64,000 bases of DNA from Escherichia phage 308Ecol101PP, in sequence record OR062945.1; one strand, given 5' to 3'. Below, piece after piece: positions 1 through 64,000 of this stretch. Numbering within the stretch: position 1 is the first letter of the stretch; the number at the start of each line of letters is the position of its first letter. The translations under genes were made by a program, and so were the position numbers. The notes under the pieces were generated by a model that ran no database searches, was not told the origin of the DNA, and was given only the letters and a program-made list of their open reading frames with translations.

Positions 1-210
1 GATAAAATCCACGGTGAAGAAGAGTTCGTTCCTCCGGCATGGAACGAAATAATGAAAATGGTTGAACGACGTGAAAATGCTGCCAAATCGGCAGCAAAAC
101 ATCCGTGCCCGGAATGTGGAACTATCCAAGTCCAACTGGTTAACTGGACCACTAATAACTTGAAATTGAAATGCCGTAAATGCTTCCACAAATTTGAGAG
201 AACATTATAA
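1..210 (+). CDS. hypothetical protein, C-terminal fragment with zinc-ribbon-like Cys pairs; 5' end lies outside the window
   Basis: Frame 1 is open from the window edge to TAA at 208-210; translation ends ...CPECG...CRKCFHKFERTL. Confidence 0.4.
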   Translation, partial: DKIHGEEEFVPPAWNEIMKMVERRENAAKSAAKHPCPECGTIQVQLVNWTTNNLKLKCRKCFHKFERTL

Positions 211-623
211 TGAGATATAGCCTTCGTTGTTTTATCGCAGCTTTAGTTTTTGCTATTATTCCATTCATTTGGAACAGCCAGAATACTTACATGGAAACTA
301 AAGTAATTCCTGTGGAGGTAGTGGAATTAATCTCAGGCCAATCTACAGGAAAATATTCTAAATTAGAATTTATTGCAGTCTATAAAGATGAGCAAGGACG
401 AGTTTTTGACAGGCGTGTATCGCCATCGTTTTATACGCTTCTGAATAAAGGTGATACGATAGCTATAGAAATTCGTGAGATGGATATCAAACAAACTACT
501 AAAGATAACTTGATTTGGTTCTTTGGTACAGTGTTGTTGGTTTCTATCTGTATCACAGGTTTTATTACATGTATTGTATTTGGCATTGCATATTTAATCG
601 ATGAAAGGAAAAATAATGTTTAA
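210..623 (+). CDS. hypothetical membrane protein
   Basis: 137-aa ORF with hydrophobic N- and C-terminal segments; start overlaps upstream stop (TAATG). Confidence 0.5.
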   Translation: MRYSLRCFIAALVFAIIPFIWNSQNTYMETKVIPVEVVELISGQSTGKYSKLEFIAVYKDEQGRVFDRRVSPSFYTLLNKGDTIAIEIREMDIKQTTKDNLIWFFGTVLLVSICITGFITCIVFGIAYLIDERKNNV

Positions 624-879
624 AGTGTACGGGTATGACTCTACTATTCATAAATGCATTTATTGCGATAATGCGAAACGATTGCTGACTGTTAAGAAAC
701 AACCATTCGAATTCATTAATGTTATGCCAGAAAAAGGTGTGTTCGATGATGAGAAAATTGCTGAGCTTCTGGTTAAGCTTGGTCGTGAATCACAAGTTGG
801 ATTGACTATGCCTCAAGTGTTTGCTCCTGATGGAACTTCGATCGGTGGCTTTGACCAACTACGAGAATATTTTAAATGA
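616..879 (+). CDS. nrdC: NrdC thioredoxin/glutaredoxin
   Basis: 87 aa starting MFKVYGYD with a CIYC redox motif; matches T4 NrdC in length and sequence from memory; start moved from track ATG 601 to ATG 616. Confidence 0.85.
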   Translation: MFKVYGYDSTIHKCIYCDNAKRLLTVKKQPFEFINVMPEKGVFDDEKIAELLVKLGRESQVGLTMPQVFAPDGTSIGGFDQLREYFK

Positions 880-1232
880 CATATTCATTAAATCTTAAAG
901 ATTTCCAAGATGTATACGAAGTTTGTGCCAATGAACTTGGTCCTGATGCTCCAACTATTATTGAAGTTTTAAATGTGCTCCCTTCATCATTAGCTTACGA
1001 AGCCAAATCATGTGGTTGGAACGACACTGTCGTTCGTGATGACCTTTACGTCCTGATGAACGATATGATGGTTAAAAAGGCAGAACCGGTTGCACCAATG
1101 GTTACCATTACCGTTGAAGAATATAATCGCCTGCAAGCCATTGAAGAGCTTCTGTGGAACATTGAATGTGACCTGCCATCCGGACTAGAATCCTGGATTG
1201 ATTATGAAGAGCTCAATAAACTCCGGGGTTAA
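876..1232 (+). CDS. hypothetical protein
   Basis: 118-aa ORF, start overlaps nrdC stop; acidic. Confidence 0.45.
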   Translation: MTYSLNLKDFQDVYEVCANELGPDAPTIIEVLNVLPSSLAYEAKSCGWNDTVVRDDLYVLMNDMMVKKAEPVAPMVTITVEEYNRLQAIEELLWNIECDLPSGLESWIDYEELNKLRG

Positions 1233-1360
1233 ACCGTGGTATTCGGCTCGATGGGAGACAGTCGAGCCAGACGTCGAAACAGTTTACAATGACGAAGAAA
1301 CGTGTTATGATGAACCTTCAATAAATGAATTAATTGATATGGAAATGGGAAGAGATTATT

Positions 1361-1531
1361 ATGCAAGTTAAATTATTGTACCGTTTATTAAAAAATGGCA
1401 AGCATGATTGGTATTTGCTTATTAAAACCGATCCGAATTTTTTCTCTGGACAACCATTTACAGTTCGTCCTACTAAACGTCAGCTTCGCAAAGCTAAACG
1501 TTCCCATCGTAACTTTTATAGAGAATATTGA
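1361..1531 (+). CDS. small basic protein with C-terminal RPTKRQLRKAKR tail
   Basis: Track ORF 1334..1531 begins at TTG; first ATG at 1361; the C-terminal motif recurs in three other small ORFs in the window. Confidence 0.4.
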   Translation: MQVKLLYRLLKNGKHDWYLLIKTDPNFFSGQPFTVRPTKRQLRKAKRSHRNFYREY

Positions 1532-1532
1532 T

Positions 1533-1946
1533 ATGAATATTTCTGAAACTCGCGGTAAATGGTTCAAGATTGTTAAAGAAGACGAAGAACTCCAAGATAA
1601 GTTTCCTGAATTAAAGAAAGATACGATCATCAAGGTAATTGGTACTACTACCGAAGATGGTTATGGCGACCATGGCATTATCGAAGTGATGTTGAACACA
1701 GGTGAGAAACTTTGCATCTATGACCGTGATACTTCTCTTTGGTGCTTCTGGGAATCCCATTCAATAGATGAACTCGAAGAAATTGACCAAGTAGTTTGTG
1801 ATGGTGGACTTGGCGAATTCGAAGGTGAACGTATTTCTTATGCTTTAGCTAAATTAGCCGCCCAAGAAAATAATGACGGTTATGAAGGTAATCTGATGCA
1901 AGCCGCAGCGGAATACATTGAATATTTAGAAAGACGTTTAAGTTAA
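1533..1946 (+). CDS. hypothetical acidic protein
   Basis: Track ORF 1395..1946; internal ATG at 1533 follows the stop of the preceding ORF. Confidence 0.45.
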   Translation: MNISETRGKWFKIVKEDEELQDKFPELKKDTIIKVIGTTTEDGYGDHGIIEVMLNTGEKLCIYDRDTSLWCFWESHSIDELEEIDQVVCDGGLGEFEGERISYALAKLAAQENNDGYEGNLMQAAAEYIEYLERRLS

Positions 1947-1955
1947 GGGCTTATT

Positions 1956-2135
1956 ATGAAAACTGCATTATTTTTTGGCGAAAGAACAAACGGTCAAAAA
2001 TCTTGGAAATTTGTTATAATTGGTGCTCCAAACAATCCGAACATGAGGACTTCAATCATTTCGGTAACACGTCCTACTAAAAGAATGATTCGCCAATACA
2101 AACGTTTCCATCGTGACTTTTATAACATTTATTAA
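1956..2135 (+). CDS. small protein with C-terminal RPTKRMIRQYKRFHRDFY tail (not in ORF track, 59 aa)
   Basis: Hand-translated ATG 1956 to TAA 2133-2135; its 3' end is about 75 percent identical at DNA level to the 3' end of 1361..1531. Confidence 0.4.
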   Translation: MKTALFFGERTNGQKSWKFVIIGAPNNPNMRTSIISVTRPTKRMIRQYKRFHRDFYNIY

Positions 2136-2137
2136 AT

Positions 2138-2145
2138 TATAAATA
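2138..2145 (+). promoter_or_regulatory. T4-type late promoter (TATAAATA) upstream of gene 49
   Basis: Exact TATAAATA about 29 nt upstream of the gene 49 ATG. Confidence 0.5.
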
Positions 2146-2168
2146 CCCTTATCTAATATGGTAAGGGT
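2145..2168 (+). promoter_or_regulatory. inverted repeat that can sequester the gene 49 ribosome-binding site
   Basis: Arms ACCCTTA (2145-2151) and TAAGGGT (2162-2168); the downstream arm contains the Shine-Dalgarno sequence. Confidence 0.45.
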
Positions 2169-2173
2169 TTATT

Positions 2174-2647
2174 ATGTTATTATCTGGCAAATTATACAAA
2201 GAAGAAAAACAAAAATTTTATGATGCACAGAATGGTAAGTGTCCTATTTGCCACCGTGAATTAGACCCTGATGTTCAAGGTAACCATCTTGACCACGACC
2301 ACGAATTAAACGGGCCAAAAGCAGGTAGAGTTCGTGGGTTACTCTGTAATCTGTGCAACGCAGCAGAAGGCCAAATGAAGCATAAGTTCAACCGTTCCGG
2401 TCTTAAAGGACGTGATGTCGACTACCTCGAATGGCTTGAAGCTCTTCTTGCTTATTTGAAACAAGATTATTCTGATAATAATATCCATCCTAATTTTGTT
2501 CCAGACAAAACTAAAGAGTTCTCAAGACTAGGTAAAGAGGAAATGATGGCTGAGATGCTTCAAAGAGGATTTGAATATAATGAATCTGATACCAAAACAC
2601 AATTAATAGCTTCATTCAAAAAGCAGCTTAGAAAGAGTTTAAAATGA
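2174..2647 (+). CDS. 49: endonuclease VII (Holliday junction resolvase)
   Basis: 157 aa, N-terminal CPIC...C...C zinc site and HLDHDHELNG motif; matches T4 gp49 from memory. Confidence 0.9.
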   Translation: MLLSGKLYKEEKQKFYDAQNGKCPICHRELDPDVQGNHLDHDHELNGPKAGRVRGLLCNLCNAAEGQMKHKFNRSGLKGRDVDYLEWLEALLAYLKQDYSDNNIHPNFVPDKTKEFSRLGKEEMMAEMLQRGFEYNESDTKTQLIASFKKQLRKSLK

Positions 2648-4461
2648 AAATTGAAAAAGAAATTGAAGGATTAATTCATAAAACTAATAAAGATCTTTTG
2701 AACGAGAATGCTAATAAAGATTCTCGTGTTTTTCCAACTCAACGGGACCTTATGGCTGGTATTGTGTCTAAGCACATTGCCAAAAATATGGTCCCGTCTT
2801 TTATTATGAAAGCACATGAAAGCGGAATTATCCATTTCCATGATATTGATTATTCCCCTGCTCTTCCATTTACTAATTGCTGTTTAGTAGATTTAAAAGG
2901 AATGCTTGAAAACGGGTTTAAGCTAGGTAATGCTCAAATTGAAACGCCTAAATCGATTGGTGTTGCTACTGCAATTATGGCACAAATTACCGCACAGGTT
3001 GCTTCACATCAGTACGGCGGAACGACTTTTGCTAATGTAGATAAAGTACTTTCTCCTTATGTTAAACGCACCTATGCAAAACATATTGAGGATGCAGAAA
3101 AATGGCAAATCGCTGATGCGTTGAATTATGCCCAATCTAAAACAGAAAAAGACGTATACGATGCATTTCAAGCTTATGAGTATGAAGTAAATACTCTTTT
3201 TAGCTCAAACGGTCAAACGCCTTTTGTAACAATTACATTTGGTACTGGAACTGACTGGACTGAACGAATTATTCAGAAAGCAATTCTTAAAAACCGCATT
3301 AAAGGCCTTGGTCGTGATGGAATAACTCCTATTTTCCCTAAACTTGTTATGTTCATTGAAGAGGGTGTCAATCTTTATAAAGACGACCCGAACTATGATA
3401 TTAAGCAGCTTGCTCTAGAGTGTGCAAGCAAAAGAATGTATCCTGATATTATTTCAGTTAAGAACAATAAAGCTATCACTGGTTCATCTATTCCTGTTTC
3501 TCCAATGGGTTGTCGTAGTTTCTTGAGTGTATGGAAAGATTCGACTGGAAATGAAATTCTTGATGGACGTAATAATCTTGGTGTTGTAACACTGAATCTT
3601 CCTCGTATTGCGTTAGATTCTTATATTGGAACACAATTCAATGAACAGAAATTTGTTGAGCTATTTAATGAACGAATGGATCTGTGTTTTGAAGCCTTGA
3701 TGTGTAGAATTAGTTCTTTAAAGGGTGTTAAAGCAACTGTTGCTCCTATTCTTTACCAAGAAGGTGCATTCGGGGTTCGTCTTAAACCTGATGACGATAT
3801 AATTGAGTTATTTAAAAACGGTAGAAGTTCAGTGTCCTTAGGATACATTGGTATTCACGAATTGAATATTCTTGTCGGTCGTGATATTGGACAAGAAATT
3901 TTAACTAAAATGAATGCTCGTCTTAAGCAGTGGACTGAAAGAACCGGTTTTGCTTTTAGCTTGTATTCTACTCCTGCTGAAAACCTGTGCTATCGCTTCT
4001 GTAAACTTGATACCGAGAAATATGGAAGTGTAAAAGATGTTACTGATAAAGGCTGGTACACTAATAGTTTCCATGTTTCAGTAGAAGAAAATATCACTCC
4101 GTTTGAAAAGATTTCTCGCGAAGCCCCATATCATTTCATTGCGACTGGCGGACATATTTCTTATGTTGAACTTCCTGATATGAAAAATAACCTAAAAGGT
4201 CTTGAGGCTGTATGGGATTATGCTGCACAACATTTAGATTATTTTGGTGTTAATATGCCAGTAGATAAATGTTTTACATGTGGAAGTACTCATGAAATGA
4301 CTCCTACTGAAACCGGATTTGTTTGTTCTATTTGTGGAGAAACTGACCCTAAAAAGATGAACACCATAAGAAGAACATGCGGTTATCTTGGAAATCCTAA
4401 CGAACGCGGATTTAATCTCGGCAAAAATAAAGAAATCATGCATAGGGTTAAACACCAATGA
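2644..4461 (+). CDS. nrdD: anaerobic ribonucleoside-triphosphate reductase
   Basis: 605 aa, C-terminal glycyl-radical region and CxxC zinc site (CFTCGS...CSICGE); uninterrupted ORF. Confidence 0.9.
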   Translation: MKIEKEIEGLIHKTNKDLLNENANKDSRVFPTQRDLMAGIVSKHIAKNMVPSFIMKAHESGIIHFHDIDYSPALPFTNCCLVDLKGMLENGFKLGNAQIETPKSIGVATAIMAQITAQVASHQYGGTTFANVDKVLSPYVKRTYAKHIEDAEKWQIADALNYAQSKTEKDVYDAFQAYEYEVNTLFSSNGQTPFVTITFGTGTDWTERIIQKAILKNRIKGLGRDGITPIFPKLVMFIEEGVNLYKDDPNYDIKQLALECASKRMYPDIISVKNNKAITGSSIPVSPMGCRSFLSVWKDSTGNEILDGRNNLGVVTLNLPRIALDSYIGTQFNEQKFVELFNERMDLCFEALMCRISSLKGVKATVAPILYQEGAFGVRLKPDDDIIELFKNGRSSVSLGYIGIHELNILVGRDIGQEILTKMNARLKQWTERTGFAFSLYSTPAENLCYRFCKLDTEKYGSVKDVTDKGWYTNSFHVSVEENITPFEKISREAPYHFIATGGHISYVELPDMKNNLKGLEAVWDYAAQHLDYFGVNMPVDKCFTCGSTHEMTPTETGFVCSICGETDPKKMNTIRRTCGYLGNPNERGFNLGKNKEIMHRVKHQ

Positions 4462-4928
4462 ATTATGATAGATTTTATCCTTGCGATTTTGTGAATGGCC
4501 CTGGTTGCAGGGTCGTTCTTTTCGTTACAGGTTGTTTGCATAAATGCGAAGGGTGTTATAATAAATCAACATGGAACGCTAGAAATGGTATTCCATTCAC
4601 GGGTGAAACACTAGAGCAATTAATTGAATGTTTGAATAATGATTATATAGAAGGATTAACTATAACTGGAGGAGACCCTCTCTATCCCGATAACAGAGAT
4701 GTTGTTCATTGCATTGCTCAAACAGTAAAAAATCTTTATCCCAATAAAAGCATTTGGTTGTGGACAGGATATAAGTTTGAAGATATTAAACAACTAGAAA
4801 TGCTTAAATATGTTGATGTTATTATTGATGGGAAGTATGAGAAAAATCTTCCGACTAAAAAGATGTGGCGAGGATCAGATAATCAGCGACTTTGGTCAAA
4901 TACCGATGGGGTGTGGAAACATGATTAA
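4458..4928 (+). CDS. nrdG: anaerobic RNR activating protein (radical SAM)
   Basis: 156 aa with Cys cluster CLHKCEGCYN; start overlaps nrdD stop (ATGA). Confidence 0.85.
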   Translation: MNYDRFYPCDFVNGPGCRVVLFVTGCLHKCEGCYNKSTWNARNGIPFTGETLEQLIECLNNDYIEGLTITGGDPLYPDNRDVVHCIAQTVKNLYPNKSIWLWTGYKFEDIKQLEMLKYVDVIIDGKYEKNLPTKKMWRGSDNQRLWSNTDGVWKHD

Positions 4929-5038
4929 ATTGAATTACATTATGGATACTATAAATGATATGATTTTTCGTTTTGGTCCAGAATTTTATTCGCAGTATAG
5001 TTTGGTGTTTATCAATGCTTAGTTAATTAAGGGTAAAT

Positions 5039-5254
5039 ATGTACAAATTTCGTAAAGGTTTAGCTGATTTTCTTACAACTGTAACGTTCTTTTTGTTTAT
5101 GGCAGTTGGAGCTATTTTTCTTATTCCTTTTACTGTTGTATTTTTCTTGATTAGTTTAATTTCTCCGGAAAAGGGTTTATCCTCCAGCGAATTCAATGAA
5201 CGTTTGGACAAAATTACTAATAAACTGAATTCTGTTCTTGATAAAAAGGCTTAA
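5039..5254 (+). CDS. hypothetical membrane protein
   Basis: 71 aa with one long hydrophobic segment. Confidence 0.45.
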   Translation: MYKFRKGLADFLTTVTFFLFMAVGAIFLIPFTVVFFLISLISPEKGLSSSEFNERLDKITNKLNSVLDKKA

Positions 5255-5256
5255 TT

Positions 5257-5574
5257 ATGATTAGTTTTGAGCGGTATGTGGTAGAGAGTTGGAAAGGTTT
5301 TGATATGTTCGGTAATGACTATTATTTTTACGAATGTAATCTAAATCCTAGTTTTTGGGCTGGACGTGAACGAGATCTCGAAGAAATTAATGCTCGTGCC
5401 GAATTGTTAGGTGAACTGCCTACGGTTTATTTTACCTTTGATGAATCTGGATTTGTTATCCAGGTTTATTTTCCTGAAGAAAACTCTGGTGAGGATTCTG
5501 TTAATCCTCCTTATTGGGCTTACCAAGGAATTATTTCTCGTGGAACAAAACTCGAACTTAAAGAACAAGATTGA
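5257..5574 (+). CDS. hypothetical protein
   Basis: 105-aa ORF immediately after previous stop. Confidence 0.45.
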   Translation: MISFERYVVESWKGFDMFGNDYYFYECNLNPSFWAGRERDLEEINARAELLGELPTVYFTFDESGFVIQVYFPEENSGEDSVNPPYWAYQGIISRGTKLELKEQD

Positions 5575-5863
5575 AATTTATGGCATCCCTGAAGAAGTAG
5601 GACGTTGTCCAGGATGTTATACTGTTACAAAACTTTTAAAGGAGCTCAATGCTCCTTATACATTTTATAAAGTCCTCACTAATAATGGTAAGATTGAATA
5701 CGACCGTCCTTTAATCGTATCTCTTGCTAAACGTGCAGGATTCACTTCACTTAATATTCGTTATCCTGTCATATTTTTAAATGATAAGAAACAAAAGAAT
5801 ATTGCAGAGTTTAAAAAGTCCTTGATTTCATTAGGATACGACTCTGATATCATAGAAGATTGA
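5570..5863 (+). CDS. nrdH: glutaredoxin-like protein (NrdH-like), start codon uncertain
   Basis: CPGC redox motif and glutaredoxin-like sequence begin at KIEIYGIPEEVGRCPGCY; no in-frame ATG/GTG/TTG near the homologous N-terminus (in-frame ATT at 5570). Confidence 0.55.
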   Translation: MEIYGIPEEVGRCPGCYTVTKLLKELNAPYTFYKVLTNNGKIEYDRPLIVSLAKRAGFTSLNIRYPVIFLNDKKQKNIAEFKKSLISLGYDSDIIED

Positions 5864-5889
5864 CCAGGTGCCGCCTGGTCTTCTTTATC
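5862..5889 (+). terminator. rho-independent terminator after nrdH
   Basis: Stem GACCAGG/CCTGGTC with loop TGCCG, followed by a T-rich tract. Confidence 0.55.
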
Positions 5890-5971
5890 TCATTTCTAAT
5901 ATAATCCATTGGAATCTTCACTTCACTATCTCCTTGTGCCCCTCTCAAATCGAAAATATTTTCATAAAACA

Positions 5972-6000
5972 GTTTACATCCTCAATAGATGTGTTAAGAT
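5972..6000 (+). promoter_or_regulatory. candidate early promoter (GTTTAC ... TAAGAT)
   Basis: -35-like GTTTAC and -10-like TAAGAT with 17-nt spacing. Confidence 0.35.
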
Positions 6001-6028
6001 TAAACCATCTACTATAGAGGAAAATAAA

Positions 6029-6211
6029 ATGACAATTGAAGATAAAGAAATTAAGGTCGACCAGTACTATTCTGTCAATGGTAATGCAGTACAGATAACC
6101 AGAGTTTCAAGCCTGGATGTTTGGTACCGTTCAATCAAATATCCAGAAATTGGTGAAATGCTTTGTGACCGTGGTATCTTCTGTTCAATTGCAAAGGAAA
6201 TTAAGCCATGA
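6029..6211 (+). CDS. hypothetical protein
   Basis: Track ORF 5909..6211; ATG at 6029 preceded by AGGAAAATAAA. Confidence 0.35.
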   Translation: MTIEDKEIKVDQYYSVNGNAVQITRVSSLDVWYRSIKYPEIGEMLCDRGIFCSIAKEIKP

Positions 6212-6456
6212 TTAGTTTAGATTCAAAGAAAGTTGTTCTAACTCTTAATGTAAACAACGAACGTCTGGTGTTCATTACCATTTCTGATTTGAACGTTGAA
6301 ATTGCTAATGGCGTCCGTACTTATCAAACGTATAAAACACATTGGGACTATATCCCAATGTTGACGCTTACTCAGCGTTTAGAATCAATTGGTCTTAAAG
6401 ACCTTTCAGTAAGTGAAGTGAATTTTATCAAACGCATTGTATCAATCAACCTCTGA
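6208..6456 (+). CDS. hypothetical protein
   Basis: 82-aa ORF, start overlaps previous stop. Confidence 0.4.
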   Translation: MISLDSKKVVLTLNVNNERLVFITISDLNVEIANGVRTYQTYKTHWDYIPMLTLTQRLESIGLKDLSVSEVNFIKRIVSINL

Positions 6457-6463
6457 GGTACTT

Positions 6464-6757
6464 ATGGGTAAAACGTATCGTCGTAAAGATTTGAAAGTTC
6501 GCGATTACGACTATTTTGGTAAGCGTAAAGCTCCTGACGGTGTTAGTCACAAAGACATGGTTGAAAACATTTTCCGCTCAGATAAATGGAAACGTATGAA
6601 AGGCGTTGATTCCGAAGTCAAGAACGAAATGAATCGACAACTCCGCAAAGAAGTTCGTAAGTTGAAAAAAGATGTTTACAGTAAAGAAGATTATGATTAT
6701 AATACTTCTCATACTGAAGCCAAACGTAAAGCTAACGAATGTTATCGTTACAGTTGA
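6464..6757 (+). CDS. hypothetical basic protein
   Basis: Track ORF 6437..6757; ATG 6464 preceded by GAGGTA; Lys/Arg-rich. Confidence 0.4.
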   Translation: MGKTYRRKDLKVRDYDYFGKRKAPDGVSHKDMVENIFRSDKWKRMKGVDSEVKNEMNRQLRKEVRKLKKDVYSKEDYDYNTSHTEAKRKANECYRYS

Positions 6758-6764
6758 GGAAATT

Positions 6765-6899
6765 ATGAATATCAAACGAATGCTTTTTAAGCAGGGATTA
6801 TATACTTTAAATGTTAATCCAAAGGGTGATACAACTAAATGGTCCGTAAATGACTGGATTAAGTTCATCGATGAAAATGGGGCGTGGAACACAAAATGA
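6765..6899 (+). CDS. hypothetical small protein (44 aa)
   Basis: Internal ATG of track ORF 6672..6899 with GAGGA Shine-Dalgarno. Confidence 0.3.
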   Translation: MNIKRMLFKQGLYTLNVNPKGDTTKWSVNDWIKFIDENGAWNTK

Positions 6900-7096
6900 A
6901 TCCTGAAAATATTGTGTCATGGCAACTTCGTGAAGAACGTGCCGAATTCTTTGCCAATATGAAACTCAACGGCGTTGAGGACGAAGACTTTTTACGTTGG
7001 TTCTGGATTTACAAATACAAAGAATGCCAGCACGCTGTACTACTGACTTGTGCAGCTATGTATGAAGGCTGGAAAGGCGCTAAAAAGTTCGGTTAA
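6896..7096 (+). CDS. hypothetical protein
   Basis: ATG 6896 overlaps previous stop (ATGA). Confidence 0.4.
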   Translation: MNPENIVSWQLREERAEFFANMKLNGVEDEDFLRWFWIYKYKECQHAVLLTCAAMYEGWKGAKKFG

Positions 7097-7099
7097 TAA

Positions 7100-7128
7100 T
7101 GTACAACGATAGGAAGACGTGTTATTAT
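7100..7128 (+). promoter_or_regulatory. candidate early promoter (TGTACA ... TATTAT) inside a 10-bp inverted repeat
   Basis: 17-nt spacing; arms GATAGGAAGA (7108-7117) and TCTTCCTATC (7129-7138) flank the -10. Confidence 0.45.
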
Positions 7129-7159
7129 CTTCCTATCGTCTTAAAATGAGGAAAATATC

Positions 7160-7399
7160 ATGGAACAAGAATTAGACGTTATTACATCGAAAAAACGTCT
7201 TGAAGTCGTAGTGAATGGCTCAACTATTAAGTTTGTATATGACACTTTAACTGATGCTATTACCGTTAGTTGTGGTGGAAAGGCTTTTAGTCTAGATTCT
7301 ACTGAAAACAAATACCCGTTCTATAAAGGTATCTTTGATATGGGTGTTGATATCAGTGTTCGTCAAGCAAACTATTTACATTATCTTATCACGGAATAA
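7160..7399 (+). CDS. hypothetical protein
   Basis: 79-aa ORF with GAGGAAAATATC upstream. Confidence 0.45.
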   Translation: MEQELDVITSKKRLEVVVNGSTIKFVYDTLTDAITVSCGGKAFSLDSTENKYPFYKGIFDMGVDISVRQANYLHYLITE

Positions 7400-7428
7400 T
7401 GCACAAACTCTTGAGAGCAGAGTATAAT
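7399..7428 (+). promoter_or_regulatory. candidate promoter (ATGCAC ... TATAAT) with 6-bp inverted repeat; element recurs at 52681
   Basis: TATAAT at 7423-7428 flanked by GAGAGC/GCTCTC; a near-identical 33-nt element lies at 52684-52716. Confidence 0.45.
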
Positions 7429-7467
7429 GCTCTCTCATTGGATAATAAAATAACCGAGGAAAATAAT

Positions 7468-7800
7468 ATGTCTACTAAAATCAAAAACGTAGTTAATTCT
7501 TTCGCTTTCGATAAAGTTGTTGCTCTTCTGGAATCCGGCAATATTGTTACTCCTCAAGTCCTTGACGCGTGGGAATTCCGTCTTTATGAAATCATGCAAA
7601 AACACGACCAGAAAATTGGACGTAATTCTATTCGTGAAATTCTAGTACAATATATTCTTTCTGAATTTGACGTTGCTGCATTTGGTGTTGAATCTAAAGC
7701 TTATCAGAAACATGAAATCTCTGAAAAGACTATCCGTCGTATGAAAAATCAACGTAAGAAAAAATTCGTTGACCTGAAAATTGTTAAGGCGGTAAAATGA
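7468..7800 (+). CDS. hypothetical protein
   Basis: Track ORF 7399..7800 starts inside the promoter element; ATG 7468 has GAGGAAAATAAT upstream. Confidence 0.45.
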   Translation: MSTKIKNVVNSFAFDKVVALLESGNIVTPQVLDAWEFRLYEIMQKHDQKIGRNSIREILVQYILSEFDVAAFGVESKAYQKHEISEKTIRRMKNQRKKKFVDLKIVKAVK

Positions 7801-8024
7801 GCGTATTAACAGAATCTTTGATTAATGACCTGCGTCTAGCTGGTTACGAAGTTGGTACAAATAGCCTAGGTCTTTCTCAGATTGAAGGGCTTGGATTTAT
7901 CCTAGAATATGAATTCAAACAATGGTGGCTATATGCTACGGCTGACGATGCGTTGAATATCGATTTCGTTGACCAATTTGATTCGTTGGATGATGCTCTT
8001 GAAGCAGCAAAGGAACTAGAATGA
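7797..8024 (+). CDS. hypothetical acidic protein
   Basis: 75-aa ORF, ATGA overlap with previous gene. Confidence 0.45.
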   Translation: MSVLTESLINDLRLAGYEVGTNSLGLSQIEGLGFILEYEFKQWWLYATADDALNIDFVDQFDSLDDALEAAKELE

Positions 8025-8290
8025 AATTAACTCGAATCAGTATAACTGAAGAAAAGCTGGGCGAATTTTATGTTGACGAATATATGAAAGTCACGTATTT
8101 TCCATTCGTTAAAGGTGTTGGTTTTTGGGAAACTCATGTATCTCAATTAAACGAAGGCGACTATAACGAAACACATGAGAACTTTTTAGATTTTCTTTAT
8201 AATGCCGGTCTTACTGAGCTTTATATCGATATCCATGAGTTCAAACGTTTAATGGAAAAAGTGTTTCAGGCTTATTGTTTGCTCCGATAG
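8021..8290 (+). CDS. hypothetical protein
   Basis: 89-aa ORF, ATGA overlap with previous gene. Confidence 0.45.
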   Translation: MKLTRISITEEKLGEFYVDEYMKVTYFPFVKGVGFWETHVSQLNEGDYNETHENFLDFLYNAGLTELYIDIHEFKRLMEKVFQAYCLLR

Positions 8291-8297
8291 TATCTCG

Positions 8298-8341
8298 TGC
8301 TTTAAGATAGGTCTCTAAATATTATGATATAATAGACCTAT
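8298..8341 (+). promoter_or_regulatory. promoter region upstream of gene 55 (TGCTTTA box; TATAAT at 8328-8333; inverted repeat ATAGGTCT/AGACCTAT)
   Basis: The -10 hexamer sits in the loop of an 8-bp inverted repeat; the MotA-box-like TGCTTTA is too far from this -10 to be its partner. Confidence 0.4.
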
Positions 8342-8362
8342 GAATTGAGCTAAGAGGTACTT

Positions 8363-8920
8363 ATGACTGAACAAAAACCTAAAAATAACTATGTGAATAA
8401 TAAAGAGCTTCTCGCCGCTATAATCGAGTGGAAAAAGGAGCTCTTAAATAATAAAGACCCAAACAAAATTATTCGTCAGAATGATACCATCGGTTTAGCA
8501 ATTATGCTTATCGCCGAAGGCCTGTCCAAACGTTTCAACTTTTCAGGATATACCCAGTCTTGGAAGCAGGAGATGATTGCAGATGGGATTGAAGCCTCTA
8601 TTAAGGGACTTCATAATTTCGACGAAACTAAGTACAATAACCCACATGCATACATAACTCGAGCTTGTTTTAATGCTTTTGTCCAACGTATCAAAAAAGA
8701 ACGTAAGGAAGTTGCAAAGAAATATAGTTACTTCGTTCATAATGTCTACGACAGTCATGACGATGATATGGTAGCGTTGGTAGATGAAACGTTTATTCAA
8801 GACATCTACGATAAAATGACGCATTATGAAGAATCCGCTTATAAAGCTCCTGGGGCTGAAAAGAAGGAAGTTGTTAGCGATTCGCCTAGTTTGGATTTTT
8901 TATATGAGGATGACAATTGA
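8363..8920 (+). CDS. 55: late-transcription sigma factor gp55
   Basis: 185 aa, same length as T4 gp55; matches T4 gp55 from memory. Confidence 0.9.
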
Positions 8921-9119
8921 CATCTCTAACTACTTAGAAGAACCTTTTGACGAAGCAATCCCTTATTTGGTAAAACTGTTGGGTCGTGAATTTAAGATTA
9001 ATTTTGACATCGACCCTTTGAACCCACATGACGTGTCATTTTCGATAAATGGGACTCCGGTTGAGTATGAGTTCTGTATTGAAGAGGATGGACGTTTTTA
9101 TTTTAATTTAATGAGATAA
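8910..9119 (+). CDS. hypothetical protein (start uncertain)
   Basis: Track ORF 8826..9119 overlaps gene 55; internal ATGs at 8904 and 8910. Confidence 0.35.
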
Positions 9120-9120
9120 T

Positions 9121-9444
9121 ATGACTACCGAGATTATTGAAAATAAAGAAGCAGAAGATGCAGTAGCTAAAATGCTACAAGAAATCCAAAAGAAAAATGA
9201 AGCTGAAGCACGTAAAAAATCCGAAAAGATTCTTAAAAAGAATCGTTTTGAACTAAACCGTCTTTATGCTCATGCTCAAGAAGCAGCAATTCAAAACAAC
9301 TTCGAAGCTTACGAATATGCTATTAAGAAATCTCGGGATATTCTACGACAACCATATAATGACAAGTTAATTAAAATCCAGTGGGTTACTACTCGTCAGG
9401 CTATTGAGGACATCATTAACGGCGCTAGTTCAAACAAAGTTTAA
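9121..9444 (+). CDS. hypothetical coiled-coil protein
   Basis: 107 aa, Lys/Glu-rich. Confidence 0.45.
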   Translation: MTTEIIENKEAEDAVAKMLQEIQKKNEAEARKKSEKILKKNRFELNRLYAHAQEAAIQNNFEAYEYAIKKSRDILRQPYNDKLIKIQWVTTRQAIEDIINGASSNKV

Positions 9445-9664
9445 ACGTCTGAAGCTGAACGCAGGGTTCACTCTTAAATTGGGAGGTCCTCTTTGTGTTA
9501 AAATCTCTGAAAAGGAATATCACGACGGTTCTATTACAGAAATTTGTCCGCCTATTGTAAAGGCAGACCCAAAACAACTCGTGTGGGTCGATTCATTTCA
9601 AGTTAAGAAATGGTGGAAACGATGAGAGAAATCGATTTAGGTATTTTCTGAGAGGTGATTATGC

Positions 9665-9838
9665 ATGACGAACGACCTGACCTCTGAAAATTTCGATAAA
9701 ATCCGTAAAGGCAAAGCAGAAAGAATGAGACGTTTTAAAGAGTCTTATGATAAAGCTAAAGCCGAAGGAACTATTACATACAAGCCCATTCGATTTAAAA
9801 GTTCAAATGAGCCTCTGTACGGTGTACTATGTGGATAG
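9665..9838 (+). CDS. hypothetical small basic protein (57 aa, not in ORF track)
   Basis: Hand-translated ATG 9665 to TAG 9836-9838 with GAGGTGA upstream; lies at the locus where T4 carries agt. Confidence 0.3.
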   Translation: MTNDLTSENFDKIRKGKAERMRRFKESYDKAKAEGTITYKPIRFKSSNEPLYGVLCG

Positions 9839-9862
9839 GAACTCTTCGGAGTTCCTTTTTTG
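9838..9862 (+). terminator. rho-independent terminator (UUCG tetraloop)
   Basis: GGAACTC-TTCG-GAGTTCC followed by TTTTTTG. Confidence 0.6.
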
Positions 9863-9907
9863 CTTTATAAACGGATGATAGAATGAATTAACTAATGAGG
9901 AAATAAT

Positions 9908-10927
9908 ATGAAAATTTTGCACTTAGGCGACTTCCATATCGGAGTCAAACAAGATGACCCATGGGTTCAAGATATTCAACGTGATGGTATTCGTCAAGCA
10001 ATTGAATACTCTAAGAAACACGGGATTAAAACTTGGATTCAGTACGGTGATTGGTTTGACGTCCGTAAAGCAATAACACATCGTACAATGGAATTCAATC
10101 GTGAAATCGTTGATATGATTTCTAAAGCAGGCATTCACGTTCATGTCACGATAGGAAACCACGACATGGCGTTTAAGAATACAATAACACCTAACACTGT
10201 TTCTGAATTGTTAACTCAATTTGAAAACTTTACTATTTATGAGCATCCAACTACTGTAGATTTTGACGGATGTCTGATTGATATCGTTCCATGGATGTGT
10301 GAAGAAAATACGGGTGAAATCTTAGAGCACATCAAGACTTCTTCTGCTGCGTATTGTGTTGGGCACTGGGAACTGAATGGCTTTTATTTCTATAAAGGAA
10401 TGAAGTCTCATGGGCTTGAACCTGATTTCTTAAAGACCTATAAACAAGTCTGGTCCGGCCACTTCCACACAATCTCTGAAGCTGCTAACGTCAAATATAT
10501 TGGGACACCATGGACCCTTACTGCAGGTGATGAGAACGACCCGCGCGGATTCTGGGTATTTGACACTGATGTTGAACGTATGGAATTTATTCCTAATGAA
10601 ACAACATGGCATCGACGAATCACTTATCCATTTAAAGGCAAAATCAATTATTCTGATTATACTAATCTAGCCGTACGTGTTATAGTATCAGAAATTGATT
10701 CAGAGTTGACTAAGTTTGAATCTGAACTTGAAAAAGTAGTTCACTCTCTTCGTATGGTTTCTAAAGTTGATAACAGTGTTGAATCTGATGACGACCAGGA
10801 AATCGAGATTAAATCACTTCAAGATATCATTAAAGAATATATTGACGCGATTCCAGATATCTCAGACGAAGACAGAGAAGCGCTGGTCAAATATTCCAAC
10901 GAACTTTATATTGAGGCAACACAATGA
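9908..10927 (+). CDS. 47: recombination nuclease subunit gp47 (Mre11-like)
   Basis: 339 aa, phosphoesterase motifs (DFHIG, GNHD, GHWE); matches T4 gp47 from memory. Confidence 0.9.
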   Translation: MKILHLGDFHIGVKQDDPWVQDIQRDGIRQAIEYSKKHGIKTWIQYGDWFDVRKAITHRTMEFNREIVDMISKAGIHVHVTIGNHDMAFKNTITPNTVSELLTQFENFTIYEHPTTVDFDGCLIDIVPWMCEENTGEILEHIKTSSAAYCVGHWELNGFYFYKGMKSHGLEPDFLKTYKQVWSGHFHTISEAANVKYIGTPWTLTAGDENDPRGFWVFDTDVERMEFIPNETTWHRRITYPFKGKINYSDYTNLAVRVIVSEIDSELTKFESELEKVVHSLRMVSKVDNSVESDDDQEIEIKSLQDIIKEYIDAIPDISDEDREALVKYSNELYIEATQ

Positions 10928-11181
10928 CTTTAGATGAATTTAACAATGCTGGACTCGGGCTTGAAGTTGAAATAGACGTTAAAGATGATGATGGATTCGA
11001 GAACACTATCAAGTATTGGATTGAGCCATTACGCGTTGAAGGCAATGAAGTTAAAGCAGTTCATGTCTGCACAGACTGGGCTATTGAATTTAGCTTTAAT
11101 ATAATGGACAACGATACTCCTGGCTCTATTCTTAAAATGGCTGAAGCGTGTATTGAGGACGCGTATAATGACGAAGACTGA
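10924..11181 (+). CDS. hypothetical protein (46.x locus)
   Basis: 85-aa acidic ORF between 47 and 46. Confidence 0.45.
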   Translation: MTLDEFNNAGLGLEVEIDVKDDDGFENTIKYWIEPLRVEGNEVKAVHVCTDWAIEFSFNIMDNDTPGSILKMAEACIEDAYNDED

Positions 11182-11407
11182 TTATGAAATCCATCGTCAT
11201 GAATTTAGTATTGGTGACGGTTATATTGGTGTCGTTGAATGGACTGAGAATTACGAGGAATCAACTCCTCGTTTCTTTGGAACAATGTATGTTACCTGTG
11301 AGTACGCGCCAGGTGTTGTTATTTATGCAGAACTAGATGAATATTTTGCTGATAGAGATGACATGTTAAAATATGTAGAGGACTTCATTCGAAGAGAATA
11401 CATATGA
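11168..11407 (+). CDS. hypothetical protein (46.x locus)
   Basis: Track ORF 11153..11407; ATG 11168 chosen to limit overlap. Confidence 0.4.
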   Translation: MTKTDYEIHRHEFSIGDGYIGVVEWTENYEESTPRFFGTMYVTCEYAPGVVIYAELDEYFADRDDMLKYVEDFIRREYI

Positions 11408-13092
11408 AATCATTTAAATTAAATCGTGTTCGTTATCAAAACATCATGTCGGTAGGTGGGAATCCTATTGACATCCAATTAGATAAAGTCCAAAAGACAT
11501 TAATCACTGGTAAAAATGGCGGTGGTAAATCTACGATGTTAGAAGCCATTACTTTCGGACTTTTCGGTAAACCATTTCGTGATGTTAAGAAAGGGCAAAT
11601 CATTAATAGCACGAACAAGAAAGAGCTCTTAGTTGAGCTTTGGATGGAATTCGATGGTAAAAAATACTTCATTAAACGTGGCCAAAAGCCCAATATTTTC
11701 GAAATCTCCGTTGACGGTGTTCGTCTCGATGAATCTGCCAGCAGTCGTGACTTCCAAGAAGAATTTGAACGTAGCATCGGAATGTCATACGCGTCTTTTA
11801 AACAAATCGTTGTGCTTGGGACGGCAGGGTATACCCCTTTCATGGCTCTTAGCACCCCTGCTCGTAGAAAACTTGTCGAAGACCTTTTAGAAGTCGGCAC
11901 ACTCGCCGAAATGGATAAAATCAATAAGTCTCAAGTTCGAGAACTTAATTCTCAGGGACAAGTTCTTGATGCCAAGAAAGATGGTATTATCCAACAAATT
12001 AAGATTTATAATGAGAATATCGAACGTCAAAAGAAATTATCTGGTGATAATGTAGCGCGTCTACAGAATATGTATGACGACCTAGCCAAAGAAGCTCGTT
12101 CATTAAAAGCAGAAATCGAAGAAGCTAATGAGCGACTACTTAATATCGTTCTTGATGAAGACCCTACTGAGGCATTCAACAAGATCGGACAAGAAGCATT
12201 CTTGATTAAATCTAAAATCGACTCATATAACAAAGTTATTAAGATGTATCATGACGGTGGTACATGTCCTACTTGTGCATCGCAGTTGCACCAGGGTGAT
12301 CCTATTGTCTCTAAGATTACCGATAAGCTTCACGAATGTAATCACTCATTCGAGCAACTTACATGTCACAGAGATAATCTGAGTGTCCTAGTGGACGAAT
12401 ATAGAGCTAATGTTAAGACTAAACAGGACCTTGCATCTGATATTCGTACCAAGAAACAAGCAATGATTGCCACTATTGATAAAGCTAAGAAAGTTAAAGC
12501 TGCAATAGAGCAAGCCTCAGCAGAATTTATCGACCATGCCGATGAGATAGCTTTGCTTCAAAAAGAACTTGATAAAATCATTAAAACAAAATCAGATATC
12601 GTTCTTGAAAAATACCATCGTGGTATTATCACAGATATGTTAAAAGATTCTGGTATTAAAGGTGCTATCATTAAAAAATATGTGCCTCTGTTCAACAAGC
12701 AGATTAACCATTATCTTAAAATCATGGAAGCTGATTACGTGTTTTCTATTGATGAAGAATTCAATGAATCTATAAAATCACGTGGCCGTGAAGAGTTCAG
12801 TTATGCTTCATTTAGTCAAGGCGAAAAAGCGCGTATCGATATCGCATTGTTGTTTACATGGCGAGATATTGCTGAAAAGGTCTCTGGTGTTAGAATCAAT
12901 ACATTAATTATGGACGAAGTCATGGATTCCGCGACTGATTCTGAAGGTATTAAAGCTATTTCAACAATTCTTAACTCTCTAACCGATGCAAACGTGTTTA
13001 TAATTAGTCACAGAGACCATGACCCACAAGCTTATGGACAACATCTTCAAATGAGCAAAGTTGGACGATTTACTGTAATGACTGTTTCATAA
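11404..13092 (+). CDS. 46: recombination nuclease subunit gp46 (Rad50/SbcC-like ATPase)
   Basis: 562 aa, Walker A GKNGGGKST, coiled-coil middle with CPTC zinc hook, C-terminal signature/Walker B. Confidence 0.9.
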   Translation: MKSFKLNRVRYQNIMSVGGNPIDIQLDKVQKTLITGKNGGGKSTMLEAITFGLFGKPFRDVKKGQIINSTNKKELLVELWMEFDGKKYFIKRGQKPNIFEISVDGVRLDESASSRDFQEEFERSIGMSYASFKQIVVLGTAGYTPFMALSTPARRKLVEDLLEVGTLAEMDKINKSQVRELNSQGQVLDAKKDGIIQQIKIYNENIERQKKLSGDNVARLQNMYDDLAKEARSLKAEIEEANERLLNIVLDEDPTEAFNKIGQEAFLIKSKIDSYNKVIKMYHDGGTCPTCASQLHQGDPIVSKITDKLHECNHSFEQLTCHRDNLSVLVDEYRANVKTKQDLASDIRTKKQAMIATIDKAKKVKAAIEQASAEFIDHADEIALLQKELDKIIKTKSDIVLEKYHRGIITDMLKDSGIKGAIIKKYVPLFNKQINHYLKIMEADYVFSIDEEFNESIKSRGREEFSYASFSQGEKARIDIALLFTWRDIAEKVSGVRINTLIMDEVMDSATDSEGIKAISTILNSLTDANVFIISHRDHDPQAYGQHLQMSKVGRFTVMTVS

Positions 13093-13118
13093 ACGCTTTA
13101 ACACGATGTGGTTATAAT
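13092..13118 (+). promoter_or_regulatory. candidate MotA-dependent middle promoter
   Basis: AACGCTTTA box, then 12 nt, then TATAAT (13113-13118). Confidence 0.4.
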
Positions 13119-13146
13119 GACCACATCAAATTAAATGGAGAACAAC

Positions 13147-13335
13147 ATGGAGTATTCAACTGGCCAACATCTTCTCGTTGTCCCTGAAATTAAAAAATAT
13201 GTTTTGACCAATACGTTTTCAGGTGAAGAACATATTGTTACTGAACAAATGCTCAAATCTGCTTTTAAAGATGAGTATAATAAAATAATGTCTAATCGCA
13301 ATTCCGCATGGACAGTTACCGACTTCTACGAATAA
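13147..13335 (+). CDS. hypothetical protein (45.2 locus)
   Basis: Track ORF 13135..13335; second ATG has GGAGA upstream. Confidence 0.4.
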   Translation: MEYSTGQHLLVVPEIKKYVLTNTFSGEEHIVTEQMLKSAFKDEYNKIMSNRNSAWTVTDFYE

Positions 13336-13347
13336 GAGAGAAATAAT

Positions 13348-13764
13348 ATGTTTACTACTGCTAAAGGTTTCACTGCTGCTGATCTGAAAGTTACTTCTAT
13401 CCGTACTGACGCTAACCCACATAACCATAATCGTGTTCGTAAAGCATGGGTCCTGCATTGTGATGACGCAAGTGCTAAAAAACTCCAATCTTTGCCACAA
13501 GAAACTCGTTTTATGATTTATGGTTTTATTGATAACGATGTATCTGATATGTGGATTCATCTGATGCGTAAGCACTATAAAGATTCTATTGAAGCCGGCG
13601 GAAAAATCGTTCTTGATAAAGATGGTTCTGAGCGTCTGGAAGATCTCTACTGTGTTGATGCCGACGAACAACTAATTGCAGCTGGTGAAATTGTTGCTTC
13701 TAAAATTCCAGAATATATTGAATCACTGCCTGAAGCTATTAAAAAGCAGATGGTTGCTGCATAA
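13348..13764 (+). CDS. rpbA: RNA polymerase binding protein RpbA (by position)
   Basis: 138 aa, directly upstream of gene 45 as in T4; no recognisable motif. Confidence 0.5.
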   Translation: MFTTAKGFTAADLKVTSIRTDANPHNHNRVRKAWVLHCDDASAKKLQSLPQETRFMIYGFIDNDVSDMWIHLMRKHYKDSIEAGGKIVLDKDGSERLEDLYCVDADEQLIAAGEIVASKIPEYIESLPEAIKKQMVAA

Positions 13765-13806
13765 TAAATTTGTTATAAACTTTGAATTGTCTTGAAAGGA
13801 AATAAA

Positions 13807-14493
13807 ATGAAACTGTCTAAAGATACTATCGCTATTCTGAAAAACTTTGCCTCTATTAACTCCGGCATTCTGCTGAGTCAAGGTAAATTTATTATGACTC
13901 GTGCAGTTAATGGCACCACTTATGCGGAAGCAAATATCTCTGATGAAATTGATTTTGACGTAGCACTTTATGATTTGAATAGCTTCTTAAGCATTTTGAG
14001 TCTAGTGTCTGATGATGCTGAAATTTCGATGCACACCGATGGCAATATTAAAATTGCAGATACACGTTCCACGGTTTATTGGCCTGCCGCTGACAAGAGC
14101 ACCATTGTTTTTCCTAATAAGCCAATTCAATTCCCAGTGGCTTCTGTGATTACTGAAATTAAAGCCGAAGACCTTCAACAATTGCTTCGAGTTTCACGTG
14201 GTCTTCAGATTGATACAATTGCTATTACAAATAAAGATGGTAAAATTGTTATCAACGGCTATAATAAAGTTGAAGATTCTGGACTAACTCGTCCTAAGTA
14301 TTCTTTGACTCTTACCGATTATGATGGTTCTAACAATTTTAACTTCGTAATCAATATGGCTAATATGAAAATCCAGCCAGGTAACTATAAAGTAATGTTG
14401 TGGGGAGCTGGTGATAAAGTTGCAGCCAAGTTTGAAAGCTCTCAAGTAAGTTATGTTATTGCGATGGAAGCCGATTCTACTCACGACTTCTAA
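13807..14493 (+). CDS. 45: sliding clamp gp45
   Basis: 228 aa starting MKLSKDT; matches T4 gp45 in length and sequence from memory; track start 13792 is TTG. Confidence 0.9.
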   Translation: MKLSKDTIAILKNFASINSGILLSQGKFIMTRAVNGTTYAEANISDEIDFDVALYDLNSFLSILSLVSDDAEISMHTDGNIKIADTRSTVYWPAADKSTIVFPNKPIQFPVASVITEIKAEDLQQLLRVSRGLQIDTIAITNKDGKIVINGYNKVEDSGLTRPKYSLTLTDYDGSNNFNFVINMANMKIQPGNYKVMLWGAGDKVAAKFESSQVSYVIAMEADSTHDF

Positions 14494-14496
14494 GTC

Positions 14497-14523
14497 AAAG
14501 CTTTACGTTTATTGTGATACGAT
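14497..14523 (+). promoter_or_regulatory. candidate MotA-dependent middle promoter upstream of gene 44
   Basis: AAAGCTTTA box, then 12 nt, then TACGAT. Confidence 0.4.
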
Positions 14524-14526
14524 TAT

Positions 14527-14542
14527 GGAGGAGAAATCCTCC
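14527..14542 (+). promoter_or_regulatory. 5' UTR hairpin upstream of gene 44
   Basis: GGAGG-AGAAAT-CCTCC inverted repeat 27 nt upstream of the start. Confidence 0.35.
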
Positions 14543-14568
14543 GGTTTAATGATAATGAGGAAAATTAC

Positions 14569-15531
14569 ATGATTACTATCAATTCCAAAGAACACATTCT
14601 AGAACAGAAATATCGTCCTTCTTCCATTGACGAATGTATTCTGCCTGCGTATGACCATGAAACATTCAAGTCTTTAGTATCTAAAGGAAAACTTCCTCAT
14701 ATTATTTTGCACTCTCCTTCTCCTGGTACAGGTAAAACAACCGTAGCAAAAGCATTATGTAATGATATCAATGCCGAAATGATGTTCGTCAACGGTTCTG
14801 ATTGTAAGATTGATTTTGTACGGGGACCGTTAACCGCATTCGCTCGTTCAGTCTCAATGGAAGGCAAGCCTAAAGTTATTGTTATTGATGAATTTGACCG
14901 TAGTGGCCTCGCCGAATCACAACGTCACCTTCGTACGTTTATGGAAGAATTCTCTAGTAACTGCTCTATTATTATTACTGCTAACAACATCGATGGAATT
15001 ATTGAACCATTACGTAGTCGTTGTCGAGTTATCGAATTCGGACGTCCAACCGAAGAAGATAAAATCTCGATGATGAAGAAAATGATTCATCGTATGGTTG
15101 AAATCTGTAAGAACGAAAATATCGAAATCGCTGATATGAAAGTTGTTGCAGCTCTGGTTAAAAAGAACTTCCCAGACTTTCGTCGAACAATTGGCCAATT
15201 AGACCAGTACTCGTCTAAAGGTGTTCTTGATGCGGGTATTTTGTCTATCGTAACTAATGACCGTGGCACAGTCTCTGATGTTATCGAAGCAATGAAGAAC
15301 AAAGATATCAAACAGCTTCGTGCATTAGCTCCAAAATATGCCGCAGATTATTCATGGTTCATCGATAAATTAGTTTCAGAATGTTATGACCAAGTTGCAC
15401 CTGGTAAAAGTATTATTTCGCTTTATGAAATTGCAGGCGAAAACAATAAGTTTCATGGATTAGCAAGTAATATTGAATTACATGTTATGTATATGCTTCT
15501 TCAACTGACCTGCGAACTGACTTGGAAATAA
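14569..15531 (+). CDS. 44: clamp loader large subunit gp44 (AAA+)
   Basis: 320 aa, Walker [11 protein letters not shown], Walker B VIVIDEFD. Confidence 0.9.
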
Positions 15532-15532
15532 T

Positions 15533-16096
15533 ATGAACTTATTCGATGATGACGTCCAGCTTAACGAGCACCAAATTGCATGGAAGTCTAATGACGCTGA
15601 TGCGATTCAAAAATGTGCTGATATGTTTAAAGAAAAACCTGAGAATGAATTCTTTAAAATCATTAATGCTATTAATGAAAAGAAATCTATGTCAATTGCT
15701 CAGGTCGACTACTCAAAATTTATGGTTGAGAACTCATTATCCCAGTTCCCAGAATGTATGCCAGCTGTTTACATGATGAACTTAGTCGGTTCTGAATTAA
15801 GTGATGAAGCGCACTTCAACTATATGATGGCGGCAATTCCGCGTGGTCGTCGATTCTCTAAATGGGCTAAACTAGTCGAAGACACTTCAGAGTTACTAGT
15901 TATCAAACTGTTGATGAAACATTACACAATCAACATGAATGATGCTACTGAGTATAAGCGGCTCCTTGAAAAAAATAACAAGTTGCCAATAGTCCTTAAA
16001 GAACTGAAGGCCATGGTCACTGATGAGTTTCTCAAAGAAGTTACAAAAAATGTGAAAGAACAAAAACAATTTAAAAAATTAGCATTGGAATGGTAA
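15533..16096 (+). CDS. 62: clamp loader small subunit gp62
   Basis: 187 aa, same length as T4 gp62, immediately after gene 44. Confidence 0.85.
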
Positions 16097-16098
16097 AA

Positions 16099-16467
16099 AT
16101 GATTGAAATTAAATTGAAGAACCCTGAAGATTTTCTGAAAGTCAAAGAGACTTTGACCCGTATGGGCATCGCTAATAACAAGGATAAAGTCCTTTACCAG
16201 TCTTGTCATATCCTCCAAAAGCAAGGTAAGTACTATATCGTCCACTTTAAAGAAATGCTGCGTATGGACGGACGTCAGGTTGATATTGACGGTGAAGACT
16301 ATCAGCGACGTGATTCGATTGCTCAGTTGCTTGAAGACTGGGGATTGATTGTTATTGAAGACTCTGCTCGTGAAGATCTGTTTGGCCTGACTAATAACTT
16401 CCGTGTTATCTCTTTTAAACAGAAAGATGACTGGACTTTGAAAGCAAAATATACAATTGGTAATTAA
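16099..16467 (+). CDS. regA: translational repressor RegA
   Basis: 122 aa starting MIEIKLKNPEDFLKVKETLTRMGIANNKDKVLYQSCHILQK; matches T4 RegA from memory. Confidence 0.85.
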   Translation: MIEIKLKNPEDFLKVKETLTRMGIANNKDKVLYQSCHILQKQGKYYIVHFKEMLRMDGRQVDIDGEDYQRRDSIAQLLEDWGLIVIEDSAREDLFGLTNNFRVISFKQKDDWTLKAKYTIGN

Positions 16468-16472
16468 AGCAA

Positions 16473-16491
16473 TGGGACTTCGGTCCCATTT
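16473..16491 (+). terminator. hairpin with UUCG tetraloop after regA (short U tract)
   Basis: TGGGAC-TTCG-GTCCCA followed by TTT, then TATAAT at 16496. Confidence 0.4.
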
Positions 16492-16548
16492 GGAGTATAA
16501 TAAGTTCATCAACAAACAAAAGACAATAACTCGTCTAAAGGAAATTAA

Positions 16549-19260
16549 ATGAAAGAATTTTACTTAACGGTTGAACAGATTGGTGATTCAATTTTTGAAC
16601 GTTACATCGATTCTAACGGCCGTGAACGTACTCGTGAAGTAGAATATAAACCATCACTGTTTGCTCATTGTCCAGAAAGTCAGGCTACGAAATATTTCGA
16701 TATCTACGGTAAGCCGTGTACTCGTAAGTTGTTCGCCAATATGCGTGATGCCTCCCAATGGATTAAACGCATGGAAGATATCGGACTTGAAGCACTTGGC
16801 ATGGATGATTTCAAATTGGCGTATTTGTCTGACACTTATAACTATGAAATCAAATACGACCATACAAAAATTCGTGTGGCTAACTTCGACATCGAAGTAA
16901 CATCTCCGGACGGGTTCCCTGAGCCGTCACAAGCAAAACATCCGATTGATGCTATCACTCATTATGACTCAATTGATGACAGGTTTTATGTATTTGACCT
17001 TTTGAATTCTCCATATGGTAATGTAGAAGAATGGTCTATTGAAATCGCTGCTAAGCTTCAAGAACAAGGCGGTGATGAAGTTCCATCTGAAATTATCGAT
17101 AAAATCATTTATATGCCGTTCGATAACGAAAAAGAATTGTTGATGGAATATCTCAACTTCTGGCAACAGAAAACTCCTGTCATTTTGACTGGATGGAACG
17201 TTGAGTCATTTGATATTCCATATGTGTATAACCGAATCAAGAATATTTTTGGCGAATCTACTGCGAAACGTTTATCACCACATCGTAAAACTCGTGTTAA
17301 AGTTATCGAAAACATGTATGGTTCTCGTGAAATCATTACATTGTTCGGTATCTCTGTTCTTGATTACATTGACCTTTACAAAAAATTCTCTTTTACCAAT
17401 CAACCATCATATTCTCTGGATTACATTTCAGAATTTGAATTGAACGTTGGTAAACTGAAATATGACGGCCCTATTTCTAAGCTTCGTGAAAGCAATCACC
17501 AACGATATATTTCTTATAACATTATCGACGTGTATCGTGTATTGCAAATTGATGCTAAACGTCAGTTCATCAACTTGAGTTTGGACATGGGTTATTATGC
17601 TAAGATACAGATTCAATCTGTGTTTAGCCCAATTAAAACATGGGATGCTATTATTTTTAATAGCCTTAAAGAGCAGAACAAGGTGATTCCACAAGGTCGT
17701 TCTCACCCGGTTCAACCTTATCCCGGCGCTTTTGTTAAGGAACCTATTCCAAATCGATACAAATATGTAATGAGTTTCGACCTTACATCTCTGTATCCAA
17801 GTATTATTCGCCAAGTGAATATTAGCCCAGAAACAATAGCAGGAACGTTTAAAGTAGCTCCACTACATGATTATATTAACGCAATCGCTGAACGTCCTTC
17901 TGATGTGTACAGTTGTTCTCCTAACGGCATGATGTATTATAAAGACCGTGACGGTGTTGTTCCAACTGAAATCACTAAAGTCTTTAATCAACGTAAAGAA
18001 CATAAAGGTTACATGCTTGCAGCTCAACGTAATGGCGAAATAATTAAAGAGGCATTGCATAATCCTAATCTTTCTGTTGACGAACCATTAGATGTTGATT
18101 ATCGTTTCGACTTCAGTGATGAGATTAAAGAAAAGATTAAAAAGTTGTCTGCTAAATCTCTTAATGAAATGTTGTTTAGAGCTCAACGTACTGAAGTTGC
18201 AGGTATGACTGCCCAAATTAACCGTAAATTGCTTATCAACTCACTTTATGGTGCACTTGGCAACGTTTGGTTCCGTTATTATGATTTGCGTAATGCTACT
18301 GCAATCACAACATTCGGGCAAATGGCTTTACAGTGGATTGAACGTAAAGTTAATGAATATCTGAATGAAGTTTGTGGCACAGAAGGTGAAGCTTTCGTTC
18401 TTTATGGTGATACAGACTCTATTTACGTATCTGCTGATAAAATTATCGATAAGGTTGGTGAATCTAAATTCCGTGATACCAACCATTGGGTAGACTTCTT
18501 AGATAAGTTTGCACGTGAACGTATGGAACCAGCTATTGATAGAGGTTTCCGTGAAATGTGTGAATACATGAACAATAAACAACACTTAATGTTCATGGAC
18601 CGAGAAGCTATCGCTGGGCCTCCACTCGGTTCTAAAGGTATTGGTGGATTCTGGACTGGTAAGAAACGTTATGCATTAAACGTGTGGGATATGGAAGGAA
18701 CCAGATACGCTGAGCCTAAACTCAAAATCATGGGTCTAGAGACTCAGAAATCTTCGACTCCTAAAGCAGTACAGAAAGCTCTTAAAGAATGTATTCGTCG
18801 TATGCTTCAAGAAGGTGAAGAATCATTACAAGAATATTTTAAAGAGTTTGAAAAAGAATTCCGTCAATTGAATTATATTAGCATCGCGTCGGTATCTTCT
18901 GCGAATAACATTGCTAAATATGATGTAGGTGGATTCCCTGGTCCTAAATGCCCGTTCCATATTCGTGGAATTCTGACGTATAACCGGGCTATCAAAGGTA
19001 ATATCGATGCACCGCAAGTTGTAGAAGGTGAAAAAGTATATGTTCTGCCTTTACGTGAAGGAAACCCATTCGGTGATAAATGTATCGCATGGCCTTCTGG
19101 TACTGAAATCACAGATTTAATTAAAGACGATGTACTTCATTGGATGGACTACACTGTTCTCCTTGAGAAGACATTTATTAAACCACTTGAAGGATTCACA
19201 TCAGCAGCGAAACTCGATTACGAGAAGAAAGCATCTCTGTTCGATATGTTCGATTTTTGA
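16549..19260 (+). CDS. 43: DNA polymerase gp43 (family B, with 3'-5' exonuclease)
   Basis: 903 aa; exonuclease motif FDIEV, polymerase motifs DLTSLYPSI, KLLINSLYG and YGDTDS; N-terminus matches my memory of RB69 gp43. Confidence 0.95.
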   Translation: MKEFYLTVEQIGDSIFERYIDSNGRERTREVEYKPSLFAHCPESQATKYFDIYGKPCTRKLFANMRDASQWIKRMEDIGLEALGMDDFKLAYLSDTYNYEIKYDHTKIRVANFDIEVTSPDGFPEPSQAKHPIDAITHYDSIDDRFYVFDLLNSPYGNVEEWSIEIAAKLQEQGGDEVPSEIIDKIIYMPFDNEKELLMEYLNFWQQKTPVILTGWNVESFDIPYVYNRIKNIFGESTAKRLSPHRKTRVKVIENMYGSREIITLFGISVLDYIDLYKKFSFTNQPSYSLDYISEFELNVGKLKYDGPISKLRESNHQRYISYNIIDVYRVLQIDAKRQFINLSLDMGYYAKIQIQSVFSPIKTWDAIIFNSLKEQNKVIPQGRSHPVQPYPGAFVKEPIPNRYKYVMSFDLTSLYPSIIRQVNISPETIAGTFKVAPLHDYINAIAERPSDVYSCSPNGMMYYKDRDGVVPTEITKVFNQRKEHKGYMLAAQRNGEIIKEALHNPNLSVDEPLDVDYRFDFSDEIKEKIKKLSAKSLNEMLFRAQRTEVAGMTAQINRKLLINSLYGALGNVWFRYYDLRNATAITTFGQMALQWIERKVNEYLNEVCGTEGEAFVLYGDTDSIYVSADKIIDKVGESKFRDTNHWVDFLDKFARERMEPAIDRGFREMCEYMNNKQHLMFMDREAIAGPPLGSKGIGGFWTGKKRYALNVWDMEGTRYAEPKLKIMGLETQKSSTPKAVQKALKECIRRMLQEGEESLQEYFKEFEKEFRQLNYISIASVSSANNIAKYDVGGFPGPKCPFHIRGILTYNRAIKGNIDAPQVVEGEKVYVLPLREGNPFGDKCIAWPSGTEITDLIKDDVLHWMDYTVLLEKTFIKPLEGFTSAAKLDYEKKASLFDMFDF

Positions 19261-19300
19261 TATAATGACATGGACGGTAAACTAATTAAATGAGAGAAAT

Positions 19301-19936
19301 ATGAAAACTACTCCTATTACTATCGCTATTGACGCAATCATAAAACAAGCTTCTTCTTTGGCCGCTATGGCCAAAGTAATTAGTCAAAACCCTGCTCGTT
19401 ATAATGCTATTCTAGAAACTCTTCGACGCCCAGGACTTAGTAATTATGAAAGCCGAGTAATTATTACAGGTGTTGGTAAGAATGCTAATATTGCAACTAA
19501 AGCTTCTGAGACATTTGCTTCACTTGGTATCCCGAGTATGTACTTGAACACTGGGCATTATTCTCACGGTGATGCAGGATTCATTGCGCCTAATGATGTG
19601 TTGATTCATATTAGTCGTTCTGGTAAAACTGAAGAAATGATAGGCGTGGCTAAGCATCTTAAAATGATTCGTCCGAACGTCAAACAGATTCTGTTGCATT
19701 GTAACCCGGACATTCCACAAGAATACGAAGCTCTTTTTGATTATACGTTCTGTACAGGCATCGCAGTAGAGGTTGATGAGAATTCTCTGGCTCCGACCAT
19801 GTCCACTACATTGTTGTTAGCGCTTATCGATACGTTTGCTATCAACCTTTCGTCTGAACGTGGATTTACCTCTAATGACTTCCTTAAGTTCCACCCTGGT
19901 GGTGCACTAGGTGCCATGTTACGAGGCGAACAATGA
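19301..19936 (+). CDS. SIS-domain sugar-phosphate isomerase (KdsD/GutQ-like or GmhA-like, no CBS domains)
   Basis: 211 aa; SIS-like pattern GVGKNANIA...SRSGKTEE and C-terminal HPGGALG, characteristic of arabinose-5-phosphate isomerase SIS domains. Confidence 0.7.
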   Translation: MKTTPITIAIDAIIKQASSLAAMAKVISQNPARYNAILETLRRPGLSNYESRVIITGVGKNANIATKASETFASLGIPSMYLNTGHYSHGDAGFIAPNDVLIHISRSGKTEEMIGVAKHLKMIRPNVKQILLHCNPDIPQEYEALFDYTFCTGIAVEVDENSLAPTMSTTLLLALIDTFAINLSSERGFTSNDFLKFHPGGALGAMLRGEQ

Positions 19937-20076
19937 AAGCAATAACAATAGGACTTTTACTATTGATGCTTGTCATGACTATCTACTGGAGCTTAACGGC
20001 TCCAGTAATGATTCCGACTCTTATAATCGGATGGATTATGATTGGACTACAAGCAAAGTATGAATGCTTTAACTAG
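19933..20076 (+). CDS. hypothetical small membrane protein (47 aa, not in ORF track)
   Basis: Hand-translated ATG 19933 (ATGA overlap) to TAG 20074-20076; almost entirely hydrophobic. Confidence 0.35.
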   Translation: MKAITIGLLLLMLVMTIYWSLTAPVMIPTLIIGWIMIGLQAKYECFN

Positions 20077-20117
20077 AATAGTGTACAATACTCCTACTTA
20101 CCAATGAGGACCACAAC

Positions 20118-21803
20118 ATGAAAAAAGCTGTTATTCTTGGTGCTGGACTGGCAACTCGTTTGTATCCAATAACGCATCATATTCCTAAGGTGCTTGTTAA
20201 CTATAAACAAGACACTATTCTGAGCAATTTGTATACAATTTATTCTGACCTTGGCGCAGATGAAATTATTGTAGTAGTTCATTCAAAATTTGCTGAAACT
20301 GTTCGAGCTTATTGTGAGCAAGAAGGGTTCAATGTGACTATTCGTACAGTTGATGAAGCGTATGGTTCTGCTTATGCTCTTGCTAAATTGCACAAAGATT
20401 TAGACGGCCATAATGTAATTGTTAACTGGTGTGATATTATTCCTGATTTTGGTTCGTGGTCTTGGAATGTTAACGCAATCTATGTTAAGGGTGACGAATG
20501 TCGATATAATTTCGACGGTGAAAATATCACTAATGTAGGTTCAACAGGTGGTAATGTTGTAGGAATTTATCAGTTCAAAGACTGGGAATTCTATATGGGT
20601 TCTACTGATGAGGAAATTCATGAATACTGCAAAGGACGTGATTTCGTAGAATTCCTTTACGGCAGCGCATTCAATAAATCAGAGCTTATGAATCTAATTG
20701 ATTTAGGTGATATGCCTAAACTTGAAAAAGCTCATGAAGTTCGTGAACTTAATCGTAGTTTTAATGCAGTTGAAATTGGTGAAGAAACTGTAACTAAATT
20801 CGCATTAACCGAACAGGGCCGAGCTCTTCAGAAAGATGAGATTTCATGGTATCTTAAAGTGAAATCAGATTCAGTTCCTCAGTTAGTTTCTGTTAATGAA
20901 AATAACTTTGAAATGGAACGCATTAAAGGTAAGCCGGCATTTGAATATATTAAATCCAAATCAAGTCTTGCTCGTCCACAAATTGTTGATGCAATTTTAG
21001 ATGCACTGAAATTCAGCACAGACACTTATTTTGTAAGTCCTGAAACTGTTCGTCGTGATTTCACTAAAGAATTCTATACTAAAGTTATTGATCGTTGTGA
21101 AAGTATTCAACCATTGATTGATTCATTTGGTAAAATCACACATGTGAACTACACTAAGATTGGGCGTCTGAAGCCAATGTTGAAACAAGCTTTAGAACAC
21201 CTTATTCGTTATCATAACCGTTCTCAGGGACAGTACTCTGTTATTCATGGTGACCCGAACTTCAGTAATACTATGATTACTGATAATGGTGAAGTCAAGT
21301 TTATCGACCCTCGTGGATATTTTGGTGAAACCAAGATTTATGGGCCAAAATTGTATGATGAAGCTAAAGTGCTTTACGCTGTTTCAGGTTATGATGAATT
21401 CAACGCTAATCCGACTTGGGGACAGTTTACTATTGATGAAACAACTTGTAATGTGACTATTAACATCAATCCGTTAGTTTACAAATATGGAAAGATGAGT
21501 TCGTTTAACGAGTATCATCATTTGGCAGTGGCAATTATCTGGATTGCATTAGGTGGTTATTTCAAGAATAATCCACTTAAAGCGGTAGCCGCATATTATA
21601 AAGGTATGGAACTTCTGACTAAGCAATTACGTAATATGGGCCGTGTACTTCAGGACGGCACTATTAGTTATGATGTAGCAGAACCTGTAACGGCTACTCT
21701 GATTACAAAAAATCCTGGTAAATGGGTACTAACTGATAAAGAAACTGGTGTTTCTTATCGTCCAATCGGTGGCGATATCACTCATCAATGGGAACGAATC
21801 TAA
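20118..21803 (+). CDS. bifunctional sugar-1-phosphate nucleotidyltransferase / kinase-fold protein
   Basis: N-terminus ILGAGLATRLYPIT resembles the G-x-G-T-R motif of sugar nucleotidyltransferases; C-terminal HGDPNFSNTMI...KFIDPRG resembles the catalytic loop of APH/choline-kinase-fold kinases. Confidence 0.7.
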   Translation: MKKAVILGAGLATRLYPITHHIPKVLVNYKQDTILSNLYTIYSDLGADEIIVVVHSKFAETVRAYCEQEGFNVTIRTVDEAYGSAYALAKLHKDLDGHNVIVNWCDIIPDFGSWSWNVNAIYVKGDECRYNFDGENITNVGSTGGNVVGIYQFKDWEFYMGSTDEEIHEYCKGRDFVEFLYGSAFNKSELMNLIDLGDMPKLEKAHEVRELNRSFNAVEIGEETVTKFALTEQGRALQKDEISWYLKVKSDSVPQLVSVNENNFEMERIKGKPAFEYIKSKSSLARPQIVDAILDALKFSTDTYFVSPETVRRDFTKEFYTKVIDRCESIQPLIDSFGKITHVNYTKIGRLKPMLKQALEHLIRYHNRSQGQYSVIHGDPNFSNTMITDNGEVKFIDPRGYFGETKIYGPKLYDEAKVLYAVSGYDEFNANPTWGQFTIDETTCNVTININPLVYKYGKMSSFNEYHHLAVAIIWIALGGYFKNNPLKAVAAYYKGMELLTKQLRNMGRVLQDGTISYDVAEPVTATLITKNPGKWVLTDKETGVSYRPIGGDITHQWERI

Positions 21804-22189
21804 TGCACCGTGTAAAAAACATGCTTAATCTTTGTTTTGATGTCGATGATTGTATAACAGAGTGGAATAACAATCGTGATTACGTGAACTTCAAACCAGA
21901 CGTCGAAATGGTGTCTGCCATTAATGCCCTGTATGATGCAGGGCATACCATAACGCTTTACACTGCTCGCGGTATGAAGTCAGTAGGTCCTGGTCGTATA
22001 GCAATTGACATTCTCCCAAGTCTGATTCAGAACTTGGCAAACATTGGATTGAAGTACCATAATTTGCTAACACATAAACCAGTATATGATTGGATTATCG
22101 ACGACAAAGCTATGCGTCCTGACGAATTCAAAGCTCTTATGAATAAAGGCGAATTCGAAACATTTAAATCATATAAACCGAATCTATAA
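21803..22189 (+). CDS. HAD-superfamily phosphatase
   Basis: 128 aa with HAD motif I (FDVDDCIT); TAATG overlap with upstream gene; track start 21788. Confidence 0.6.
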   Translation: MHRVKNMLNLCFDVDDCITEWNNNRDYVNFKPDVEMVSAINALYDAGHTITLYTARGMKSVGPGRIAIDILPSLIQNLANIGLKYHNLLTHKPVYDWIIDDKAMRPDEFKALMNKGEFETFKSYKPNL

Positions 22190-22235
22190 TAATTTAAGTA
22201 AGACCTGCAAAAACCATCGCATCAATTAACGTGGG

Positions 22236-23411
22236 ATGCAAAAAAAAAAAATGAATACTTTTAAAATCGGAACGAATTTTGATTTAGCTCTTCTTGATAA
22301 AATCGTAGAGCTCAATAAAACTTATCCTAATAGCTTGATAAACGAAGTATACGGCTCTACAAGAGAAATGGCTTTTGTAGCAGCCAGACCTGATTTTAGG
22401 CTTCCTGACGTTGACAAAAAGATGTTAGAAGATTACGTTAAACGTTGTAACGAATTAGGTATTTGCTTTAACTATACACTCAACACGATAAATCCTGGTT
22501 CAAAAAGAGAACTAGTTGAGTGGAAGAAGAAAGCTATTCAGGATTATGTTCAGTATCTTTGGTCAATAGGCGTATGGCGTATTACTATCGCTAACCCTGT
22601 TGTTATGGAAATTGTTCGTGAAGTCAATAAAGACATTGAGATTGAAGTTTCAACAATTCTACATGTCGATGCTGTAACTCAAATCAAATACTTGCATGAC
22701 CAATATAATATCAAAAAGGTCTGCTGTGGAATTCATAAGAACCGTTCAGTTTCTTTCCTGAAACGTGCAGCAGAGTTTTGTAATAAGAACAATATAATAT
22801 TTGAAGTTCTTGTAAATGAGTTCTGTTCTAATGCTGGTAAAGGGTACACAACACATTGTAGCTATCGTGACTCTTGCTATATTTTCCATAGCACCGATGT
22901 TACAGTAGATGATGCCAAATCCTTAAATGGATATCCAATGCAACACTGTATTAAAGCTCGTGATACAGATCCATTTAACTGGTTGAGAACTCGTTTTGTT
23001 CGTCCTCAAGATTTGAAACTTTATAATGATATTGGTATCACTCAATTTAAAGTTTCAGGACGTACAGGTAGCACCGACTACATTTTAAAAGTTCTTGAAG
23101 CTTACGCTTCTGAAAAGTTTGAAGGTAATTTGTTGGAATTGTGGAAGCCTTTAGAGACCATTTTCACTCTTGAAAATGAGACTGAGTTTTCACATACGGT
23201 AAATATTGAAACCTCTTTGTTAGACGGCTTTTTAGAAAAAAGGTGGTTCAAACATCCAGATTTCGATTGTGCTAATGAAATCTGCGGGACGACGTGTACA
23301 TATTGTGAAAGATATTATAAACGTCAGTTATCTAAAAATGGGTTATCAGAAAACTCTATATCTATTATTGATATAACTAACTCTGATGACGCTTTGAGGT
23401 ACCCAGAATGA
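22236..23411 (+). CDS. hypothetical Cys-rich protein (start at ATG 22236 or 22251)
   Basis: 391 aa with many Cys (CCGIH, EFCSNAG, HCSYRDSC, CANEICGTTCTYCE); an A12 tract lies between the two candidate ATGs. Confidence 0.5.
   Translation: MQKKKMNTFKIGTNFDLALLDKIVELNKTYPNSLINEVYGSTREMAFVAARPDFRLPDVDKKMLEDYVKRCNELGICFNYTLNTINPGSKRELVEWKKKAIQDYVQYLWSIGVWRITIANPVVMEIVREVNKDIEIEVSTILHVDAVTQIKYLHDQYNIKKVCCGIHKNRSVSFLKRAAEFCNKNNIIFEVLVNEFCSNAGKGYTTHCSYRDSCYIFHSTDVTVDDAKSLNGYPMQHCIKARDTDPFNWLRTRFVRPQDLKLYNDIGITQFKVSGRTGSTDYILKVLEAYASEKFEGNLLELWKPLETIFTLENETEFSHTVNIETSLLDGFLEKRWFKHPDFDCANEICGTTCTYCERYYKRQLSKNGLSENSISIIDITNSDDALRYPE
22240..22251 (+). repeat. homopolymeric A12 tract at the 5' end of the Cys-rich gene
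   Basis: ATGCAAAAAAAAAAAATG read directly from the sequence. Confidence 0.8.
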
Positions 23412-23493
23412 TTTCTAGAAAAACTTTTAACCACCAACTTAACGAAGAGATTTTGACTATTAAAATTAACAGCAACGAACAAATTCTTAAAAA

Positions 23494-23513
23494 GGCCCTT
23501 ATGGGCCTGTTTG
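23494..23513 (+). terminator. candidate weak terminator hairpin
   Basis: GGCCC-TTAT-GGGCC followed by TGTTTG. Confidence 0.3.
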
Positions 23514-23645
23514 AAACTAAAGCGGCTAAAGTGATTAAAGAAACCTGTTCAACTAGAATACTACGCTGATGCATTTCTTCATAGTGTTCTTGGAAATATC
23601 GATGCTGAAGCTTTACGTTATATCAACATCGCTAAGAAATTCAAA

Positions 23646-23671
23646 TAAGCTTTATGAATTGAGTATATAAT
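23646..23671 (+). promoter_or_regulatory. candidate MotA-dependent middle promoter upstream of gene 42
   Basis: AAGCTTTA box, then 11 nt, then TATAAT (23666-23671). Confidence 0.4.
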
Positions 23672-23689
23672 AACTGTATTGAGGTAAAC

Positions 23690-24406
23690 ATGGGAAAACA
23701 TAACACAATGAAATATATTAAAGCCGCAGATTTTCAATCCGCATTTAAAGCTGTCAATCGTGAAATTTTAGAAAATCCACAGTTCGTTACTGATTCTCGT
23801 ATTGGACGTTGTAATGAAATTGGGTCTATGACAGTAGTTGTTGATACCCCTTCATCATTCAAAATGACCGACCCACGTATTAATCGCATCTCTTATGAAT
23901 ATGCTGAAGATTTCTGGAAATTTATGATTTCTGGTGGTACTGATGCAAAAGAAGCATTTAAGGCATATCCTAACGTTGCTAAATTTATTTCTAAACCTAA
24001 ATCAGACGCTTTGCCTGCAAACTTCAACACTTTCTATGGTCCACGAATTGCGGCCCAGTTACCAGCTCTTCTCAAAGAACTTAAAGAGAAACCTAATTCA
24101 CGAAGAGTTGTGTTTCAAATTCTTGAAAGTTCAGATCAGGCTTTGCTTGATTCGGATGAAACGCTTGAATATCCATGTACTGACTCAGTGACTTATTATA
24201 TTCGTGATGGTAAGCTTTATACCCACTGTCATATGCGTTCTCAGAACTGTGCTGTTGTTATGCAGTTGGATTTTTATCTCCAAGGAAAATTACTTCATTA
24301 TATCGCTAACGAATGTGGTGTAGAAGTTGGTGATTATACTCATACCATGGTAAGTGCCCATGTGTTTGAACGTGATTTTGATTATGTTAAAGGATTCCTT
24401 GACTAA
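23690..24406 (+). CDS. 42: dCMP hydroxymethylase (thymidylate-synthase fold)
   Basis: 238 aa; TS-family pattern SRRVVFQIL ... YPCTDS (catalytic Cys) ... QLDFY (Asp 31 residues after the Cys, as in cytosine-specific members). Confidence 0.7.
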   Translation: MGKHNTMKYIKAADFQSAFKAVNREILENPQFVTDSRIGRCNEIGSMTVVVDTPSSFKMTDPRINRISYEYAEDFWKFMISGGTDAKEAFKAYPNVAKFISKPKSDALPANFNTFYGPRIAAQLPALLKELKEKPNSRRVVFQILESSDQALLDSDETLEYPCTDSVTYYIRDGKLYTHCHMRSQNCAVVMQLDFYLQGKLLHYIANECGVEVGDYTHTMVSAHVFERDFDYVKGFLD

Positions 24407-25305
24407 TGGCTATTTTCCGCGTACCTATCTTGAGTATGCGGTCTTATGAAACTGGACAGTATGCTATCCTTAAGGATGGCAACTTCCAACTTCATTTGCA
24501 CCGTGCTAATCCGGGTGATGTGATTACATATCCACGTAATGCATCTGATATTAAAGAATGCGAACGTCTTTTTCCAGAATTTAAGTTTGTTCCATTATGG
24601 TATAAAGATAACGCGTATAACACTCGTAAATATTTCTGGTCTGAAAATGAATTTGTGGTTGATTCATTAATTGCTTATTATGATTGTGATTTTCTAATCA
24701 CAGATATCACTGGATATGACGGCGCTTTTGATGTGGAATTCAATTTCAATATCACTGCAGACCCTAATAAACCACGTTTTTATATTGACGAATTCTTAAA
24801 AACCGACATGTTGTCGGTTAATCGTTCACTTCAAACTACTGTGTTGAATGAACGTCAAAAAGAAGTGCTGGTTAACGCAGGTGCAGATGGTAATAAGATT
24901 ATCGTAACCCAGAAAGTTATACGTCCTTCCATCATGCAGCGTCTTGTAGGTGATTTGGCTCCTATTCATCTAGATGGTATTTTTCATCCATTTCGAATTA
25001 GTGACCCGTGCTATCGTTTTGAACAAGTGGTTGAATGTGCAATTCAATTAGGTCAACCGCTTTATATAACTGATCCAAATAATAGTTTCGACAGAAATAA
25101 GTATCCTGAAGAAGCGCTGATTCGAATTTTTAATCCAACTAAAACTGAGTACTATCAAATTCTTAAAGGACGTCCGAAGATTCAATATTTCGAAAATCCT
25201 GAAGAAGTATTCCATCCAGGTCTTGGTGAGTTCATCTACTTTAATGCTTTAATTTCTTCGCCGTATAATATACCTAAATACGAAGATGTCGTAATCGAGG
25301 AATAA
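24406..25305 (+). CDS. hypothetical protein at the locus where T4 encodes beta-glucosyltransferase
   Basis: 299 aa, TAATG overlap with gene 42; no resemblance to T4 beta-GT that I can see. Confidence 0.5.
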   Translation: MAIFRVPILSMRSYETGQYAILKDGNFQLHLHRANPGDVITYPRNASDIKECERLFPEFKFVPLWYKDNAYNTRKYFWSENEFVVDSLIAYYDCDFLITDITGYDGAFDVEFNFNITADPNKPRFYIDEFLKTDMLSVNRSLQTTVLNERQKEVLVNAGADGNKIIVTQKVIRPSIMQRLVGDLAPIHLDGIFHPFRISDPCYRFEQVVECAIQLGQPLYITDPNNSFDRNKYPEEALIRIFNPTKTEYYQILKGRPKIQYFENPEEVFHPGLGEFIYFNALISSPYNIPKYEDVVIEE

Positions 25306-25306
25306 A

Positions 25307-25855
25307 ATGGTTAAAATTATTTTAGTAGATGGCCCGGATAATGCCGGTAAAACAACTTTCATTAATGACATAATGGAAATTAGTGAAAGATATGTAAAGA
25401 TTGATTTCCCTAAACGAACAGTTGATGGACGTTTCGATGTTAAGTCTCGAAATGAAGTTGGCTGTTTCGAAACGATGTTGAATTATTTAGACCCTACTAA
25501 GATTTATCTGTTAGACCGTGGATATATTAGTAACTGGGTTTATGGACGTATTCGACAAGATGCGGACTCGGTTCTTGACGTTTATGAACAGGATTATGTT
25601 CGTCTTTGCCAAAACCATGATGTGTTCACAATTATTTTAACACGTAACGAAATGACTGAAAGTTTTGAAGACGACCTTATTACTTTGTCTTCATTCGGTT
25701 TTAATACAGTCATTTCATATTTTGAAGAGTTTGCAATTCATAACAAAATCCAAACGTATCAATTACTTAATCATGACGGTGCTAACAAAGTTATAGGATT
25801 TAATGCAAGCGAACGTAATTATTTGATTACAGAAATTATCAAATGGGCTCGTTAA
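25307..25855 (+). CDS. P-loop nucleotide kinase, thymidylate-kinase-like
   Basis: 182 aa; Walker A VDGPDNAGKTT and DRGY motif as in the Tmk family. Confidence 0.55.
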   Translation: MVKIILVDGPDNAGKTTFINDIMEISERYVKIDFPKRTVDGRFDVKSRNEVGCFETMLNYLDPTKIYLLDRGYISNWVYGRIRQDADSVLDVYEQDYVRLCQNHDVFTIILTRNEMTESFEDDLITLSSFGFNTVISYFEEFAIHNKIQTYQLLNHDGANKVIGFNASERNYLITEIIKWAR

Positions 25856-25873
25856 GAGCCTGTTTAAAGTTTT

Positions 25874-25901
25874 AAATGCTGTATAACCCTTAGTATATAA
25901 T
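25874..25901 (+). promoter_or_regulatory. candidate middle promoter upstream of uvsX
   Basis: AAATGCTGTA box-like element, then 12 nt, then TATAAT (25896-25901). Confidence 0.35.
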
Positions 25902-25954
25902 CGTCTTATCTTTTAAACATGAGTAAAATATAATGATGCCTATGGAAAAATACA

Positions 25955-27127
25955 ATGTCTGATTTAAAATCTCGTCTGATTAAAGCTTCTACTTCTAAAA
26001 TGACTGCAGACTTGACTAAGTCTAAGCTGTTTAATAATCGTGATGAAGTCCCTACTCGTATTCCGATGTTGAATATTGCATTAGGTGGTGCACTGAATGC
26101 CGGGTTGCAATCAGGCTTAACTATTTTTGCTGCTCCTTCTAAACACTTTAAAACGTTGTTTGGGCTGACCATGGTTGCAGCATATATGAAGAAATATAAA
26201 GATGCAATTTGTTTGTTCTATGATTCAGAATTTGGTGCTTCAGAATCTTATTTTCGTTCAATGGGTGTTGATTTAGACCGTGTAGTTCATACTCCTATTC
26301 AATCTGTCGAACAACTTAAAGTTGATATGACTAATCAGCTTGACGCGATTGAACGTGGTGATAAAGTTATTATCTTTATCGATTCAATCGGTAATACTGC
26401 ATCTAAGAAAGAAACCGAAGATGCGTTGAACGAGAAAGTCGTAGGTGATATGTCTCGTGCTAAGGCACTTAAATCTCTTTTCCGTATTGTGACCCCGTAT
26501 CTGACTATTAAAGATATTCCGTGTGTTGCAATTAACCATACAGCAATGGAAATCGGCGGATTGTATCCTAAAGAGATTATGGGCGGTGGTACAGGTATTC
26601 TTTATTCTGCCAACACGGTATTTTTTATCTCTAAACGTCAGGTTAAAGAAGGCACAGAATTGACCGGTTATGACTTCACGTTGAAAGCAGAAAAATCTCG
26701 AACCGTTAAAGAAAAATCTACTTTCCCAATCACGGTTAATTTTGATGGTGGTATCGACCCATTCAGTGGCTTGTTAGAAATGGCAACTGAAATTGGTTTT
26801 GTAGTTAAGCCTAAAGCCGGGTGGTATGCTCGAGAATTCCTTGACGAAGAAACAGGCGAAATGATTCGTGAAGAAAAATCATGGCGTGCTAAAGCTACTG
26901 ATTGTGTAGAATTCTGGGGACCGTTGTTTAAACACAAACCTTTCCGAGACGCAATTGAAACTAAATATAAACTAGGTGCTATCTCTTCTATTAAAGAAGT
27001 TGATGACGCTGTTAATGACCTTATTAATTGCAAAGCAACAACTAAAGTTCCGGTTAAAACTTCTGATGCACCGTCTGCAGCAGATATAGAAAACGACCTT
27101 GACGAAATGGAAGATTTCGATGAATAA
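25955..27127 (+). CDS. uvsX: RecA-like recombinase UvsX
   Basis: 390 aa; N-terminus and RecA-fold core match T4 UvsX from memory. Confidence 0.9.
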   Translation: MSDLKSRLIKASTSKMTADLTKSKLFNNRDEVPTRIPMLNIALGGALNAGLQSGLTIFAAPSKHFKTLFGLTMVAAYMKKYKDAICLFYDSEFGASESYFRSMGVDLDRVVHTPIQSVEQLKVDMTNQLDAIERGDKVIIFIDSIGNTASKKETEDALNEKVVGDMSRAKALKSLFRIVTPYLTIKDIPCVAINHTAMEIGGLYPKEIMGGGTGILYSANTVFFISKRQVKEGTELTGYDFTLKAEKSRTVKEKSTFPITVNFDGGIDPFSGLLEMATEIGFVVKPKAGWYAREFLDEETGEMIREEKSWRAKATDCVEFWGPLFKHKPFRDAIETKYKLGAISSIKEVDDAVNDLINCKATTKVPVKTSDAPSAADIENDLDEMEDFDE

Positions 27128-27461
27128 TCTCGATGATTTAAATCTAGAAATCGTTGATGAATCCCCTTCTTCGGAAGGGGAAGACATTCGCAAAGAACGA
27201 GTGTTTAATGAATCTCTTAAAATTATCCGTTCAGCAATGGAAAATGTCATTCAAGAGATTCTGATTACACTTGAAGACGGTTCTCATCATATAGTCTATA
27301 TTACAAAACTAGACTGGGTTGATGGTAAAATCGTAATGGACTTTGCAGTTCTTGACCAGGATAGAAAAGCAGAACTTGCACCACATGTTGAAAAATGTGT
27401 TACAATGCAAGTACAACAAGCTTTTAATGAACGGACCAAGAAAAAATTTAAATTCTTTTAA
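27120..27461 (+). CDS. 40: gp40 head vertex assembly chaperone (by position)
   Basis: 113 aa between uvsX and 41; track ORF begins at TTG 27099, first ATG at 27120. Confidence 0.5.
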   Translation: MNNLDDLNLEIVDESPSSEGEDIRKERVFNESLKIIRSAMENVIQEILITLEDGSHHIVYITKLDWVDGKIVMDFAVLDQDRKAELAPHVEKCVTMQVQQAFNERTKKKFKFF

Positions 27462-27470
27462 GGAGTTATC

Positions 27471-28913
27471 GTGGTAGAAATTATTTTGTCTCATCTAGTA
27501 TATGACCAGGCTTATTTTTCTAAGGTCTGGCCTTATATGGATTCTGAGTATTTTGAGCGTGGACCGGCAAAAAATGTCTTTAAAATTATAAAGAGCCACG
27601 TTAACGAATATAATGCAATGCCATCTATCAATGCGTTAAAGGTGGCTTTAGATAACAGTTCTTTAACTGAAGCCGAATATAAAGGAACTTCAGACCTAAT
27701 TGAAAAATTGGCTGATACTCCTGAAGACCATGAATGGTTGGTTAAAGAAACTGAGAAATATGTCCAGCAAAAAGCGATGTATAATGCTACGTCCAAAATC
27801 ATTGAGATTCAGTCTAATGCTGAATTACCTCCAGAACAACGTAACAAGAAAATGCCTGATGTAGGAGCTATTCCTGATATTATGCGTCAAGCACTTTCAA
27901 TTTCGTTTGATAGTTATGTTGGGCATGACTGGATGGAAGACTATGAAGCACGCTGGCTTTCTTATCTAAACAAAGCACGTAAGGTCCCGTTCAAATTAAA
28001 CATTCTGAATAAAATCACTAAAGGTGGTGCTGAAACCGGTACACTGAATGTTTTAATGGCTGGTGTTAACGTTGGTAAATCTTTAGGCCTTTGTTCACTT
28101 GCTGCAGATTATCTTCAAACAGGTCATAACGTTCTTTATATTTCTATGGAAATGGCTGAAGAAGTTTGCGCTAAGCGTATAGATGCAAACATGCTTGACG
28201 TATCACTTGATGATATTGATGATGGTAACGTATCTTATGCTGAATATAAAGCCAAGATGGAAAAATGGCGTTCAAAATCCACATTAGGACGTTTAGTAGT
28301 TAAACAGTATCCTACTGGCGGAGCTAATGCTAATACATTCCGTGCATTGCTTAATGAATTGAAACTCAAGAAGAACTTTGTGCCATCTGTAATCATGGTT
28401 GATTACTTAGGTATTTGTGGGTCTTGTCGTATCAGAGTTTACACTGAAAATAGTTACACATTAGTTAAAGCTATCGCAGAAGAACTTCGTGCATTAGCAG
28501 TAGAATCTGAAACAGTTCTATGGACTGCAGCTCAAGTAGGACGTGCAGCATGGGATGCTTCGGATATGAACATGAGCGATATTGCAGAATCAGCAGGTTT
28601 ACCAGCAACGGCAGATTTCATGTTGGCCGTAATTGAAACCGAAGAACTTGCACAAGCCGAACAACAACTTATCAAACAAATCAAATCACGATACGGCGAT
28701 AAGAATAAGTGGAATAAATTCCTGATGGGTGTACGTAAAGGCAACCAGAAATGGATTGAGATTGAGCAAGAAGGCATGAACACATCTAACACAGTAAATG
28801 AAAACGCAGGTGCTCAGATGCGTCAGGCAGAGGTGAATCGTACGGAACGCGTAGGTAAAGCCAAAGCAACACGTGCTGACCTAGATAGCTTAGCCAATGA
28901 GTTAAAATTTTAA
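27471..28913 (+). CDS. 41: replicative DNA helicase gp41 (DnaB-like)
   Basis: 480 aa, GTG start with AGGAG upstream, Walker A GVNVGKS; matches T4 gp41 from memory. Confidence 0.9.
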   Translation: MVEIILSHLVYDQAYFSKVWPYMDSEYFERGPAKNVFKIIKSHVNEYNAMPSINALKVALDNSSLTEAEYKGTSDLIEKLADTPEDHEWLVKETEKYVQQKAMYNATSKIIEIQSNAELPPEQRNKKMPDVGAIPDIMRQALSISFDSYVGHDWMEDYEARWLSYLNKARKVPFKLNILNKITKGGAETGTLNVLMAGVNVGKSLGLCSLAADYLQTGHNVLYISMEMAEEVCAKRIDANMLDVSLDDIDDGNVSYAEYKAKMEKWRSKSTLGRLVVKQYPTGGANANTFRALLNELKLKKNFVPSVIMVDYLGICGSCRIRVYTENSYTLVKAIAEELRALAVESETVLWTAAQVGRAAWDASDMNMSDIAESAGLPATADFMLAVIETEELAQAEQQLIKQIKSRYGDKNKWNKFLMGVRKGNQKWIEIEQEGMNTSNTVNENAGAQMRQAEVNRTERVGKAKATRADLDSLANELKF

Positions 28914-28919
28914 TAAAAA

Positions 28920-28938
28920 GGAGACTTCGGTCTCCTTT
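28920..28938 (+). terminator. hairpin with UUCG tetraloop after gene 41
   Basis: GGAGAC-TTCG-GTCTCC followed by TTTCGGGG. Confidence 0.45.
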
Positions 28939-28942
28939 CGGG

Positions 28943-28972
28943 GTTTACATCTTCCTCTAGGCATGATACGAT
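28943..28972 (+). promoter_or_regulatory. candidate early promoter (GTTTAC ... TACGAT)
   Basis: 18-nt spacing. Confidence 0.4.
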
Positions 28973-29001
28973 GTACTTACACCAACCAAGAGGAAAACAT
29001 T

Positions 29002-29376
29002 ATGAATATGTCTCAAGCAATTTTTACTGCAATCACCGAAAACACAACTGTTGAAGTAGTTTCTCCACTGGCAACCTACGTTATTCTTGCTCCTAAAACT
29101 ATTGTATCTCGTATGGAAAACATGGGCAAACGTATCGTACAAATTGTTGGAGCCGGAAATCAAAAACTTGATTATCTGCGAACCATCAAAGCTTATGAAC
29201 ATTTCCAACTCGAAAAAGGTTCTCCTATCCAGGTAGAACTCGTAAATGGTGATATCGTTCGAGCAATGTTCCATCATTTCTATGCATTGAATGACCCATC
29301 TAAAGCAGTTCGTTTAATTGCATACGACGCAAACCAAACCGAAATCAACGCAGATGTATCTAAATTACGTTTTTAA
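29002..29376 (+). CDS. hypothetical protein
   Basis: Track ORF 28963..29376 starts in the promoter; ATG 29002 has AGAGGAAAA upstream. Confidence 0.45.
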   Translation: MNMSQAIFTAITENTTVEVVSPLATYVILAPKTIVSRMENMGKRIVQIVGAGNQKLDYLRTIKAYEHFQLEKGSPIQVELVNGDIVRAMFHHFYALNDPSKAVRLIAYDANQTEINADVSKLRF

Positions 29377-29405
29377 GTTTACTTCTCCAGTAGTTGTGTT
29401 ATTAT
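29377..29405 (+). promoter_or_regulatory. early promoter (GTTTAC, 17 nt, TATTAT) inside a 12-bp inverted repeat
   Basis: Arms CTCCAGTAGTTG (29385-29396) and CAACTACTGGAG (29414-29425); the downstream arm contains the Shine-Dalgarno sequence of the next gene. Confidence 0.5.
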
Positions 29406-29431
29406 AGACCTATCAACTACTGGAGAACAAA

Positions 29432-29749
29432 ATGAAAACCATCGATTGTAAAGCAGAATTTAAGATTTTTTATCACGGTTCAAGTAGTTCAGCTAACATC
29501 GAAAACATGCTTTGTCCTCCTGAGGAAACAGGAGTTCTGTCTGAAACCGGACGTAAGAAAAACTTGGATCGTGTATTCTTTACTGAAGATATCGGTTTAG
29601 CAAAGATTTATGCAGGACGAGCAGCACGCTCTTATGGAGGTGAACCACGTCTCTATCGAGTAATTTCTCCGGTAGACGTAGTTCAAATGAATGATACTAA
29701 AGGTGCTACAGTTTATCACGCTGAATGGGCATTTTGTGAGGAAATATGA
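29432..29749 (+). CDS. hypothetical protein
   Basis: 105-aa ORF. Confidence 0.45.
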   Translation: MKTIDCKAEFKIFYHGSSSSANIENMLCPPEETGVLSETGRKKNLDRVFFTEDIGLAKIYAGRAARSYGGEPRLYRVISPVDVVQMNDTKGATVYHAEWAFCEEI

Positions 29750-29937
29750 GCAAATTAACTAAAGTTACTTTTATAGGTTGGTTTAAAAGCGGTGAGATGT
29801 TCACTAAAGATATCATGTTATCAGGTGATCGCGAAGAAATCGAGTGGGTTACGGTACAACTTGCTGAAGTGAACAACGCATTAGTTAAAGCATTTGTTAA
29901 TGACGAGAAAGTTTTTGAAGCTGATTTCAGAGGATAA
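29746..29937 (+). CDS. dmd: Dmd-like antitoxin (inhibitor of host RnlA/LsoA RNase toxins)
   Basis: 63 aa with pattern FIGWFKSGEMFTK...LAEVNNALVKAF, which resembles T4 Dmd as I remember it; sits between 41 and 61. Confidence 0.65.
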   Translation: MSKLTKVTFIGWFKSGEMFTKDIMLSGDREEIEWVTVQLAEVNNALVKAFVNDEKVFEADFRG

Positions 29938-29938
29938 T

Positions 29939-30151
29939 ATGTATTCAACTGTGTTTAAACCATCAACATACGAATTTGCATCAACTACACAATGGAAAGC
30001 TCTTATTCTGGAAGGATGGGAACTAATGATGGACTGTGAAGCATCTGAAAAGTTTCCGCACGGCAAAGTGGACTTCGTTAAATTTGCTGTACGTCCGACT
30101 AAACGACAGATTCGTCAAGAAAAACGCAAATTTCGCAAAAGTTTAAAATAA
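29939..30151 (+). CDS. small protein with C-terminal RPTKRQIRQEKRKFRK tail
   Basis: Track ORF 29894..30151; ATG 29939 follows the dmd stop; third member of the RPTKRQ-tail family. Confidence 0.4.
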   Translation: MYSTVFKPSTYEFASTTQWKALILEGWELMMDCEASEKFPHGKVDFVKFAVRPTKRQIRQEKRKFRKSLK

Positions 30152-30153
30152 CT

Positions 30154-30183
30154 GTTTACAAGCACCACATACTGTGTTACTAT
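30154..30183 (+). promoter_or_regulatory. candidate early promoter (GTTTAC ... TACTAT)
   Basis: 18-nt spacing. Confidence 0.4.
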
Positions 30184-30211
30184 CTTTTTATCAACTACAG
30201 AGGAAATTAAA

Positions 30212-30580
30212 ATGAAAAAATTAATCGCTTTAGCAATGGTATTTGGATTAACCGGATGTGGTGCCCATGGCTTTATCCCTAATAACGTTGGCCAATTGAT
30301 TTACAATCCGAATGTTAAACAATATGAACAACCTAAAGTTGAAGTGGAAGACCCGGTTACTGTAGGTAATCGAATGATTCAAGCTGATGCCCATGCTCAA
30401 CGTTATCGTGACTCTGATACTGTAGCTGTGTCAAAGGAACAGCGCGTTAAAGAACATTGCTTACAGGCTACTGAAATCGCATTCATTCGCTATGTTGAAA
30501 CAACCGGTAAAGAGCCTACCCAGAAACAAATCGCGAATAACTACGTCCAGTGTATTGAACGTTTAAACAAATTTAATTAA
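30212..30580 (+). CDS. putative lipoprotein
   Basis: Signal peptide with lipobox LTGC (MKKLIALAMVFGLTGC). Confidence 0.55.
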   Translation: MKKLIALAMVFGLTGCGAHGFIPNNVGQLIYNPNVKQYEQPKVEVEDPVTVGNRMIQADAHAQRYRDSDTVAVSKEQRVKEHCLQATEIAFIRYVETTGKEPTQKQIANNYVQCIERLNKFN

Positions 30581-30641
30581 TTGGTTTACGCCAAAGTTAA
30601 AACAAGATGCTATAAACATAACAAATCAAGAGGAAATTAAC

Positions 30642-30890
30642 ATGGAATTATTCGTGGCTAGTTCAGTAGCAGTTTTAATCGCAGGTATTGGTTCAATCAT
30701 CATTTACATGTTGCCTTGGGTAATCGCACTTATTCGTGGCACAAAAAGCACAACAGCAATCTTCTTTGTATCTTTACTCTTTAACTGGACGATGATTGGT
30801 TGGATTGGAACTTTAATTTGGTCTATTGTTGCCGAAAAGAAATCTGCTCAGCAGCCTCAACAAGTAATTATTATTCGCGAAAAAGAATAA
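30642..30890 (+). CDS. hypothetical inner-membrane protein
   Basis: 82 aa with two hydrophobic helices. Confidence 0.5.
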   Translation: MELFVASSVAVLIAGIGSIIIYMLPWVIALIRGTKSTTAIFFVSLLFNWTMIGWIGTLIWSIVAEKKSAQQPQQVIIIREKE

Positions 30891-30894
30891 ACTT

Positions 30895-30924
30895 GTTTAC
30901 ATTATAGATGGACTATAGTATAGT
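30895..30924 (+). promoter_or_regulatory. candidate early promoter (GTTTAC ... TATAGT) with palindromic -10 region
   Basis: 18-nt spacing; GGACTATAGTATAGTAGTCC. Confidence 0.4.
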
Positions 30925-30953
30925 AGTCCTATCAAATCAACTAAGGAGTTAAA

Positions 30954-31247
30954 ATGAAAAAGTTATCATTGGCAGCAATCTTACTCGCAGTATCATGTGC
31001 ACCAGCTCCAGTTACGGCAGGTTATGATAAAGACCTCTGTGAGTGGTCAATGACTGCAAATCAAGAAGATGTTGAACAACAAATCTTCTCTGATATCATG
31101 AACATCACTAAACGAGACCGTCCTAATATGGTTAATAAAGTTGTTGAACAACTTAAGTCCGGTGGTATCATGCAGTACAATTATGTTTTGTATTGTGACC
31201 CTAATTTCGATAACAAAGATATCGTAACCGAAATCACAGGTGAATAA
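30954..31247 (+). CDS. sp: Spackle-like periplasmic protein (superinfection exclusion)
   Basis: 97 aa with signal peptide MKKLSLAAILLAVSCAPAP; T4 Sp is also 97 aa and encoded near dmd and 61. Confidence 0.6.
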   Translation: MKKLSLAAILLAVSCAPAPVTAGYDKDLCEWSMTANQEDVEQQIFSDIMNITKRDRPNMVNKVVEQLKSGGIMQYNYVLYCDPNFDNKDIVTEITGE

Positions 31248-31248
31248 T

Positions 31249-31899
31249 ATGATTTATTACATGCACAAAAACGCGCCATTTAAATATGGTAAATTTCCTA
31301 ATGCACAATGTTATAATATAACGCCGAATGAAAATAATAACGGTTATCATATTGGTGTAATTTTTGTAATTGTTAAAGATAACGAAATCGTTGCCTGGGC
31401 TGATTTTAAAGGTACAACGTATGATGTTAATCCGGTGCCTTTCACATATTACAATATAATGGATTTGGCATATGATTATAATTGGTTTAATCATGACGCG
31501 TTGGCTCATATTGAAGGTGTAGGATTTGACATCTCTTATTCTAGCTATTCATTATGTCCTATGAGCCGAGCTCACGGTAAAGATGCATCATATCTTTCAT
31601 TTCGGAAACGTGTAAACTTCAAACGTAGTACAGAGTATGTCGGTGGACTCTTTGTTAAAGATAATAAAATAACCCGTATTAGTTATCCTTTAAGTGTAGG
31701 TCAAAAAGATGTTGATGTTGATTTAGACTTAACTGAAAATAACATTAATCATATTGCTTCTGTATATTTTGATATCGATGAAAAAATTGTAGTGTGTGGA
31801 TACGAATTACCACCTGAAGAAAAGGCTGAAGCAATTGAAGTCGAATTAGAAATTTCTGTTGATGACCAAATATTTAATGCATTTATGAATCGAGGTTAA
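31249..31899 (+). CDS. hypothetical protein
   Basis: 216 aa; noticeably AT-rich codon usage. Confidence 0.45.
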   Translation: MIYYMHKNAPFKYGKFPNAQCYNITPNENNNGYHIGVIFVIVKDNEIVAWADFKGTTYDVNPVPFTYYNIMDLAYDYNWFNHDALAHIEGVGFDISYSSYSLCPMSRAHGKDASYLSFRKRVNFKRSTEYVGGLFVKDNKITRISYPLSVGQKDVDVDLDLTENNINHIASVYFDIDEKIVVCGYELPPEEKAEAIEVELEISVDDQIFNAFMNRG

Positions 31900-31900
31900 A

Positions 31901-32098
31901 ATGACTACTGCAATTTGCACTGGTTCTAAAATTAGTGTTTTTACAAGTTTTGAAGATTATGAAGTTGTTTCAAAACACCAATACCATATTAGCGTAAAAG
32001 CTAATGATGGTGTAATTTGGAATATTCCACAGTATGAAGGCACTACATATGAAGTCACAGATATAAATGGTGACAAAGCAATCTTTGTAATTGATTAA
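31901..32098 (+). CDS. hypothetical protein
   Basis: 65-aa ORF. Confidence 0.4.
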   Translation: MTTAICTGSKISVFTSFEDYEVVSKHQYHISVKANDGVIWNIPQYEGTTYEVTDINGDKAIFVID

Positions 32099-32117
32099 AT
32101 ATACTCAGGAGGTACCT

Positions 32118-32585
32118 ATGGGTATTATTAACACTGCAATAGATTCTGTTTACGCATATAAGTTTATTCGACTAATGCAAAAACCTTTTACCGAATGGAA
32201 AGCATACGAAGCCAAAATCATCGATGAACGTGGAAGTGTTCTTAAACGTCCTTCTACTCCCGAAGAGAAAGCGGCGTATACACCTTTTCATGCTTCAGTT
32301 CGTTCAATGAAGCGAATGATGAGCACTGTTCCAGGTCTTAATGGAATGGCCTCAATGATGTCTGCCTGGAGTGCTGTAGCTTCACGCTATAACATTACGG
32401 AAGAACAGCAGAAAGAAATATTTAAAGAACTCCCTTTATTTGAGGATATGGTTGCTGGTGATTCAGGTGGCAGCCCTCAAGCTATTGCATCAGGAACAAC
32501 TACAGGTGCAGTCGTAAATAAAGGTCCAGAACAAATTCCTTCCAAGAAAAGAAAGCGAATTAAAGTAAATATTAATAAGTTGTGA
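32118..32585 (+). CDS. hypothetical protein
   Basis: Track ORF 32091..32585; ATG 32118 has AGGAGGTACCT upstream. Confidence 0.45.
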   Translation: MGIINTAIDSVYAYKFIRLMQKPFTEWKAYEAKIIDERGSVLKRPSTPEEKAAYTPFHASVRSMKRMMSTVPGLNGMASMMSAWSAVASRYNITEEQQKEIFKELPLFEDMVAGDSGGSPQAIASGTTTGAVVNKGPEQIPSKKRKRIKVNINKL

Positions 32586-32624
32586 TATGATGGCCTTATT
32601 AATTTAAGGCCTCTGGAGAATACT

Positions 32625-33647
32625 ATGGCTGAATGGATAGATAATGAATTTGCTTATCGTGCGTTTTCTCACCTACCTCGTTTTAGACAAATCAATAATT
32701 CAAGCACATTTAAATTAACATTTCGTTGTCCAGTTTGTGGCGACTCCCAGACAGATGCAATGAAAGCTCGTGGATGGTATTATGGCGGTACTCCTGGTAA
32801 TGTACATTGCTATAATTGTCAATACCACAATACAATTTCCGGATACTTAAAAGAATATGACGAAGAGCTTTATCGCGAATATCTAATGGAAGTTCGTAAA
32901 GAAAAAGCTAGAATGGAACCAAAGATTGAAAAGGTTCCTGAAGCTAAGCCGGAGCCAGAGAAAAAGACTATAAATTCTTTACCGTCTTGTTCTCGTCTGG
33001 ACAAGCTGCCTGAAGAGCATCCTATTGTGAAATATGTTAAGTCTCGATGCATTCCTAAAGAATCATGGAACAGATTATGGTTCACATTAGAATGGCCTAA
33101 ATTGGTCAACAAGATTCAACCTGGTACGTATAAGAAAGAGATTCCCGAACCACGTTTAGTGATTCCTATTTTTAATAAAGATGGGAAGGCCGAGTCATTC
33201 CAAGGGCGTGCACTTCGTAAAGATGCTCCTCAGAAATATATCACTATTAAAGCGTTTGAGTCTGCAACAAAAATTTATGGTGTTGAACGTGTTAAGGAAG
33301 GAGACGTCTGGGTAATGGAAGGCCCTATTGATAGTTTATTCATACCCAATGCAATCGCTATTACAGGCGGCTCAATAGATTTAGATGTGGTACCATTTAA
33401 AGAACGTCGGGTATGGGTAATGGATAATGAACCTAGGCATCCGGATACTATAGCTCGCATGAAGCGATTAGTTGATGCAGGCGAACGTGTCATGTTCTGG
33501 GACCGAGCTCCATGGAGATCAAAGGATGTGAATGATATGGTAATGAAAGAAAATGCAACACCACAAGAAATTTTAGAATATATGAAACAGAATATTTCAA
33601 GTGGGTTGCATGCTAAAATGAGATTATCTCGTTATTCGAAGATTTAA
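32625..33647 (+). CDS. 61: DNA primase gp61
   Basis: 340 aa, N-terminal zinc ribbon CPVCGDS...CYNC, TOPRIM core; matches T4 gp61 from memory. Confidence 0.9.
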   Translation: MAEWIDNEFAYRAFSHLPRFRQINNSSTFKLTFRCPVCGDSQTDAMKARGWYYGGTPGNVHCYNCQYHNTISGYLKEYDEELYREYLMEVRKEKARMEPKIEKVPEAKPEPEKKTINSLPSCSRLDKLPEEHPIVKYVKSRCIPKESWNRLWFTLEWPKLVNKIQPGTYKKEIPEPRLVIPIFNKDGKAESFQGRALRKDAPQKYITIKAFESATKIYGVERVKEGDVWVMEGPIDSLFIPNAIAITGGSIDLDVVPFKERRVWVMDNEPRHPDTIARMKRLVDAGERVMFWDRAPWRSKDVNDMVMKENATPQEILEYMKQNISSGLHAKMRLSRYSKI

Positions 33648-33841
33648 ACAAGCCCTATAATAGCAAAGGCCAAATCAACTACAGTATCCAATGGAACAGA
33701 AGGAACTATAATACCATTAGCAACTAACAATGGTGCAATCCCGAAGTTCCATGAAATAATGCCACCTACAACTATTGCGGCGATAGCAGTTTTCTTTTTA
33801 TTGCCTTTAATAGCGTTTATTAACGATGGAAGTTTAAACAT
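33644..33841 (-). CDS. hypothetical small membrane protein encoded antisense to the surrounding early genes
   Basis: 65 aa, hydrophobic; AGGAGATATT Shine-Dalgarno on the minus strand; near-consensus late-promoter-like AATAAATAA upstream. Confidence 0.4.
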   Translation of the reverse strand: MFKLPSLINAIKGNKKKTAIAAIVVGGIISWNFGIAPLLVANGIIVPSVPLDTVVDLAFAIIGLV

Positions 33842-33929
33842 AATATCTCCTTAGTTACCTATTATTTATTACGCTTTATAAAATTAATGTTAGAATTAAC
33901 TCTCTTATACTGAATTGAAAGGAAAAATA

Positions 33930-34451
33930 ATGGCACACTTTAACGAATGTTCACAACTTATTTCTGGTGTTGATAAAGCAGAAGAAGCTTATTTTAATGC
34001 TCTGATTCACGAAGATAAAGACCCACTTCAGGTAATGCTTGATATGCAGAAATCTTTACAGGTTCGTTTGGCAAATGACAAGCCTGAACATAACAAACAT
34101 CCTGATGAATTGGCCACTGCAGGCGACGTTGTTGATTGGCTGCGTAATCAGAAAGATTATATTGATGATGAATTCCGTGAACTGCTGACTTCACTTGGTG
34201 GTATGAGCAATGGTGAAAAAGCCGCCAGCAGTGTATGGAAGCCGTGGAAAGCACAACATGCTGAATATCGTAATCGTCGTATCGATGAACTGTCTCCTGA
34301 AGACCAGCTTGAAATTAAATTTGAGATGATTGATATTCTGCACTTCGTTCTGAACATGTTCCAAGGTCTGGGTCTTTCTGCTGAAGAAATCTTTAAACTG
34401 TATTATCTGAAGAATGCTGAAAACTTTGCTCGTCAAGACCGAGGTTATTAA
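33930..34451 (+). CDS. 56: dCTP/dUTP pyrophosphatase gp56 (MazG-like)
   Basis: 173 aa starting MAHFNE with acidic MazG-type helices; track start 33915 is TTG. Confidence 0.75.
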   Translation: MAHFNECSQLISGVDKAEEAYFNALIHEDKDPLQVMLDMQKSLQVRLANDKPEHNKHPDELATAGDVVDWLRNQKDYIDDEFRELLTSLGGMSNGEKAASSVWKPWKAQHAEYRNRRIDELSPEDQLEIKFEMIDILHFVLNMFQGLGLSAEEIFKLYYLKNAENFARQDRGY

Positions 34452-34624
34452 TGGCTCGTTTAAATAAACGTCAGCTTAAGAAAGCTCATAAGAAACGTAT
34501 TGACCAACTATTTAAAAATGATAACAGTGAGCTTATTTGTAAGCTCCTGTCTAATCAGCTTCAGCATGTTAGTCAATTATCAGACCATCTACATATGGTT
34601 GATTGGGTTGCAAATGAAACTTGA
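34451..34624 (+). CDS. hypothetical small basic protein (57 aa, not in ORF track)
   Basis: Hand-translated; N-terminus MARLNKRQLKKAHKKR resembles the RPTKRQ tail motif. Confidence 0.3.
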   Translation: MARLNKRQLKKAHKKRIDQLFKNDNSELICKLLSNQLQHVSQLSDHLHMVDWVANET

Positions 34625-34838
34625 TTTTTATGCATGGCAAAAAGCCGGGAGACCGGCTAATAAAGCATTCGGCTCTGATGGATATAATACTAGACTCCAC
34701 TGGAAATTTAATACTCCAGATGATTATTCTCCGGTAATAATTAACGGTGATGTTGTTATATTAGCTAAATTCGGATATTTTATTGTCCCGAAGAAATTCA
34801 TTATAAATACACCTGTAATTAAACAACAAAGGAGTTAA
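34614..34838 (+). CDS. hypothetical protein
   Basis: Internal ATG of track ORF 34500..34838. Confidence 0.3.
   Translation: MKLDFYAWQKAGRPANKAFGSDGYNTRLHWKFNTPDDYSPVIINGDVVILAKFGYFIVPKKFIINTPVIKQQRS
34802..34809 (+). promoter_or_regulatory. T4-type late promoter (TATAAATA) upstream of soc
   Basis: Exact TATAAATA about 31 nt upstream of the soc ATG. Confidence 0.55.
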
Positions 34839-34840
34839 TT

Positions 34841-35077
34841 ATGGGTGGTTATGTAAACATCAAAACCTTTACGCATCCTGCTGGTGAAGGTAAAGAAGTT
34901 AAAGGTATGGAAGTTTCTGTGCCGTTTGAGATTTATTCAAACGAACATCGGATTGCAGATTCTCATTACCAAATCTTTCCATCAGAAAAGGCAGCTTATT
35001 CTACTGTAGTTTCTGATGCAGCTGACTGGAAAACTAAGAACGCTGCAATGTTTACCCCTACACCAGTAAGTGGTTAA
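34841..35077 (+). CDS. soc: small outer capsid protein Soc
   Basis: 78 aa with GYVNIKTF...YQIFPSEKAAYSTV, matching T4 Soc from memory; has its own late promoter. Confidence 0.7.
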   Translation: MGGYVNIKTFTHPAGEGKEVKGMEVSVPFEIYSNEHRIADSHYQIFPSEKAAYSTVVSDAADWKTKNAAMFTPTPVSG

Positions 35078-35086
35078 ATAATTTAA

Positions 35087-35113
35087 GGAATCCTTCGGGG
35101 TTCCTTTTTTTTT
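35087..35113 (+). terminator. rho-independent terminator (UUCG tetraloop) after soc
   Basis: GGAATCC-TTCG-GGGTTCC followed by T9. Confidence 0.7.
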
Positions 35114-35122
35114 GTTTCTACA

Positions 35123-35152
35123 GTTTACAAACACTAAAAACTGTGTTAAGAT
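35123..35152 (+). promoter_or_regulatory. candidate early promoter (GTTTAC ... TAAGAT)
   Basis: 18-nt spacing. Confidence 0.4.
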
Positions 35153-35180
35153 ATTCTTACTTACTCAAGAGGAGAATAAT

Positions 35181-35408
35181 ATGTTAAATCGTTGGATTAA
35201 ACCTAATAACACATTAGGTGCTTTGATTGCTCAAGAAGTTTCGTTGAAATACGGTCTTGGATATTACGATGATGTAGTCGTACACTCATTCATGATGGAT
35301 GGTGAAGACGTCAAATTTAATGCCGAAATCCGTTGGGATGATGGTGGTGTTCGTTTTGTTCGAGGAACAATTAATGCTTACGATACTGAAGAAGTTGTTT
35401 GCTGTTAA
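35181..35408 (+). CDS. hypothetical protein
   Basis: Track ORF 35112..35408; ATG 35181 has GAGGAGAATAAT upstream. Confidence 0.4.
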   Translation: MLNRWIKPNNTLGALIAQEVSLKYGLGYYDDVVVHSFMMDGEDVKFNAEIRWDDGGVRFVRGTINAYDTEEVVCC

Positions 35409-35421
35409 ACCAGGCGAAGGT

Positions 35422-35610
35422 ATGATGCCTATTCCTGATACACACGAAAAAAGTTGGGAATACATTGGTGACGGCATGATGGAAGAAGTTATTCGTCCTA
35501 AGTCTGCTTCAAACTCTTCAAGTTATAATCATTCATACGTATCGTCTTGGCCCGGTGATTCTGGGTCAAGTTATTCTGATTGTGGTTCAAGCTCAGGGAG
35601 CTGCGAATGA
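35422..35610 (+). CDS. hypothetical Ser-rich protein
   Basis: Internal ATG of track ORF 35299..35610 after the previous stop. Confidence 0.35.
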   Translation: MMPIPDTHEKSWEYIGDGMMEEVIRPKSASNSSSYNHSYVSSWPGDSGSSYSDCGSSSGSCE

Positions 35611-35786
35611 ACAAGATAGTTAAATGGTTTAAAAGCTGGGACGATGGTGTCGGTCCAGAAGATTGGCTGGATGTTCTTGAAGAGAATATGGCTAAAGAAT
35701 TCCAGAAACATGAAGAAAAGCTCGTCGAAGATGAAGGCGAACGTATTGTAAAACTTTATATGGGTGAACCATCGAGGAAATTATAA
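35607..35786 (+). CDS. hypothetical protein
   Basis: ATGA overlap; track ORF 35580..35786. Confidence 0.4.
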   Translation: MNKIVKWFKSWDDGVGPEDWLDVLEENMAKEFQKHEEKLVEDEGERIVKLYMGEPSRKL

Positions 35787-36250
35787 TGGATGCTATGCTA
35801 TTTAAAATGTATTTGCTTGAAGCCAAGTCATTTAAACATATACCAGTGGAAGATAAGACTCCACTAGAAATAGCTATTCTAATTAACAAAAGTCTAAATA
35901 ATCCGCAATATATCGTAGAAGAATTCTGCAAATTGCAGATTCCTAAAGGTTACAAAATTCGTGTAGAGCGAGTTGGAGCTATTACTCGTTCTAAAAATTC
36001 TCCGTTTAGTCTTGAAGAAGGCATAAAGGACTTAGGTTATGAATCTACGGAAAATGCCGTTTATGTGAATCCTGAAAAGCGTTTAGACCTGTTTGAAAAG
36101 CGAGACCATAAGTATTTTGCCAAAAAATACTTTATTACATCATTAGCAGATTTAATCCATTTGCAACGAGCTATTTGGAAATTTTTTAAGACAAAAGGTG
36201 TAGCACTAGAAACATTCTCTGAACCGGCTAGTTTTTATCTAGGTGAATAA
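35786..36250 (+). CDS. hypothetical protein
   Basis: 154-aa ORF. Confidence 0.5.
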   Translation: MDAMLFKMYLLEAKSFKHIPVEDKTPLEIAILINKSLNNPQYIVEEFCKLQIPKGYKIRVERVGAITRSKNSPFSLEEGIKDLGYESTENAVYVNPEKRLDLFEKRDHKYFAKKYFITSLADLIHLQRAIWKFFKTKGVALETFSEPASFYLGE

Positions 36251-36431
36251 TATGGACCTTATGAGTATGTTTGACGAGCCTGAAGTTGAGGCTCCTAAAG
36301 TGCATCGTAGTGAACTTATTGATGAACTAGATAGTATTATACAACGACACGGCTTTAGTTTACCTGTTGAAGCCCTGAAAGACCTTGCATCTTATTATGA
36401 CGACCCTCCACCATGGAGTCCTTGGAAATGA
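36243..36431 (+). CDS. hypothetical acidic protein
   Basis: 62-aa ORF. Confidence 0.4.
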   Translation: MNNMDLMSMFDEPEVEAPKVHRSELIDELDSIIQRHGFSLPVEALKDLASYYDDPPPWSPWK

Positions 36432-36592
36432 AAGAGAAATTGAAAGAGAAATTCTTACTAGAAATCAAGGAAAAAGACTTTGAGACATGGTATCGAATGG
36501 TGAAAGGGCTGACATTGCTTTTTAAAGCATCGTTATTCATGTTAGAACAACCTGGTCCTGATGGGCCTTTAGTAGGAAAGCTTAAAAAGTAG
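36428..36592 (+). CDS. hypothetical protein (54 aa, not in ORF track)
   Basis: Hand-translated ATG 36428 (ATGA overlap) to TAG 36590-36592. Confidence 0.3.
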   Translation: MKEKLKEKFLLEIKEKDFETWYRMVKGLTLLFKASLFMLEQPGPDGPLVGKLKK

Positions 36593-36620
36593 TTTACATT
36601 CCCTCCTCTCGTGTTATGAT
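36592..36620 (+). promoter_or_regulatory. early promoter (GTTTAC, 17 nt, TATGAT) upstream of modA
   Basis: Hexamers read directly. Confidence 0.45.
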
Positions 36621-36647
36621 AGGCTTATCTTTAAATGGAGGTCTATC

Positions 36648-37229
36648 ATGACATGTCAATCTGAACTTCAAGAACGTGAATACCTAACAAATCTGATTGA
36701 TAGCAAATTCACCCGCCAAGAACAAAACATTCTCTGGGCTTGCACCGATTCTAAGGAAGACCCAGATTTCCACTATGAATTAGACCATCTTGTTCGTAAG
36801 CATATGACTTCTACAGTACCAGTAGAACTCTACCGTGGTGTAACTCCAGAAGAAGTAGAACGTCTTTCCCTTCTTTCTGTGGGATGCCATTGGTCTCCTG
36901 GACGAGTAACATCGTTCACAACTGATTTCAGTACAGCTCGTCAATTCTCCGGGAGATGGGAATATCAGACGTACACTATTCTTAGTCTCAGGAATGCTCC
37001 GTTCATTTTTGATTACTACCAAAACATGGTTAACATTGTACTCGCCGGAAAGAACCCTAAGCATGTTATGGAAGAAACTCGTATCGATGTCCTAGATATG
37101 ATTGAATCTGAGCAAGAGTACATGGTCTCAGGTATCTCTAGATTTGAGATTGTGGAAATTGAAGACTTAGAATATGACCCTTTATCTCGGTTATACAAAA
37201 TCATTCATTTGAAAATGTTGAATTTTTAG
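36648..37229 (+). CDS. modA: ADP-ribosyltransferase ModA-like
   Basis: 193 aa with ART R-S-ExE pattern (LYRGV ... SFTTDFSTA ... ESEQEYM); T4 modA and modB are adjacent as here. Confidence 0.7.
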   Translation: MTCQSELQEREYLTNLIDSKFTRQEQNILWACTDSKEDPDFHYELDHLVRKHMTSTVPVELYRGVTPEEVERLSLLSVGCHWSPGRVTSFTTDFSTARQFSGRWEYQTYTILSLRNAPFIFDYYQNMVNIVLAGKNPKHVMEETRIDVLDMIESEQEYMVSGISRFEIVEIEDLEYDPLSRLYKIIHLKMLNF

Positions 37230-37258
37230 TGTACAAACTCTTCCGATGATGATACTAT
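37229..37258 (+). promoter_or_regulatory. candidate early promoter (GTGTAC ... TACTAT)
   Basis: 18-nt spacing. Confidence 0.4.
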
Positions 37259-37286
37259 ACCTTTATCAACCATAGGAGAAACCTAA

Positions 37287-37895
37287 ATGTTTATGCCGTA
37301 TAACGAGTGTGAAATTGAAGAAATGGTTCGTCGTGCTCAAAACCCCGAATATCAAGATGTATTGCAGTACGAAATTGATAGTCAATTCAGCGATAATGAA
37401 CAAAGCGTCCTTTGGCAGTGTATGGAAAACAAGCCAGACTGTATTCAACAGGAGTTAAGTTCAATCGTTCGTAGAAATTGGACGTCTTCTGTTCCTGAGA
37501 CAATGTATCGTGGAATCTCTAAGAAAACTATGGCCACACTCGATGATAAAGGCATTGGTAGTATTATTAAATTTGACAGAGTAATGAGCTTCAGCCCAGT
37601 GTTCGGTGTAGCGCGTAACTTTGCTTCGTATAATTTTTACGGAACATTTAATATGTTCTGCATCAAAGATGCACCATTTGCTTTCAACTTCCGTGAACAT
37701 ATGCTTAATATGATTCTGGCTGCACCATCTTGTGAGTTCAATGGAGCTTTCCCTGAAGCGACAAGACGGTCTAATGCTAGACTTATATCTGACGAATGTG
37801 AATTTATGCTCCCTATAGGGACTACACTGCGTGTAGATTCTATTATTCAAGATGGACGTTATACAATCTGGAATCTGTCTATTGTCAGTTACTGA
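37287..37895 (+). CDS. modB: ADP-ribosyltransferase ModB-like
   Basis: 202 aa with ART pattern (MYRGIS ... SFSPVFGVA ... SDECEFM); paralogous to the upstream gene. Confidence 0.7.
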   Translation: MFMPYNECEIEEMVRRAQNPEYQDVLQYEIDSQFSDNEQSVLWQCMENKPDCIQQELSSIVRRNWTSSVPETMYRGISKKTMATLDDKGIGSIIKFDRVMSFSPVFGVARNFASYNFYGTFNMFCIKDAPFAFNFREHMLNMILAAPSCEFNGAFPEATRRSNARLISDECEFMLPIGTTLRVDSIIQDGRYTIWNLSIVSY

Positions 37896-37969
37896 CTGAA
37901 TTGGAATAACCGGATGGAACTCAGAACCATTATAACACATAAAAAATTAAAGCATTTTATGAAAAAAGA

Positions 37970-37998
37970 GTGTACACTACCTGAGGGCATGATATTAT
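37970..37998 (+). promoter_or_regulatory. candidate early promoter (GTGTAC, 17 nt, TATTAT)
   Basis: Hexamers read directly. Confidence 0.4.
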
Positions 37999-38048
37999 AA
38001 GCTTATCAGCTAAACGACCTTAACGTCCGTAAGACAGAGGAAAATATT

Positions 38049-38795
38049 ATGTTATCAAATAATAAAATTAACAAAATTAATCGTCGTCTTGACCACACCA
38101 GAGCTTCTGCGAAGAGACGCTCTAAGGATTTTAACTTAGACTTTAATTACCTTAAAAACATTCTTGATCAAAAGGTCTGTGCTTACTCAGGTGAATCTTT
38201 TAATAACTCTGTTGAAGGTGAGAAATTATCCTTAGAACGTTTTAATAATGATATAGGCTACATTAAAGGTAATGTTATCCCGGTTAAGAAAAAATATAAC
38301 ACGGCTCGTTCTGATTTAACATTAGAAGAACTTATTGAGAAACGCGATGCCATTGCAAGACGTATCGCTAATCCTTCGGCCCGTAAAGTAGAGAAACTTA
38401 ATCTCGACGAGAAGAAATGGGCCCAAATTAAAAAGGTTTATGGTACTATTTTAAAAATCCGAGCAAAACGTGAAAATCGTGTTAAGCATATGGCGAACAT
38501 GATGAAAAATCAACCTTTATCTAACGAATCTAAACTTAGAATTGTTGCTTTGAAAGCACGCATTAATGGCTCACATCAAGCAGAAGGCCATGAACTTACT
38601 AAACTCAACGTTCTTCTTAAAGGCTCTGACTGGAAAACTAAAACTAAATTAACTGACGCTGAATCGCTTTTCGATACATATGATAAAGTTATCCAAGGTC
38701 TGCAACGTTTTGAAAAGATTGGTTTCATTGGTAAATTAAAATTGAAACGTGGCTTACCACTTAGCGCATCATTATTCCAACTGATTAAAGGTTAA
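38049..38795 (+). CDS. srd: Srd-like protein (by position between modB and dda)
   Basis: 248 aa basic protein; assignment rests on synteny only. Confidence 0.4.
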   Translation: MLSNNKINKINRRLDHTRASAKRRSKDFNLDFNYLKNILDQKVCAYSGESFNNSVEGEKLSLERFNNDIGYIKGNVIPVKKKYNTARSDLTLEELIEKRDAIARRIANPSARKVEKLNLDEKKWAQIKKVYGTILKIRAKRENRVKHMANMMKNQPLSNESKLRIVALKARINGSHQAEGHELTKLNVLLKGSDWKTKTKLTDAESLFDTYDKVIQGLQRFEKIGFIGKLKLKRGLPLSASLFQLIKG

Positions 38796-38797
38796 TT

Positions 38798-39109
38798 ATG
38801 GTTTATGTATATGCAATAGTTTATCGAGATATGGAAGGATTTACTGTCCCGGTTCCACTTGATGAGCATCGTCCTGCAGTATTTTTTAGAAAGGATATTG
38901 CAGATAAAGTTTTCGATACTTTGAAAACACAGTATAAAACAGATTTAAAAATGGGAGTTCTAAGAATGGTTGAAACTCCGCGTAAGTTCTGGTTTAATAA
39001 GCTTGAAATGAAACACGTTAAACTAGATGCGGAGACGCAAAGATTGTATCAACGAATCCTGGACACAGGCCGTATTGTTAGTATTCCAATTGCAGGGACT
39101 TTACGATGA
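38798..39109 (+). CDS. hypothetical protein (dda.1 locus)
   Basis: 103-aa ORF. Confidence 0.45.
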   Translation: MVYVYAIVYRDMEGFTVPVPLDEHRPAVFFRKDIADKVFDTLKTQYKTDLKMGVLRMVETPRKFWFNKLEMKHVKLDAETQRLYQRILDTGRIVSIPIAGTLR

Positions 39110-40419
39110 CATTTGATGATTTGACTGAAGGCCAGAAAAACGCCTTCAACGTTGTTATGGAAGCTATTAAAGAAAAGAAACATCATGTAACTATTAATGG
39201 ACCTGCTGGTACAGGTAAAACAACCCTTACTAGATTCATCGTTGAAGCCCTTATTTCTTCTGGAGAATCAGGTATTATTTTAGCAGCCCCTACACATGCT
39301 GCTAAAAAGGTTCTAAGCAAACTTGCTGGTCAAGAAGCATCGACTATTCATAGCATTCTTAAAATCAACCCAACTACATACGAAGAAAACGTATTGTTTG
39401 AACAGAAAAAGGTTCCAGACTTAGCCTTGTGTCGTGTACTGTTATTTGATGAAGCGTCAATGTGCGACCGTTCTCTGTTTAAAATAATGTTAGCTAGTAT
39501 CCCTAAATGGTGTACAGTAATTGGAATCGGCGACCGATGCCAGATTCGTCCGGTAGACCCAGGCGAATCAACTGCGTATCTAAGTCCTTTCTTCACTCAC
39601 AAAGACTTCGTGCAATGCAACCTTACAGAAGTTAAACGTAGCAATGCACCAATTATTGATGTTGCGACTGATATTCGTAATGGCAAATGGATTTACGATA
39701 AAGTAGTTGATGGGCACGGCGTTCATGGATATACAGACCTTAAATCGTATATGATGAACTATTTTAACGTCGTTAAAACTCCTGAAGACCTTTTCGAAAA
39801 TCGAATGATGGCATTCACAAATAAGTCGGTGGACAAGTTAAATTCAATTATTCGCCGAAAACTTCTTGAAACAGAAAAACCATTTATTAAAGACGAAGTC
39901 ATTGTTCTACAAGAGCCATTTACTAAGACATATAAGCTAGACGGTAAAAATATGACCGAAATGCTTTTCAATAATGGGCAATTCGTTCGTATTCGAGATG
40001 CTGTAGAAACGTCTACATTCGTTAAAGCACGTGGTGTTTCAGGCGAATATATGATACGATACTGGAATCTTACAGTAGAAACATATGGTGATGATGAAGA
40101 ATACGTCCGAGAGGATATAAAGGTTATTTCTTCTGAAGAAGAGCTTTATAAATTCAATTTGTTTTTGGCTAAGACCGCAGAAACATACAAATTCTGGAAT
40201 AAAGGTGGTAAAGCTCCATGGAGCGAATTCTGGGATGCTAAACGTATGTTCACTAAGGTGAAGGCACTACCAGTATCAACCTTCCATAAGGCCCAGGGTA
40301 TGTCTGTTGACACAGCCTTTGTTTATACACCGTGTATCCATTATGCCGATTCAGAATTAGCTAAACAGTTATTGTATGTCGGCACAACTCGTGGTCGGTT
40401 TGACGTCCATTTTATTTGA
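39106..40419 (+). CDS. dda: DNA helicase Dda (SF1)
   Basis: 437 aa, Walker A GPAGTGKTT, Walker B LLFDEASM. Confidence 0.85.
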   Translation: MTFDDLTEGQKNAFNVVMEAIKEKKHHVTINGPAGTGKTTLTRFIVEALISSGESGIILAAPTHAAKKVLSKLAGQEASTIHSILKINPTTYEENVLFEQKKVPDLALCRVLLFDEASMCDRSLFKIMLASIPKWCTVIGIGDRCQIRPVDPGESTAYLSPFFTHKDFVQCNLTEVKRSNAPIIDVATDIRNGKWIYDKVVDGHGVHGYTDLKSYMMNYFNVVKTPEDLFENRMMAFTNKSVDKLNSIIRRKLLETEKPFIKDEVIVLQEPFTKTYKLDGKNMTEMLFNNGQFVRIRDAVETSTFVKARGVSGEYMIRYWNLTVETYGDDEEYVREDIKVISSEEELYKFNLFLAKTAETYKFWNKGGKAPWSEFWDAKRMFTKVKALPVSTFHKAQGMSVDTAFVYTPCIHYADSELAKQLLYVGTTRGRFDVHFI

Positions 40420-40428
40420 GAGAAAATT

Positions 40429-41106
40429 ATGAGCACTGACGTTATTATAGATTTTGAAACATTCGGCAATACATCAAAAGCGGCTGTTATTGACCTTGCG
40501 GTTATTGCATATAATTCCGACCCTGAAGTTGTTGAATCATTTGAAGAACTTGTTCAACGAGGTAAGCGAATTAAATTTAATTTAGCTTCTCAGAAAGGGA
40601 AGCGAGTTTTCGCTAAATCCACTATGAAATGGTGGAAAGAACAATCGGCTGAAGCACGTAAAAACTTGGCTCCGTCTGAAGACGATGTCACTACGCTTGA
40701 AGGCATCAAAATCTTTTTAGATTATTGCCGAGCTAATAAAGTTGACCAATGGAAATCACAGATGTGGTGCCGTGGTATGAGCTTTGACTTCCCGATCTTG
40801 GTCGATTTGATTCGTGACCTCTATCGTGATGAAGGTGTTCTTGAACCAGATATTGATACTGATAAATTAGAACCGGTTAAATTCTGGGCTCAACGCGATA
40901 TTCGTACGGCAATCGAAGCTTACTCGTTGACACGAGGATTAAGTATGTGTCCATTACCGATGGGTACGCTAAAAGGATTCGTTGCCCATGATAGTGTTCA
41001 TGATTGTGCTAAAGATATTTTGATGTTAAAATATGCTCAGCGTTATGCGCTTGGTCTTGAAGATGTCCCTGAGAATCCTGACCCGTTAAGTGTAAAACAG
41101 CGATAA
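40429..41106 (+). CDS. dexA: exonuclease A (DnaQ-like 3'-5' exonuclease)
   Basis: 225 aa with exo motif IIDFETFG; T4 DexA is 227 aa. Confidence 0.8.
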   Translation: MSTDVIIDFETFGNTSKAAVIDLAVIAYNSDPEVVESFEELVQRGKRIKFNLASQKGKRVFAKSTMKWWKEQSAEARKNLAPSEDDVTTLEGIKIFLDYCRANKVDQWKSQMWCRGMSFDFPILVDLIRDLYRDEGVLEPDIDTDKLEPVKFWAQRDIRTAIEAYSLTRGLSMCPLPMGTLKGFVAHDSVHDCAKDILMLKYAQRYALGLEDVPENPDPLSVKQR

Positions 41107-41111
41107 AATCA

Positions 41112-41141
41112 GTTTACAACCAAGGACGGTTGGAGTATAAT
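41112..41141 (+). promoter_or_regulatory. early promoter (GTTTAC, 18 nt, TATAAT)
   Basis: Hexamers read directly. Confidence 0.5.
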
Positions 41142-41171
41142 CTTTCTATCTTAACCAAACGGGAAACAATT

Positions 41172-41666
41172 ATGAATATCAATACTACGTCTACTTACAT
41201 CCTGAAAGACGAAAAACAAATCAACTGGTACGGTGCTTCAGTGCGAGCTTATGAAAAGTTTTGTGAAATTTTAGGTGCCACTCAAGGTAATAGTTTCACT
41301 ATTGTTAACTTCATCAAACAAGTTGAAGGCCCTTGGTTATTCTTAGAAATTAAAAATTCATACGGTACAATTTCTACTACTGCCCTTCCGAGCACCGACT
41401 TTGAACTCTTGATTGAAGAAGCACCTGTTAAAGATGGTCTCCACTTTGATATGGATATCGTTTGTATGTACGGTACTCTGATTAAGCCTATTGAGCCTAC
41501 TGATTTATTGTGTAAATATGTTTCAATTCGACGCCCATTCGATGGTCCAGTAAATGGATGGGTAACTGACCAGTGGATTGAAGATGGGGTTGAACTTCTG
41601 AACGTTGTTCATGCCGGTGATTTTAGTGTGGTTCCGCGTAGTGCTGTGGTTAATATCCTTAATTAA
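41172..41666 (+). CDS. dexA.1-family paralog A
   Basis: Track ORF starts at TTG inside the promoter; ATG at 41172; C-terminal module GWVTDQWIEDGVELLNVVHAGDFSVVP shared with the next two genes. Confidence 0.5.
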   Translation: MNINTTSTYILKDEKQINWYGASVRAYEKFCEILGATQGNSFTIVNFIKQVEGPWLFLEIKNSYGTISTTALPSTDFELLIEEAPVKDGLHFDMDIVCMYGTLIKPIEPTDLLCKYVSIRRPFDGPVNGWVTDQWIEDGVELLNVVHAGDFSVVPRSAVVNILN

Positions 41667-41668
41667 TG

Positions 41669-41698
41669 TTGTACATCCAAGGATGGATGGAGTATAGT
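41669..41698 (+). promoter_or_regulatory. candidate early promoter (TTGTAC ... TATAGT)
   Basis: 18-nt spacing. Confidence 0.4.
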
Positions 41699-41726
41699 GA
41701 ATTCAATTTAAACAAAGAGAGAAATT

Positions 41727-42257
41727 ATGATTACTATTGGTGAAATCCTTCGTGTATCTCCTGCTTCTCGTTCTAAAGCTGCAGGTCGTCTGGTTGAAGT
41801 AGCAGGACTTCGTACTAACGGCATGGGACGTGTTAAAGAAGTTAAAGTTCGAATCATCCCCAGTTTTGGCGGACAAGACGCCCAGTATGCTTACGTAAGT
41901 CCTAAATTCCTGGAAAAACATATACGAGTCCAATTTGCTTCAAGCGAAGAAGTTGCACCTGCACACTTTGCTTCTGTTGAAGAAGTTGAATCACGTGATG
42001 GATACGTATGTGAATCCACTGAGCCTAATGTACAGTTCAAATGGGCCCTTTGCAAAGGCGTTGAATTTATAACCGATAAAGAATTTGATTACATCGACGA
42101 ATACGGTTATCCAAGCAAAACTGATATTATGTGTGGCTTCATTAGTGACCAATGGGTTGAAGATGGTGAAAAGTTATACAATATCGTATTCTTAGGTGAC
42201 TTCCGAGTTGTTAAAGAATCTGAAATCACTCGCTATGTGTCTCCTCGTAAAGCTTAA
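41727..42257 (+). CDS. dexA.1-family paralog B
   Basis: 176 aa; N-terminal ASRSKAAGRLVEV and C-terminal GFISDQWVEDGEKLYNIVFLGDFRVV shared with paralog C. Confidence 0.5.
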   Translation: MITIGEILRVSPASRSKAAGRLVEVAGLRTNGMGRVKEVKVRIIPSFGGQDAQYAYVSPKFLEKHIRVQFASSEEVAPAHFASVEEVESRDGYVCESTEPNVQFKWALCKGVEFITDKEFDYIDEYGYPSKTDIMCGFISDQWVEDGEKLYNIVFLGDFRVVKESEITRYVSPRKA

Positions 42258-42266
42258 GGAATTATT

Positions 42267-42686
42267 ATGAATATTGTAAATCTCTCTACAGGTGATTACG
42301 TATATGTATCTGTTGCTTCTCGCTCTAAAGTTGCCGGGAAGTTGGTTGAAGTTCTTTCTGTGAGTGATCCGGTTTTTGGTCGTAACCAAGTTAAAGTTCG
42401 TGACGCTGATGGCAACATTGGTTACGTTAAAAGCCAATTCATTGAACCGGAAGAAAAAGCGTTCAAATGGAAACTGTGCAGGTCTGTTTTAGTTGTAAAA
42501 GACCATGAATTTACTATTGCTGCTGCAACTGACGGGTCTCCATGGTCAACGAATCAAGTTGCTGGTTTTATTTCGGACCAATGGGTAGAAGATGGTGTTA
42601 AGCTTTATAACATCGTTTTCGCTGGACAGTTCATGGTAGTTCCTGAGTTCCAAATCAAAAAATATTGTCCAGCATCTTTTGCATAA
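42267..42686 (+). CDS. dexA.1-family paralog C
   Basis: 139 aa; ASRSKVAGKLVEV ... GFISDQWVEDGVKLYNIVFAGQFMVV. Confidence 0.5.
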   Translation: MNIVNLSTGDYVYVSVASRSKVAGKLVEVLSVSDPVFGRNQVKVRDADGNIGYVKSQFIEPEEKAFKWKLCRSVLVVKDHEFTIAAATDGSPWSTNQVAGFISDQWVEDGVKLYNIVFAGQFMVVPEFQIKKYCPASFA

Positions 42687-42690
42687 AGTT

Positions 42691-42719
42691 GTTTACTTCT
42701 CCTCTGGATTTGGTATTAT
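42691..42719 (+). promoter_or_regulatory. early promoter (GTTTAC, 17 nt, TATTAT) inside a 10-bp inverted repeat
   Basis: Arms TCTCCTCTGG (42698-42707) and CCAGAGGAGA (42731-42740); the downstream arm contains the Shine-Dalgarno sequence. Confidence 0.5.
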
Positions 42720-42745
42720 ATCCATATCAACCAGAGGAGAATAAT

Positions 42746-43270
42746 ATGTTAGTTTACCGCGTAGAACGTAGTTTTTGTACTCAACGTGAATCATTACCAG
42801 GAATTGCTATCGAAGATGGTAAAGCCGTCAGAATTTGGGAAACCTCTTGGAATAAAGAACCTCGCTCGCCATACGGCTGGTCGGGCACCGACAACTCTGA
42901 AGAAACATGGGAGTTCCTTGATAAGCATGGAATACTCTCAGGTAACTTCTACCATCATGGCGACAACTATAATGTCCCTAATCGTCCTACAGTAAATGAA
43001 GACAAACTCCTTGAACAAAATATCTTAAGATACTATAGAATTGATCACACATTTGAATTGAGTGAAGATTGGGCTCAAGGGTTCTATTTTGGATTTGAAA
43101 GTGTTGACGCGGTTTATGCATGGTTTGATGACCAGGTGGATGTTGAACTCTTGAAAGCTAAAGGATACTACATCGCGGTCTATGAAGCACCTGATTTCAT
43201 CCTCGGAAGTTGTCAATTAATGTTTAGACGTTCATTGGCAGAACAAGTTGATTTTATTTTGCTAAAATGA
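42746..43270 (+). CDS. hypothetical protein
   Basis: Track ORF 42665..43270 starts upstream of the promoter; ATG 42746 follows the Shine-Dalgarno sequence. Confidence 0.45.
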   Translation: MLVYRVERSFCTQRESLPGIAIEDGKAVRIWETSWNKEPRSPYGWSGTDNSEETWEFLDKHGILSGNFYHHGDNYNVPNRPTVNEDKLLEQNILRYYRIDHTFELSEDWAQGFYFGFESVDAVYAWFDDQVDVELLKAKGYYIAVYEAPDFILGSCQLMFRRSLAEQVDFILLK

Positions 43271-43299
43271 TGTACAACAACTATGGCCTATGATACTAT
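43271..43299 (+). promoter_or_regulatory. candidate early promoter (TGTACA, 17 nt, TACTAT)
   Basis: Followed by the TAGACCTATCAA motif. Confidence 0.4.
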
Positions 43300-43327
43300 A
43301 GACCTATCAAAACAAGAGGAGAATATT

Positions 43328-43555
43328 ATGAAACGTCAAATCATTAAAAACGTAACTACTGATTCAAACATCGATGAGTTTGAAGATGTTCTGTTTAATC
43401 CTGATTTAGTTGTTGTACAGAAAAACTGGACCGAATTTTTATGCTACACCGAAGTGGTTTACGTTTACGAAAAACTCGGTGATGAAATGCCTATCTATGG
43501 TATCTTCCGTGAAATCACTGAAAACGGTACAACTTATTGGAAGGAAACTTATTAA
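43328..43555 (+). CDS. hypothetical protein
   Basis: Track ORF 43283 starts inside the promoter; ATG 43328 has AGAGGAGAATATT upstream. Confidence 0.4.
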
Positions 43556-43965
43556 TGGCTAATAAATTCCGCGTTAACTCATGGTACCAATTTATAGATA
43601 AACGTACCCAAAAAGAGTTTATTAAAAACCACACTGATAATGGGATTTATGCACGACGTCTTGGCATGGAACCATTTAAAGTATTAGATGTTGACCATCT
43701 TGGCCGTCCTACTAAAATTGTGACATCTACTGGCACGGTTGGATACGCAACAGGCGGTGATATTCTTGATGAAAACTTTATCTGGCTCTCTACTAGTGAA
43801 GCAGAGTTTTTTGATGAAGTGGGAAATCCATATCAAGCGTCCGAAGAGCAAGATTCTGGTGAACTTGACGAATTGACTGAATTTCCTGTGACGACGATTA
43901 CTATCGAAAATAACGACCAGGCATGGTCTTTGTATCAAATGTTGAAAGCACATTTTAAGGAATAA
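43555..43965 (+). CDS. hypothetical protein
   Basis: TAATG overlap; 136 aa. Confidence 0.45.
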
Positions 43966-43967
43966 TA

Positions 43968-44147
43968 ATGCCGTTATACGACTATAAATGTCAATCTGAA
44001 GATTGTGGCCATGAATATGAAAAAATTAAAAGGATTTCTGAACGAGAAAACGATGTTTGTCCTGAATGTCATCGTCTGTCTACTCGTCGGGTTTCTGCTC
44101 CTAAACATGTGAACGGTGGTTTTTACGACTTACTTAAGAAGGGTTAA
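43968..44147 (+). CDS. small zinc-ribbon protein (59 aa, not in ORF track)
   Basis: Hand-translated MPLYDYKCQSEDCGHEYE...CPECH; two CxxC pairs, FmdB-like zinc-ribbon pattern. Confidence 0.5.
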   Translation: MPLYDYKCQSEDCGHEYEKIKRISERENDVCPECHRLSTRRVSAPKHVNGGFYDLLKKG

Positions 44148-44149
44148 TT

Positions 44150-44572
44150 ATGGCTTTTAAAGGTTTTGAAGTTGGTAAGAAATATCGTATTATCAAAGGA
44201 CAGGAAGATAATTTCTTGAGAATTCTTAATACGACTGGTAAACGTCTTAACACTACTCTGCATACAGTTTTATTATCAAGAGATTTTATCGTAGAAGAGA
44301 TGATTGGTTACGGTGTTTCAATGATTGCCGCTGAAACCGATGGACCTGGACGTACAATCATTAGTATGCAAGGTGATATTCTGATTTATGGTGCAGAATT
44401 TAAATTCTTTGAAGAAGTTCCGGAACCAGATACAACTGTCGATTTCAAAAAAGGCTCTATAGAATTTGTTGATGGTTCGGTGATCGTATCAGGCGATGTG
44501 GTCATTACAGTTAAAAGTGAACAAGGGCGTTTGGCTGCAATTGATGCACTTCAGAAAATTAAATTTAAATAA
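44150..44572 (+). CDS. hypothetical protein
   Basis: 140-aa ORF followed by a strong terminator. Confidence 0.5.
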   Translation: MAFKGFEVGKKYRIIKGQEDNFLRILNTTGKRLNTTLHTVLLSRDFIVEEMIGYGVSMIAAETDGPGRTIISMQGDILIYGAEFKFFEEVPEPDTTVDFKKGSIEFVDGSVIVSGDVVITVKSEQGRLAAIDALQKIKFK

Positions 44573-44590
44573 GGGCTTCGGCCCTTTTTG
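44573..44590 (+). terminator. rho-independent terminator (UUCG tetraloop)
   Basis: GGGC-TTCG-GCCC followed by T5. Confidence 0.6.
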
Positions 44591-44635
44591 CTTTAGATTT
44601 CGGATGATAGAATACCTTCATAACGAGGAGACAAC

Positions 44636-46453
44636 ATGATTAAAAATGAAATTAAGGTATTGTCAGATGTAGAACATATTAAGAAACGTAGTGGCATGTA
44701 TATTGGTTCTTCGGCCAAAGAAGCCCACGAGCGTTTTTTGTTTGGTAAATATCAACAAGTTGAATATGTTCCTGGTCTGGTTAAATTAATCGATGAGATT
44801 ATTGACAACTCGGTTGATGAAGCTATTCGTACATCATTTAAGTTTGCAAATAAAATCGATGTGCAAATTAAAAATAATCAAGTTTCGGTGGAAGATAACG
44901 GACGTGGTATTCCTCAAGGTTTAGTTACCGACCAAACAGGTGAACAAATTCCTGGGCCTGTAGCAGCCTGGACTATTCCAAAGGCTGGTGGTAACTTTGG
45001 TGATGACTCTGAACGCAAGACTGGCGGTATGAACGGCGTCGGGAGTAGTTTAACTAATATCTTCTCTACGTTGTTTACAGGCATAACGTCAGATGGCGAA
45101 AATGAAATCACTGTTAACTGTTCAAACGGAATGGAAAACAAATCGTGGTCTTCTAAGAAATCTAAAGGTAAAGGCACTAAAGTAATCTTCACTCCTGATT
45201 TCTCTTCGTTTGAAGAACATAATTTATCTCAAATTTATTTAGATATTACTTTAGACCGACTTCAAACATTGGCAGTCGTTTATCCTGATATCAAGTTCAC
45301 ATTTAATGGTAAAAAGGTTGATGGTAATTTTAAACGATTTGCTAAACAATTTGGCGAAGATAACATCATTCAAGAAAATGATAAAGTCTCTATAGCATTC
45401 ACAACATCACCAGATGGCTTCCGTCATTTAACTTATGTGAATAACATCCATACTAAAAATGGTGGTCATCATGTTGAATGTGTAATGGATGATATCTGCG
45501 AACATCTTTTGCCGGGTATTAAAAAGAAATATAAGGGTATTGAAGTCACTAAAGCTCGTGTTAAAGAATGTCTCACAATGTTGATGTTTATTAGAGACAT
45601 GAGCAACATGCGTTTTGATTCTCAGACTAAAGAACGTTTAACGTCAACGTATGGTGATATTCGTAATCATATCCAATTGGATGCTAAGAAAATTGCTCAG
45701 GCACTTCTTAAAAACGAAGCCTTGATTATGCCTATTGTTGAAGCAGCATTAGCTCGTAAATTGGCAGCAGAAAAGGCTGCAGAAACTAAAGCAGCTAAAA
45801 AGGCAACTAAAGCTAAGGTTCATAAGCATATTAAAGCTAACCAATGTGGTAAAGATGCAGATACGACATTGTTCTTAACAGAAGGTGATTCGGCAATTGG
45901 TTATCTCATTGATGTTCGTGACCGTGAACTACACGGCGGATTCCCATTACGTGGTAAGGTGATGAATAGCTGGGGTATGTCATATGCTGATATGATGAAG
46001 AACAAAGAGCTCTTTGATATCTGTGCTATCACAGGTCTTATTCTTGGTGAAAAGGCAGAGAACACGAACTATCGTAATATTGCAATTATGACCGATGCCG
46101 ATCATGACGGTCTTGGAAGTATTTATCCGGCTTTGCTTGCTTTCTTTAGTAATTGGCCTGAATTGTTTGAACAAGGACGTATTCGCTTTGTTAAAACGCC
46201 TGTAATTATTGCACAAATTGGCAAAACTCAAAAATGGTTTTATACTGTAGCTGAGTATGAAGAAGCTAAAGATACACTTCCTAAGCATAGTATTCGATAC
46301 ATCAAGGGATTAGGCTCCCTTGAAAAGTCAGAATATCGTGAAATGATTCAGAACCCTGTGTACGACGTAGTTAAACTTCCTGAAAATTGGAAAGAACTCT
46401 TTGAAATGTTGTTGGGTGATGATTCAGAACTTCGTAAAGAATGGATGTCCTAA
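44636..46453 (+). CDS. 39: DNA topoisomerase II large subunit, GyrB-like, unsplit (covers T4 gp39 plus gp60)
   Basis: 605 aa; N-terminal GHKL ATPase and C-terminal TOPRIM (IAIMTDADHDGLGSIYP), the part T4 encodes separately as gene 60. Confidence 0.85.
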   Translation: MIKNEIKVLSDVEHIKKRSGMYIGSSAKEAHERFLFGKYQQVEYVPGLVKLIDEIIDNSVDEAIRTSFKFANKIDVQIKNNQVSVEDNGRGIPQGLVTDQTGEQIPGPVAAWTIPKAGGNFGDDSERKTGGMNGVGSSLTNIFSTLFTGITSDGENEITVNCSNGMENKSWSSKKSKGKGTKVIFTPDFSSFEEHNLSQIYLDITLDRLQTLAVVYPDIKFTFNGKKVDGNFKRFAKQFGEDNIIQENDKVSIAFTTSPDGFRHLTYVNNIHTKNGGHHVECVMDDICEHLLPGIKKKYKGIEVTKARVKECLTMLMFIRDMSNMRFDSQTKERLTSTYGDIRNHIQLDAKKIAQALLKNEALIMPIVEAALARKLAAEKAAETKAAKKATKAKVHKHIKANQCGKDADTTLFLTEGDSAIGYLIDVRDRELHGGFPLRGKVMNSWGMSYADMMKNKELFDICAITGLILGEKAENTNYRNIAIMTDADHDGLGSIYPALLAFFSNWPELFEQGRIRFVKTPVIIAQIGKTQKWFYTVAEYEEAKDTLPKHSIRYIKGLGSLEKSEYREMIQNPVYDVVKLPENWKELFEMLLGDDSELRKEWMS

Positions 46454-46495
46454 GCTCCTTCTGGAGCTTCATTTTAATTTTAATAAGGCTTAATT

Positions 46496-47596
46496 ATGAA
46501 AGTTATGTTTATCCCATCTCGCGCAGTCCCATTTAATCCTGACCGTGTACAAGGTGGTCTTGAAGCAGTACATTTAAATGTGTTGAAATATCTTGTGTCC
46601 ATCGGTGCTGATATTGATTATATCGGCTTTGATAATGACACGTTTGGTGACTGGAAAGTTACACACCATCCTGTTGGTCATCTGACTAAATTTAGTCTAG
46701 GTATGAGTTATACTATGGCTCGTAAGATTGTTGAACTAGCCGGCATCCATGAATACGATTTTGTTGTTACTATGGAACCGACTAAACTAACCGTTCAGGC
46801 AATTAAAGACGCAGGTCTCTCTAAAGTTCATAAGAATTTTATGGCAACACCATTTGAACCGGTATCTCGTGGCATTGTTCAAATTTGGGACCAGACTATT
46901 CAAATTCATAAGAATGGTGGTAAGAGTTATGCTCCTACTAAAGCCTTCCGTGAATTTGAACGCAAATATTGTTATATGACTTCAGGTCTGACTGACAAAA
47001 TTGATTATGATTATTGGCGAGCAAATCCGTTGTTTGAAGCCGAAGATTATCCGGTTATTTGTTTGAATGAGAAACCTGAAGTTCTTCCGGCGACTGATCT
47101 GATTATTAGTGCACAACGTTATGACACTAAAATGCGTCGTACTGATGTTGCTCTTGAAGCGATTAAAGCACTAGGCGAAAATGGTGTAGGATACTGTCCA
47201 AGCAAATGGGCACCACCAGCTAAATATCCTGTTATTATTGATGCTCCACACAGTGAAATCATGGAACGTCTTAAAACAGCTAAAGCGCTTATTAATACGT
47301 GTCCTGACACAGGTACGGTAGAGAATAGTTCTATTGAAGCCATCTCTAAAGGTGTCCCTGTAATCCAGTTAGTTTTTAAGGATTATCCTCATGCGACATT
47401 CGAATACGACCCAGATACTGTGCGTGTAGAAATTGATTCCTCTACTCCTAAGAAAGAAGTAGTTGCGCTTTACACAAAAGCTGTATTAGAATTCACTGAC
47501 ACATACGAAGCTCGAGTTAAACGTGCTGAAGCAGTATGGAAGAAGTATAACCGAGATGCAGTTGTTGCGATGTGGGATAAAATCTTCACAGCGTAA
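46496..47596 (+). CDS. GT-B fold glycosyltransferase (GT4-like), candidate DNA glycosyltransferase
   Basis: 366 aa; C-terminal E-x7-E-type motif VENSSIEAISKGVPVIQ typical of GT4 retaining glycosyltransferases; N-terminus MKVMFIPSRAVPFNPDRVQGG. Confidence 0.6.
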   Translation: MKVMFIPSRAVPFNPDRVQGGLEAVHLNVLKYLVSIGADIDYIGFDNDTFGDWKVTHHPVGHLTKFSLGMSYTMARKIVELAGIHEYDFVVTMEPTKLTVQAIKDAGLSKVHKNFMATPFEPVSRGIVQIWDQTIQIHKNGGKSYAPTKAFREFERKYCYMTSGLTDKIDYDYWRANPLFEAEDYPVICLNEKPEVLPATDLIISAQRYDTKMRRTDVALEAIKALGENGVGYCPSKWAPPAKYPVIIDAPHSEIMERLKTAKALINTCPDTGTVENSSIEAISKGVPVIQLVFKDYPHATFEYDPDTVRVEIDSSTPKKEVVALYTKAVLEFTDTYEARVKRAEAVWKKYNRDAVVAMWDKIFTA

Positions 47597-47612
47597 ATCC
47601 TGAATCGCCTGA

Positions 47613-47663
47613 GGCACTATTACACATAAGATGATAAATTATATGGTCTTTAGTAATAGTGCC
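47613..47663 (+). repeat. 11-bp inverted repeat with 29-nt loop between the glycosyltransferase gene and rIIA.1
   Basis: GGCACTATTAC (47613-47623) and GTAATAGTGCC (47653-47663). Confidence 0.5.
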
Positions 47664-47688
47664 CTAGGAATCTACTGAAGAGAATATT

Positions 47689-47889
47689 ATGAGAACATAT
47701 AACGTGGACTTGGAACTTTTTGATAAAGCAGTGCTCCGGGAATTCCGGCTTATCCAAAGATTTTTTGATATCGAGTCAGCAGAGTCCTTTAAAGAACGCT
47801 TTAAAGAAATTCGATATAAAATACAAACCGATACAGCTACTAAAGAAGAACTTCTTGAAGTAGCAGAAATTTTTAAACGTAACTTGTGA
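47689..47889 (+). CDS. hypothetical protein (rIIA.1 locus)
   Basis: 66-aa ORF immediately upstream of rIIA. Confidence 0.45.
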   Translation: MRTYNVDLELFDKAVLREFRLIQRFFDIESAESFKERFKEIRYKIQTDTATKEELLEVAEIFKRNL

Positions 47890-47901
47890 TGAGAGAAAAA
47901 T

Positions 47902-50115
47902 ATGATTATTGAAACGGCTAAAGAAACGATTATTGGTTCAGGCGGTAAGAGCACAGCATTTACTATTCAAGGCAATAGCAAAGTTTATAAGATTTTGTCT
48001 AATGACCTTTATACAAACAAAGAATTGGCTTGTGTACGTGAATTAATCACAAACTGTATTGATGGGCAAATTCTTAATGGTTGCACTGATAAGTTTATTG
48101 TTCAGGCTCCAGGTCGTTTAGACCCACGTTTTGTAGTTCGTGATTTTGGACCTGGTATGAGTGATTTCACTATTCGTGGTAATGACGAAGAGCCAGGAAT
48201 TTATAACTCATATTTTGCTTCAACTAAAACATCGAGTAACGATTTCATTGGTGGATTCGGACTCGGCTCTAAAGCTCCATTAGCATATACTGATACGTTT
48301 AACCTTACGTCTTATCATAATGGTGAAGTTCGTGGTTACGTAATCTACCAAGATGACACAGGTCCACAGATTAAGCCGACCTTTGTAGATAAGATGGGTC
48401 CTGATGACCGTACGGGTGTAGAAGTAGTTGTACCGGTTAACCCGGAAGATTTTGAAAAGTTTGCATCCGAAATTGCATATGTTATGCGTCCTCTAGGTGA
48501 TATTGCAGAAGTTCGTGGTGTTAAAGATATTAAATACTTCCCAGAATTTGATGATGTATATTTGGCCAAGGAAGCTCCATGGGGTGAACGTGGTAATATC
48601 ATGGCTGTTTATGGCGGTATTGTATATCCAATCGGAAGTGTTATTAAAGAACAAACATGGATGATGACACGATGCACTACAGCTTATATTAAATTCCCAA
48701 TGGGTGAACTAGATGTTGCTCCGTCTCGCGAAGCATTGTCATTTGATAAACGTACAGTAGCAAATATCCATAAACGCGTTGCAGAAATCGATGCTAAATT
48801 GTTCGCTGAAGATTCTAAGAAATGGATTGATTGTAAATACCCACGACATGTGTTCCGCGAAATTGATTCTCTTGGCTATACCGCTCGTAAATACATGGAA
48901 AAGGCCGGGTCTAATATTGAATCACTGAAATACTCTAAAGAACAACTAACTTATTCTGAGTTGTACAAACGTTTTAAAATGGGACCTGAGTGGTGTAATC
49001 TTGGTGTCGTATACGATATCGTTGAATCCCCTCGTCTTCGTCGTATTCGTGAAAGTGGTAGCTCATCATCAACCATTTCAATTAACAGCCTGATTGGCAT
49101 TAACATTAAAAACGTTGAAATTGTTATTGACGATGTTAAGGGACGCGTTCCATTAATGCGAGCTCTTAATTCAATTGAAATGTCTAAAGACGAGGTTAAA
49201 TTATCCGGTAAAGTTCCACGCGGTTTTGGTAAAAGCGTACTATTCGTTGACCCTACAGACGAAGATGCAATGAAACTTCTGGAACGCCTTAAAGTTATCT
49301 TTGATGGCGACAACATTAACATGTACAAGACTTCAGAGCTTTTACAAATCGTTAAGCCATGGATTGAAGTCAGGAAACGGACTAATGAGCCTCGTCCTAA
49401 ATCCCCGAGTGCTCATCGATTCTTTAAGAATGAAAACGATGTTTGGGTATCAGAAGACCTCTTTATTCCGGCAAGTGAAGCAGATGAAATCCAAGGTTAT
49501 GCTATAGTTCGTAATCGTTCTAATGCTGAATGTCTTGACGCAGATAAAGGTTGGTTGAACTATGACTCCAATTTCTTGACCCGTATTGCTGATTTGTCAG
49601 GTATTAAAGAGTTCACTGTAGTTCGTCCACAGATTGCTAAGAAAGTTCGTAAACTTGGTGAAGTAGAATGCTTGTTCGAAAAATCAATTAATGACTATAT
49701 TACGCTAATTGATAAAGTGGATTATGATGAGTATGTATCACCAAGTCGTAGAGCACAGCCTTATTTGAATCATATTACTCGTAACGAAGAGCTTAACTTC
49801 CTTAGTAAGTATTTTAGCTCTAAGAACAAAGAAATCAGTAAAGACTTTGCAAAACTCTCAACAGTAAATAATCGTTGGGGATGGAATCGATTCGCAGGTG
49901 CTACTAATACAGACCTGAATAAGAAGTTAGAATTGTGTGCTAAAATTTTCGATAAGCTTAAAGATAATGCTTACGATAATGATGATAAAATGGTTATTGA
50001 ATTCGAAACCAATTATCATATTGTGTCAGAATACATGGGACGACGTGGTACTCTTTCCAAAGAACAGGTCGCTCAAATCGTTAAATTCATGAAGGCCGTG
50101 GAAGCGGCCAAATAA
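47902..50115 (+). CDS. rIIA: rIIA protein
   Basis: 737 aa (T4 rIIA about 725 aa), N-terminal ATPase-like region, position upstream of rIIB. Confidence 0.8.
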   Translation: MIIETAKETIIGSGGKSTAFTIQGNSKVYKILSNDLYTNKELACVRELITNCIDGQILNGCTDKFIVQAPGRLDPRFVVRDFGPGMSDFTIRGNDEEPGIYNSYFASTKTSSNDFIGGFGLGSKAPLAYTDTFNLTSYHNGEVRGYVIYQDDTGPQIKPTFVDKMGPDDRTGVEVVVPVNPEDFEKFASEIAYVMRPLGDIAEVRGVKDIKYFPEFDDVYLAKEAPWGERGNIMAVYGGIVYPIGSVIKEQTWMMTRCTTAYIKFPMGELDVAPSREALSFDKRTVANIHKRVAEIDAKLFAEDSKKWIDCKYPRHVFREIDSLGYTARKYMEKAGSNIESLKYSKEQLTYSELYKRFKMGPEWCNLGVVYDIVESPRLRRIRESGSSSSTISINSLIGINIKNVEIVIDDVKGRVPLMRALNSIEMSKDEVKLSGKVPRGFGKSVLFVDPTDEDAMKLLERLKVIFDGDNINMYKTSELLQIVKPWIEVRKRTNEPRPKSPSAHRFFKNENDVWVSEDLFIPASEADEIQGYAIVRNRSNAECLDADKGWLNYDSNFLTRIADLSGIKEFTVVRPQIAKKVRKLGEVECLFEKSINDYITLIDKVDYDEYVSPSRRAQPYLNHITRNEELNFLSKYFSSKNKEISKDFAKLSTVNNRWGWNRFAGATNTDLNKKLELCAKIFDKLKDNAYDNDDKMVIEFETNYHIVSEYMGRRGTLSKEQVAQIVKFMKAVEAAK

Positions 50116-50124
50116 GGAAACATT

Positions 50125-51072
50125 ATGTACAATATTAAATGCTTGTCCCAAGAAGAACAGTTAGAAGCTTACGGCCTGGTTGAATCAGGCAAATGGACTC
50201 GTAAAGAAATTGCCGATTACTTCGACATTTCAACAGATACTCTTCGTAAGATTGTTAAGAATTTTAAAGCAGAAGGCGTTGTCCCTGAAGCAAACGATGC
50301 CTCTTATGTAATCGAAGAAGTTCCAGAAAATGATGAACCTATTATCGGCGGACATCGTCCTGAAATCGTATGGAACGCGTCATCTAAATTTATTTCAATT
50401 ATTGAAGGACGCGTAGCATACAATGCGACTCCATCAAGTCATGCAAATTTTGAAGAAATTAAAGCTAATCTGGTCGCAGGAAACCTTAGTAAAGCTGTCG
50501 AACTTATTAACATCAAGAAAGCTATTAGTAAGTTTGTTGACGGTAATGTTGTTATTGAAGGTGGTAGTTTATTTTATCAAGGTATAGAGATTCGTTCTGG
50601 CCTGGTTAATCGTATTATTGATTCTATGGAAAAAGGCGAAGACTTTAAATTCTATCTACCGTTCCTTGAAAACCTGTTAGAAAACCCAAGCGAAAAAGCT
50701 GTACAACGTTTATTCGACTTCTTGGTTGCAAATGATATTGAAATCACTGAAGATGGGCATTTCTACGCGTGGAAAGTAGTTCGTAAAGATTATTTAGATT
50801 GCTATAGCGGTACATTTGATAACTCACCAGGTAAAGTTGTTTCAATGCCTCGTACTCGTGTTAACGATGATGATACACAAACCTGCTCCCGTGGTCTACA
50901 TGTTTGCGCTAAATCGTATATTCGTTACTTTGGTTCTAGCTCAGATAAAGTTGTTAAGGTTAAAGTTCATCCACGTGATGTTGTGTCCATCCCAGTTGAC
51001 TATGGCGATGCTAAGATGCGTACTTGTCGTTATGAAGTAATTTCAGACGTTACTGAATTATTTGCAGAATAA
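50125..51072 (+). CDS. rIIB: rIIB protein
   Basis: 315 aa (T4 rIIB 312 aa), by position after rIIA. Confidence 0.75.
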   Translation: MYNIKCLSQEEQLEAYGLVESGKWTRKEIADYFDISTDTLRKIVKNFKAEGVVPEANDASYVIEEVPENDEPIIGGHRPEIVWNASSKFISIIEGRVAYNATPSSHANFEEIKANLVAGNLSKAVELINIKKAISKFVDGNVVIEGGSLFYQGIEIRSGLVNRIIDSMEKGEDFKFYLPFLENLLENPSEKAVQRLFDFLVANDIEITEDGHFYAWKVVRKDYLDCYSGTFDNSPGKVVSMPRTRVNDDDTQTCSRGLHVCAKSYIRYFGSSSDKVVKVKVHPRDVVSIPVDYGDAKMRTCRYEVISDVTELFAE

Positions 51073-51077
51073 TAATT

Positions 51078-51100
51078 GGGGACTTCGGTCCCCTTTTTTT
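51078..51100 (+). terminator. rho-independent terminator (UUCG tetraloop) after rIIB
   Basis: GGGGAC-TTCG-GTCCCC followed by T7. Confidence 0.7.
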
Positions 51101-51114
51101 CTTTAGGGGTAATT

Positions 51115-51402
51115 ATGATTCATCCATTTGACGTATCAGAATCCAAAATTGCTAATCTTCGTGGTCATCATAAGTGTAAATCAGTTTATTGTGCTAAATT
51201 GGTAAAACATCCTGGCGATGCACACTATGGTTGGTTAGAATGCGACGAAGTTGTTATTGAAATCCCACCGGTAGATGCAGAATATCTTGAAGAAGGTGAC
51301 CGCATTTATTTTGGCGAACTACACATCAGAGGTATCTATGGTAAAGACGAACTTGGGACTGTTGAGACTGAAGAATCTTCCGACATTTATCCTGTCGAAT
51401 GA
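51115..51402 (+). CDS. hypothetical protein
   Basis: Track ORF 51076 begins inside the terminator; ATG 51115 has TAGGGGTAATT upstream. Confidence 0.4.
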   Translation: MIHPFDVSESKIANLRGHHKCKSVYCAKLVKHPGDAHYGWLECDEVVIEIPPVDAEYLEEGDRIYFGELHIRGIYGKDELGTVETEESSDIYPVE

Positions 51403-51418
51403 GTTTTTGACTAGTGAA

Positions 51419-51895
51419 ATGAAGGTGAAGATTGCTGACACTGCTCGGTATTCCCTGAGCCAAAATCCTGACCAAAACAAAGAAGATGTAGTTCGACGTT
51501 GTAAGGTTGCGGTCTTTGCAGAGTATGTAGTAGCAAATTGGCTAGACGGATATGTTAATAAAGGTATTGAAGACGTAGAAGACCCGTACACGTATGCATG
51601 GGACGTGTTAGCCCATCCCAAGTATTGTGGAATTCGTGTAGAAGTCAAGACACACCAGATAGATTCTAAATGGATTTCTGTTACCACAGGATACAGTGGT
51701 GATTATCCAGGTGGCAACGGAATCAACATAGGGCCCTTCTTGAACCATCGAGTCGCAGATTGCATTATTATATTAGATGTCAAAGAAACCTCACCTGACG
51801 TCTTCTCTTATTCTATAAAGTTCGTGGGAGACCATGAAGACCTAAAGAAAATCGTCCGCAAGAGCAACTACAACGGGTGGTATCTTCAACTTTAA
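51419..51895 (+). CDS. hypothetical protein at the T4 denB position (start uncertain)
   Basis: Internal ATG of track ORF 51275..51895 after the previous stop. Confidence 0.4.
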   Translation: MKVKIADTARYSLSQNPDQNKEDVVRRCKVAVFAEYVVANWLDGYVNKGIEDVEDPYTYAWDVLAHPKYCGIRVEVKTHQIDSKWISVTTGYSGDYPGGNGINIGPFLNHRVADCIIILDVKETSPDVFSYSIKFVGDHEDLKKIVRKSNYNGWYLQL

Positions 51896-51907
51896 TTTCA
51901 TAAAAGT

Positions 51908-51937
51908 GTTTACAACTAAGTAGGACTATGATATAGT
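51908..51937 (+). promoter_or_regulatory. candidate early promoter (GTTTAC ... TATAGT) with palindromic -10 region
   Basis: 18-nt spacing; TAGGACTATGATATAGTAGTCCTA. Confidence 0.45.
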
Positions 51938-51963
51938 AGTCCTATCTAAAAGAGGATAACATC

Positions 51964-52227
51964 ATGAAATTTAAATTTTTCTACGCAAAACATAAAGTAA
52001 CAGGCGAATTTGTTTCAATGTACAACACTGCAGATGACGAAGGGATGATTTATACCCATTTGGGTCTATCTCATTGGGACTCAGACGTGCCTTATATGTC
52101 ATCTGAAGCCGAAATAACTCGTCTGGTTAATGGACATATGAACTACCATTTTAGTGTTATTCTTTCTAAAGACCTTAAAGAGGTTATCAACAAAGGATAT
52201 ATGGAACTCGCGGAAGTTGAGATATGA
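51964..52227 (+). CDS. hypothetical protein
   Basis: 87-aa ORF with AGAGGATAACATC upstream. Confidence 0.45.
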   Translation: MKFKFFYAKHKVTGEFVSMYNTADDEGMIYTHLGLSHWDSDVPYMSSEAEITRLVNGHMNYHFSVILSKDLKEVINKGYMELAEVEI

Positions 52228-52419
52228 GCTCTAAAATGTGGATCGGAATATGGTTGCTTAGTATCCCTATGATTTGTATAGTATTTTCAATTGTATTGAG
52301 GTACTTATGAAAAATGCACTTATTATTGTACTAAGAACAATTTGTGATACGGGTTTTTACATCGCATGTTCGTTCACTGGATCATGGTTGGCTTTAACAT
52401 ATTTTAATGTAATTTAATT

Positions 52420-52449
52420 GTTTACAACAAGGTAGGATTATGGTATAGT
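52420..52449 (+). promoter_or_regulatory. candidate early promoter (GTTTAC ... TATAGT)
   Basis: 18-nt spacing; GTAGGA/TCCTAC palindrome. Confidence 0.45.
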
Positions 52450-52477
52450 AGTCCTACTGAAACATGAGGAACACAAA

Positions 52478-52678
52478 ATGGCTAAGCTTTTTAAAGATGT
52501 TGAAATTGGTGAAAAATTTGTTCTGAATAATGGTCAGCAGCTTATTCGTGTAGCTTCTATCGCCGGACAAACTCATAACTGTATCGCCACAACGTGTTGG
52601 ACTCGATTCTTTATTGAAGATGACACTGAATGTTTAACTATTGAAGAGCTTTTTGAACGTTCTGATATAGCCGAATAA
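52478..52678 (+). CDS. hypothetical protein
   Basis: 66-aa ORF with GAGGAACACAAA upstream. Confidence 0.45.
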   Translation: MAKLFKDVEIGEKFVLNNGQQLIRVASIAGQTHNCIATTCWTRFFIEDDTECLTIEELFERSDIAE

Positions 52679-52680
52679 AA

Positions 52681-52716
52681 TTGTACAAACTCTTGAGAGC
52701 AGAGTATAATGCTCTC
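52681..52716 (+). promoter_or_regulatory. candidate promoter (TTGTAC, 18 nt, TATAAT) with GAGAGC/GCTCTC inverted repeat; copy of the 7399 element
   Basis: 33 nt near-identical to 7402-7434. Confidence 0.45.
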
Positions 52717-52754
52717 ATGGATTACAAAAACATTAATCAATTGAGGAAATTAGC

Positions 52755-53201
52755 ATGTCCAAATATTTAACTCGTAAAGACCTTCTGGCAGTTGGCGGTG
52801 AAGTTGTTGCAGTAGTTCGTAATGGCGAATACGGTTCTGAAGTTTCTAAAGAGTTTCGTTCTCGTGAAGGTTTTTACTTCTTTGTTAAAGGTTCATCTGA
52901 CTGGCGTCAAGTTGCAGCACGATTCTTTGTAGGACGTCAACGTTCTAAACAAGGGTTGGATGCAATTCTTTCTCACATTCGTCAAGGCCGTTCGCAACTA
53001 GCCCGTACTATGGGCACTAACAATATTGAATATGATGTAATCTTTGTTGCAGCTAAGAACATGAAACCCCTGACTACTGGTTATGGTAAAGGACAATTGG
53101 CTCTGGCATTCACTCGCAATCATACATCAGAATATCAAACACTCACTGAAATGAACCGTCTTCTGGCAGATAATTTCAAATTCGTTCTGCAGAGTTACTA
53201 A
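52755..53201 (+). CDS. ndd: nucleoid disruption protein Ndd
   Basis: 148 aa with [13 protein letters not shown]...[14 protein letters not shown]...[13 protein letters not shown]...[12 protein letters not shown]; matches T4 Ndd from memory. Confidence 0.75.
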
Positions 53202-53209
53202 TTTATACG

Positions 53210-53240
53210 GGCCTATTAAGTTAGGCCTTTAATTTATTTT
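53210..53240 (+). terminator. rho-independent terminator after ndd
   Basis: GGCCTA-TTAAGT-TAGGCC followed by a T-rich tract. Confidence 0.5.
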
Positions 53241-53253
53241 TGAGGTAATTAAA

Positions 53254-53403
53254 ATGGTAGCATGGATTATTGCATTGCTGTGTTGGTCGTTTTTATTCGT
53301 TAACACTTTAGTTACAGGCGAAACAACAGTATTTCAACAGGCTGTGTCACAAGGTACCTTAGCGGTCTTAGCTCTTCTTAACGTATTAAAAGGCGAGCAA
53401 TGA
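53254..53403 (+). CDS. hypothetical small membrane protein (49 aa, not in ORF track)
   Basis: Hand-translated, hydrophobic; GAGGTAATT upstream. Confidence 0.35.
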   Translation: MVAWIIALLCWSFLFVNTLVTGETTVFQQAVSQGTLAVLALLNVLKGEQ

Positions 53404-53540
53404 TTAAGAAAATCTTAGCAGGAGCCTTCGGGCTCTTGTTTTTGCTTACGGTTCTGTACTACGGTGTGATGTTTGGGCTAATCCAAGTAGTGCTTTTCAT
53501 TTCAGATGTTATAATGGTTATTCGTTCATTAATATGGTGA
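53400..53540 (+). CDS. hypothetical small membrane protein (46 aa, not in ORF track)
   Basis: Hand-translated, hydrophobic; ATGA overlap with previous. Confidence 0.35.
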   Translation: MIKKILAGAFGLLFLLTVLYYGVMFGLIQVVLFISDVIMVIRSLIW

Positions 53541-53544
53541 AAAT

Positions 53545-54870
53545 ATGCAATTGAATTCTCGTAATCTAAAAAGTATTATTGATAACGAAGCCTTAGCATA
53601 TGCGATGTACACCGTTGAAAACCGTGCAATCCCAAACATGATTGATGGATTTAAGCCGGTTCAACGTTTTGTGGTTCATCGTGCGTTAGATTTGGCTCGT
53701 GGTAATAAAGAAAAATTTCATAAACTTGCGTCAATTGCAGGCGGTGTTGCAGATTTAGGTTATCACCATGGTGAATCTTCTGCACAAGATGCAGGTGCAT
53801 TGATGGCTAACACATGGAACAACAACTATCCGTTGTTAGATGGCCAAGGCAACTTTGGTTCTAGAACAGTCCAAAAAGCTGCAGCATCTCGTTATATTTT
53901 TGCTCGTGTAAGTAAAAATTTCTATAACGTATATAAAGATACTGAATATGCTCCAGCTCATGAAGATAAAGAACACATTCCACCAAAATTCTATCTTCCT
54001 ATTATTCCGACAGTTCTTTTGAATGGTGTCTCTGGTATTGCAACCGGTTACGCAACAAATATTCTGCCTCATAGTTTTAAATCAGTCAAAAAGGCTGTAT
54101 TACAAGCTCTTCAAGGTAAAAATGTCACTAAGCCAAAAGTTGAATTCCCGGAATTCCGTGGTGAAGTACATGAAGTTGATGGGCGTTATGAGATTCACGG
54201 AACATATAAGTTCACATCTCGCACTCAAATGCAGATAACTGAAATCCCGTATAAATTCGACCGTGAAACGTATGTGAGTAAGGTTCTTGACCCGTTGGAA
54301 GACAAAGGTCTAATCTCATGGGAAGATGATTGCGGTGAACACGGCTTTGGATTTAAGGTGAAGTTCCGTAAAGAGTACTCGCTTCCTGATGATGAAGAGC
54401 TACGTCATGAAAAAATCATGAAAGATTTTAGTCTCATCGAACGTCGTTCACAAAACATCACAGTGATTAATGAAAAGGGTAAATTAGCGGTCTATGATAA
54501 CGTAGTAGACTTAATCAAAGATTTTGTTGAAGTCCGTAAGACTTACGTTCAGAAACGTATTGACAACAAAATCCTTGAATCTGAAAAAGCATTTAAACTT
54601 GCTTTTGCTAAGGCGCACTTCATCAAAAAAGTTATCAACGGTGAAATTGTGATTCAAGGCAAGACTCGTAAAGCTTTGACTGAAGAGCTAGCACAAATCG
54701 AAATGTATAAAGAACATGTCGATAAACTGGTAGGTCTTAACATCTTCCATATCACTTCCGATGAAGCACGTAAATTAGCAGAAGAAGCTAAAGCTAAGAA
54801 AGAAGAAAATGAGTATTGGAAGTCTACTGATGTTGTGACAGAGTACACTAAAGACTTGGAGGCACTTTGA
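53545..54870 (+). CDS. 52: DNA topoisomerase II medium subunit gp52 (GyrA-like)
   Basis: 441 aa (T4 gp52 about 442 aa), GyrA-like N-terminal region. Confidence 0.85.
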   Translation: MQLNSRNLKSIIDNEALAYAMYTVENRAIPNMIDGFKPVQRFVVHRALDLARGNKEKFHKLASIAGGVADLGYHHGESSAQDAGALMANTWNNNYPLLDGQGNFGSRTVQKAAASRYIFARVSKNFYNVYKDTEYAPAHEDKEHIPPKFYLPIIPTVLLNGVSGIATGYATNILPHSFKSVKKAVLQALQGKNVTKPKVEFPEFRGEVHEVDGRYEIHGTYKFTSRTQMQITEIPYKFDRETYVSKVLDPLEDKGLISWEDDCGEHGFGFKVKFRKEYSLPDDEELRHEKIMKDFSLIERRSQNITVINEKGKLAVYDNVVDLIKDFVEVRKTYVQKRIDNKILESEKAFKLAFAKAHFIKKVINGEIVIQGKTRKALTEELAQIEMYKEHVDKLVGLNIFHITSDEARKLAEEAKAKKEENEYWKSTDVVTEYTKDLEAL

Positions 54871-54946
54871 GTGCCCTAGCCTTAGGATTTCTCAGTGCAA
54901 TAGCTGCACTAGTGATTTGGCTGTATTGGTTGGACAAACATGATTA

Positions 54947-54967
54947 GGGAGCTTCGGCTCCCTTTTG
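54947..54967 (+). terminator. rho-independent terminator (UUCG tetraloop) after gene 52
   Basis: GGGAGC-TTCG-GCTCCC followed by TTTTG. Confidence 0.6.
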
Positions 54968-54989
54968 TGCATTTTTTTTTCACAAAACA

Positions 54990-55018
54990 GTTTACATGTG
55001 CTTCAAACATGATATTAT
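54990..55018 (+). promoter_or_regulatory. early promoter (GTTTAC, 17 nt, TATTAT) upstream of motA
   Basis: Followed by the TAGACCTATCAA motif. Confidence 0.5.
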
Positions 55019-55057
55019 AGACCTATCAAATCAAAACAACCAAATTGGAGAAATAAA

Positions 55058-55690
55058 ATGTCTAAAGTTACTTACATCATCAAAGCTTCTGAAAACGCTC
55101 TGAATGAAAAAACTGCTGCAATAATGGTTTATATCATTAAGAACAACTTCACCACTGCTGCCAATGTCCGTGAAGCTCTGGAAGCAGAATACAATGCATC
55201 GGTTGTTAACTCTAACATTGGTGTATTGATTAAGAAAGGTTTAGTCGAAAAATCTGGTGATGGACTTGTAGCAACAGGCGAAGCAATGGATATTATCCAA
55301 AAAGCTGCAGACCTCTTTGCCCAAGAAAATGCTCCAGAACTTCTTCAGAAACGTAACACTAGAAAAGCACGTGGAGTTACTCCTGAAATGCATGAATTAG
55401 CAAACTTTGTTTTTGAAAATATTAAAGATAAAGTTGAAGTTAAAGAAATTGGTGAAAACCGTAGTAACTTGGAAGTTCGATTCGCTAAACGAGTTCTAGG
55501 CATTCGCCAAATTGAAATTCGACGAGATGGCGCTCTTAGAATCTTTGCATACAACATGTCAGAAACTGAATCAAAGCTGTTTACTTCTCTTGAAAATGAT
55601 GTTAAGATTAAGATCGGTGGTAAATATACTTACATTGACTTCCCTAATGTGTCCAAAGAAATCATTACCCTTGTAACTAACGTACTGTGA
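55058..55690 (+). CDS. motA: middle-transcription activator MotA
   Basis: 210 aa starting MSKVTYIIKAS with SNIGVLIKKGLVEKSGDGL; matches T4 MotA from memory. Confidence 0.85.
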   Translation: MSKVTYIIKASENALNEKTAAIMVYIIKNNFTTAANVREALEAEYNASVVNSNIGVLIKKGLVEKSGDGLVATGEAMDIIQKAADLFAQENAPELLQKRNTRKARGVTPEMHELANFVFENIKDKVEVKEIGENRSNLEVRFAKRVLGIRQIEIRRDGALRIFAYNMSETESKLFTSLENDVKIKIGGKYTYIDFPNVSKEIITLVTNVL

Positions 55691-55700
55691 GGAATACATA

Positions 55701-56030
55701 ATGAATAAGCTGAATATTATTAACGAACTTCGTAAATGTGCAGAACCTACTCAGGAAGGATGGGATATTTGGTACCACGGGGCTTATTTAGGGACAATTG
55801 TAAAGATTAAAGCAGGCCAATATACGGTTATTCGTGAAAATAATGACGCGCCATTTGGCCTTCGTAAAAACTACATGGCAGCGATCAGTTCATTTGTTGA
55901 TGCAGCTTACGAAATCTATAAAGAAGATTATAAAGAATATCAACAGTCACAACCGGTTATTCGTTCGATTGGTGTAAATAAACAAGCACAAAAATCTATT
56001 TGGCAACGTATTAAGGAATGGTTTAAATGA
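55701..56030 (+). CDS. hypothetical protein
   Basis: 109-aa ORF. Confidence 0.45.
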
Positions 56031-56488
56031 AAACTTTTAAAGAACGTTTAGCTCTGTTAGATAAAGCTTTGTCGCGTGAGACTCCGGAAAGTCTAGCTGC
56101 TAAATTAGCTTCTTACGGTGGTGAATATACAGAACAAAATGTTTTAGATGAAGTTCCTGAAATCTGTTGGCAGACTCTGTATTGGGATGAAAACCAAAAG
56201 TATCAACGACGAATTGTCTGCGCAGCCAACCGTTTTAAATTAAAAGATGGACGAACTCTTATTATTCCAGGTGCTCGTCATTACTCTAAAGATATGGCTG
56301 AAGTACTTGATATAGTTGGTCCTCAATTAGTCTCGCAACAAGTTTGTGGCGACGACCAAGGCTTTATCGACCAATACTCTAATTACTGGACGCGTGAAGA
56401 AGCAATGATTATTGCAACGTATGCTGGACAGGTACGTATTGAACGTGGCGGAAGTGAGAAAGAACTTTATTCAGAGGACCTTTATTAA
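56027..56488 (+). CDS. hypothetical protein
   Basis: 153-aa ORF. Confidence 0.45.
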
Positions 56489-56769
56489 TGAATATTAAAC
56501 AACTCCAGATTGATGCTATTGAAGCCCACATTAATCATATCAAACGCCTGAATGCTATGATGGAAGAAAATTATGGTATGTATGCTAATCAGCCTGGTTG
56601 GGATGCTTTAGACCATCCTTATTTGGTTAATTTATGTAAAGGTGACACGTTAGCAATTATTCGTGATGGGTTAAAACCTTTCTTGCGTGACATGTATATT
56701 AAAATGAACGAAGAAATTATTAGCTCGTTGCAATATCAATTAAGGAAATTAGACGATGAGAATAATTGA
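56488..56769 (+). CDS. hypothetical protein
   Basis: 93-aa ORF. Confidence 0.45.
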   Translation: MNIKQLQIDAIEAHINHIKRLNAMMEENYGMYANQPGWDALDHPYLVNLCKGDTLAIIRDGLKPFLRDMYIKMNEEIISSLQYQLRKLDDENN

Positions 56770-56980
56770 TTCTAAAGTAGATTATTTTAATTCCGTTAAT
56801 GATAAGAATAAAGCTTTAATTCGCCACTTTATTACTGAGATGGGTTATACCGACTCTAAAGATTTGAAAGAGCACATTATCGAATGTTCTGTGGCTAAAA
56901 AGTTTTCTTTCACAGACAAATGTTTAAACGAGGTTATAAAGCATTATGAACAATCTTGTAGCAAAACACGATTTCAATAA
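56756..56980 (+). CDS. hypothetical protein
   Basis: 74-aa ORF. Confidence 0.4.
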   Translation: MRIIDSKVDYFNSVNDKNKALIRHFITEMGYTDSKDLKEHIIECSVAKKFSFTDKCLNEVIKHYEQSCSKTRFQ

Positions 56981-57054
56981 GGCTTCCGTCCATAAGGACA
57001 AAAAGAAATCAGAACTTCAATCTAAACGTAAACAAAAACATAAGGGTAAAGACT

Positions 57055-57354
57055 ATGCTTACTAAAATCAAAGAAAATCCTGCCACTGAACTTGTTATTC
57101 GATGTGAAGAACTTGCAGAGCTTTATCAGGTTAACCGAGAAGTGTGTCGTAGTGTTATCGTAGATATGGAAGATGAAGTCTGTTCTCGAATTGAGTTTAG
57201 TGTTGATTTCAGTCATTCTAAACCCGGTGAAATCACTATCGTATTTGGTTCTGACTACACTGAAGAACAGGCTCTTAATGTCTTAGAATATGAAATGTCA
57301 TTCTTTGACATACAGGACTACATTGATAGTTATAAGGAACAATATGAGTCATAA
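57055..57354 (+). CDS. hypothetical strongly acidic protein (possible DNA mimic)
   Basis: 99 aa, Asp/Glu-rich throughout; lies between motA and asiA where T4 carries arn. Confidence 0.4.
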   Translation: MLTKIKENPATELVIRCEELAELYQVNREVCRSVIVDMEDEVCSRIEFSVDFSHSKPGEITIVFGSDYTEEQALNVLEYEMSFFDIQDYIDSYKEQYES

Positions 57355-57505
57355 TCTTCAGAACGTAGTAGAGGCCGAACGTGAGCGTGAGGCTTTAGTC
57401 TATAATGAACTATTAGTTCAGTTCTTGGCCTTACACTCGTACGAACAGGAAGACTATACCAATTACGTTAAAAGCGTAGAAAAAGCTGTTTACAATCAAC
57501 ACTGA
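57344..57505 (+). CDS. hypothetical protein (53 aa)
   Basis: Internal ATG of track ORF 57290..57505. Confidence 0.3.
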   Translation: MSHNLQNVVEAEREREALVYNELLVQFLALHSYEQEDYTNYVKSVEKAVYNQH

Positions 57506-57551
57506 TAATGGTACTATATCCATATCAACTAAGTGGAATGAATAAAACGTT

Positions 57552-57824
57552 ATGAATAAAGACATTGAAATCGTACGTGAAATTATTACTATTGCTTCTA
57601 TTTTGATTAAATTCTCTAGGGAAGATATTGTTGAAGACCGAGCAAGTTTCATCGGATTCTTGAATGAGATTGGAATTAAAAAAGATGGTCGGCAGCTAAA
57701 TCAGAATTCTTTTAGAAAACTAATTACAAATTTAACTGCCGAAGAAAAGAAAACACTGATTAGTGAATTCAATGAAGGTTTTGAAAATATTTATCGTCAT
57801 TTAGCGATGTATTCTAACAACTAA
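57552..57824 (+). CDS. asiA: anti-sigma70 factor AsiA
   Basis: 90 aa, MNKDIEIVREIITIASILIKFSREDIVE...; matches T4 AsiA from memory. Confidence 0.85.
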   Translation: MNKDIEIVREIITIASILIKFSREDIVEDRASFIGFLNEIGIKKDGRQLNQNSFRKLITNLTAEEKKTLISEFNEGFENIYRHLAMYSNN

Positions 57825-58484
57825 TTATTTAGCCCTTCCTAGTATTCGGATCGCTTGGTTGCATATAGCCGCTAAGCGATCTTCCTCAAGTATATTACTC
57901 CCCTTATACCAATACATCGTCACAGTTCCGGCATAGATGTTATCCAAATTAAAGTATGGACAACTATACATATAAGAAAGTTCGGCAGTCTTAGATTTTG
58001 TAGGCAAAAATGCAAATTCTGATTTAGATGAGAAATGACGGCCACTTAAATGAATTATATATTCATTGGCCGTTTTATCCACCGGGAATCCGCCAAGGGA
58101 CTTTTCAGAAATTGTGCTAGGTAGTTTGCCTTCATAAGCTATAAGGTCGACAAAATAATTTAAGTTTTTAGGTCTGAAAGAATACACAGCACTAAAATCT
58201 GCACCAGATGAGATATGAACTATTTGCAGTTGTTCTAGAGCCGCAGATTCAAAACGTAAAGCTCGTTCTTTTTGGATTATTTCAGTATAAGTATCATACT
58301 TAGCTCTTACATAATAATCCAGCAAAATACTTCCTTTGTACCATATTAGTGCCATTAGGAACAAAAGAATAATTACCGCTACTCGGGACATTAAAACCTT
58401 TCCGGTAGCGTTATCTTTGAAAATACGATCTAGCAACCCAAATAGAATATCACTAAGCGAAAATGATACTTTTGGTGTTGCCAT
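57825..58484 (-). CDS. t: holin T
   Basis: 219 aa with a single N-terminal transmembrane helix and large C-terminal domain; T4 T is 218 aa. Confidence 0.85.
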   Translation of the reverse strand: MATPKVSFSLSDILFGLLDRIFKDNATGKVLMSRVAVIILLFLMALIWYKGSILLDYYVRAKYDTYTEIIQKERALRFESAALEQLQIVHISSGADFSAVYSFRPKNLNYFVDLIAYEGKLPSTISEKSLGGFPVDKTANEYIIHLSGRHFSSKSEFAFLPTKSKTAELSYMYSCPYFNLDNIYAGTVTMYWYKGSNILEEDRLAAICNQAIRILGRAK

Positions 58485-58493
58485 AATACCTCC

Positions 58494-59045
58494 TTACTTA
58501 AAGATATTTATAATCGCTTTGATAATAGATTTGTTTTCAAGGTCAGGGAATTTAGGGAATTCGCCGCCAAGATGTTCATGTTTTTCTAAAAGGGCAAAGA
58601 ATTTTTTGAGCTCTTTAAATTTTCGTTTTTCTTCTCTATTAGCAACCTCTGCGTCAATAAGAGAACTTAAAACACTGAATAATTTATAGAGTTCATGAAT
58701 TTTCTTATCACGTTGAACTACGCGTTTATATGCTTCATCTTCCTTCCACCCGTCGTCGGTCCAAATGTCAAATTCACCGGGTTCTTCTGTAGTAACATTT
58801 TGAAGAGCACCTGGAGTGTCAATAACAATTTTTTGCTTATCATAAGTCCATACTGTTTTTCCACGATGGTCTTCAACATATACCCATTCTTGTTCGCGTT
58901 CATCAAATACAACAGCATAGCCTTCTTTAGGGTCTAAAGGTTTTTTTGGTGTCGAATGAGCCGGAAATCCTACGCCTTTTAATGGTTTATAATTTTCTTC
59001 TTTGTAAAATTCTTTAGTGTCAAAATAATAGTGATAGAGTTTCAT
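58494..59045 (-). CDS. 38: gp38 tail fibre assembly chaperone (T4 type)
   Basis: 183 aa, MKLYHYYFDTKEFYKEENYKP...; same length as T4 gp38. Confidence 0.8.
   Translation of the reverse strand: MKLYHYYFDTKEFYKEENYKPLKGVGFPAHSTPKKPLDPKEGYAVVFDEREQEWVYVEDHRGKTVWTYDKQKIVIDTPGALQNVTTEEPGEFDIWTDDGWKEDEAYKRVVQRDKKIHELYKLFSVLSSLIDAEVANREEKRKFKELKKFFALLEKHEHLGGEFPKFPDLENKSIIKAIINIFK
58505..58512 (-). promoter_or_regulatory. T4-type late promoter (TATAAATA on minus strand) for t, inside the 3' end of gene 38
   Basis: Plus-strand TATTTATA 21 nt upstream of the t start. Confidence 0.5.
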
Positions 59046-59077
59046 ATTATAAAAAAGGGACAGAAGTCCCTTCTCCT
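59046..59077 (-). promoter_or_regulatory. structured translation-initiation region of gene 38 (hairpin between Shine-Dalgarno and AUG)
   Basis: Minus strand reads AAGGAGAA-GGGAC-TTCT-GTCCC-TTTTTTATAAT-ATG; the hairpin sits between the Shine-Dalgarno sequence and the start codon. Confidence 0.5.
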
Positions 59078-62000
59078 TATGCTAAACGAACGATATAGTT
59101 AAAAGCAACGTTTTTAACTGTGTTTTCTGTATTTCCTGTGGCATTTACAGTTATTGTATGACCATGAGAACCAATCGCTACCGAATGAGAGTGGGCACCA
59201 ATACCTACAGTATGTGTATGGGCACCAATACCAACGGTGTGGGCATGGTTACCTGTGGTACTTGTAGTTCCTGACCAACTATGAGTGTGGGCACCATCTG
59301 AAGAAGTTTTGGCCATATTCGACGCTGCAGTAGCACCGCTCACGGATCCAGTGATTTTAGCGTTGCCGTTTGGTCCCGCACTATTGTATCCATCATAGAA
59401 TATGCTAGTGGGTACGCCGCCTTGTATCTGAGGGCCTGAACGCGCGTGTTGGTGCGCACCAGCGGAACCAGTATTACCACTCACTGTATGGTTATGATTA
59501 CCAGTGGTATTGCTGGTCTTAGTACCATAGTCGAAGCTACTTGTCGTCTTAGTACCATAATCAAAACTTGACGTGGTCTTAGTACCCAAATCTGTGCTTG
59601 ATGCACTTGCACTATGGCTATGTGACTTAACACCGTCTGCTTCTGTACTTAGTACAGCACGCCCGGATGGTTTACCCTTGATAGTTTGACCACGCATATC
59701 AGGCAGAGCGCCGGAAGGATACACCGCAGCTAACTTAGGATACAAGCCAGCATCAAATGTTTGACCTTCCATTATGGCATAACCTTCAGGAGGTGTATCA
59801 GTAGGCCAAGGAATCGGAGCACCAATTGGATAACTTGAGACAATATCTGTCTTAAGGTTATTTATTGTGGTATTCAAGTTAGCAAAATTACCAGAACCAC
59901 CAGTAATATTACCATCAGTACCGAATTGAGCATTACCAACTTTTAATGGTTTAGTAATATCGACAGAATCAGAGTTTAATGCAATACCATGTGAATATGT
60001 GTAGCTGTGCATACGAACGACGTTGCCGCCATCGCCAATACCTAAATACCATTTCGGAACATCTGCTTTACGTCCTTGAATGAAGTTAGAAGACTCTTGT
60101 GTTGGAGCATTTATTCTAATAGCATCTGATGCCATATTTACTGTTATGCGTTGACCAGCCGTAGTACCAGTTGTATCTACTTTAAATCTACCACCGCCGA
60201 TATCTACTACATGGTCCATAGAAACTTGGCCATCGCCTAAATTGATATAAAACGGGCGAAGATTACTTATTCCACCACTTTCACCGGCATCTTTAGGAGT
60301 CGGAATAATGTACAGACTTGTTTCTGAACGTCGGAAAATAGCGCCGTATTCAGCGTTCCAAATTCTTAATGCGTCGGCTGTTCCACCGAATTTAGCTTGG
60401 CCGTTTACAGATAATCCATTATTTGCAACTAAACTTGATTCGCTAACAATAGAACCGGCCGATATAATACCACCACCCACACGTAAAGCGCCGGAAATTC
60501 TGAATTGAAGAGCACCGACAGTTTCAGAACCCGTCGGTGCTAAACGTTGAGAATAAAAATGATAGCCCTGGCCATCATACAATTCAAATACGGTTTCACG
60601 ATTACCGGCGGTGGAGTCGAATGCATTACCCCAGGCTTTCATAGTCAGATAACTTTTATTTTGTCCTGAACGGGTCCCGGCGTTCCACTGGATAGTTCTC
60701 GAGCCATCAACTTTGCTAGGGGCGCCAAATTTAAGGCCTTCGGTATTATTAGAACTATTTAAAAATAATTCGTTGTCTAATTTAACAGGTTGGATAGAAG
60801 AAATAGTGCCGTCAGCATAAAACTGTACATTATTAGAGCCAGTTACCAATTTCAAAATACCCGGATTAACTTCCATGCCTTCTTGAGTATTAATATTAGT
60901 TTTGCCTTTACCACGGAAATAGTGGTTCATTTTTCCGCCAGAATTATATCCAATATGGGTTTGACCATCTCCAGCAGAGTTTTCATCAGCCTGAGTTTGG
61001 ACTGATAAAAGAGCGGCGTTGGTTCCAGGCATAATCCATGTGGTTCCTTGGTCTTCTGAACGTCCAAATAAACCTTTGCGAGTACTACGGAAACTGTCAG
61101 GAGTAATAGAAGCAACAGAATTCCCTGAACCAACTAAATCATAAACACCGGTTTTTTTGTATGATAGCCCCGTCCCGTTATCGCCTAGAGCTAAATAAAC
61201 ACCGAATCCTAAAGCGGCACCATTACCATAGTCGCTTGACGGGTATCCTGCAGTCACAGTACCGATGGCCAGGCTATTGCGGATAATCATTCTGCCGTCA
61301 TTACGAATACCATATAATTTAAATGATGGTGTATTACCAGACCACCAAGAAACTTCATCAGCCTGGCCTGTTTGTGCAGTAACAATTTCATGATACATTG
61401 TACTACCGGATTTAGCTCGCACTTTACGAAGATAGTTTACACCATTCGTTTCGCCGGTGCCTGGATATACATAATTAACTAATGAATCTGTATCATATAC
61501 ACCAAAGGCTTTGCCACCGTGGATAACTGTATCAGCTGCAATGCGTTTAGTTACTAACGAATCTGATGCTAAAATACGGTTGGCTTGAAATTCACCGCCG
61601 TTTATAGAACGGAAATAGAATTCGCTATTAACGGTGCTTCCTGTTCCTTGTCTAACTCTAAGACGTATTTCACCATCAGTTGTAGTTTGAGGACGAGCAT
61701 ATATAACGCCTCGTTCAGTGCCATCAGCATTTTCAAACCATAAATGGGCATTTGATGTTTCACCAGGTGAAGCTCTTGTATAAAACGAACCTTGCAATGC
61801 TCTAAAAGTTTGAGCTGAAATACTAGTACCAGCGGTAATCTGGCCACTTGTGGAAAAATTTCCAAAATTGTTTATTGGCCCATTAACACGTAAAGTTCCA
61901 TTAATAGTAACGTTGCCGTCAACCTGGCCACCTTTAGCAAAGCCTAGGCTAATAATATTACCGAGGTCATCTTTAGTAAAAAGAGTTCGATCTTTTAAGT

Positions 62001-62094
62001 TTATCGCTAATTCGCCTTCGGCTAATTGTGCTGCAGTAGGATTAACTCCTGCCACTTTGCTTCTTTTAAATTGTATCTGTTTTAATGTAGCCAT
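59077..62094 (-). CDS. 37: long tail fibre distal subunit gp37 (receptor-binding)
   Basis: 1005 aa; C-terminal His-x-His repeats ([24 protein letters not shown]) and Gly/Ser/Thr-rich repeats. Confidence 0.85.
59150..59245 (-). repeat. tandem DNA repeats encoding the HxH motifs of the gp37 tip
   Basis: Repeated GGGCACCAATACC...GTGTG units readable in the plus-strand sequence. Confidence 0.5.
59515..59605 (-). repeat. three imperfect 30-33-nt tandem repeats inside gene 37
   Basis: GTCTTAGTACCATA... repeated three times, encoding [11 protein letters not shown] three times. Confidence 0.6.
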
Positions 62095-62102
62095 AAGTCC
62101 TC

Positions 62103-62765
62103 TTAATAATAGCCGAAATCTTGAACAGAATCTTTAATTACAATCTGGTCGAAACGAGGAACATGATTAGCCTCAGACGCCGGATTCTGTGAGAAAAAGT
62201 TTGGTGCTGTTAAAGTACCAATCATGGTATCGCCAGAACGCAATACACGGGAATTTGTGTTATCCGTAACAATATTTATTCGTCCATCAACATAATCTTT
62301 TCGTGTGAGATCATTTGCTGCAACCGGAGCAGTAGCGTTAGAACGGACAGGACCAATTGCATAAAAACCGCCCTTAGTGCTGATATCACCGGTACGAGCG
62401 TTAATAACAACAGTTCGGTCTGCTGAACCTTGTGATGACTTAAAACCAATACCATTCCACGAAACGATGTCAATATTTGCCATATCAAAAGTAGCTGCAT
62501 CACCGTTACCTGGATAAACACCACACTGTTGACTACTACCTACAGTAGGAACATGTACGCCTCCATTAAATCGAACAGTTGCAGCGTAAGTACCACCATT
62601 AGCTTTAGAAACGAAATCGTTATCAGCAGCTTGTGGTTTATTATATTCTGAATAGAGTTTAAACGTTTTATACAGGACGTCATCACCTGCTGGCATTAAA
62701 GGGAAATTACCTTGATGCCATATAACGGCACCGCCAGTTGTACTACCAGCTTTTAAATCGGCCAT
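62103..62765 (-). CDS. 36: long tail fibre distal connector gp36
   Basis: 220 aa (T4 gp36 221 aa), directly upstream of gene 37. Confidence 0.8.
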
Positions 62766-62789
62766 AGTTGTCTCCTTATATGTATACCA

Positions 62790-62797
62790 TATTTATA
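62790..62797 (-). promoter_or_regulatory. T4-type late promoter (TATAAATA on minus strand) upstream of gene 36
   Basis: Plus-strand TATTTATA about 25 nt upstream of the gene 36 start. Confidence 0.5.
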
Positions 62798-62822
62798 CAA
62801 AAATGGGAGACCGAAGTCTCCC
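62798..62822 (-). terminator. rho-independent terminator (UUCG tetraloop, minus strand) after gene 35
   Basis: Minus strand reads GGGAGAC-TTCG-GTCTCCC followed by ATTTTTG. Confidence 0.55.
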
Positions 62823-62827
62823 TAAAT

Positions 62828-63955
62828 TTATTCTGATGCTTCTTTAAATTCTTGTCCAAATACCTTACCAGTATCAGTTGAAGATTGAGTAGGTAATGTC
62901 ATTATGTCTGGAGCACTTAAAGATTCTGAAACATAATTTACACGAATACCATTTACACCAAACTCAGCAGGTTTTGAAACACTTCCATTACATGATACTT
63001 CAGTGAATATAACGTTTCTTAATCCACCTTGCCCGACTGGAGCTGTACGATAACAATAAATCGTGTACCCATCAGCTCCAGCAGGAATTTCTATATAGTC
63101 TTCATATATCTTCCATTCACCTGCGCCCCCATCAAAGTTTATATCCTTAAATGAAATAGGTGAAGTAGAAGGAGATTTAAAGAACCGAATAGAAAGTCGT
63201 GTCGTCCCTTGTGCTAACAAATCAGCATCAGCCATTAGTTGGAATTTCATATAAAGGAAATCTCCAGGCTTCAATTTATACCCAGCGAGAGGTGTAATAA
63301 GGGACGTTGTAGGCATCCTTTTAATTTCATTATTAGTACCTCCAACAGCAGATAAAAATGTGTCTGTCGATTCGTACGTACGACTAGGGAAGCCGGTAGC
63401 ACCAATATCATCGATCGTGTCGTACACAACATCAAGTGGTGTACTATAGTCGGTTGAAGTTTTCTTATTACTATACTTAATATGTTCTAGTGCTATAGCA
63501 TTCTTACCAGAAATATAAAATGCTGAATAAGAAATGTCCACTATATTTAAAACTTGTTGAGCTAATGGAATAACAGAACTCCCAGCTTTAGTAAACCATG
63601 CGAGAACTTCGGGTGGAAAGTTTGTTTTAGCATTAGTAACAAGAGCAAATATAAAATTTGAAGCGTATGTGTCCATGTAAGTAACGAATGCGCTTGACGT
63701 GGCGTCGTTTTCAGTAGAGAAATTATATGTCTTAGATTCAACTACTGCACCTGTTGTAGGATTTATTACACGAACGTTTAATCCAACAGAAAAAACCTGG
63801 GACCCAAGTGGATTATCTTGGAACTTAATATAAGCAGGAGATGTTGATAGCGGGCAAGAGCCCGCTATGCTTAATTTAAATCGTACTGAATTGCTTTCCG
63901 ATAAAAATGGCGTTTGGACGTATCCTTGTCCAAACTTAGCCATAAATTTTTCCAT
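62828..63955 (-). CDS. 35: long tail fibre proximal connector gp35
   Basis: 375 aa (T4 gp35 372 aa), by position upstream of 36. Confidence 0.8.
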   Translation of the reverse strand: MEKFMAKFGQGYVQTPFLSESNSVRFKLSIAGSCPLSTSPAYIKFQDNPLGSQVFSVGLNVRVINPTTGAVVESKTYNFSTENDATSSAFVTYMDTYASNFIFALVTNAKTNFPPEVLAWFTKAGSSVIPLAQQVLNIVDISYSAFYISGKNAIALEHIKYSNKKTSTDYSTPLDVVYDTIDDIGATGFPSRTYESTDTFLSAVGGTNNEIKRMPTTSLITPLAGYKLKPGDFLYMKFQLMADADLLAQGTTRLSIRFFKSPSTSPISFKDINFDGGAGEWKIYEDYIEIPAGADGYTIYCYRTAPVGQGGLRNVIFTEVSCNGSVSKPAEFGVNGIRVNYVSESLSAPDIMTLPTQSSTDTGKVFGQEFKEASE

Positions 63956-63964
63956 AATACCTCT

Positions 63965-64000
63965 TATTCAATCCACTCAAATTTAACAGTTTTATTCACA
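63965..64000 (-). CDS. 34: gp34 long tail fibre proximal subunit, C-terminal fragment
   Basis: Open minus-strand frame ending ...EWIE-stop at 63965-63967; assignment by synteny only. Confidence 0.3.

Follow-up and report, generated by a model that had tools for sequence, protein, structure and literature searches.

Gene content of the interval between genes 55 and 47

The window, i.e., the whole stretch of DNA that was analysed, comprises 64 kb of a phage genome whose remaining ~100 kb was checked on a proxy. Judged by sequence identity, the source is an RB69-like T-even coliphage of the genus Mosigvirus: the proteins encoded in the window share 98-100% identity with their RB69 counterparts, the interval between genes 55 and 47 is 99.4-99.6% identical to the same interval of Mosigvirus phages ST2, HY126 and PhAPEC2, and the mean identity to PhAPEC2 over the full window is 95%. 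Over positions 40000-64000 the nearest public genomes reach at best ~95-96% identity, and it was for this reason that PhAPEC2 was chosen as the whole-genome proxy; the tail-fibre end of the window is no more than ~95% identical to the closest public genome.

Genes 55 and 47 serve as the left and right landmarks of the interval (Table 1), which contains four small genes on the plus strand and a strong hairpin terminator. Neither strand holds an ORF of glycosyltransferase size, the longest one on the minus strand being 50 aa. The stop codon of a-gt.2 (9838) and the start of gene 47 (9908) are separated by a gap of 69 bp, and a gene of ~400 aa was not found between them. An Rfam scan of positions 8300-10000 matched no family. 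These results agree with the first-pass annotation, which had described the interval as holding only ORFs of 57-107 aa and a strong terminator, without a glycosyltransferase-sized gene, and whose limits coincide exactly with the first ATG (8910) and with the last T of the terminator run (9862). That annotation was also right in placing the agt gene of T4 between genes 55 and 47, where the order is 55, a-gt.5-a-gt.2, mobB, a-gt, 47.1, 47. Its view that small ORFs occupy the agt locus holds as regards their presence, but not as regards a replacement of agt, given that T4 has the same four genes beside it.

Table 1. Location of the genes and signals discussed (positions in the 64 kb window)
Feature	Position	Strand	Remarks
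Gene 55, late sigma factor	8363..8920	+	gp55 91% identical to T4 gp55, 99.5% to RB69 gp55; left landmark
a-gt.5 homologue, 69 aa, acidic, DUF5491	8910..9119	+	Pfam 49.5 bits (cutoff 27); phrog_1169 E 2.5e-23
a-gt.4 homologue, 107 aa, DUF2654	9121..9444	+	Pfam 96.6 bits (cutoff 25); phrog_951 E 7e-37
a-gt.3 homologue, 73 aa if TTG 9404 is the start	9404..9625	+	phrog_1648 E 2e-34
a-gt.2 homologue, 57 aa, DUF5486	9665..9838	+	Pfam 97.3 bits (cutoff 27); phrog_2140 E 2e-33
Predicted intrinsic terminator, C(UUCG)G hairpin and U-run	9837..9862	+	Terminator scan; begins at a-gt.2 stop codon
Putative MotA-box-like middle promoter of gene 47	9861..9884	+	TGCTTTA 9861-9867, 11-nt spacer, TAGAAT 9879-9884; read from sequence
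Gene 47, SbcD-like nuclease subunit	9908..10927	+	gp47 76% identical to T4 gp47, 100% to RB69; right landmark
SIS-domain sugar-phosphate isomerase, RB69 gp55c type	19301..19936	+	Pfam SIS E 1.7e-10; 99.1% identical to RB69 protein
Nucleotidyltransferase-kinase fusion, RB69 gp52:53 type	20118..21803	+	Pfam NTP_transferase E 8.5e-10; weak kinase-family matches in C-terminal half
Phosphatase-like protein, RB69 gp51 type	21788..22189	+	NCBIfam TIGR01689 capsule biosynthesis phosphatase E 4e-13, below cutoff; 98.4% identical to RB69 protein
Peptidase-U32-like protein, RB69 gp50 type	22236..23411	+	Pfam Peptidase_U32 E 6.6e-11; 98.7% identical to RB69 protein
Thymidylate-synthase homologue, 5-hydroxy-dCMP synthase of RB69 type	23690..24406	+	Pfam Thymidylat_synt E 2.4e-15; 98.7% identical to RB69 gp48
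GT1, GT-B fold glycosyltransferase, RB69 gp46:47 type, proposed first DNA arabinosyltransferase	24406..25305	+	Adjoins synthase gene; T4 bgt slot
Nucleotide kinase-like protein, RB69 gp45 type	25307..25855	+	97.8% identical to RB69 gp45; thymidylate kinase annotation in related genomes
GT2, GT-B glycosyltransferase, RB69 ORF003c type, proposed second arabinosyltransferase	46496..47596	+	PDB 9iqz/9ir0 'phage HY126 glycosyltransferase' E 4.7e-251

As judged from their family matches, the four small ORFs are real genes and not chance ORFs: three score above the Pfam gathering threshold, a-gt.3 being without a Pfam family, and all four match PHROG families (E 1e-23 to 1e-37). Their identities to the T4 proteins are 47% for a-gt.5 (100% to that of RB69), 57% for a-gt.4, 71% for a-gt.3 (tblastn; 98.5% to that of RB69) and 75% for a-gt.2 (tblastn). 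The ATG of a-gt.5 overlaps the gp55 stop codon, an overlap that is kept in all six genera examined. At positions 9419-9421, the ATG from which a-gt.3 starts in RB69 and PhAPEC2 is ACG, a T-to-C change that leaves the product of the overlapping a-gt.4 unaltered and for which no exact 60-mer match was obtained among 152 public Mosigvirus records. The loss of this ATG, in this isolate alone, hints that a-gt.3 is either dispensable or translated from a TTG codon. When the four small proteins were compared one by one with the sequences in the PDB, all matches were at chance level, so that structures offer no functional lead, and a literature search found no functional study of a-gt.2 to a-gt.5 or of DUF2654. 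It has to be noted that a-gt.2 to a-gt.5 are named only for their position: they are retained where agt is absent and are much commoner than it is, the a-gt.4 family being present (tblastn) in 1,442 phage records vs 657 holding agt.

The sequence that begins at the a-gt.2 stop codon has the stable G+C-rich hairpin and the U-run directly after it that characterise intrinsic (rho-independent) terminators. In the hairpin, GGAACUC-UUCG-GAGUUCC, a stem of 8 bp carries a UUCG loop, and TTTTTT comes after it. The folding energy amounts to -13.9 kcal/mol (z = -4.0), a value that none of 200 shuffled sequences attained. A homologous hairpin lies 3' of a-gt.2 in T4 and RB69 as well. This a-gt.2 terminator would be followed directly by a MotA-type middle promoter and the ribosome-binding site of gene 47. 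The designation of positions 9861-9884 as a putative promoter follows the T4 MotA consensus; the TGCTTTA motif occurs 31 times in the window vs 13.8 expected. In T4, Jiaodavirus, Tegunavirus and Gelderlandvirus, the sequence 5' of gene 47 can be aligned with this hairpin/MotA-box module.

Boundary of homology to T4 and direction of the agt event

Homology between the window and T4 is unbroken from 8300 to 9871, across the hairpin and the TGCTTTATAAA box. It breaks at 9871/9872, within the hairpin/MotA-box module, and resumes at 9906, after 2,252 bp of T4 have been skipped. All that is missing with respect to T4 is mobB, a-gt, and 47.1 (~2.25 kb). In T4, Jiaodavirus, and Roskildevirus/Cronus, a hairpin and a TGCT(T/A)T box are found on both sides of agt. 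In T4-like phages, indels have been described to arise through composite terminator/promoter cassettes (PMC4122927, PMC2839356), and the agt cassette could have been removed or added by recombination between near-identical hairpin/MotA-box modules. The reading of the present junction as a hybrid rests on short matches, because these modules all resemble one another.

Concerning the direction of the event, there is a considerable possibility, somewhat short of an even chance, that the agt-less state is ancestral, and that Tequatrovirus, Jiaodavirus and Roskildevirus acquired, by insertion 3' of a-gt.2 and 5' of gene 47, an agt cassette that brought along a hairpin/MotA-box module of its own, Mosigvirus never having had agt. 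This would bear on the direction of the event only, and not on the chemistry of the DNA. Tegunavirus (fHe-Yen9-01) and Gelderlandvirus (Melville) run from gene 55 through small ORFs to gene 47, and the junction in the window aligns over its full length with that of Tegunavirus, with 77% identity. Moreover, a neighbour-joining tree of gp55 plus gp47 places each agt-bearing phage with or beside an agt-less one, which makes gains and losses equally parsimonious (three losses or three gains in a six-taxon tree). Against an ancestral absence, the Agt identities among T4, Jiaodavirus and Cronus (66%, 57% and 59%) track those of the flanking gp47 and gp46 (66-69%), a pattern that fits vertical descent from an ancestor shared with Mosigvirus. 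An ancestral absence would also call for three separate insertions into one and the same inter-module site. A deletion between direct repeats is the simpler mechanism, and agt is of no use to a phage that has ceased to make hydroxymethylcytosine (hmC).

Putative arabinosylation genes and probable chemistry of the DNA

The absence of agt from the 55-47 site is not, by itself, diagnostic of modification chemistry, since Tegunavirus and Gelderlandvirus likewise lack agt there. The genes that bear on the chemistry lie elsewhere in the window, mainly in a cluster between gene 43 and uvsX that has the same location in RB69. The elements of an RB69-type system are all found: a gp48-type synthase, an adjacent GT-B enzyme, an ORF003c-type glycosyltransferase, and the SIS, nucleotidyltransferase-kinase and phosphatase genes for the precursor. 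The gp55c-type SIS protein has been proposed to be an arabinose-5-phosphate isomerase, and the gp52:53-type fusion to be the maker of the nucleotide-arabinose donor, while the activity of RB69 gp48 as 5hodCMP synthase has been shown experimentally (PMC13326640). The homologue of this synthase is only 25% identical to T4 gp42, whose place it takes. GT1, next to it, is unbroken, whereas the gene is split in two in the RB69 record. GT2 is flanked by gene 39 (44636-46453) and rIIA (47902-50115), a placement that is the same in RB69, and its homologues are found only in Mosigvirus and Acinetobacter phages.

Scans against Pfam and NCBIfam gave no match for either GT1 or GT2. The comparison of the GT1 and GT2 profiles with that of Agt gave hhalign probabilities <1%, the GT2 and Agt profiles being shallow, and the GT1 profile gave no signal against the shallow GT2 profile. 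Neither of the two would have been picked up by an HMM search, the check that the first-pass annotation had recommended.

Chemical analysis has revealed that the DNA of RB69-type phages contains mono- and di-arabosylated 5-hydroxycytosine, and not glucosyl-hmC (PMC13326640, PMC13390438), and Mosigvirus NP has the same modified bases and the same gene map (PMC13390438). The arabinose in RB69 DNA had first been reported as ara-hmC, with ORF003c proposed as the transferase (PMC6024577). In the related phage DLP3, single purified glycosyltransferases were inactive on 5hoC DNA (PMC13326640). From the 98-99% identity of its enzymes to those of RB69, we infer the same chemistry for the phage studied here. 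The thymidylate-synthase homologue would convert dCMP to 5-hydroxy-dCMP, the neighbouring gene set would make the arabinose nucleotide donor, and GT1 and GT2, presumably arabinosyltransferases, would add the first and then the second arabinose to the 5-hydroxyl. The lack of an alpha-glucosyltransferase in the 55-47 interval would thus be explained by the use, in this lineage, of arabinose as the sugar on cytosine, attached by enzymes encoded elsewhere in the window; as the phage would make no hydroxymethylcytosine, neither Agt nor Bgt would be needed. Taken together, it is very probable that this is a Mosigvirus phage with only a-gt.5-a-gt.2 in the 55-47 interval, in which the agt cassette is absent and an arabinosyl-5-hydroxycytosine pathway is used instead of that for glucosyl-hmC.

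If the absence of agt and bgt is taken alone, it would also be compatible with a complete loss of cytosine glycosylation, leaving cytosine unmodified or merely hydroxylated, and some T4-like genera do lack all such genes. This is very improbable here, taking into account that the ORFs examined in the RB69-type cluster, like the two GT-B enzymes, are without exception intact and share 98-100% identity with RB69, and that GT1 is unbroken even though it is split in the RB69 record.

Even less credit can be given to the presence of agt and/or bgt elsewhere in the genome, outside the window. It is true that ~100 kb lie beyond it, that T-even genomes are mosaic, and that no public genome is closer than ~95-96% over its last 24 kb. 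However, tblastn searches with T4 Agt, Bgt, MobB and 47.1 found none of them in the window (best E 0.28 to 6.8; Agt 2.7, Bgt 1.4), nor in the rebuilt complete genome of PhAPEC2, of 167 kb (best E Agt 0.076, Bgt 4.6), which has no annotated glycosyltransferase either. T4 Agt matches 657 phage records, those listed among the matches being Tequatrovirus-type coliphages, Klebsiella and Raoultella phages and Erwinia phage Cronus, and none of the identity bands formed by these records can accommodate the 152 records of Mosigvirus. Nor do agt or bgt appear on the gene maps published for RB69 and phage NP (PMC6024577, PMC13390438), and the 2003 annotation of RB69 has a-gt.5 to a-gt.2 between 55 and 47 and no a-gt. 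Furthermore, the phage has no true gp42, so the hmC substrate of Agt and Bgt would be missing. The initial observation that bgt is missing is hence borne out in both the window and PhAPEC2; the finding of an agt or bgt homologue elsewhere, which had been named as what would overturn the first reading, did not occur in either of them, and the presence of the RB69-type pathway genes, together with the published chemistry of RB69, sustains the claim that the DNA chemistry differs from that of T4.

Finally, the idea that the role of Agt has been taken over by one or several of the small ORFs, for instance as a new kind of DNA-modifying factor, is suggested by their position where agt was expected and by their lack of an assigned function, but it is effectively refuted by the coexistence of the same four genes with agt in T4, Jiaodavirus and Roskildevirus, the a-gt.4 family moreover occurring irrespective of modification genes and products of 57-107 aa being too small for a nucleotide-sugar transferase fold.

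Relevance and comparison with known systems

Both the lack of agt and bgt and the arabinose-based cytosine modification of RB69-type phages have already been published, and the finding matters little beyond correct annotation. In this respect, screens for DNA glycosyltransferases based only on HMMs give false negatives in genomes of this kind, both transferases being visible by structure and not by Pfam/NCBIfam. An arabinose-based modification without agt and bgt also implies that the DNA should differ from that of T4 in the restriction and defence systems that it resists or attracts.

More tentatively, agt may behave as a separate mobile cassette for expression, made up of a middle promoter, the gene and a UUCG terminator and bounded by near-identical hairpin/MotA-box composites; its excision by recombination between these composites would have accompanied the switch of Mosigvirus from glucosyl-hmC to arabinosyl-5-hydroxycytosine. 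We consider this possible, though doubtful; if true, it would carry the PeSL shuffling model over from early promoters to middle ones that depend on MotA, and would link it with an altered DNA chemistry.

The order 55, a-gt.5, a-gt.4, a-gt.3, a-gt.2, terminator, 47 is shared with RB69 and with Mosigvirus PhAPEC2, ST2, HY126, JS09 and NP. The corresponding region of T4 has the same flanking genes, all four small genes, the UUCG hairpin and TGCTTTATAAA box after a-gt.2, and a similar -10 region 5' of gene 47, but differs in its 2,252 extra bp, which hold the homing endonuclease gene mobB, a-gt, and the 46-aa 47.1. In T4, modification leads to glucosyl-hmC via gp42, Agt and Bgt, whereas here gp42 is replaced and neither glucosyltransferase is present. 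GT1 and GT2 differ from T4 Agt, also a GT-B enzyme (PDB 1xv5/1y6f), in having no detectable sequence or profile similarity to it (identity 12%), in their genomic position, and in their proposed sugar and acceptor, arabinose and the 5-hydroxyl of cytosine (PMC13326640).

With respect to the PeSL cassettes of T4-like phages (Arbiol 2010, Comeau 2014), the resemblance lies in a stem-loop/promoter composite placed exactly at the boundary between presence and absence, i.e., at the very edge of the indel, and repeated in relatives on both sides of the variable cassette (PMC2839356, PMC4122927). The original PeSLs carry an early promoter, whereas the one found here looks like a MotA-dependent middle type, with its TGCTTTA box, and the recombination, in this case, is putative.

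Gene content between genes 55 and 47

The segment between genes 55 and 47, in which T4 carries agt, contains four small plus-strand genes followed by a hairpin, and the ORF list gives no minus-strand ORF longer than 50 aa. The gp55 stop codon is overlapped by the ATG of the 8910-9119 ORF, and the hairpin folds at -13.9 kcal/mol (z = -4.0; 0/200 shuffles equally stable). The ORF list, the raw sequence and this fold therefore confirm the coordinates and description in the first-pass annotation, namely small ORFs and a strong terminator. Its view of the agt locus as filled by small unknown ORFs has to be amended: the small ORFs are present, but tblastn, Pfam and PHROG identify them as the T4 genes a-gt.5 to a-gt.2, not as fillers. 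Three of the four pass Pfam gathering scores (DUF5491, DUF2654, DUF5486) and all match PHROG families of unknown function. Taking into account this homology and the T4 order (55, a-gt.5, a-gt.4, a-gt.3, a-gt.2, mobB, a-gt, 47.1, 47), the window reads, on sequence comparison, as the T4 layout without mobB, a-gt and 47.1. Members of Mosigvirus (ST2, HY126, PhAPEC2) match the interval at 99.4-99.6% identity, and RB69, whose RefSeq record has a-gt.5, a-gt.4, a-gt.3 and a-gt.2 annotated between 55 and 47 without a-gt, shares 98-100% protein identity in and around it.

Features of the window and of comparison loci
Feature	Coordinates	Strand	Evidence or remark
gp55	8363-8920	+	ORF list, raw sequence
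a-gt.5 homologue, 69 aa	8910-9119	+	47% identity to T4 (tblastn)
a-gt.4 homologue, 107 aa	9121-9444	+	58% identity to T4 (tblastn)
a-gt.3 homologue, 73 aa from TTG start	9404-9625	+	71% identity to T4 (tblastn)
a-gt.2 homologue, 57 aa	9665-9838	+	75% identity to T4 (tblastn)
Hairpin GGAACUC-UUCG-GAGUUCC, then six U	starts at a-gt.2 stop codon, last of the small-ORF block		terminator scan
gp47	9908-10927	+	ORF list, raw sequence
SIS-domain isomerase	19301-19936		
Nucleotidyltransferase-kinase fusion	20118-21803		
Phosphatase-like protein	21788-22189		
Peptidase-U32-like protein	22236-23411		
Thymidylate-synthase homologue	23690-24406		
GT1 (RB69 gp46:47-type), 299 aa	24406-25305		no family match
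Kinase-like protein	25307-25855		
GT2 (RB69 ORF003c-type), 366 aa	46496-47596		between gene 39 and rIIA
Loci in relatives with a zinc-ribbon-like segment	L007 2686-2931; L009 2982-3242; L008 2463-2693		

The "a-gt.x" names are purely positional, and members of the a-gt.4 family turn up in 1,442 records of phages infecting Escherichia, Klebsiella, Acinetobacter, Vibrio and Aeromonas, whereas Agt is present in only 657. A PDB sequence search gave no solved relative of the four small proteins, and a literature search on a-gt.2 to a-gt.5 turned up no functional study. In each of the six genera examined, a-gt.5 begins inside gene 55 and shares 11 to 17 nt with its 3' end (8910-8920 in the window; loci L002, L007, L008, L009 and L010 in relatives), which suggests a conserved translational coupling of the acidic a-gt.5 protein (69-76 aa) to the late sigma factor. 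The a-gt.2-like proteins of Jiaodavirus and Tegunavirus have an additional N-terminal CxxC...CxxC zinc-ribbon-like segment, absent from T4 and the window; Erwinia phage Cronus encodes a similar segment as an ORF of its own. The label "head maturation protease", given to an a-gt.2-like protein in one record, matches the misleading PHROG label phrog_17354.

At 9419-9421 the window has ACG in place of the a-gt.3 start ATG of RB69 and PhAPEC2 (TTA ATG GCG), a T-to-C change that is synonymous for the overlapping a-gt.4 (AAT to AAC, Asn both ways), and the remaining in-frame starts are only TTG 9404 and TTG 9479. None of 152 public Mosigvirus records matches the 60-mer around this start exactly (best 59/60). 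Possible readings are that the start codon is truly lost, that translation begins at a TTG instead, or that the base is a sequencing error.

Identity to PhAPEC2 averages 95% over the whole window. It falls to 75-90% at 58514-64000, the distal tail-fibre and adhesin region, which lies on the opposite strand (the GC skew sign flips near 58000) and includes a 3.4-kb stretch (58515-61907) with no megablast match in PhAPEC2; this looks like the usual host-range mosaicism. Upstream of gene 55, 7106-7403 and 8101-8286 have no megablast match in PhAPEC2 either and overlap ORFs 7160-7399 and 8021-8290; the set of small early ORFs hence varies here among Mosigvirus isolates.

Absence of Agt and Bgt

T4 Agt and Bgt gave only chance-level matches in the window (tblastn) and in the rebuilt 167,318-bp genome of PhAPEC2 (best E 0.076), the annotation of which contains no glycosyltransferase. 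The proposal that agt and bgt are both missing thus holds for the window and for this complete proxy. The Agt matches, obtained among 50,697 phage records, form three identity groups: at least 80% (504 records, T4-like coliphages and relatives among the matches listed), 60-80% (143 records, Klebsiella and Raoultella phages among the matches listed, Jiaodavirus where checked) and below 60% (10 records, Cronus included). The 152 Mosigvirus records have no corresponding band among them.

Junction with T4 and fate of agt

Nucleotide homology to T4 is unbroken from 8300 to 9871, including a-gt.2, the hairpin and the box TTGCTTTATAAA, and restarts at 9906, 2 bases ahead of the gene 47 ATG, with 2,252 bp of T4 skipped. 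Between these two points lie 34 bp (CGGATGATAGAATGAATTAAC...GAGG) similar to the T4 region upstream of 47.1/47 (CGGAGTTTGATATAATGA) and also to the Jiaodavirus region upstream of gene 47. TGCTTTA, 11 nt and TAGAAT upstream of gene 47 form a putative promoter, in what we take to be the T4 MotA-dependent middle-promoter pattern; TGCTTTA occurs 31 times in the window versus 13.8 expected. In T4, Jiaodavirus and Roskildevirus, agt has a UUCG-type hairpin and a TGCT(T/A)T box on each side, the same architecture as that of the composite terminator/promoter cassettes which mediate indels in T4-like genomes (PMC2839356, PMC4122927). Recombination between two hairpin/box copies would remove or insert the agt cassette exactly, and the single composite at the window junction may be the remainder of such an event.

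Loss of agt in the Mosigvirus lineage is somewhat favoured over its gain elsewhere. The gp55, gp47 and gp46 of the window are 89%, 76% and 82% identical to those of T4, versus 65-77% for Jiaodavirus and Cronus, and by their flanking proteins T4 and the window are thus nearest relatives; moreover, the three genera that carry agt differ in Agt (57-66%) to much the same degree as in the flanking genes. Both observations favour loss and argue against the slightly less probable acquisition of agt by the other lineages. Gain would nevertheless fit the absence of agt from the same site in Tegunavirus fHe-Yen9-01 and Gelderlandvirus Melville, and the alignment of the window and Tegunavirus junctions at 77% identity. 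A GT1 homologue is present in fHe-Yen9-01. Parsimony on a gp55+gp47 tree of six taxa does not separate three losses from three gains, and loss in Mosigvirus is retained as only slightly the more probable reading.

Modification genes and published chemistry

Between gene 43 (16549-19260) and uvsX (25955-27127) lies a 6.6-kb gene set without T4 counterpart; T4 gp42 shows only 25% identity to the window, at 23768-24379. The proteins of this region and the 46496-47596 protein were scanned for Pfam and NCBIfam matches. Two GT-B enzymes are encoded in the window: GT1, which directly follows the gp42 counterpart, in the position of bgt in T4, and GT2, for which the Pfam scan gave nothing and which matches the solved structure 9iqz ("phage HY126 glycosyltransferase", E 4.7e-251). 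Since profile comparisons of both with Agt gave no signal, their kinship to Agt is at fold level only. The imm.1 and imm genes lie at 30218-30887, downstream of gene 41 and adjoining the spackle gene, whereas T4 has both between genes 42 and 43; thus, the 43-uvsX region is rearranged as well as replaced with respect to T4.

Arabinose has been reported in the DNA of RB69, which has no a-gt, b-gt or ba-gt homologues, and it has been proposed that ORF003c is the transferase and the 43-uvsX module the precursor pathway (Thomas et al. 2018, PMC6024577). The RB69 base is mono- and di-arabinosylated 5-hydroxycytosine; 5-hydroxy-dCMP is made by gp48, a thymidylate-synthase homologue, and gp46:47 and gp3 have been proposed as first and second arabinosyltransferases (Lee et al. 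2026, PMC13326640). Mosigvirus NP has the same bases and gene map as RB69 (Durham-collection paper, PMC13390438). The earlier inference of a DNA modification chemistry other than that of T4 is therefore correct and was already established for RB69 and NP by these studies. In sum, the agt-less interval is nothing new, being the standard RB69/Mosigvirus arrangement, the biochemical basis of which is published.

Follow-up and report, generated by a model that had tools for sequence, protein, structure and literature searches.

The segment from 19301 to 25855 of the window (the whole 64,000-nucleotide stretch of Escherichia phage 308Ecol101PP analysed here, record OR062945.1) is very probably a gene cluster for arabinosyl-5-hydroxycytosine DNA, in which a UDP-D-arabinofuranose pathway of the RB69 type would supply the sugar. 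We hold this explanation with considerable confidence on the strength of the 97-100% identity of the window's proteins to characterised proteins of phages HY126 and RB69, and the phage itself is an RB69-type Mosigvirus. Two neighbouring proteins of the module match solved structures at 99-100% identity. As the initial annotation had described, four co-oriented open reading frames (a SIS isomerase, a 561-aa fusion, a HAD phosphatase and a 391-aa Cys-rich protein) lie on the plus strand, between an RB69-type DNA polymerase gene (16549-19260) and a thymidylate-synthase (TS) homolog (23690-24406), and all the motifs quoted for them are present in the translations. The accompanying remark that T4 carries only imm between genes 43 and 42 needs a small amendment, since imm.1 and imm, and nothing else, are found there. 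The functional cluster extends past the four genes, as far as 25855. The module recurs in about 150 phage records at 95-99% nucleotide identity, HY126 and Bas46 among them, and is therefore not a chance pattern of open reading frames; the Bas46 record annotates it as 'UDP-arabinose biosynthesis'.

Three of the four genes are those of the published UDP-D-arabinofuranose pathway, namely the SIS isomerase, AfhE and AfhF (Thomas 2018, PMC6024577; He 2026, cited in Lee 2026, PMC13326640, on the biochemistry of the HY126 enzymes AfhE and AfhF), so that the gene-by-gene assignment, first put forward for this DNA as an inference, is not new. Its isomerase, kinase/nucleotidyltransferase and phosphatase assignments agree with the Pfam and NCBIfam matches, with the identity to HY126 and with published work, and the idea of an NDP-pentose donor for cytosine glycosylation, made from ribulose-5-P via arabinose-5-P, accords with PMC6024577 and with what PMC13326640 says of the pathway. 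Profile searches returned the expected SIS, nucleotidyltransferase and HAD families, but the fourth protein proved to be a Peptidase_U32 member.

The SIS-domain D-arabinose-5-phosphate isomerase (19301..19936, plus strand, 211 aa, equivalent to RB69 gp55), assigned from family matches, consists of a SIS domain alone, without CBS domains, contains the HPGGALG motif and is 100% identical to its HY126 counterpart. It matches Pfam SIS (1.7e-10), NCBIfam KpsF/GutQ (2.2e-32) and KdsD (1.2e-30), and the structures 3etn (5.5e-25), 5uqi and 2xhz; the NCBIfam profile search gave no match to GmhA. The AfhE-type bifunctional kinase/nucleotidyltransferase (20118..21803, plus strand, 561 aa) is 96.8% identical to the HY126 protein, with 13 clustered substitutions and one indel in the inter-domain region (aa 228-266), and its translation holds the GAGLATRL and HGDPNFSN...IDPRG motifs. 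Its N-terminus matches NTP_transferase (Pfam, 8.5e-10, residues 3-99) and NCBIfam sugar-1-P nucleotidyltransferase families, while kinase-family matches in the C-terminus (308-409) are weak and below threshold (Pfam, E 0.002-0.009). HY126 AfhE phosphorylates Araf5P to Araf-1,5-P2 (He 2026, as cited in PMC13326640), and we predict, as confidently as for the pathway as a whole, that the C-terminal kinase-fold domain catalyses this step and that the N-terminal sugar-1-P nucleotidyltransferase converts Araf1P and UTP to UDP-Araf. The AfhF-type HAD phosphatase (21803..22189, plus strand), with the predicted reaction Araf-1,5-P2 to Araf1P, belongs to a reading frame of 133 aa that is open from 21788; the gene most likely starts at 21803, its ATG overlapping the stop codon of AfhE in the sequence TAATG, because both the HY126 annotation and the PDB 9iqw construct begin there. 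From residue M6 the protein is 99% identical to 9iqw; it matches TIGR01689 (capsule biosynthesis phosphatase, 4.2e-13), carries the FDVDDCIT motif and is 99.2% identical to the HY126 protein, which takes a phosphate off the AfhE product Araf-1,5-P2 (He 2026, via PMC13326640). Many GenBank records name the HAD gene 'phosphoheptose isomerase'.

Two further small open reading frames lie within the four-gene span. One (19933..20076, plus strand) encodes a hydrophobic product of 47 aa, its ATG overlaps the stop codon of the SIS gene (ATGA), and it is a hypothetical CDS in Bas46 and HY126, 100% identical in the latter; a Pfam search with it gave no match. The other (23408..23647, plus strand) encodes 79 aa in relatives, and alignment with Bas46 and L008 shows it to be broken here by a +1 A insertion, the first frame stopping at 23569. 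Two plus-strand motifs read from the sequence, TGCTTTA with a 12-nt spacer and TACAAT 5' of AfhE (20065..20089) and AGCTTTA with an 11-nt spacer and TATAAT 5' of the TS homolog (23648..23671), are putative T4 middle-promoter motifs, similar to the MotA-box consensus.

In the pathway that we propose, the SIS protein would convert host ribulose-5-P to D-arabinofuranose-5-P, the C-terminal kinase domain of AfhE would phosphorylate C1 to give arabinofuranose-1,5-bisphosphate, the HAD phosphatase would take off the 5-phosphate, and the N-terminal domain of AfhE would join Araf-1-P with UTP to form UDP-D-arabinofuranose. The TS homolog would make 5-hydroxy-dCMP with flavin and O2 and a dedicated kinase would take this product on towards the triphosphate. 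Once the DNA is replicated, the transferase encoded at 24406-25305 would attach arabinose to the 5-OH, and that at 46496-47596 would then extend the arabinose on DNA.

The order of steps preferred by the initial annotation was another one, in which the HAD protein first dephosphorylates arabinose-5-P to free arabinose, the kinase then phosphorylates C1 and NDP-arabinose follows. That order is improbable even if, on paper, it is compatible with the same enzyme set and Table 1 of PMC13326640 still gives its step labels to RB69 gp51 and gp52:53: the text of PMC13326640, where it deals with HY126, has AfhE acting on Araf5P to give the 1,5-bisphosphate and AfhF acting afterwards, and the window's counterparts of these two enzymes share 96.8% and 99.2% identity with them. 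Moreover, if D-arabinose were set free, equilibration would bring it into the pyranose form, at the cost of the furanose configuration found in DNA. A heptose route modelled on GmhA/HldE/GmhB, leading from sedoheptulose-7-P to NDP-heptose and also raised initially, can be set aside with near certainty, for although its step order (isomerase, C1-kinase, distal phosphatase, nucleotidyltransferase) carries over to arabinose and the HAD gene bears the phosphoheptose label, the profile matches of the SIS protein are to KpsF/GutQ/KdsD arabinose-5-P isomerases (2e-32) and not to GmhA, the kinase domain has no match to the PfkB family of HldE, and the sugar chemically identified in DNA of RB69, NP and related phages is arabinose, not heptose (PMC6024577, PMC13326640, PMC13390438).

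The acceptor base differs from the hydroxymethylcytosine that was first assumed. The TS homolog (23690..24406, plus strand) is 100% identical to the HY126 protein and to PDB 9iqc, 9ir2 and 9iqu, and in ThyA numbering it carries the changes D169N, N177D and W80A, whereas T4 gp42, about 25% identical to it, keeps W80 and D169. In the literature D169N marks the flavin/O2-dependent 5hodCMP synthase (PMC13326640), and the protein is predicted to be such a 5-hydroxy-dCMP synthase and not a dCMP hydroxymethylase. Because this supposed hydroxymethylase is 9iqc at 100% and bears the D169N signature, the predicted acceptor is 5-hydroxycytosine. The lack of agt and bgt, remarked on earlier, stands but gives an incomplete picture, as the window encodes two candidate glycosyltransferases. 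The candidate first arabinosyltransferase (24406..25305, plus strand), assigned from Table 1 of PMC13326640 as the equivalent of RB69 gp46:47, is 99% identical to its HY126 counterpart, had no match in a Pfam search and is proposed to put arabinose onto 5hoC in DNA. The second candidate (46496..47596, plus strand) lies between the topoisomerase gene and rIIA, in the position of RB69 ORF003c, of which it is, by synteny only, the putative equivalent; the gene was seen solely in Mosigvirus records and is labelled 'DNA alpha-glucosyltransferase' in HX01. A thymidylate-kinase-like nucleotide kinase (25307..25855, plus strand), equivalent to RB69 gp45 according to the same Table 1, had no Pfam match at E<=0.01, and its Bas46 counterpart is annotated as a putative thymidylate kinase.

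The 391-aa Cys-rich protein had been counted among the sugar-activation enzymes. It is a U32-family TIM-barrel protein (22236..23411, plus strand, 13 Cys, equivalent to RB69 gp50; relatives annotate the start at M6, 22251) that is not a sugar-activation enzyme and has no part in donor synthesis, being unneeded for the isomerase/kinase/phosphatase/nucleotidyltransferase set. It matches Peptidase_U32 above the Pfam gathering score (6.6e-11), and its AF2 model (pLDDT 90.5) has 5d88 as best PDB match; profile-profile comparison with single E. coli U32 sequences gave weak matches. Ten Cys are invariant in the subfamily, and C208 and C214 align with Fe-S cysteines of UbiU/UbiV/TrhP/RlhA. The canonical Cx6Cx15Cx3C is not retained, the spacing being C197-x10-C208-x5-C214-x3-H218; the conserved Cys motifs suggest putative Fe-S binding. 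A literature search found no published function for the phage U32 protein. In E. coli, RlhA (ho5C), TrhP (ho5U) and UbiU/V are required for O2-independent, prephenate-dependent hydroxylations, and direct hydroxylase activity in vitro has not been shown for these proteins (PMC5727448, PMC10990095, PMC11574389).

On grounds of comparative genomics only, we tentatively propose that the U32 protein may be a prephenate-dependent, O2-independent pyrimidine C5-hydroxylase, a leading possibility that falls a little short of probable. It would form the same 5-hydroxypyrimidine without O2, backing up the O2-dependent synthase. A locus scan for which the first-transferase family was the sole seed gave 41 informative loci, all of which hold a TS-family gene, a U32 protein or both (neither in 0): a TS-type hydroxylase together with U32 in 15, the hydroxylase only in 19, U32 only in 6, and U32 with canonical ThyA in 1; loci span +/-6-10 kb only, and U32-only genomes could hold a TS-type hydroxylase elsewhere. 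The U32 gene accompanies transferase, SIS, AfhE-like, HAD, MazG or kinase genes in about 30 non-T4-like phage loci, none of which has a TS-type hydroxylase within +/-10 kb of it. In 6 diverged viral loci the gene next to U32 encodes a DAHP synthase-chorismate mutase fusion, which in 9 others lies near CmoA. Prephenate is the product of this fusion, and CmoA is the one other enzyme known to use it; in principle, the role of the DAHP synthase could instead be to provide a deoxy-heptulosonate sugar. None of the U32 hits comes from phages of Acinetobacter, a strict aerobe, and AfhE is present in 57 Acinetobacter phage records; this absence could reflect phage lineage, not host physiology. E. coli Dhakaviruses manage without the U32 gene, and the hosts of distant U32 phages are probably Bacteroidota, the putative hosts including aerobes.

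Distinctly less likely is a non-hydroxylating role, either as a sugar or heterocycle enzyme (a reductase, or one tailoring donor or base) or as an accessory or maturation factor. Table 1 of PMC13326640 does label RB69 gp50 'sugar or heterocycle reductase', but in the passages describing AfhE and AfhF these two are reported to make UDP-arabinose from Araf5P, with U32 unmentioned. The gene directly adjoins SIS, AfhE-like and HAD genes in many distant loci; it also occurs beside purely nucleotide-metabolism neighbours, without sugar genes, and Acinetobacter phages and Dhakaviruses have complete ara-5hoC clusters that lack it. The generic TIM barrel is common to many sugar enzymes, yet the either/or pattern involves the TS-type hydroxylase and no sugar gene. 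That the protein is a true collagenase-like peptidase unrelated to DNA modification, as the 'peptidase' or 'collagenase-like PrtC protease' label of most database records implies, is highly improbable, since characterised E. coli family members act in hydroxylation pathways and not in proteolysis, very different phages carry the gene inside their DNA-modification clusters, and ten invariant cysteines suggest metal clusters, not a protease active site.

The closest known system is the HY126 Afh/RB69 gp45-gp55 cluster, whose genes between DNA polymerase and uvsX are the same, in the same order, and encode proteins 97-100% identical to those found here (He et al. 2026, Nat Chem Biol; Lee et al. 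2026, NAR, PMC13326640; Thomas et al. 2018, PMC6024577); the window differs almost nowhere, save for the AfhE patch at aa 228-266 and the +1 frameshift in the 23408-23647 frame. The GmhA/HldE/GmhB ADP-heptose pathway follows the same logic of isomerase, bifunctional C1-kinase/nucleotidyltransferase and HAD phosphatase acting on a bisphosphate. In the window, however, the sugar would be a pentose, the SIS protein is KpsF/KdsD-like and not GmhA-like, the kinase has a fold of the aminoglycoside/choline-kinase type in place of the PfkB type of HldE, and the nucleotidyltransferase is GlmU/RmlA/MurU-like. T4 gene 42 and the alpha/beta-glucosyltransferases occupy the same genomic slot (43, a 42-like gene, transferase, uvsX), and the T4 strategy of having a TS homolog make a modified dCMP ahead of post-replicative glycosylation would be that of this phage too. 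The window's enzyme, set apart from gp42 by D169N, W80A and an identity of only about 25%, would hydroxylate with flavin and O2, whereas gp42 transfers a folate one-carbon unit; and because E. coli has no UDP-arabinose, the phage must make its own donor. With RlhA, TrhP and UbiU/UbiV, the phage U32 protein shares the Peptidase_U32 domain, the TIM barrel (5d88) and two aligned Fe-S cysteines; its relatives associate with a chorismate-mutase gene, and RlhA/TrhP are required for pyrimidine C5-OH chemistry. It differs from them in its low identity (about 18-20%), its variant Cys/His motif, an extra C-terminal Cx4Cx3Cx2C motif, the lack of RNA-binding extensions and a putative substrate that would be a deoxynucleotide or DNA. 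The proposed pairing of U32 with the TS homolog would parallel those of UbiU/V with UbiI/H/F and of TrhP with TrhO.

Four open reading frames, all on the plus strand, occupy the coordinates proposed in the initial annotation and contain every motif that it quoted: the arabinose-5-P isomerase, a SIS-domain protein (19301-19936, 211 aa), the nucleotidyltransferase/kinase AfhE (20118-21803, 561 aa), the HAD phosphatase AfhF (21788-22189, 133 aa) and a fourth protein of 391 aa with 13 cysteines (22236-23411). Clamp-loader genes, regA and an RB69-type DNA polymerase (16549-19260) lie on the 5' side, and a TS homolog (23690-24406), a 299-aa protein (24406-25305), a 182-aa kinase (25307-25855) and uvsX follow on the 3' side. 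By megablast, the 4.1-kb stretch recurs in about 150 phage genomes at 95-99% identity, nearly all of them Escherichia or Shigella Mosigvirus, and the Bas46 annotation of these genes reads 'UDP-arabinose biosynthesis'.

Profile searches bear out the isomerase, nucleotidyltransferase and phosphatase families initially assigned to the module, with weak matches for the kinase. The SIS protein carries a SIS domain (1.7e-10), is matched by TIGR00393 KpsF/GutQ (2.2e-32) and KdsD (1.2e-30), and resembles PDB entries 3etn, 5uqi and 2xhz. AfhE has an N-terminal NTP_transferase domain (residues 3-99, 8.5e-10), gives weak matches in its C-terminal half (residues 308-409) to fructosamine, ecdysteroid and RIO-type kinase models, and carries the HGDPNFSN and IDPRG motifs. 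The gene directly 3' of it encodes a capsule-type phosphatase (TIGR01689, 4.2e-13), which is 99% identical to PDB 9iqw starting at the sixth residue; this match and the HY126 annotation point to 21803, where TAATG overlaps the AfhE stop, as the likely start.

A strongly hydrophobic 47-aa ORF (19933-20076), for which no family match was found, overlaps the SIS stop through ATGA and is 100% conserved in phage HY126. Between the fourth gene and the TS homolog, another small ORF (23408-23647) encodes 79 aa in Bas46 and in one metagenomic relative; in the window it contains one extra A (AAAGAAACC vs AAAG-AACC), which may reflect either a genuine frameshift or an error in sequencing, and its first frame stops at 23569. 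Upstream of AfhE (20065-20089), TGCTTTA is followed after 12 nt by TACAAT, and upstream of the TS homolog (23648-23671), AGCTTTA is followed after 11 nt by TATAAT. We take both to be MotA-box-like and to resemble T4 middle promoters, which would fit early or middle expression. A promoter and terminator scan gave no signal beyond shuffle expectation.

The claim that the module leads from a pentose phosphate to an NDP-arabinose donor for glycosylation of cytosine in DNA is correct. The module is thus confirmed, and its novelty is low because the pathway has already been published (PMC6024577, PMC13326640). Arabinose was found in RB69 DNA by Thomas et al. (2018, PMC6024577), who named ORF055c, the SIS gene, and the fused ORF53_52c as possible genes of UDP-arabinose synthesis. 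According to He et al. (2026), as cited in PMC13326640, AfhE of HY126 converts Araf5P to Araf-1,5-P2 and also has UDP-arabinose pyrophosphorylase activity, while AfhF is a Mg-dependent phosphatase giving Araf1P. The order preferred in the initial annotation, with dephosphorylation ahead of the kinase step, is at odds with this route as it is reported through Araf-1,5-P2 (PMC13326640). The same arabinosyl-5-hydroxycytosine (ara-5hoC) modification has been reported for Mosigvirus NP (Durham collection paper, PMC13390438). Protein identity to HY126 reaches 100% for the SIS protein and the TS homolog, 99.5% for the fourth protein, 99.2% for AfhF, 99.0% for the 299-aa protein, 98.4% for the kinase and 96.8% for AfhE. 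From this 97-100% identity we infer that the phage would follow the route Ru5P to Ara5P to Ara-1,5-P2 to Ara1P to UDP-Araf and would carry ara-5hoC in its virion DNA. Such a module lets the phage make a sugar nucleotide that is absent from the host, and arabinose on every cytosine blocks restriction and CRISPR cleavage, a benefit already published and biochemically supported.

In AfhE, 14 of the 18 differences from HY126 (13 substitutions and a one-residue indel) fall within 39 residues between the nucleotidyltransferase and kinase domains (residues 228-266, window 20799-20915), which may mark either a patch acquired by recombination or a linker that evolves fast.

A heptose route analogous to GmhA/HldE/GmhB had been offered as an alternative. 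Its logic of a bisphosphate step holds, with arabinose as the sugar; heptose itself is rejected, as the GmhA family is absent from the NCBIfam matches of the SIS protein at E<=0.01 (the best being KpsF/KdsD/GutQ), the profile search of AfhE gave neither the PfkB nor the CTP_transf_like match of an HldE architecture, and arabinose was identified chemically.

The acceptor was mistaken for hydroxymethylcytosine. In RB69-type phages the modified base is arabinosylated 5-hydroxycytosine, and the 'gene 42' homolog is a flavin-binding 5-hydroxy-dCMP synthase with O2 as its oxygen source (Lee et al. 2026, PMC13326640). In an alignment with E. coli ThyA, the window's TS homolog shows D169->N, N177->D, W80->A and H147->T; T4 gp42, to which it is only about 25% identical, keeps W80 and D169 where the phage protein has A80 and N169, and D177 is present in both. 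The D169N/W80A signature, the 100% identity to PDB 9iqc (also to 9ir2 and 9iqu) and the low identity to gp42 assign the flanking gene to the published hydroxylase type, and its reading as a dCMP hydroxymethylase is rejected.

In T4 the gene order is 43, imm.1, imm, 42, beta-gt, segA, uvsX, whereas in the window the homologs of imm.1 (33% identity, DUF5481) and imm (65%, Imm_superinfect) are found at 30218-30887, about 11 kb 3' of the polymerase, meaning that the modification cluster has taken their place between genes 43 and 42. The supposed absence of T4-type glucosyltransferases stands for beta-gt, which has no homolog in the window, but two transferase candidates are present. The family of the 299-aa protein (24406-25305) has been assigned as the first arabinosyltransferase (PMC13326640). 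A 366-aa ORF at 46496-47596, between a topoisomerase subunit and rIIA, occupies the position of RB69 ORF003c and is by this position a candidate second arabinosyltransferase; it is seen only in Mosigvirus records, is labelled 'DNA alpha-glucosyltransferase' in HX01 and has no Pfam match.

The residual interest of the module lies in its fourth gene (22236-23411), which had wrongly been counted in the sugar-activation set and which encodes a U32-family protein (Peptidase_U32 PF01136, 6.6e-11, 42.4 bits against a cutoff of 22.4). Its RB69 equivalent, gp50, appears in PMC13326640 solely under the table label 'sugar or heterocycle reductase', the gene is not discussed in the Thanatos paper, and searching the literature for a connection between U32 or RlhA and the modification of phage DNA brought up nothing relevant. 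The subfamily is tightly conserved, with 268 homologs, and members from uncultured sources are 46-58% identical. A sequence search of the PDB gave no match; the AF2 model (pLDDT 90.5) has a TIM-barrel fold, and its top PDB match is the U32 protein 5d88 (1.3e-7), followed by generic TIM barrels. Comparison of the subfamily by hhalign with single E. coli UbiU and TrhP sequences gave low probabilities, each being a single-sequence comparison.

The characterised E. coli U32 proteins are all required for O2-independent, prephenate-dependent hydroxylations: RlhA for 5-hydroxycytidine in 23S rRNA, TrhP for 5-hydroxyuridine in tRNA, and UbiU/UbiV, whose oxygen donor is prephenate, for the ubiquinone ring; the activity of no U32 member has yet been reconstituted in vitro (PMC5727448, PMC10990095, PMC11574389). 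Since the sole known hydroxylase of the phage needs O2, yet E. coli phages replicate in the anoxic gut, we tentatively propose, at somewhat less than an even chance, that the U32 protein may be an O2-independent pyrimidine C5-hydroxylase.

The distribution of the gene bears on this proposal. Scanning IMG/VR with the U32 subfamily profile gave 47 loci, of which 16 are T4-like and contain the full cluster, TS-type hydroxylase included. About 30 loci that are not T4-like have no TS-type hydroxylase within +/-10 kb, and one has a canonical ThyA; in some of these the gene stands beside homologs of the first transferase, SIS, AfhE-like and KdsC-like HAD genes, in others beside MazG/dUTPase-like, thymidylate-kinase-like, dCMP-deaminase and Pol III genes. 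An ORF of the first-transferase family occurs within 4 kb of the U32 gene in 21/38 loci, often abutting it. A scan independent of U32, seeded with the first-transferase family alone, yielded 41 informative loci: 15 contain both the TS-type hydroxylase and U32, 19 the hydroxylase without U32, 6 U32 without the hydroxylase, one U32 with a canonical-type ThyA (W80, D169, N177), and none lacks both. Such a distribution is what one would expect if either protein can supply the acceptor of the transferase, in scans that covered +/-6-10 kb per gene with short peptide patterns and drew on non-independent phage lineages.

Among cultured phages, 221 records contain the U32 gene, in every case at >=80% identity, and the hosts are Enterobacterales and Shewanella. 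AfhE is present in 368 records, 57 of them Acinetobacter phages; the listed U32 matches include no Acinetobacter phage. The Apostate cluster comprises SIS, AfhE, HAD, TS, transferase and kinase genes without U32, and the gene is accessory, as E. coli Dhakaviruses do not have it. The invariant core of the ara-5hoC clusters consists of TS-type hydroxylase, transferase, AfhE, HAD and kinase. The SIS gene is missing from several otherwise complete clusters of Dhakavirus and Marfa-like phages (loci L055 in VR5, L106/L107 in Marfa-like phages, and L110-L115), where host KdsD/GutQ presumably supplies arabinose-5-P.

Another association is that with a DAHP synthase-chorismate mutase fusion (DAHP_synth_1 down to 2e-32, CM_2 down to 5e-20), which is adjacent to, or one gene from, the U32 gene in six diverged viral loci, which show two distinct arrangements. 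Starting from the fusion, a reverse scan found 20 full-length phage copies: six next to the U32 gene, one sharing a 191-kb contig with a U32 locus, and nine about 6 kb or less from a CmoA homolog (1.2e-52), none of these nine near a U32 gene. CmoA is the other enzyme known to use prephenate for nucleic-acid modification, and the phage chorismate mutase thus tends to stand beside one or the other prephenate user. The nearest cellular homologs are from Bacteroidota of mixed lifestyle. What the DAHP synthase provides might be a sugar acid rather than prephenate. The proximity of SIS and KdsC-like genes prompted us to consider a KDO8P synthase instead; this reading is disfavoured by the chorismate-mutase domain and by NCBIfam scores of up to 237 bits for DAHPS vs 63 bits for KDO8P synthase in a related stand-alone homolog. 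Readings of the U32 protein itself as a peptidase or a sugar-tailoring enzyme are hard to square with the TS/U32 distribution in the 41 loci and with the link to the fusion, both of which they explain poorly.

Other neighbourhoods deserve mention in their own right. Nine loci of uncultured phages (L064, L069-L072, L075, L076, L090 and L094) pair the fusion with one or two CmoA homologs, beside genes that appear by eye to be ParB-like, acyl-carrier-like and ThiF-like, and a radical-SAM gene matched in NCBIfam; this group may represent an undescribed carboxy-SAM-dependent nucleic-acid modification system. On a 114-kb viral contig (L080, 3704-8699), a radical SAM-like protein, two 290-aa paralogs, one weakly matching the U32 subfamily profile (2.8e-6), and a stand-alone DAHP synthase without chorismate mutase lie in a row. 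A cellular-looking metagenomic contig (L003/L004, about 10001-17400 of L003) carries two U32-family genes in a nucleoside-centred cluster with radical SAM-SPASM, deoxynucleoside kinase, 5'-nucleotidase, PnuC-type transporter, AlaX-like domain and nucleoside deoxyribosyltransferase genes.

Returning to the proposed hydroxylase, its fuller form, for which we see a little less support than for an even wager, is that these proteins may constitute a new subfamily of U32 Fe-S 'oxidases' that C5-hydroxylate a pyrimidine deoxynucleotide or DNA without O2, with prephenate as donor. In RB69-type phages the enzyme would serve as an anaerobic back-up for the adjacent O2- and flavin-dependent 5hodCMP synthase, allowing a gut phage to continue producing ara-5hoC DNA when O2 is absent; many uncultured phages would have it as their sole hydroxylase, and some of these would bring their own DAHP synthase-chorismate mutase as a prephenate source. 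The substrate may be dCMP, dUMP or DNA; in some loci the dCMP deaminase neighbours would fit dUMP. The proposal is not found in the searchable literature. If true, this would be the first viral U32 hydroxylase and the first in DNA modification, would explain replication in anoxic hosts by gut phages whose sole known hydroxylase needs O2, and would take the poorly understood chemistry of U32 hydroxylation beyond RNA and quinones to DNA precursors. It would also provide a second sequence marker, beside the D169N TS signature, with which to predict from metagenomes DNA modifications based on 5-hydroxypyrimidines; with its small size, solubility, high conservation and simple nucleotide substrate, the phage enzyme might lend itself to working out the U32 chemistry.

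The canonical U32 motif is Cx6Cx15Cx3C, whose four cysteines bind a 4Fe-4S cluster (PMC11574389). Ten cysteines are invariant in the subfamily alignment (C163, C182, C197, C208, C214, C238, C345, C350, C354 and C357), and G201, C208 and C214 are also invariant relative to UbiU, UbiV, TrhP and RlhA, C208 and C214 being the second and third canonical Fe-S cysteines; C238 falls near the position of UbiU C232. The phage protein has in common with RlhA, TrhP, UbiU and UbiV the Peptidase_U32 domain and the TIM-barrel fold; of the canonical cysteines only C208 and C214 align, within a non-canonical variant of the Fe-S motif, C197-x10-C208-x5-C214-x3-H218, in which C197 and H218 replace the first and fourth canonical positions.

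Follow-up and report, generated by a model that had tools for sequence, protein, structure and literature searches.

A length-variable poly-A tract in the leader of a U32-family gene in the DNA-hypermodification cluster of RB69-like phages

A run of twelve A residues separates two ATG codons at the 5' end of a phage gene, which raises the questions of where the encoded protein begins, whether the run is stable, and what its length could do to expression. In the 64-kb stretch of DNA analysed here (the window), positions 22236-22253 read ATG CAA AAA AAA AAA ATG, in the context ...CGTGGG ATG C AAAAAAAAAAA ATG AAT ACT... The twelve uninterrupted A's occupy 22240-22251, and the last of them doubles as the A of the second ATG (22251). 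No other homopolymer in the window is as long; two T9 runs come next, followed by five 7-base runs. Runs of at least 12 A's are expected 0.05 times in the window under an independent-base model and 0.23 times under a first-order Markov model; base composition alone makes the run unlikely, not impossible. Uninterrupted mononucleotide repeats of about six bases or more are the hallmark of simple-sequence contingency loci (hypermutable SSRs), and the A12 run falls within this class by length. That it is not a chance run is argued more strongly by comparison with related phages than by composition.

With 97-98.5% identity to RB69-like phages of the genus Mosigvirus, the window is itself an RB69-like Mosigvirus. 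The gene in question sits in the cluster for arabinosylated 5-hydroxycytosine DNA (arabinosyl-5-hydroxycytosine), which comprises the following genes.

20118-21803: bifunctional kinase/nucleotidyltransferase (gp52:53)
21788-22189, plus strand: upstream gene, homologue of the RB69 gp51 HAD-type phosphatase (homology; PMC13326640)
22251-23411, plus strand: coding sequence of a Cys-rich U32-family protein of 386 aa, homologue of RB69 gp50 (RB69ORF050c) (Pfam, PHROG, annotations)
23690-24406: ThyA-like 5hodCMP synthase (gp48)
24406-25305: glycosyltransferase (gp46:47)
Same cluster: arabinose-5-phosphate isomerase (gp55)

The cluster was described previously, with gp50 named there by a fold-based guess only, as a 'sugar or heterocycle reductase' (PMC13326640). 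Pfam places the protein in the family Peptidase_U32 (PF01136; 42.4 bits, cut-off 22.4), and a sequence search of the PDB with it returned no matches. The split RB69 ORFs 52/53 and 46/47 were checked for homopolymers as possible contingency loci and rejected, as the frameshifts do not lie at homopolymers. This is consistent with the report that both splits are sequencing errors (PMC13326640).

The preliminary description had correctly read twelve A's between two candidate start codons at 22236 and 22251. It had also proposed that the tract spans the start of a 391-aa gene, and that it could modulate the N-terminus; neither proposal held up. We place the start at the second ATG (ATG2), which gives a gene of 386 aa (22251-23411) and leaves the tract in the 5' untranslated region. 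The first ATG is listed here with the grounds on which it was judged.

22236-22238, plus strand: upstream ATG (ATG1), a spurious candidate start; part of a Shine-Dalgarno (SD)-like element and of the 3' arm of a predicted hairpin (frame, SD, opening cost)

In the window, ATG1 is in frame with the gene. A reading with dual start codons, in which a 391-aa form starts at 22236 and slippage in DNA or RNA switches or mixes the N-termini (MQKKKM... and M...), can draw on this frame, on the annotations of RB69 (RefSeq) and phage G53, both of which give the long form, and on the length of A12, which suffices for transcriptional slippage (PMC1088944). However, only 8 of 29 sequences have ATG1 in frame and open. 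It is out of frame or stopped in the other 21, where the out-of-frame cases yield a mini-ORF of 3 to 8 codons and one phage carries TAA directly after ATG1. The pairing of ATG1 with the anti-SD amounts to -1.2 kcal/mol, that is, no SD, and the predicted cost of opening it is 6.6 kcal/mol, buried as it is in the predicted hairpin, in comparison to 0.6 kcal/mol for ATG2. The N-terminus of the family likewise agrees with ATG2: positions 2-387 of the PHROG profile phrog_5757 (387 positions) align to residues 1-386 of the ATG2 protein, and homologues from Klebsiella, Enterobacter, Serratia, Yersinia, Proteus and Edwardsiella phages begin with M-(N/K/Q/H)-x-F-K-(I/V)-G-T-N-F-D. In 17 of the 19 annotated relatives, the coding sequence is annotated from ATG2 (1161 nt). 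The tract is in frame in the two exceptions, RB69 and G53, and the RB69 RefSeq annotation owes its long form to an accident of tract length. An N-terminal isoform would call for an upstream start that is kept in frame and has ribosome-binding signals of its own, which does not describe ATG1, and we consider dual initiation highly improbable. Translational coupling through the ATG1 mini-ORF (MQKK*, with its TGA overlapping ATG2) was also considered and rejected: it would apply to the A5, A8 and A11 alleles only, and the three frames are equally common. The tract lies outside the coding sequence and, therefore, its length would leave the protein unchanged and tune expression at most.

To establish how far the tract varies, its length was read directly in 29 sequences (23 from GenBank and IMG/VR, and six metagenome contigs); for the longest GenBank alleles, a length error of plus or minus 1 is possible. 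A second tract was followed in the 23 GenBank and IMG/VR sequences.

22240-22251, plus strand: A12 homopolymer, the hypervariable tract (direct reading; lengths in 29 sequences)
22209-22213, plus strand: second poly-A tract, 5' of the predicted hairpin, A5 here (variable in 23 sequences)

Eight alleles were found at the first tract: A5 in four sequences, A6 in seven, A7 in eight, A8 in four, A9 and A10 in one each, A11 in three, and A12 in the window alone. RB69, sequenced by the Sanger method, carries A6. By this survey, A12 would be the longest known allele of a hypermutable homopolymer. Multiples of three are not favoured, with length classes modulo 3 of 9/9/11 (chi-square P = 0.87, n = 29). 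The second tract, 27 nt upstream, also varies (A5 in twelve sequences, A6 in three, A7 in three, A8 in one and A9 in four). An exact-flank search of IMG/VR gave no match because the GTGGGATGC flank is specific to the haplotype of the window, and a protein-guided locus search and a looser pattern were used in its place. Tract lengths deduced from BLAST match lengths were discarded as unreliable, because the second tract and other indels vary too, and were replaced by the direct measurements.

In four of six groups of sequences with identical 300-nt flanks, the difference is confined to the length of a tract. With flanks of about 300 nt identical, RB69 and Mizar carry A6 and mar006P2 A7; AV117 and the metagenome contig L045 carry A11 and the window A12; and LF82-3 carries A7 and the metagenome contig L043 A8. 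ATK48 and SA79RD have identical flanks and differ at the upstream tract (A9 versus A8 between the two phages). For calibration, the homopolymers of at least 6 bases in the window (about 42 scorable) were measured over 50 kb in five relatives. Outside the tract, about 36 runs, mostly coding, have the same length in all five. Another three differ by no more than 2, each of them the U-tract of an intrinsic terminator. At 22240, the lengths in the six genomes are 12, 11, 8, 7, 5 and 6, and the tract is the only scored run with six distinct lengths. Its length shifts faster than substitutions accumulate in its flanks, and the tract is the fastest-changing spot in this part of the RB69-like genome. 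Length change well above the point mutation rate is a further property of hypermutable SSRs, and eight alleles in 29 sequences next to invariant runs elsewhere match it.

Some sequencing platforms are error-prone at long homopolymers, and one record contains an N near the tract, so the length differences could be read as miscalls in sequencing or assembly. However, the eight alleles span 7 nt in 29 independent records from many laboratories, including the Sanger-sequenced RB69 and six metagenome contigs, and the roughly 36 other A6-A7 runs are invariant in the same genomes. Length also follows haplotype, with a GGG variant of the leader always accompanied by A11-A12. We regard an artefact as exceedingly improbable.

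We conclude that the A12 run is probably a hypermutable homopolymer in an untranslated leader, located between a weak SD-like element and the start codon at 22251. Its length would change by slipped-strand mispairing while the phage DNA polymerase replicates the tract, and the variants would be retained owing to the non-coding nature of the tract and to a spacer that accommodates 5-12 A's. Replication slippage predicts natural length variation of this kind, and read-level data from T2 and T4 populations, in which homopolymers of at least 6 bases are hypermutable (bioRxiv 10.1101/2025.10.21.683753), are in agreement with it. The variation also upholds the earlier view of the tract as slippage-prone. 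By extension, heterogeneity would be expected inside a single phage stock. The closest known counterparts are the homopolymer contingency loci of T-even phages (Gomez, Barrick & Waters, bioRxiv 10.1101/2025.10.21.683753), such as the A9 tract of T2 agt. These are likewise poly-A tracts of T4-like phages with indels far faster than point mutation, and likewise tied to a DNA-modification gene; some intergenic tracts are also listed in that study. The characterised loci of T2 and T4, however, lie inside ORFs and switch them off and on by frameshift, whereas the tract described here is 5' of the start codon and cannot inactivate the gene. In addition, the T2 and T4 loci were established from read-level and reversion data, and the present locus from polymorphism between isolates.

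The stop codon of the gp51 homologue is 61 nt upstream of ATG2, and the leader in between, together with the end of that gene, contains further elements next to the two tracts.

22163-22190, plus strand: candidate sigma-70-like promoter (TTTAAA, 16 nt, TATAAT; 10/12 positions match)
22204-22208, plus strand: CCTGC block (conserved across genera with CATCGCATC and GAGATG)
22215-22238, plus strand: predicted leader hairpin, CAUCGCAU / loop CAAUUAAC / GUGGGAUG (folding model)

Conservation of the CCTGC, CATCGCATC and GAGATG blocks across genera points clearly to a further function of the leader, beyond what the tract explains. The blocks are missing in relatives that have a homing endonuclease gene at the same intergenic site. 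A MotA-box or late-promoter reading of CCTGC and CATCGCATC was rejected, as the TGCTT and TATAAATA cores are lacking (judged by eye). The candidate promoter overlaps the end of the upstream phosphatase gene, and sigma-70-like matches are not enriched over shuffled sequence (14 found, 17 expected). We treat it as a lead only; if it were used, both A tracts would be within the 5' UTR. A terminator scan of both strands found none involving the tract, and an Rfam scan of 22000-22500 gave two sub-threshold chance matches and nothing else.

The sole SD-like element before the U32 gene is GAGAUG, which is kept across genera and reads GGGAUG in the window and three other sequences. It pairs with the anti-SD at -3.0 to -4.1 kcal/mol, compared to a median of -5.95 kcal/mol for 76 genes of the sister phage HX01, among which the U32 gene is the 14th weakest. 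Typical genes of this phage group have a clear GAGG, AGGA or GGAG 6-9 nt before the AUG. The GAG core is 9 nt from the AUG in RB69, and the corresponding GGG is 15 nt away in the window, outside the 5-10 nt of canonical SD-led initiation. No good SD was found, in line with the preliminary description, which had stated that none is present. The SD-like element is distant and pairs weakly and, therefore, initiation in the window probably relies mainly on the open A-rich leader. The stretch upstream of ATG2 is A-rich and predicted to be unstructured, with an open start codon, and the route could be SD-independent initiation through ribosomal protein S1 or of the standby type. An A-rich sequence upstream of the AUG promotes initiation without an SD in E. 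coli (Saito, Green & Buskirk 2020, PMC7043885), and a role of the A-rich leader as an SD-independent enhancer would be consistent with these data. The leader shares with the E. coli initiation regions a weak or absent SD, an unstructured A-rich sequence within 15 nt upstream and an open AUG, and it shares with ribosome standby on unstructured leaders (PMC5934652) the weak SD, the unstructured A-rich stretch and the open start codon. In both of those systems, the sequence is mixed A-rich and of fixed length, whereas the tract is a pure homopolymer and genetically unstable.

The 3' arm of the predicted hairpin carries the weak SD-like GGGAUG (GAGAUG in most relatives), and its 5' arm CAUCGCAU is conserved. 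Its predicted energy is -6.6 kcal/mol in the GGG haplotype, compared to -4.2 and -4.5 kcal/mol in other haplotypes. In a shuffle test of the leader fold, the hairpin was not significant (13.6% of shuffles were as stable). RNAalifold on nine leaders from several genera found four invariant CAUC/GAUG pairs and no covariation and, therefore, neither confirms nor refutes it. GGGAUG and the stronger hairpin occur with A11-A12 in all four sequences that have them, an association that may reflect one clade and thus a single evolutionary event. The tract sets the distance between hairpin and AUG. In the thermodynamic model, a longer tract would shift the AUG away from the hairpin and make opening of the ribosome-binding site about 2 kcal/mol cheaper: for the haplotype of the window, positions -15 to +12 are modelled to open at 6.7 kcal/mol with A6 and at 4.4 kcal/mol with A12, differences that are small and model-derived. 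On this basis, the tract may tune translation, perhaps modestly.

A non-coding homopolymer that would tune expression has counterparts in bacteria. The Helicobacter pylori tlpB leader contains a variable G-repeat, a phase-variable homopolymer. Another case is the poly-A tract in the Neisseria meningitidis nspA promoter (PMC6389960), likewise a non-coding repeat whose length alters the spacing of signals. Such promoter and leader homopolymers give graded rather than all-or-none expression from changed spacing. For tracts of the nspA and tlpB type, effects on expression and fitness were measured, whereas the effect described here is modelled and the organism is a lytic phage.

Transcription could add a second source of length variation. 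Transcriptional slippage occurs at runs of 9 A or T (PMC1088944), and tracts of at least 9 A's would be expected to cause slippage of the host RNA polymerase as well, giving mixed leader lengths with the protein frame unaffected. Messenger RNAs with a variable number of A's are also what is expected of programmed slippage sites with at least 9 A's (Thermus dnaX A9, Shigella mxiE T9, IS elements; PMC1088944). Those sites, however, are runs of at least 9 A or T inside an ORF, conserved in length and yielding two proteins, whereas the present tract precedes the ORF and has fewer than 9 A's in 23 of 29 sequences. We do not assign it to this class.

An unstructured A-rich sequence just 5' of the AUG of an early or middle DNA-metabolism gene also resembles the operators of the T4 and RB69 repressor RegA (PMC3014915), a likeness in sequence description. 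RegA (or gp32 or gp43) would in this case bind the poly-A tract and repress the gene. The sites of RegA lack structure, are rich in A+U and include a 5' poly(A) tract; they are located at the AUG or directly 5' of it, and RB69 RegA protects the region from the SD to the AUG (PMC3014915). Additionally, regA and gene 43 belong to the same gene block, some 5 kb upstream, and the hairpin loop CAAUUAAC has UAAC in common with the gp43 operator loop AAUAACUC (window 16521-16536). This match is a 4-mer, however, and its conservation does not extend beyond Mosigvirus and Marfa-like phages. In known RegA sites, A is mixed with U (AAAAUUAUG; RB69 SELEX product AAUAAUAAUAA) and the length is defined, whereas the tract is pure A, and its range of 5 to 12 fits poorly with a defined operator. 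We consider a repressor operator very unlikely.

Immediately downstream of the U32 gene, with overlapping stop and start codons, eight relatives from other genera carry a gene for a type II chorismate mutase. These ORFs score 38-46 bits with Pfam CM_2 (cut-off 27). Prephenate is the product of chorismate mutase. The small ORF that follows the U32 gene in the window (23408-23569) was considered as a diverged chorismate mutase and rejected, as Pfam, hhalign (probability 9.7%) and a PDB profile search all failed to identify one. The U32-family proteins RlhA, TrhP and UbiU/V are oxygen-independent, prephenate-dependent hydroxylases, and the product of RlhA is 5-hydroxycytidine (PMC5727448, PMC6599085, PMC10990095, PMC6747719). 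The 5hodCMP synthase encoded next to the U32 gene uses O2 as its oxygen source. The U32 gene was found in 221 phage records, with hosts almost exclusively among the Enterobacterales, and the synthase in 342 records, 57 of them Acinetobacter phages; for the U32 gene, Acinetobacter does not figure among the most frequent organism names. Some 40 Escherichia phages encode the synthase and lack the U32 gene. This suggests that the U32 protein could provide an oxygen-independent route to 5-hydroxycytosine.

Selection could also maintain both A tracts as a contingency rheostat, with reversible lengths resetting translation of the U32 enzyme, progeny differing heritably in their capacity for DNA hypermodification, and the population thereby hedging against host defences or oxygen conditions. 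The variability is extreme and specific to the tract, a single 60-nt leader has one hairpin between two variable tracts, the gene is located in the arabinosyl-5-hydroxycytosine cluster, and the modelled accessibility of the start site depends on tract length. There is also a precedent in the A9 tract of the T2 glucosyltransferase gene agt, a contingency locus against TgvAB and McrBC (bioRxiv 10.1101/2025.10.21.683753). On the other hand, the tract is outside the ORF, so on/off switching is impossible, and it is wholly absent in other genera, some of which couple the gene directly to the upstream gene. The T-runs of non-coding terminators drift too, as neutral slippage predicts, and the predominance of A5-A8 alleles is the outcome that mutation bias alone would give. 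Selection for a rheostat is, in our view, rather unlikely. The fuller proposal, in which the two tracts form a heritable and reversible rheostat for a U32 enzyme that is itself perhaps a prephenate-dependent, O2-independent cytosine hydroxylase, is quite unlikely. If it were true, phage populations would always hold variants differing in the level of the U32 enzyme, a hedge for hosts that may be aerobic or anaerobic, or that differ in their modification-sensing defences.

For annotation, the gene start should be set at 22251, giving 386 aa. In practice, apparent indels between isolates are to be expected at this site, as are miscalls by homopolymer-sensitive sequencing, and lysates of the phage would be genetically mixed. 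In T4-like phages that are nearly identical in other respects, the tract offers a clear natural case of a homopolymer drifting in length between 5 and 12 bases. Simple repeats were recently proposed to be hypermutable sites of phage genomes (bioRxiv 10.1101/2025.10.21.683753), a proposal that the tract fits. It would widen this proposal from frameshift switches within genes to the spacer of a translation start, which for a phage is an unusual location. If tract length tunes expression, repeat instability would be linked to a DNA-hypermodification pathway that governs sensitivity to host defences.

The leader of the U32-family gene (22251-23411, 386 aa) carries a second poly-A tract in addition to the A12 run at 22240-22251. 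The features considered together with this tract are as follows.

Features in the window, with RB69 positions where stated
22209-22213: second poly-A tract, A5 in the window, lying 5' of the leader hairpin
35105-35113, 51094-51100 and 59051-59056: other length-variable homopolymers, differing by at most 2 nt among relatives
16521-16536: match to the gp43 translational operator, AGACAAUAACUCGUCU, a 4-bp stem enclosing the 8-nt loop AAUAACUC
23408-23569: small ORF 3' of the U32 gene, homologue of RB69ORF049c, 53 aa
20118-21803 and 24406-25305: counterparts of two genes split in the RB69 reference (L001) at its positions 5772 and 9945

Among relatives, the upstream tract ranges from A5 to A9, and two phages with identical flanks carry A9 and A8, respectively. 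The predicted leader hairpin (22215-22238) is therefore flanked by two unstable A tracts, one on its 5' and one on its 3' side, each directly preceded by TGC. The three other variable runs, located after soc and elsewhere, are all U-tracts of intrinsic terminators consisting of a hairpin plus a T-run. Beyond the terminators and the A12 tract, every scored homopolymer of at least six bases (mostly coding) was invariant in five relatives.

Comparison of the intergenic region 22204-22238 with six related loci (L003, L004, L006, L009, L012 and L016) revealed that the blocks CCTGC, CATC(G/A)CATC and GAGATG are kept across several phage genera, with spacers that differ between them. The loop of the predicted hairpin, CAAUUAAC, contains UAAC, the motif also found in the loop of the gp43 translational operator. 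The operator match in the window lies 12 nt 5' of the AUG of the DNA polymerase gene 43 and agrees with the published 16-base RB69 operator.

Relatives infecting Serratia, Edwardsiella and Yersinia carry a homing-endonuclease-like gene at precisely this intergenic position, some 640 nt ahead of the U32 gene (loci L010, L011 and L013, and also L005, L007 and L008). It is annotated as segC or as a putative endonuclease; the L013 copy is a 212-aa ORF. Wherever it fills the site, the leader blocks and A tracts are missing, and the start of the U32 gene lies 2 nt past its stop codon.

The small ORF following the U32 gene encodes 79 aa in RB69 and is shortened in the window by one added A at 23541. 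The next frame (23534-23647) encodes the remainder of the RB69-type protein, PVQLEYYADAFLHSVLGNIDAEALRYINIAKKFK, without interruption. Annotated lengths of its homologues are 144, 156 or 240 nt. The window ORF had no Pfam match, and a resemblance to chorismate mutase was not detectable. In the RB69 reference, ORF053c/052c and ORF047c/046c are each split by a single added base, neither of which falls within a homopolymer. Both genes are unbroken in the window (561 and 299 aa), in agreement with PMC13326640, which attributes the RB69 splits to sequencing errors.

Directly 3' of the U32-family gene, with overlapping stop and start codons, eight relatives from other genera (L005-L008, L010, L012, L013 and L049) encode a chorismate mutase of type II, which scores 38-46 bits against Pfam CM_2 (cut-off 27). 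The U32 proteins RlhA, TrhP and UbiU/V act as hydroxylases that depend on prephenate and not on O2; the neighboring 5hodCMP synthase requires O2. Among the 342 synthase records, 57 come from phages of Acinetobacter, a genus that is absent from the most frequent organism names in the 221 U32 records; the U32 gene is also missing from about 40 Escherichia phages, which limits the fit with host distribution. Because of the chorismate mutase neighbor, the prephenate-dependent U32 hydroxylases and the O2-dependent synthase, we propose that the U32 protein may provide an oxygen-independent route to 5-hydroxycytosine, a reading that the host distribution fits in part.
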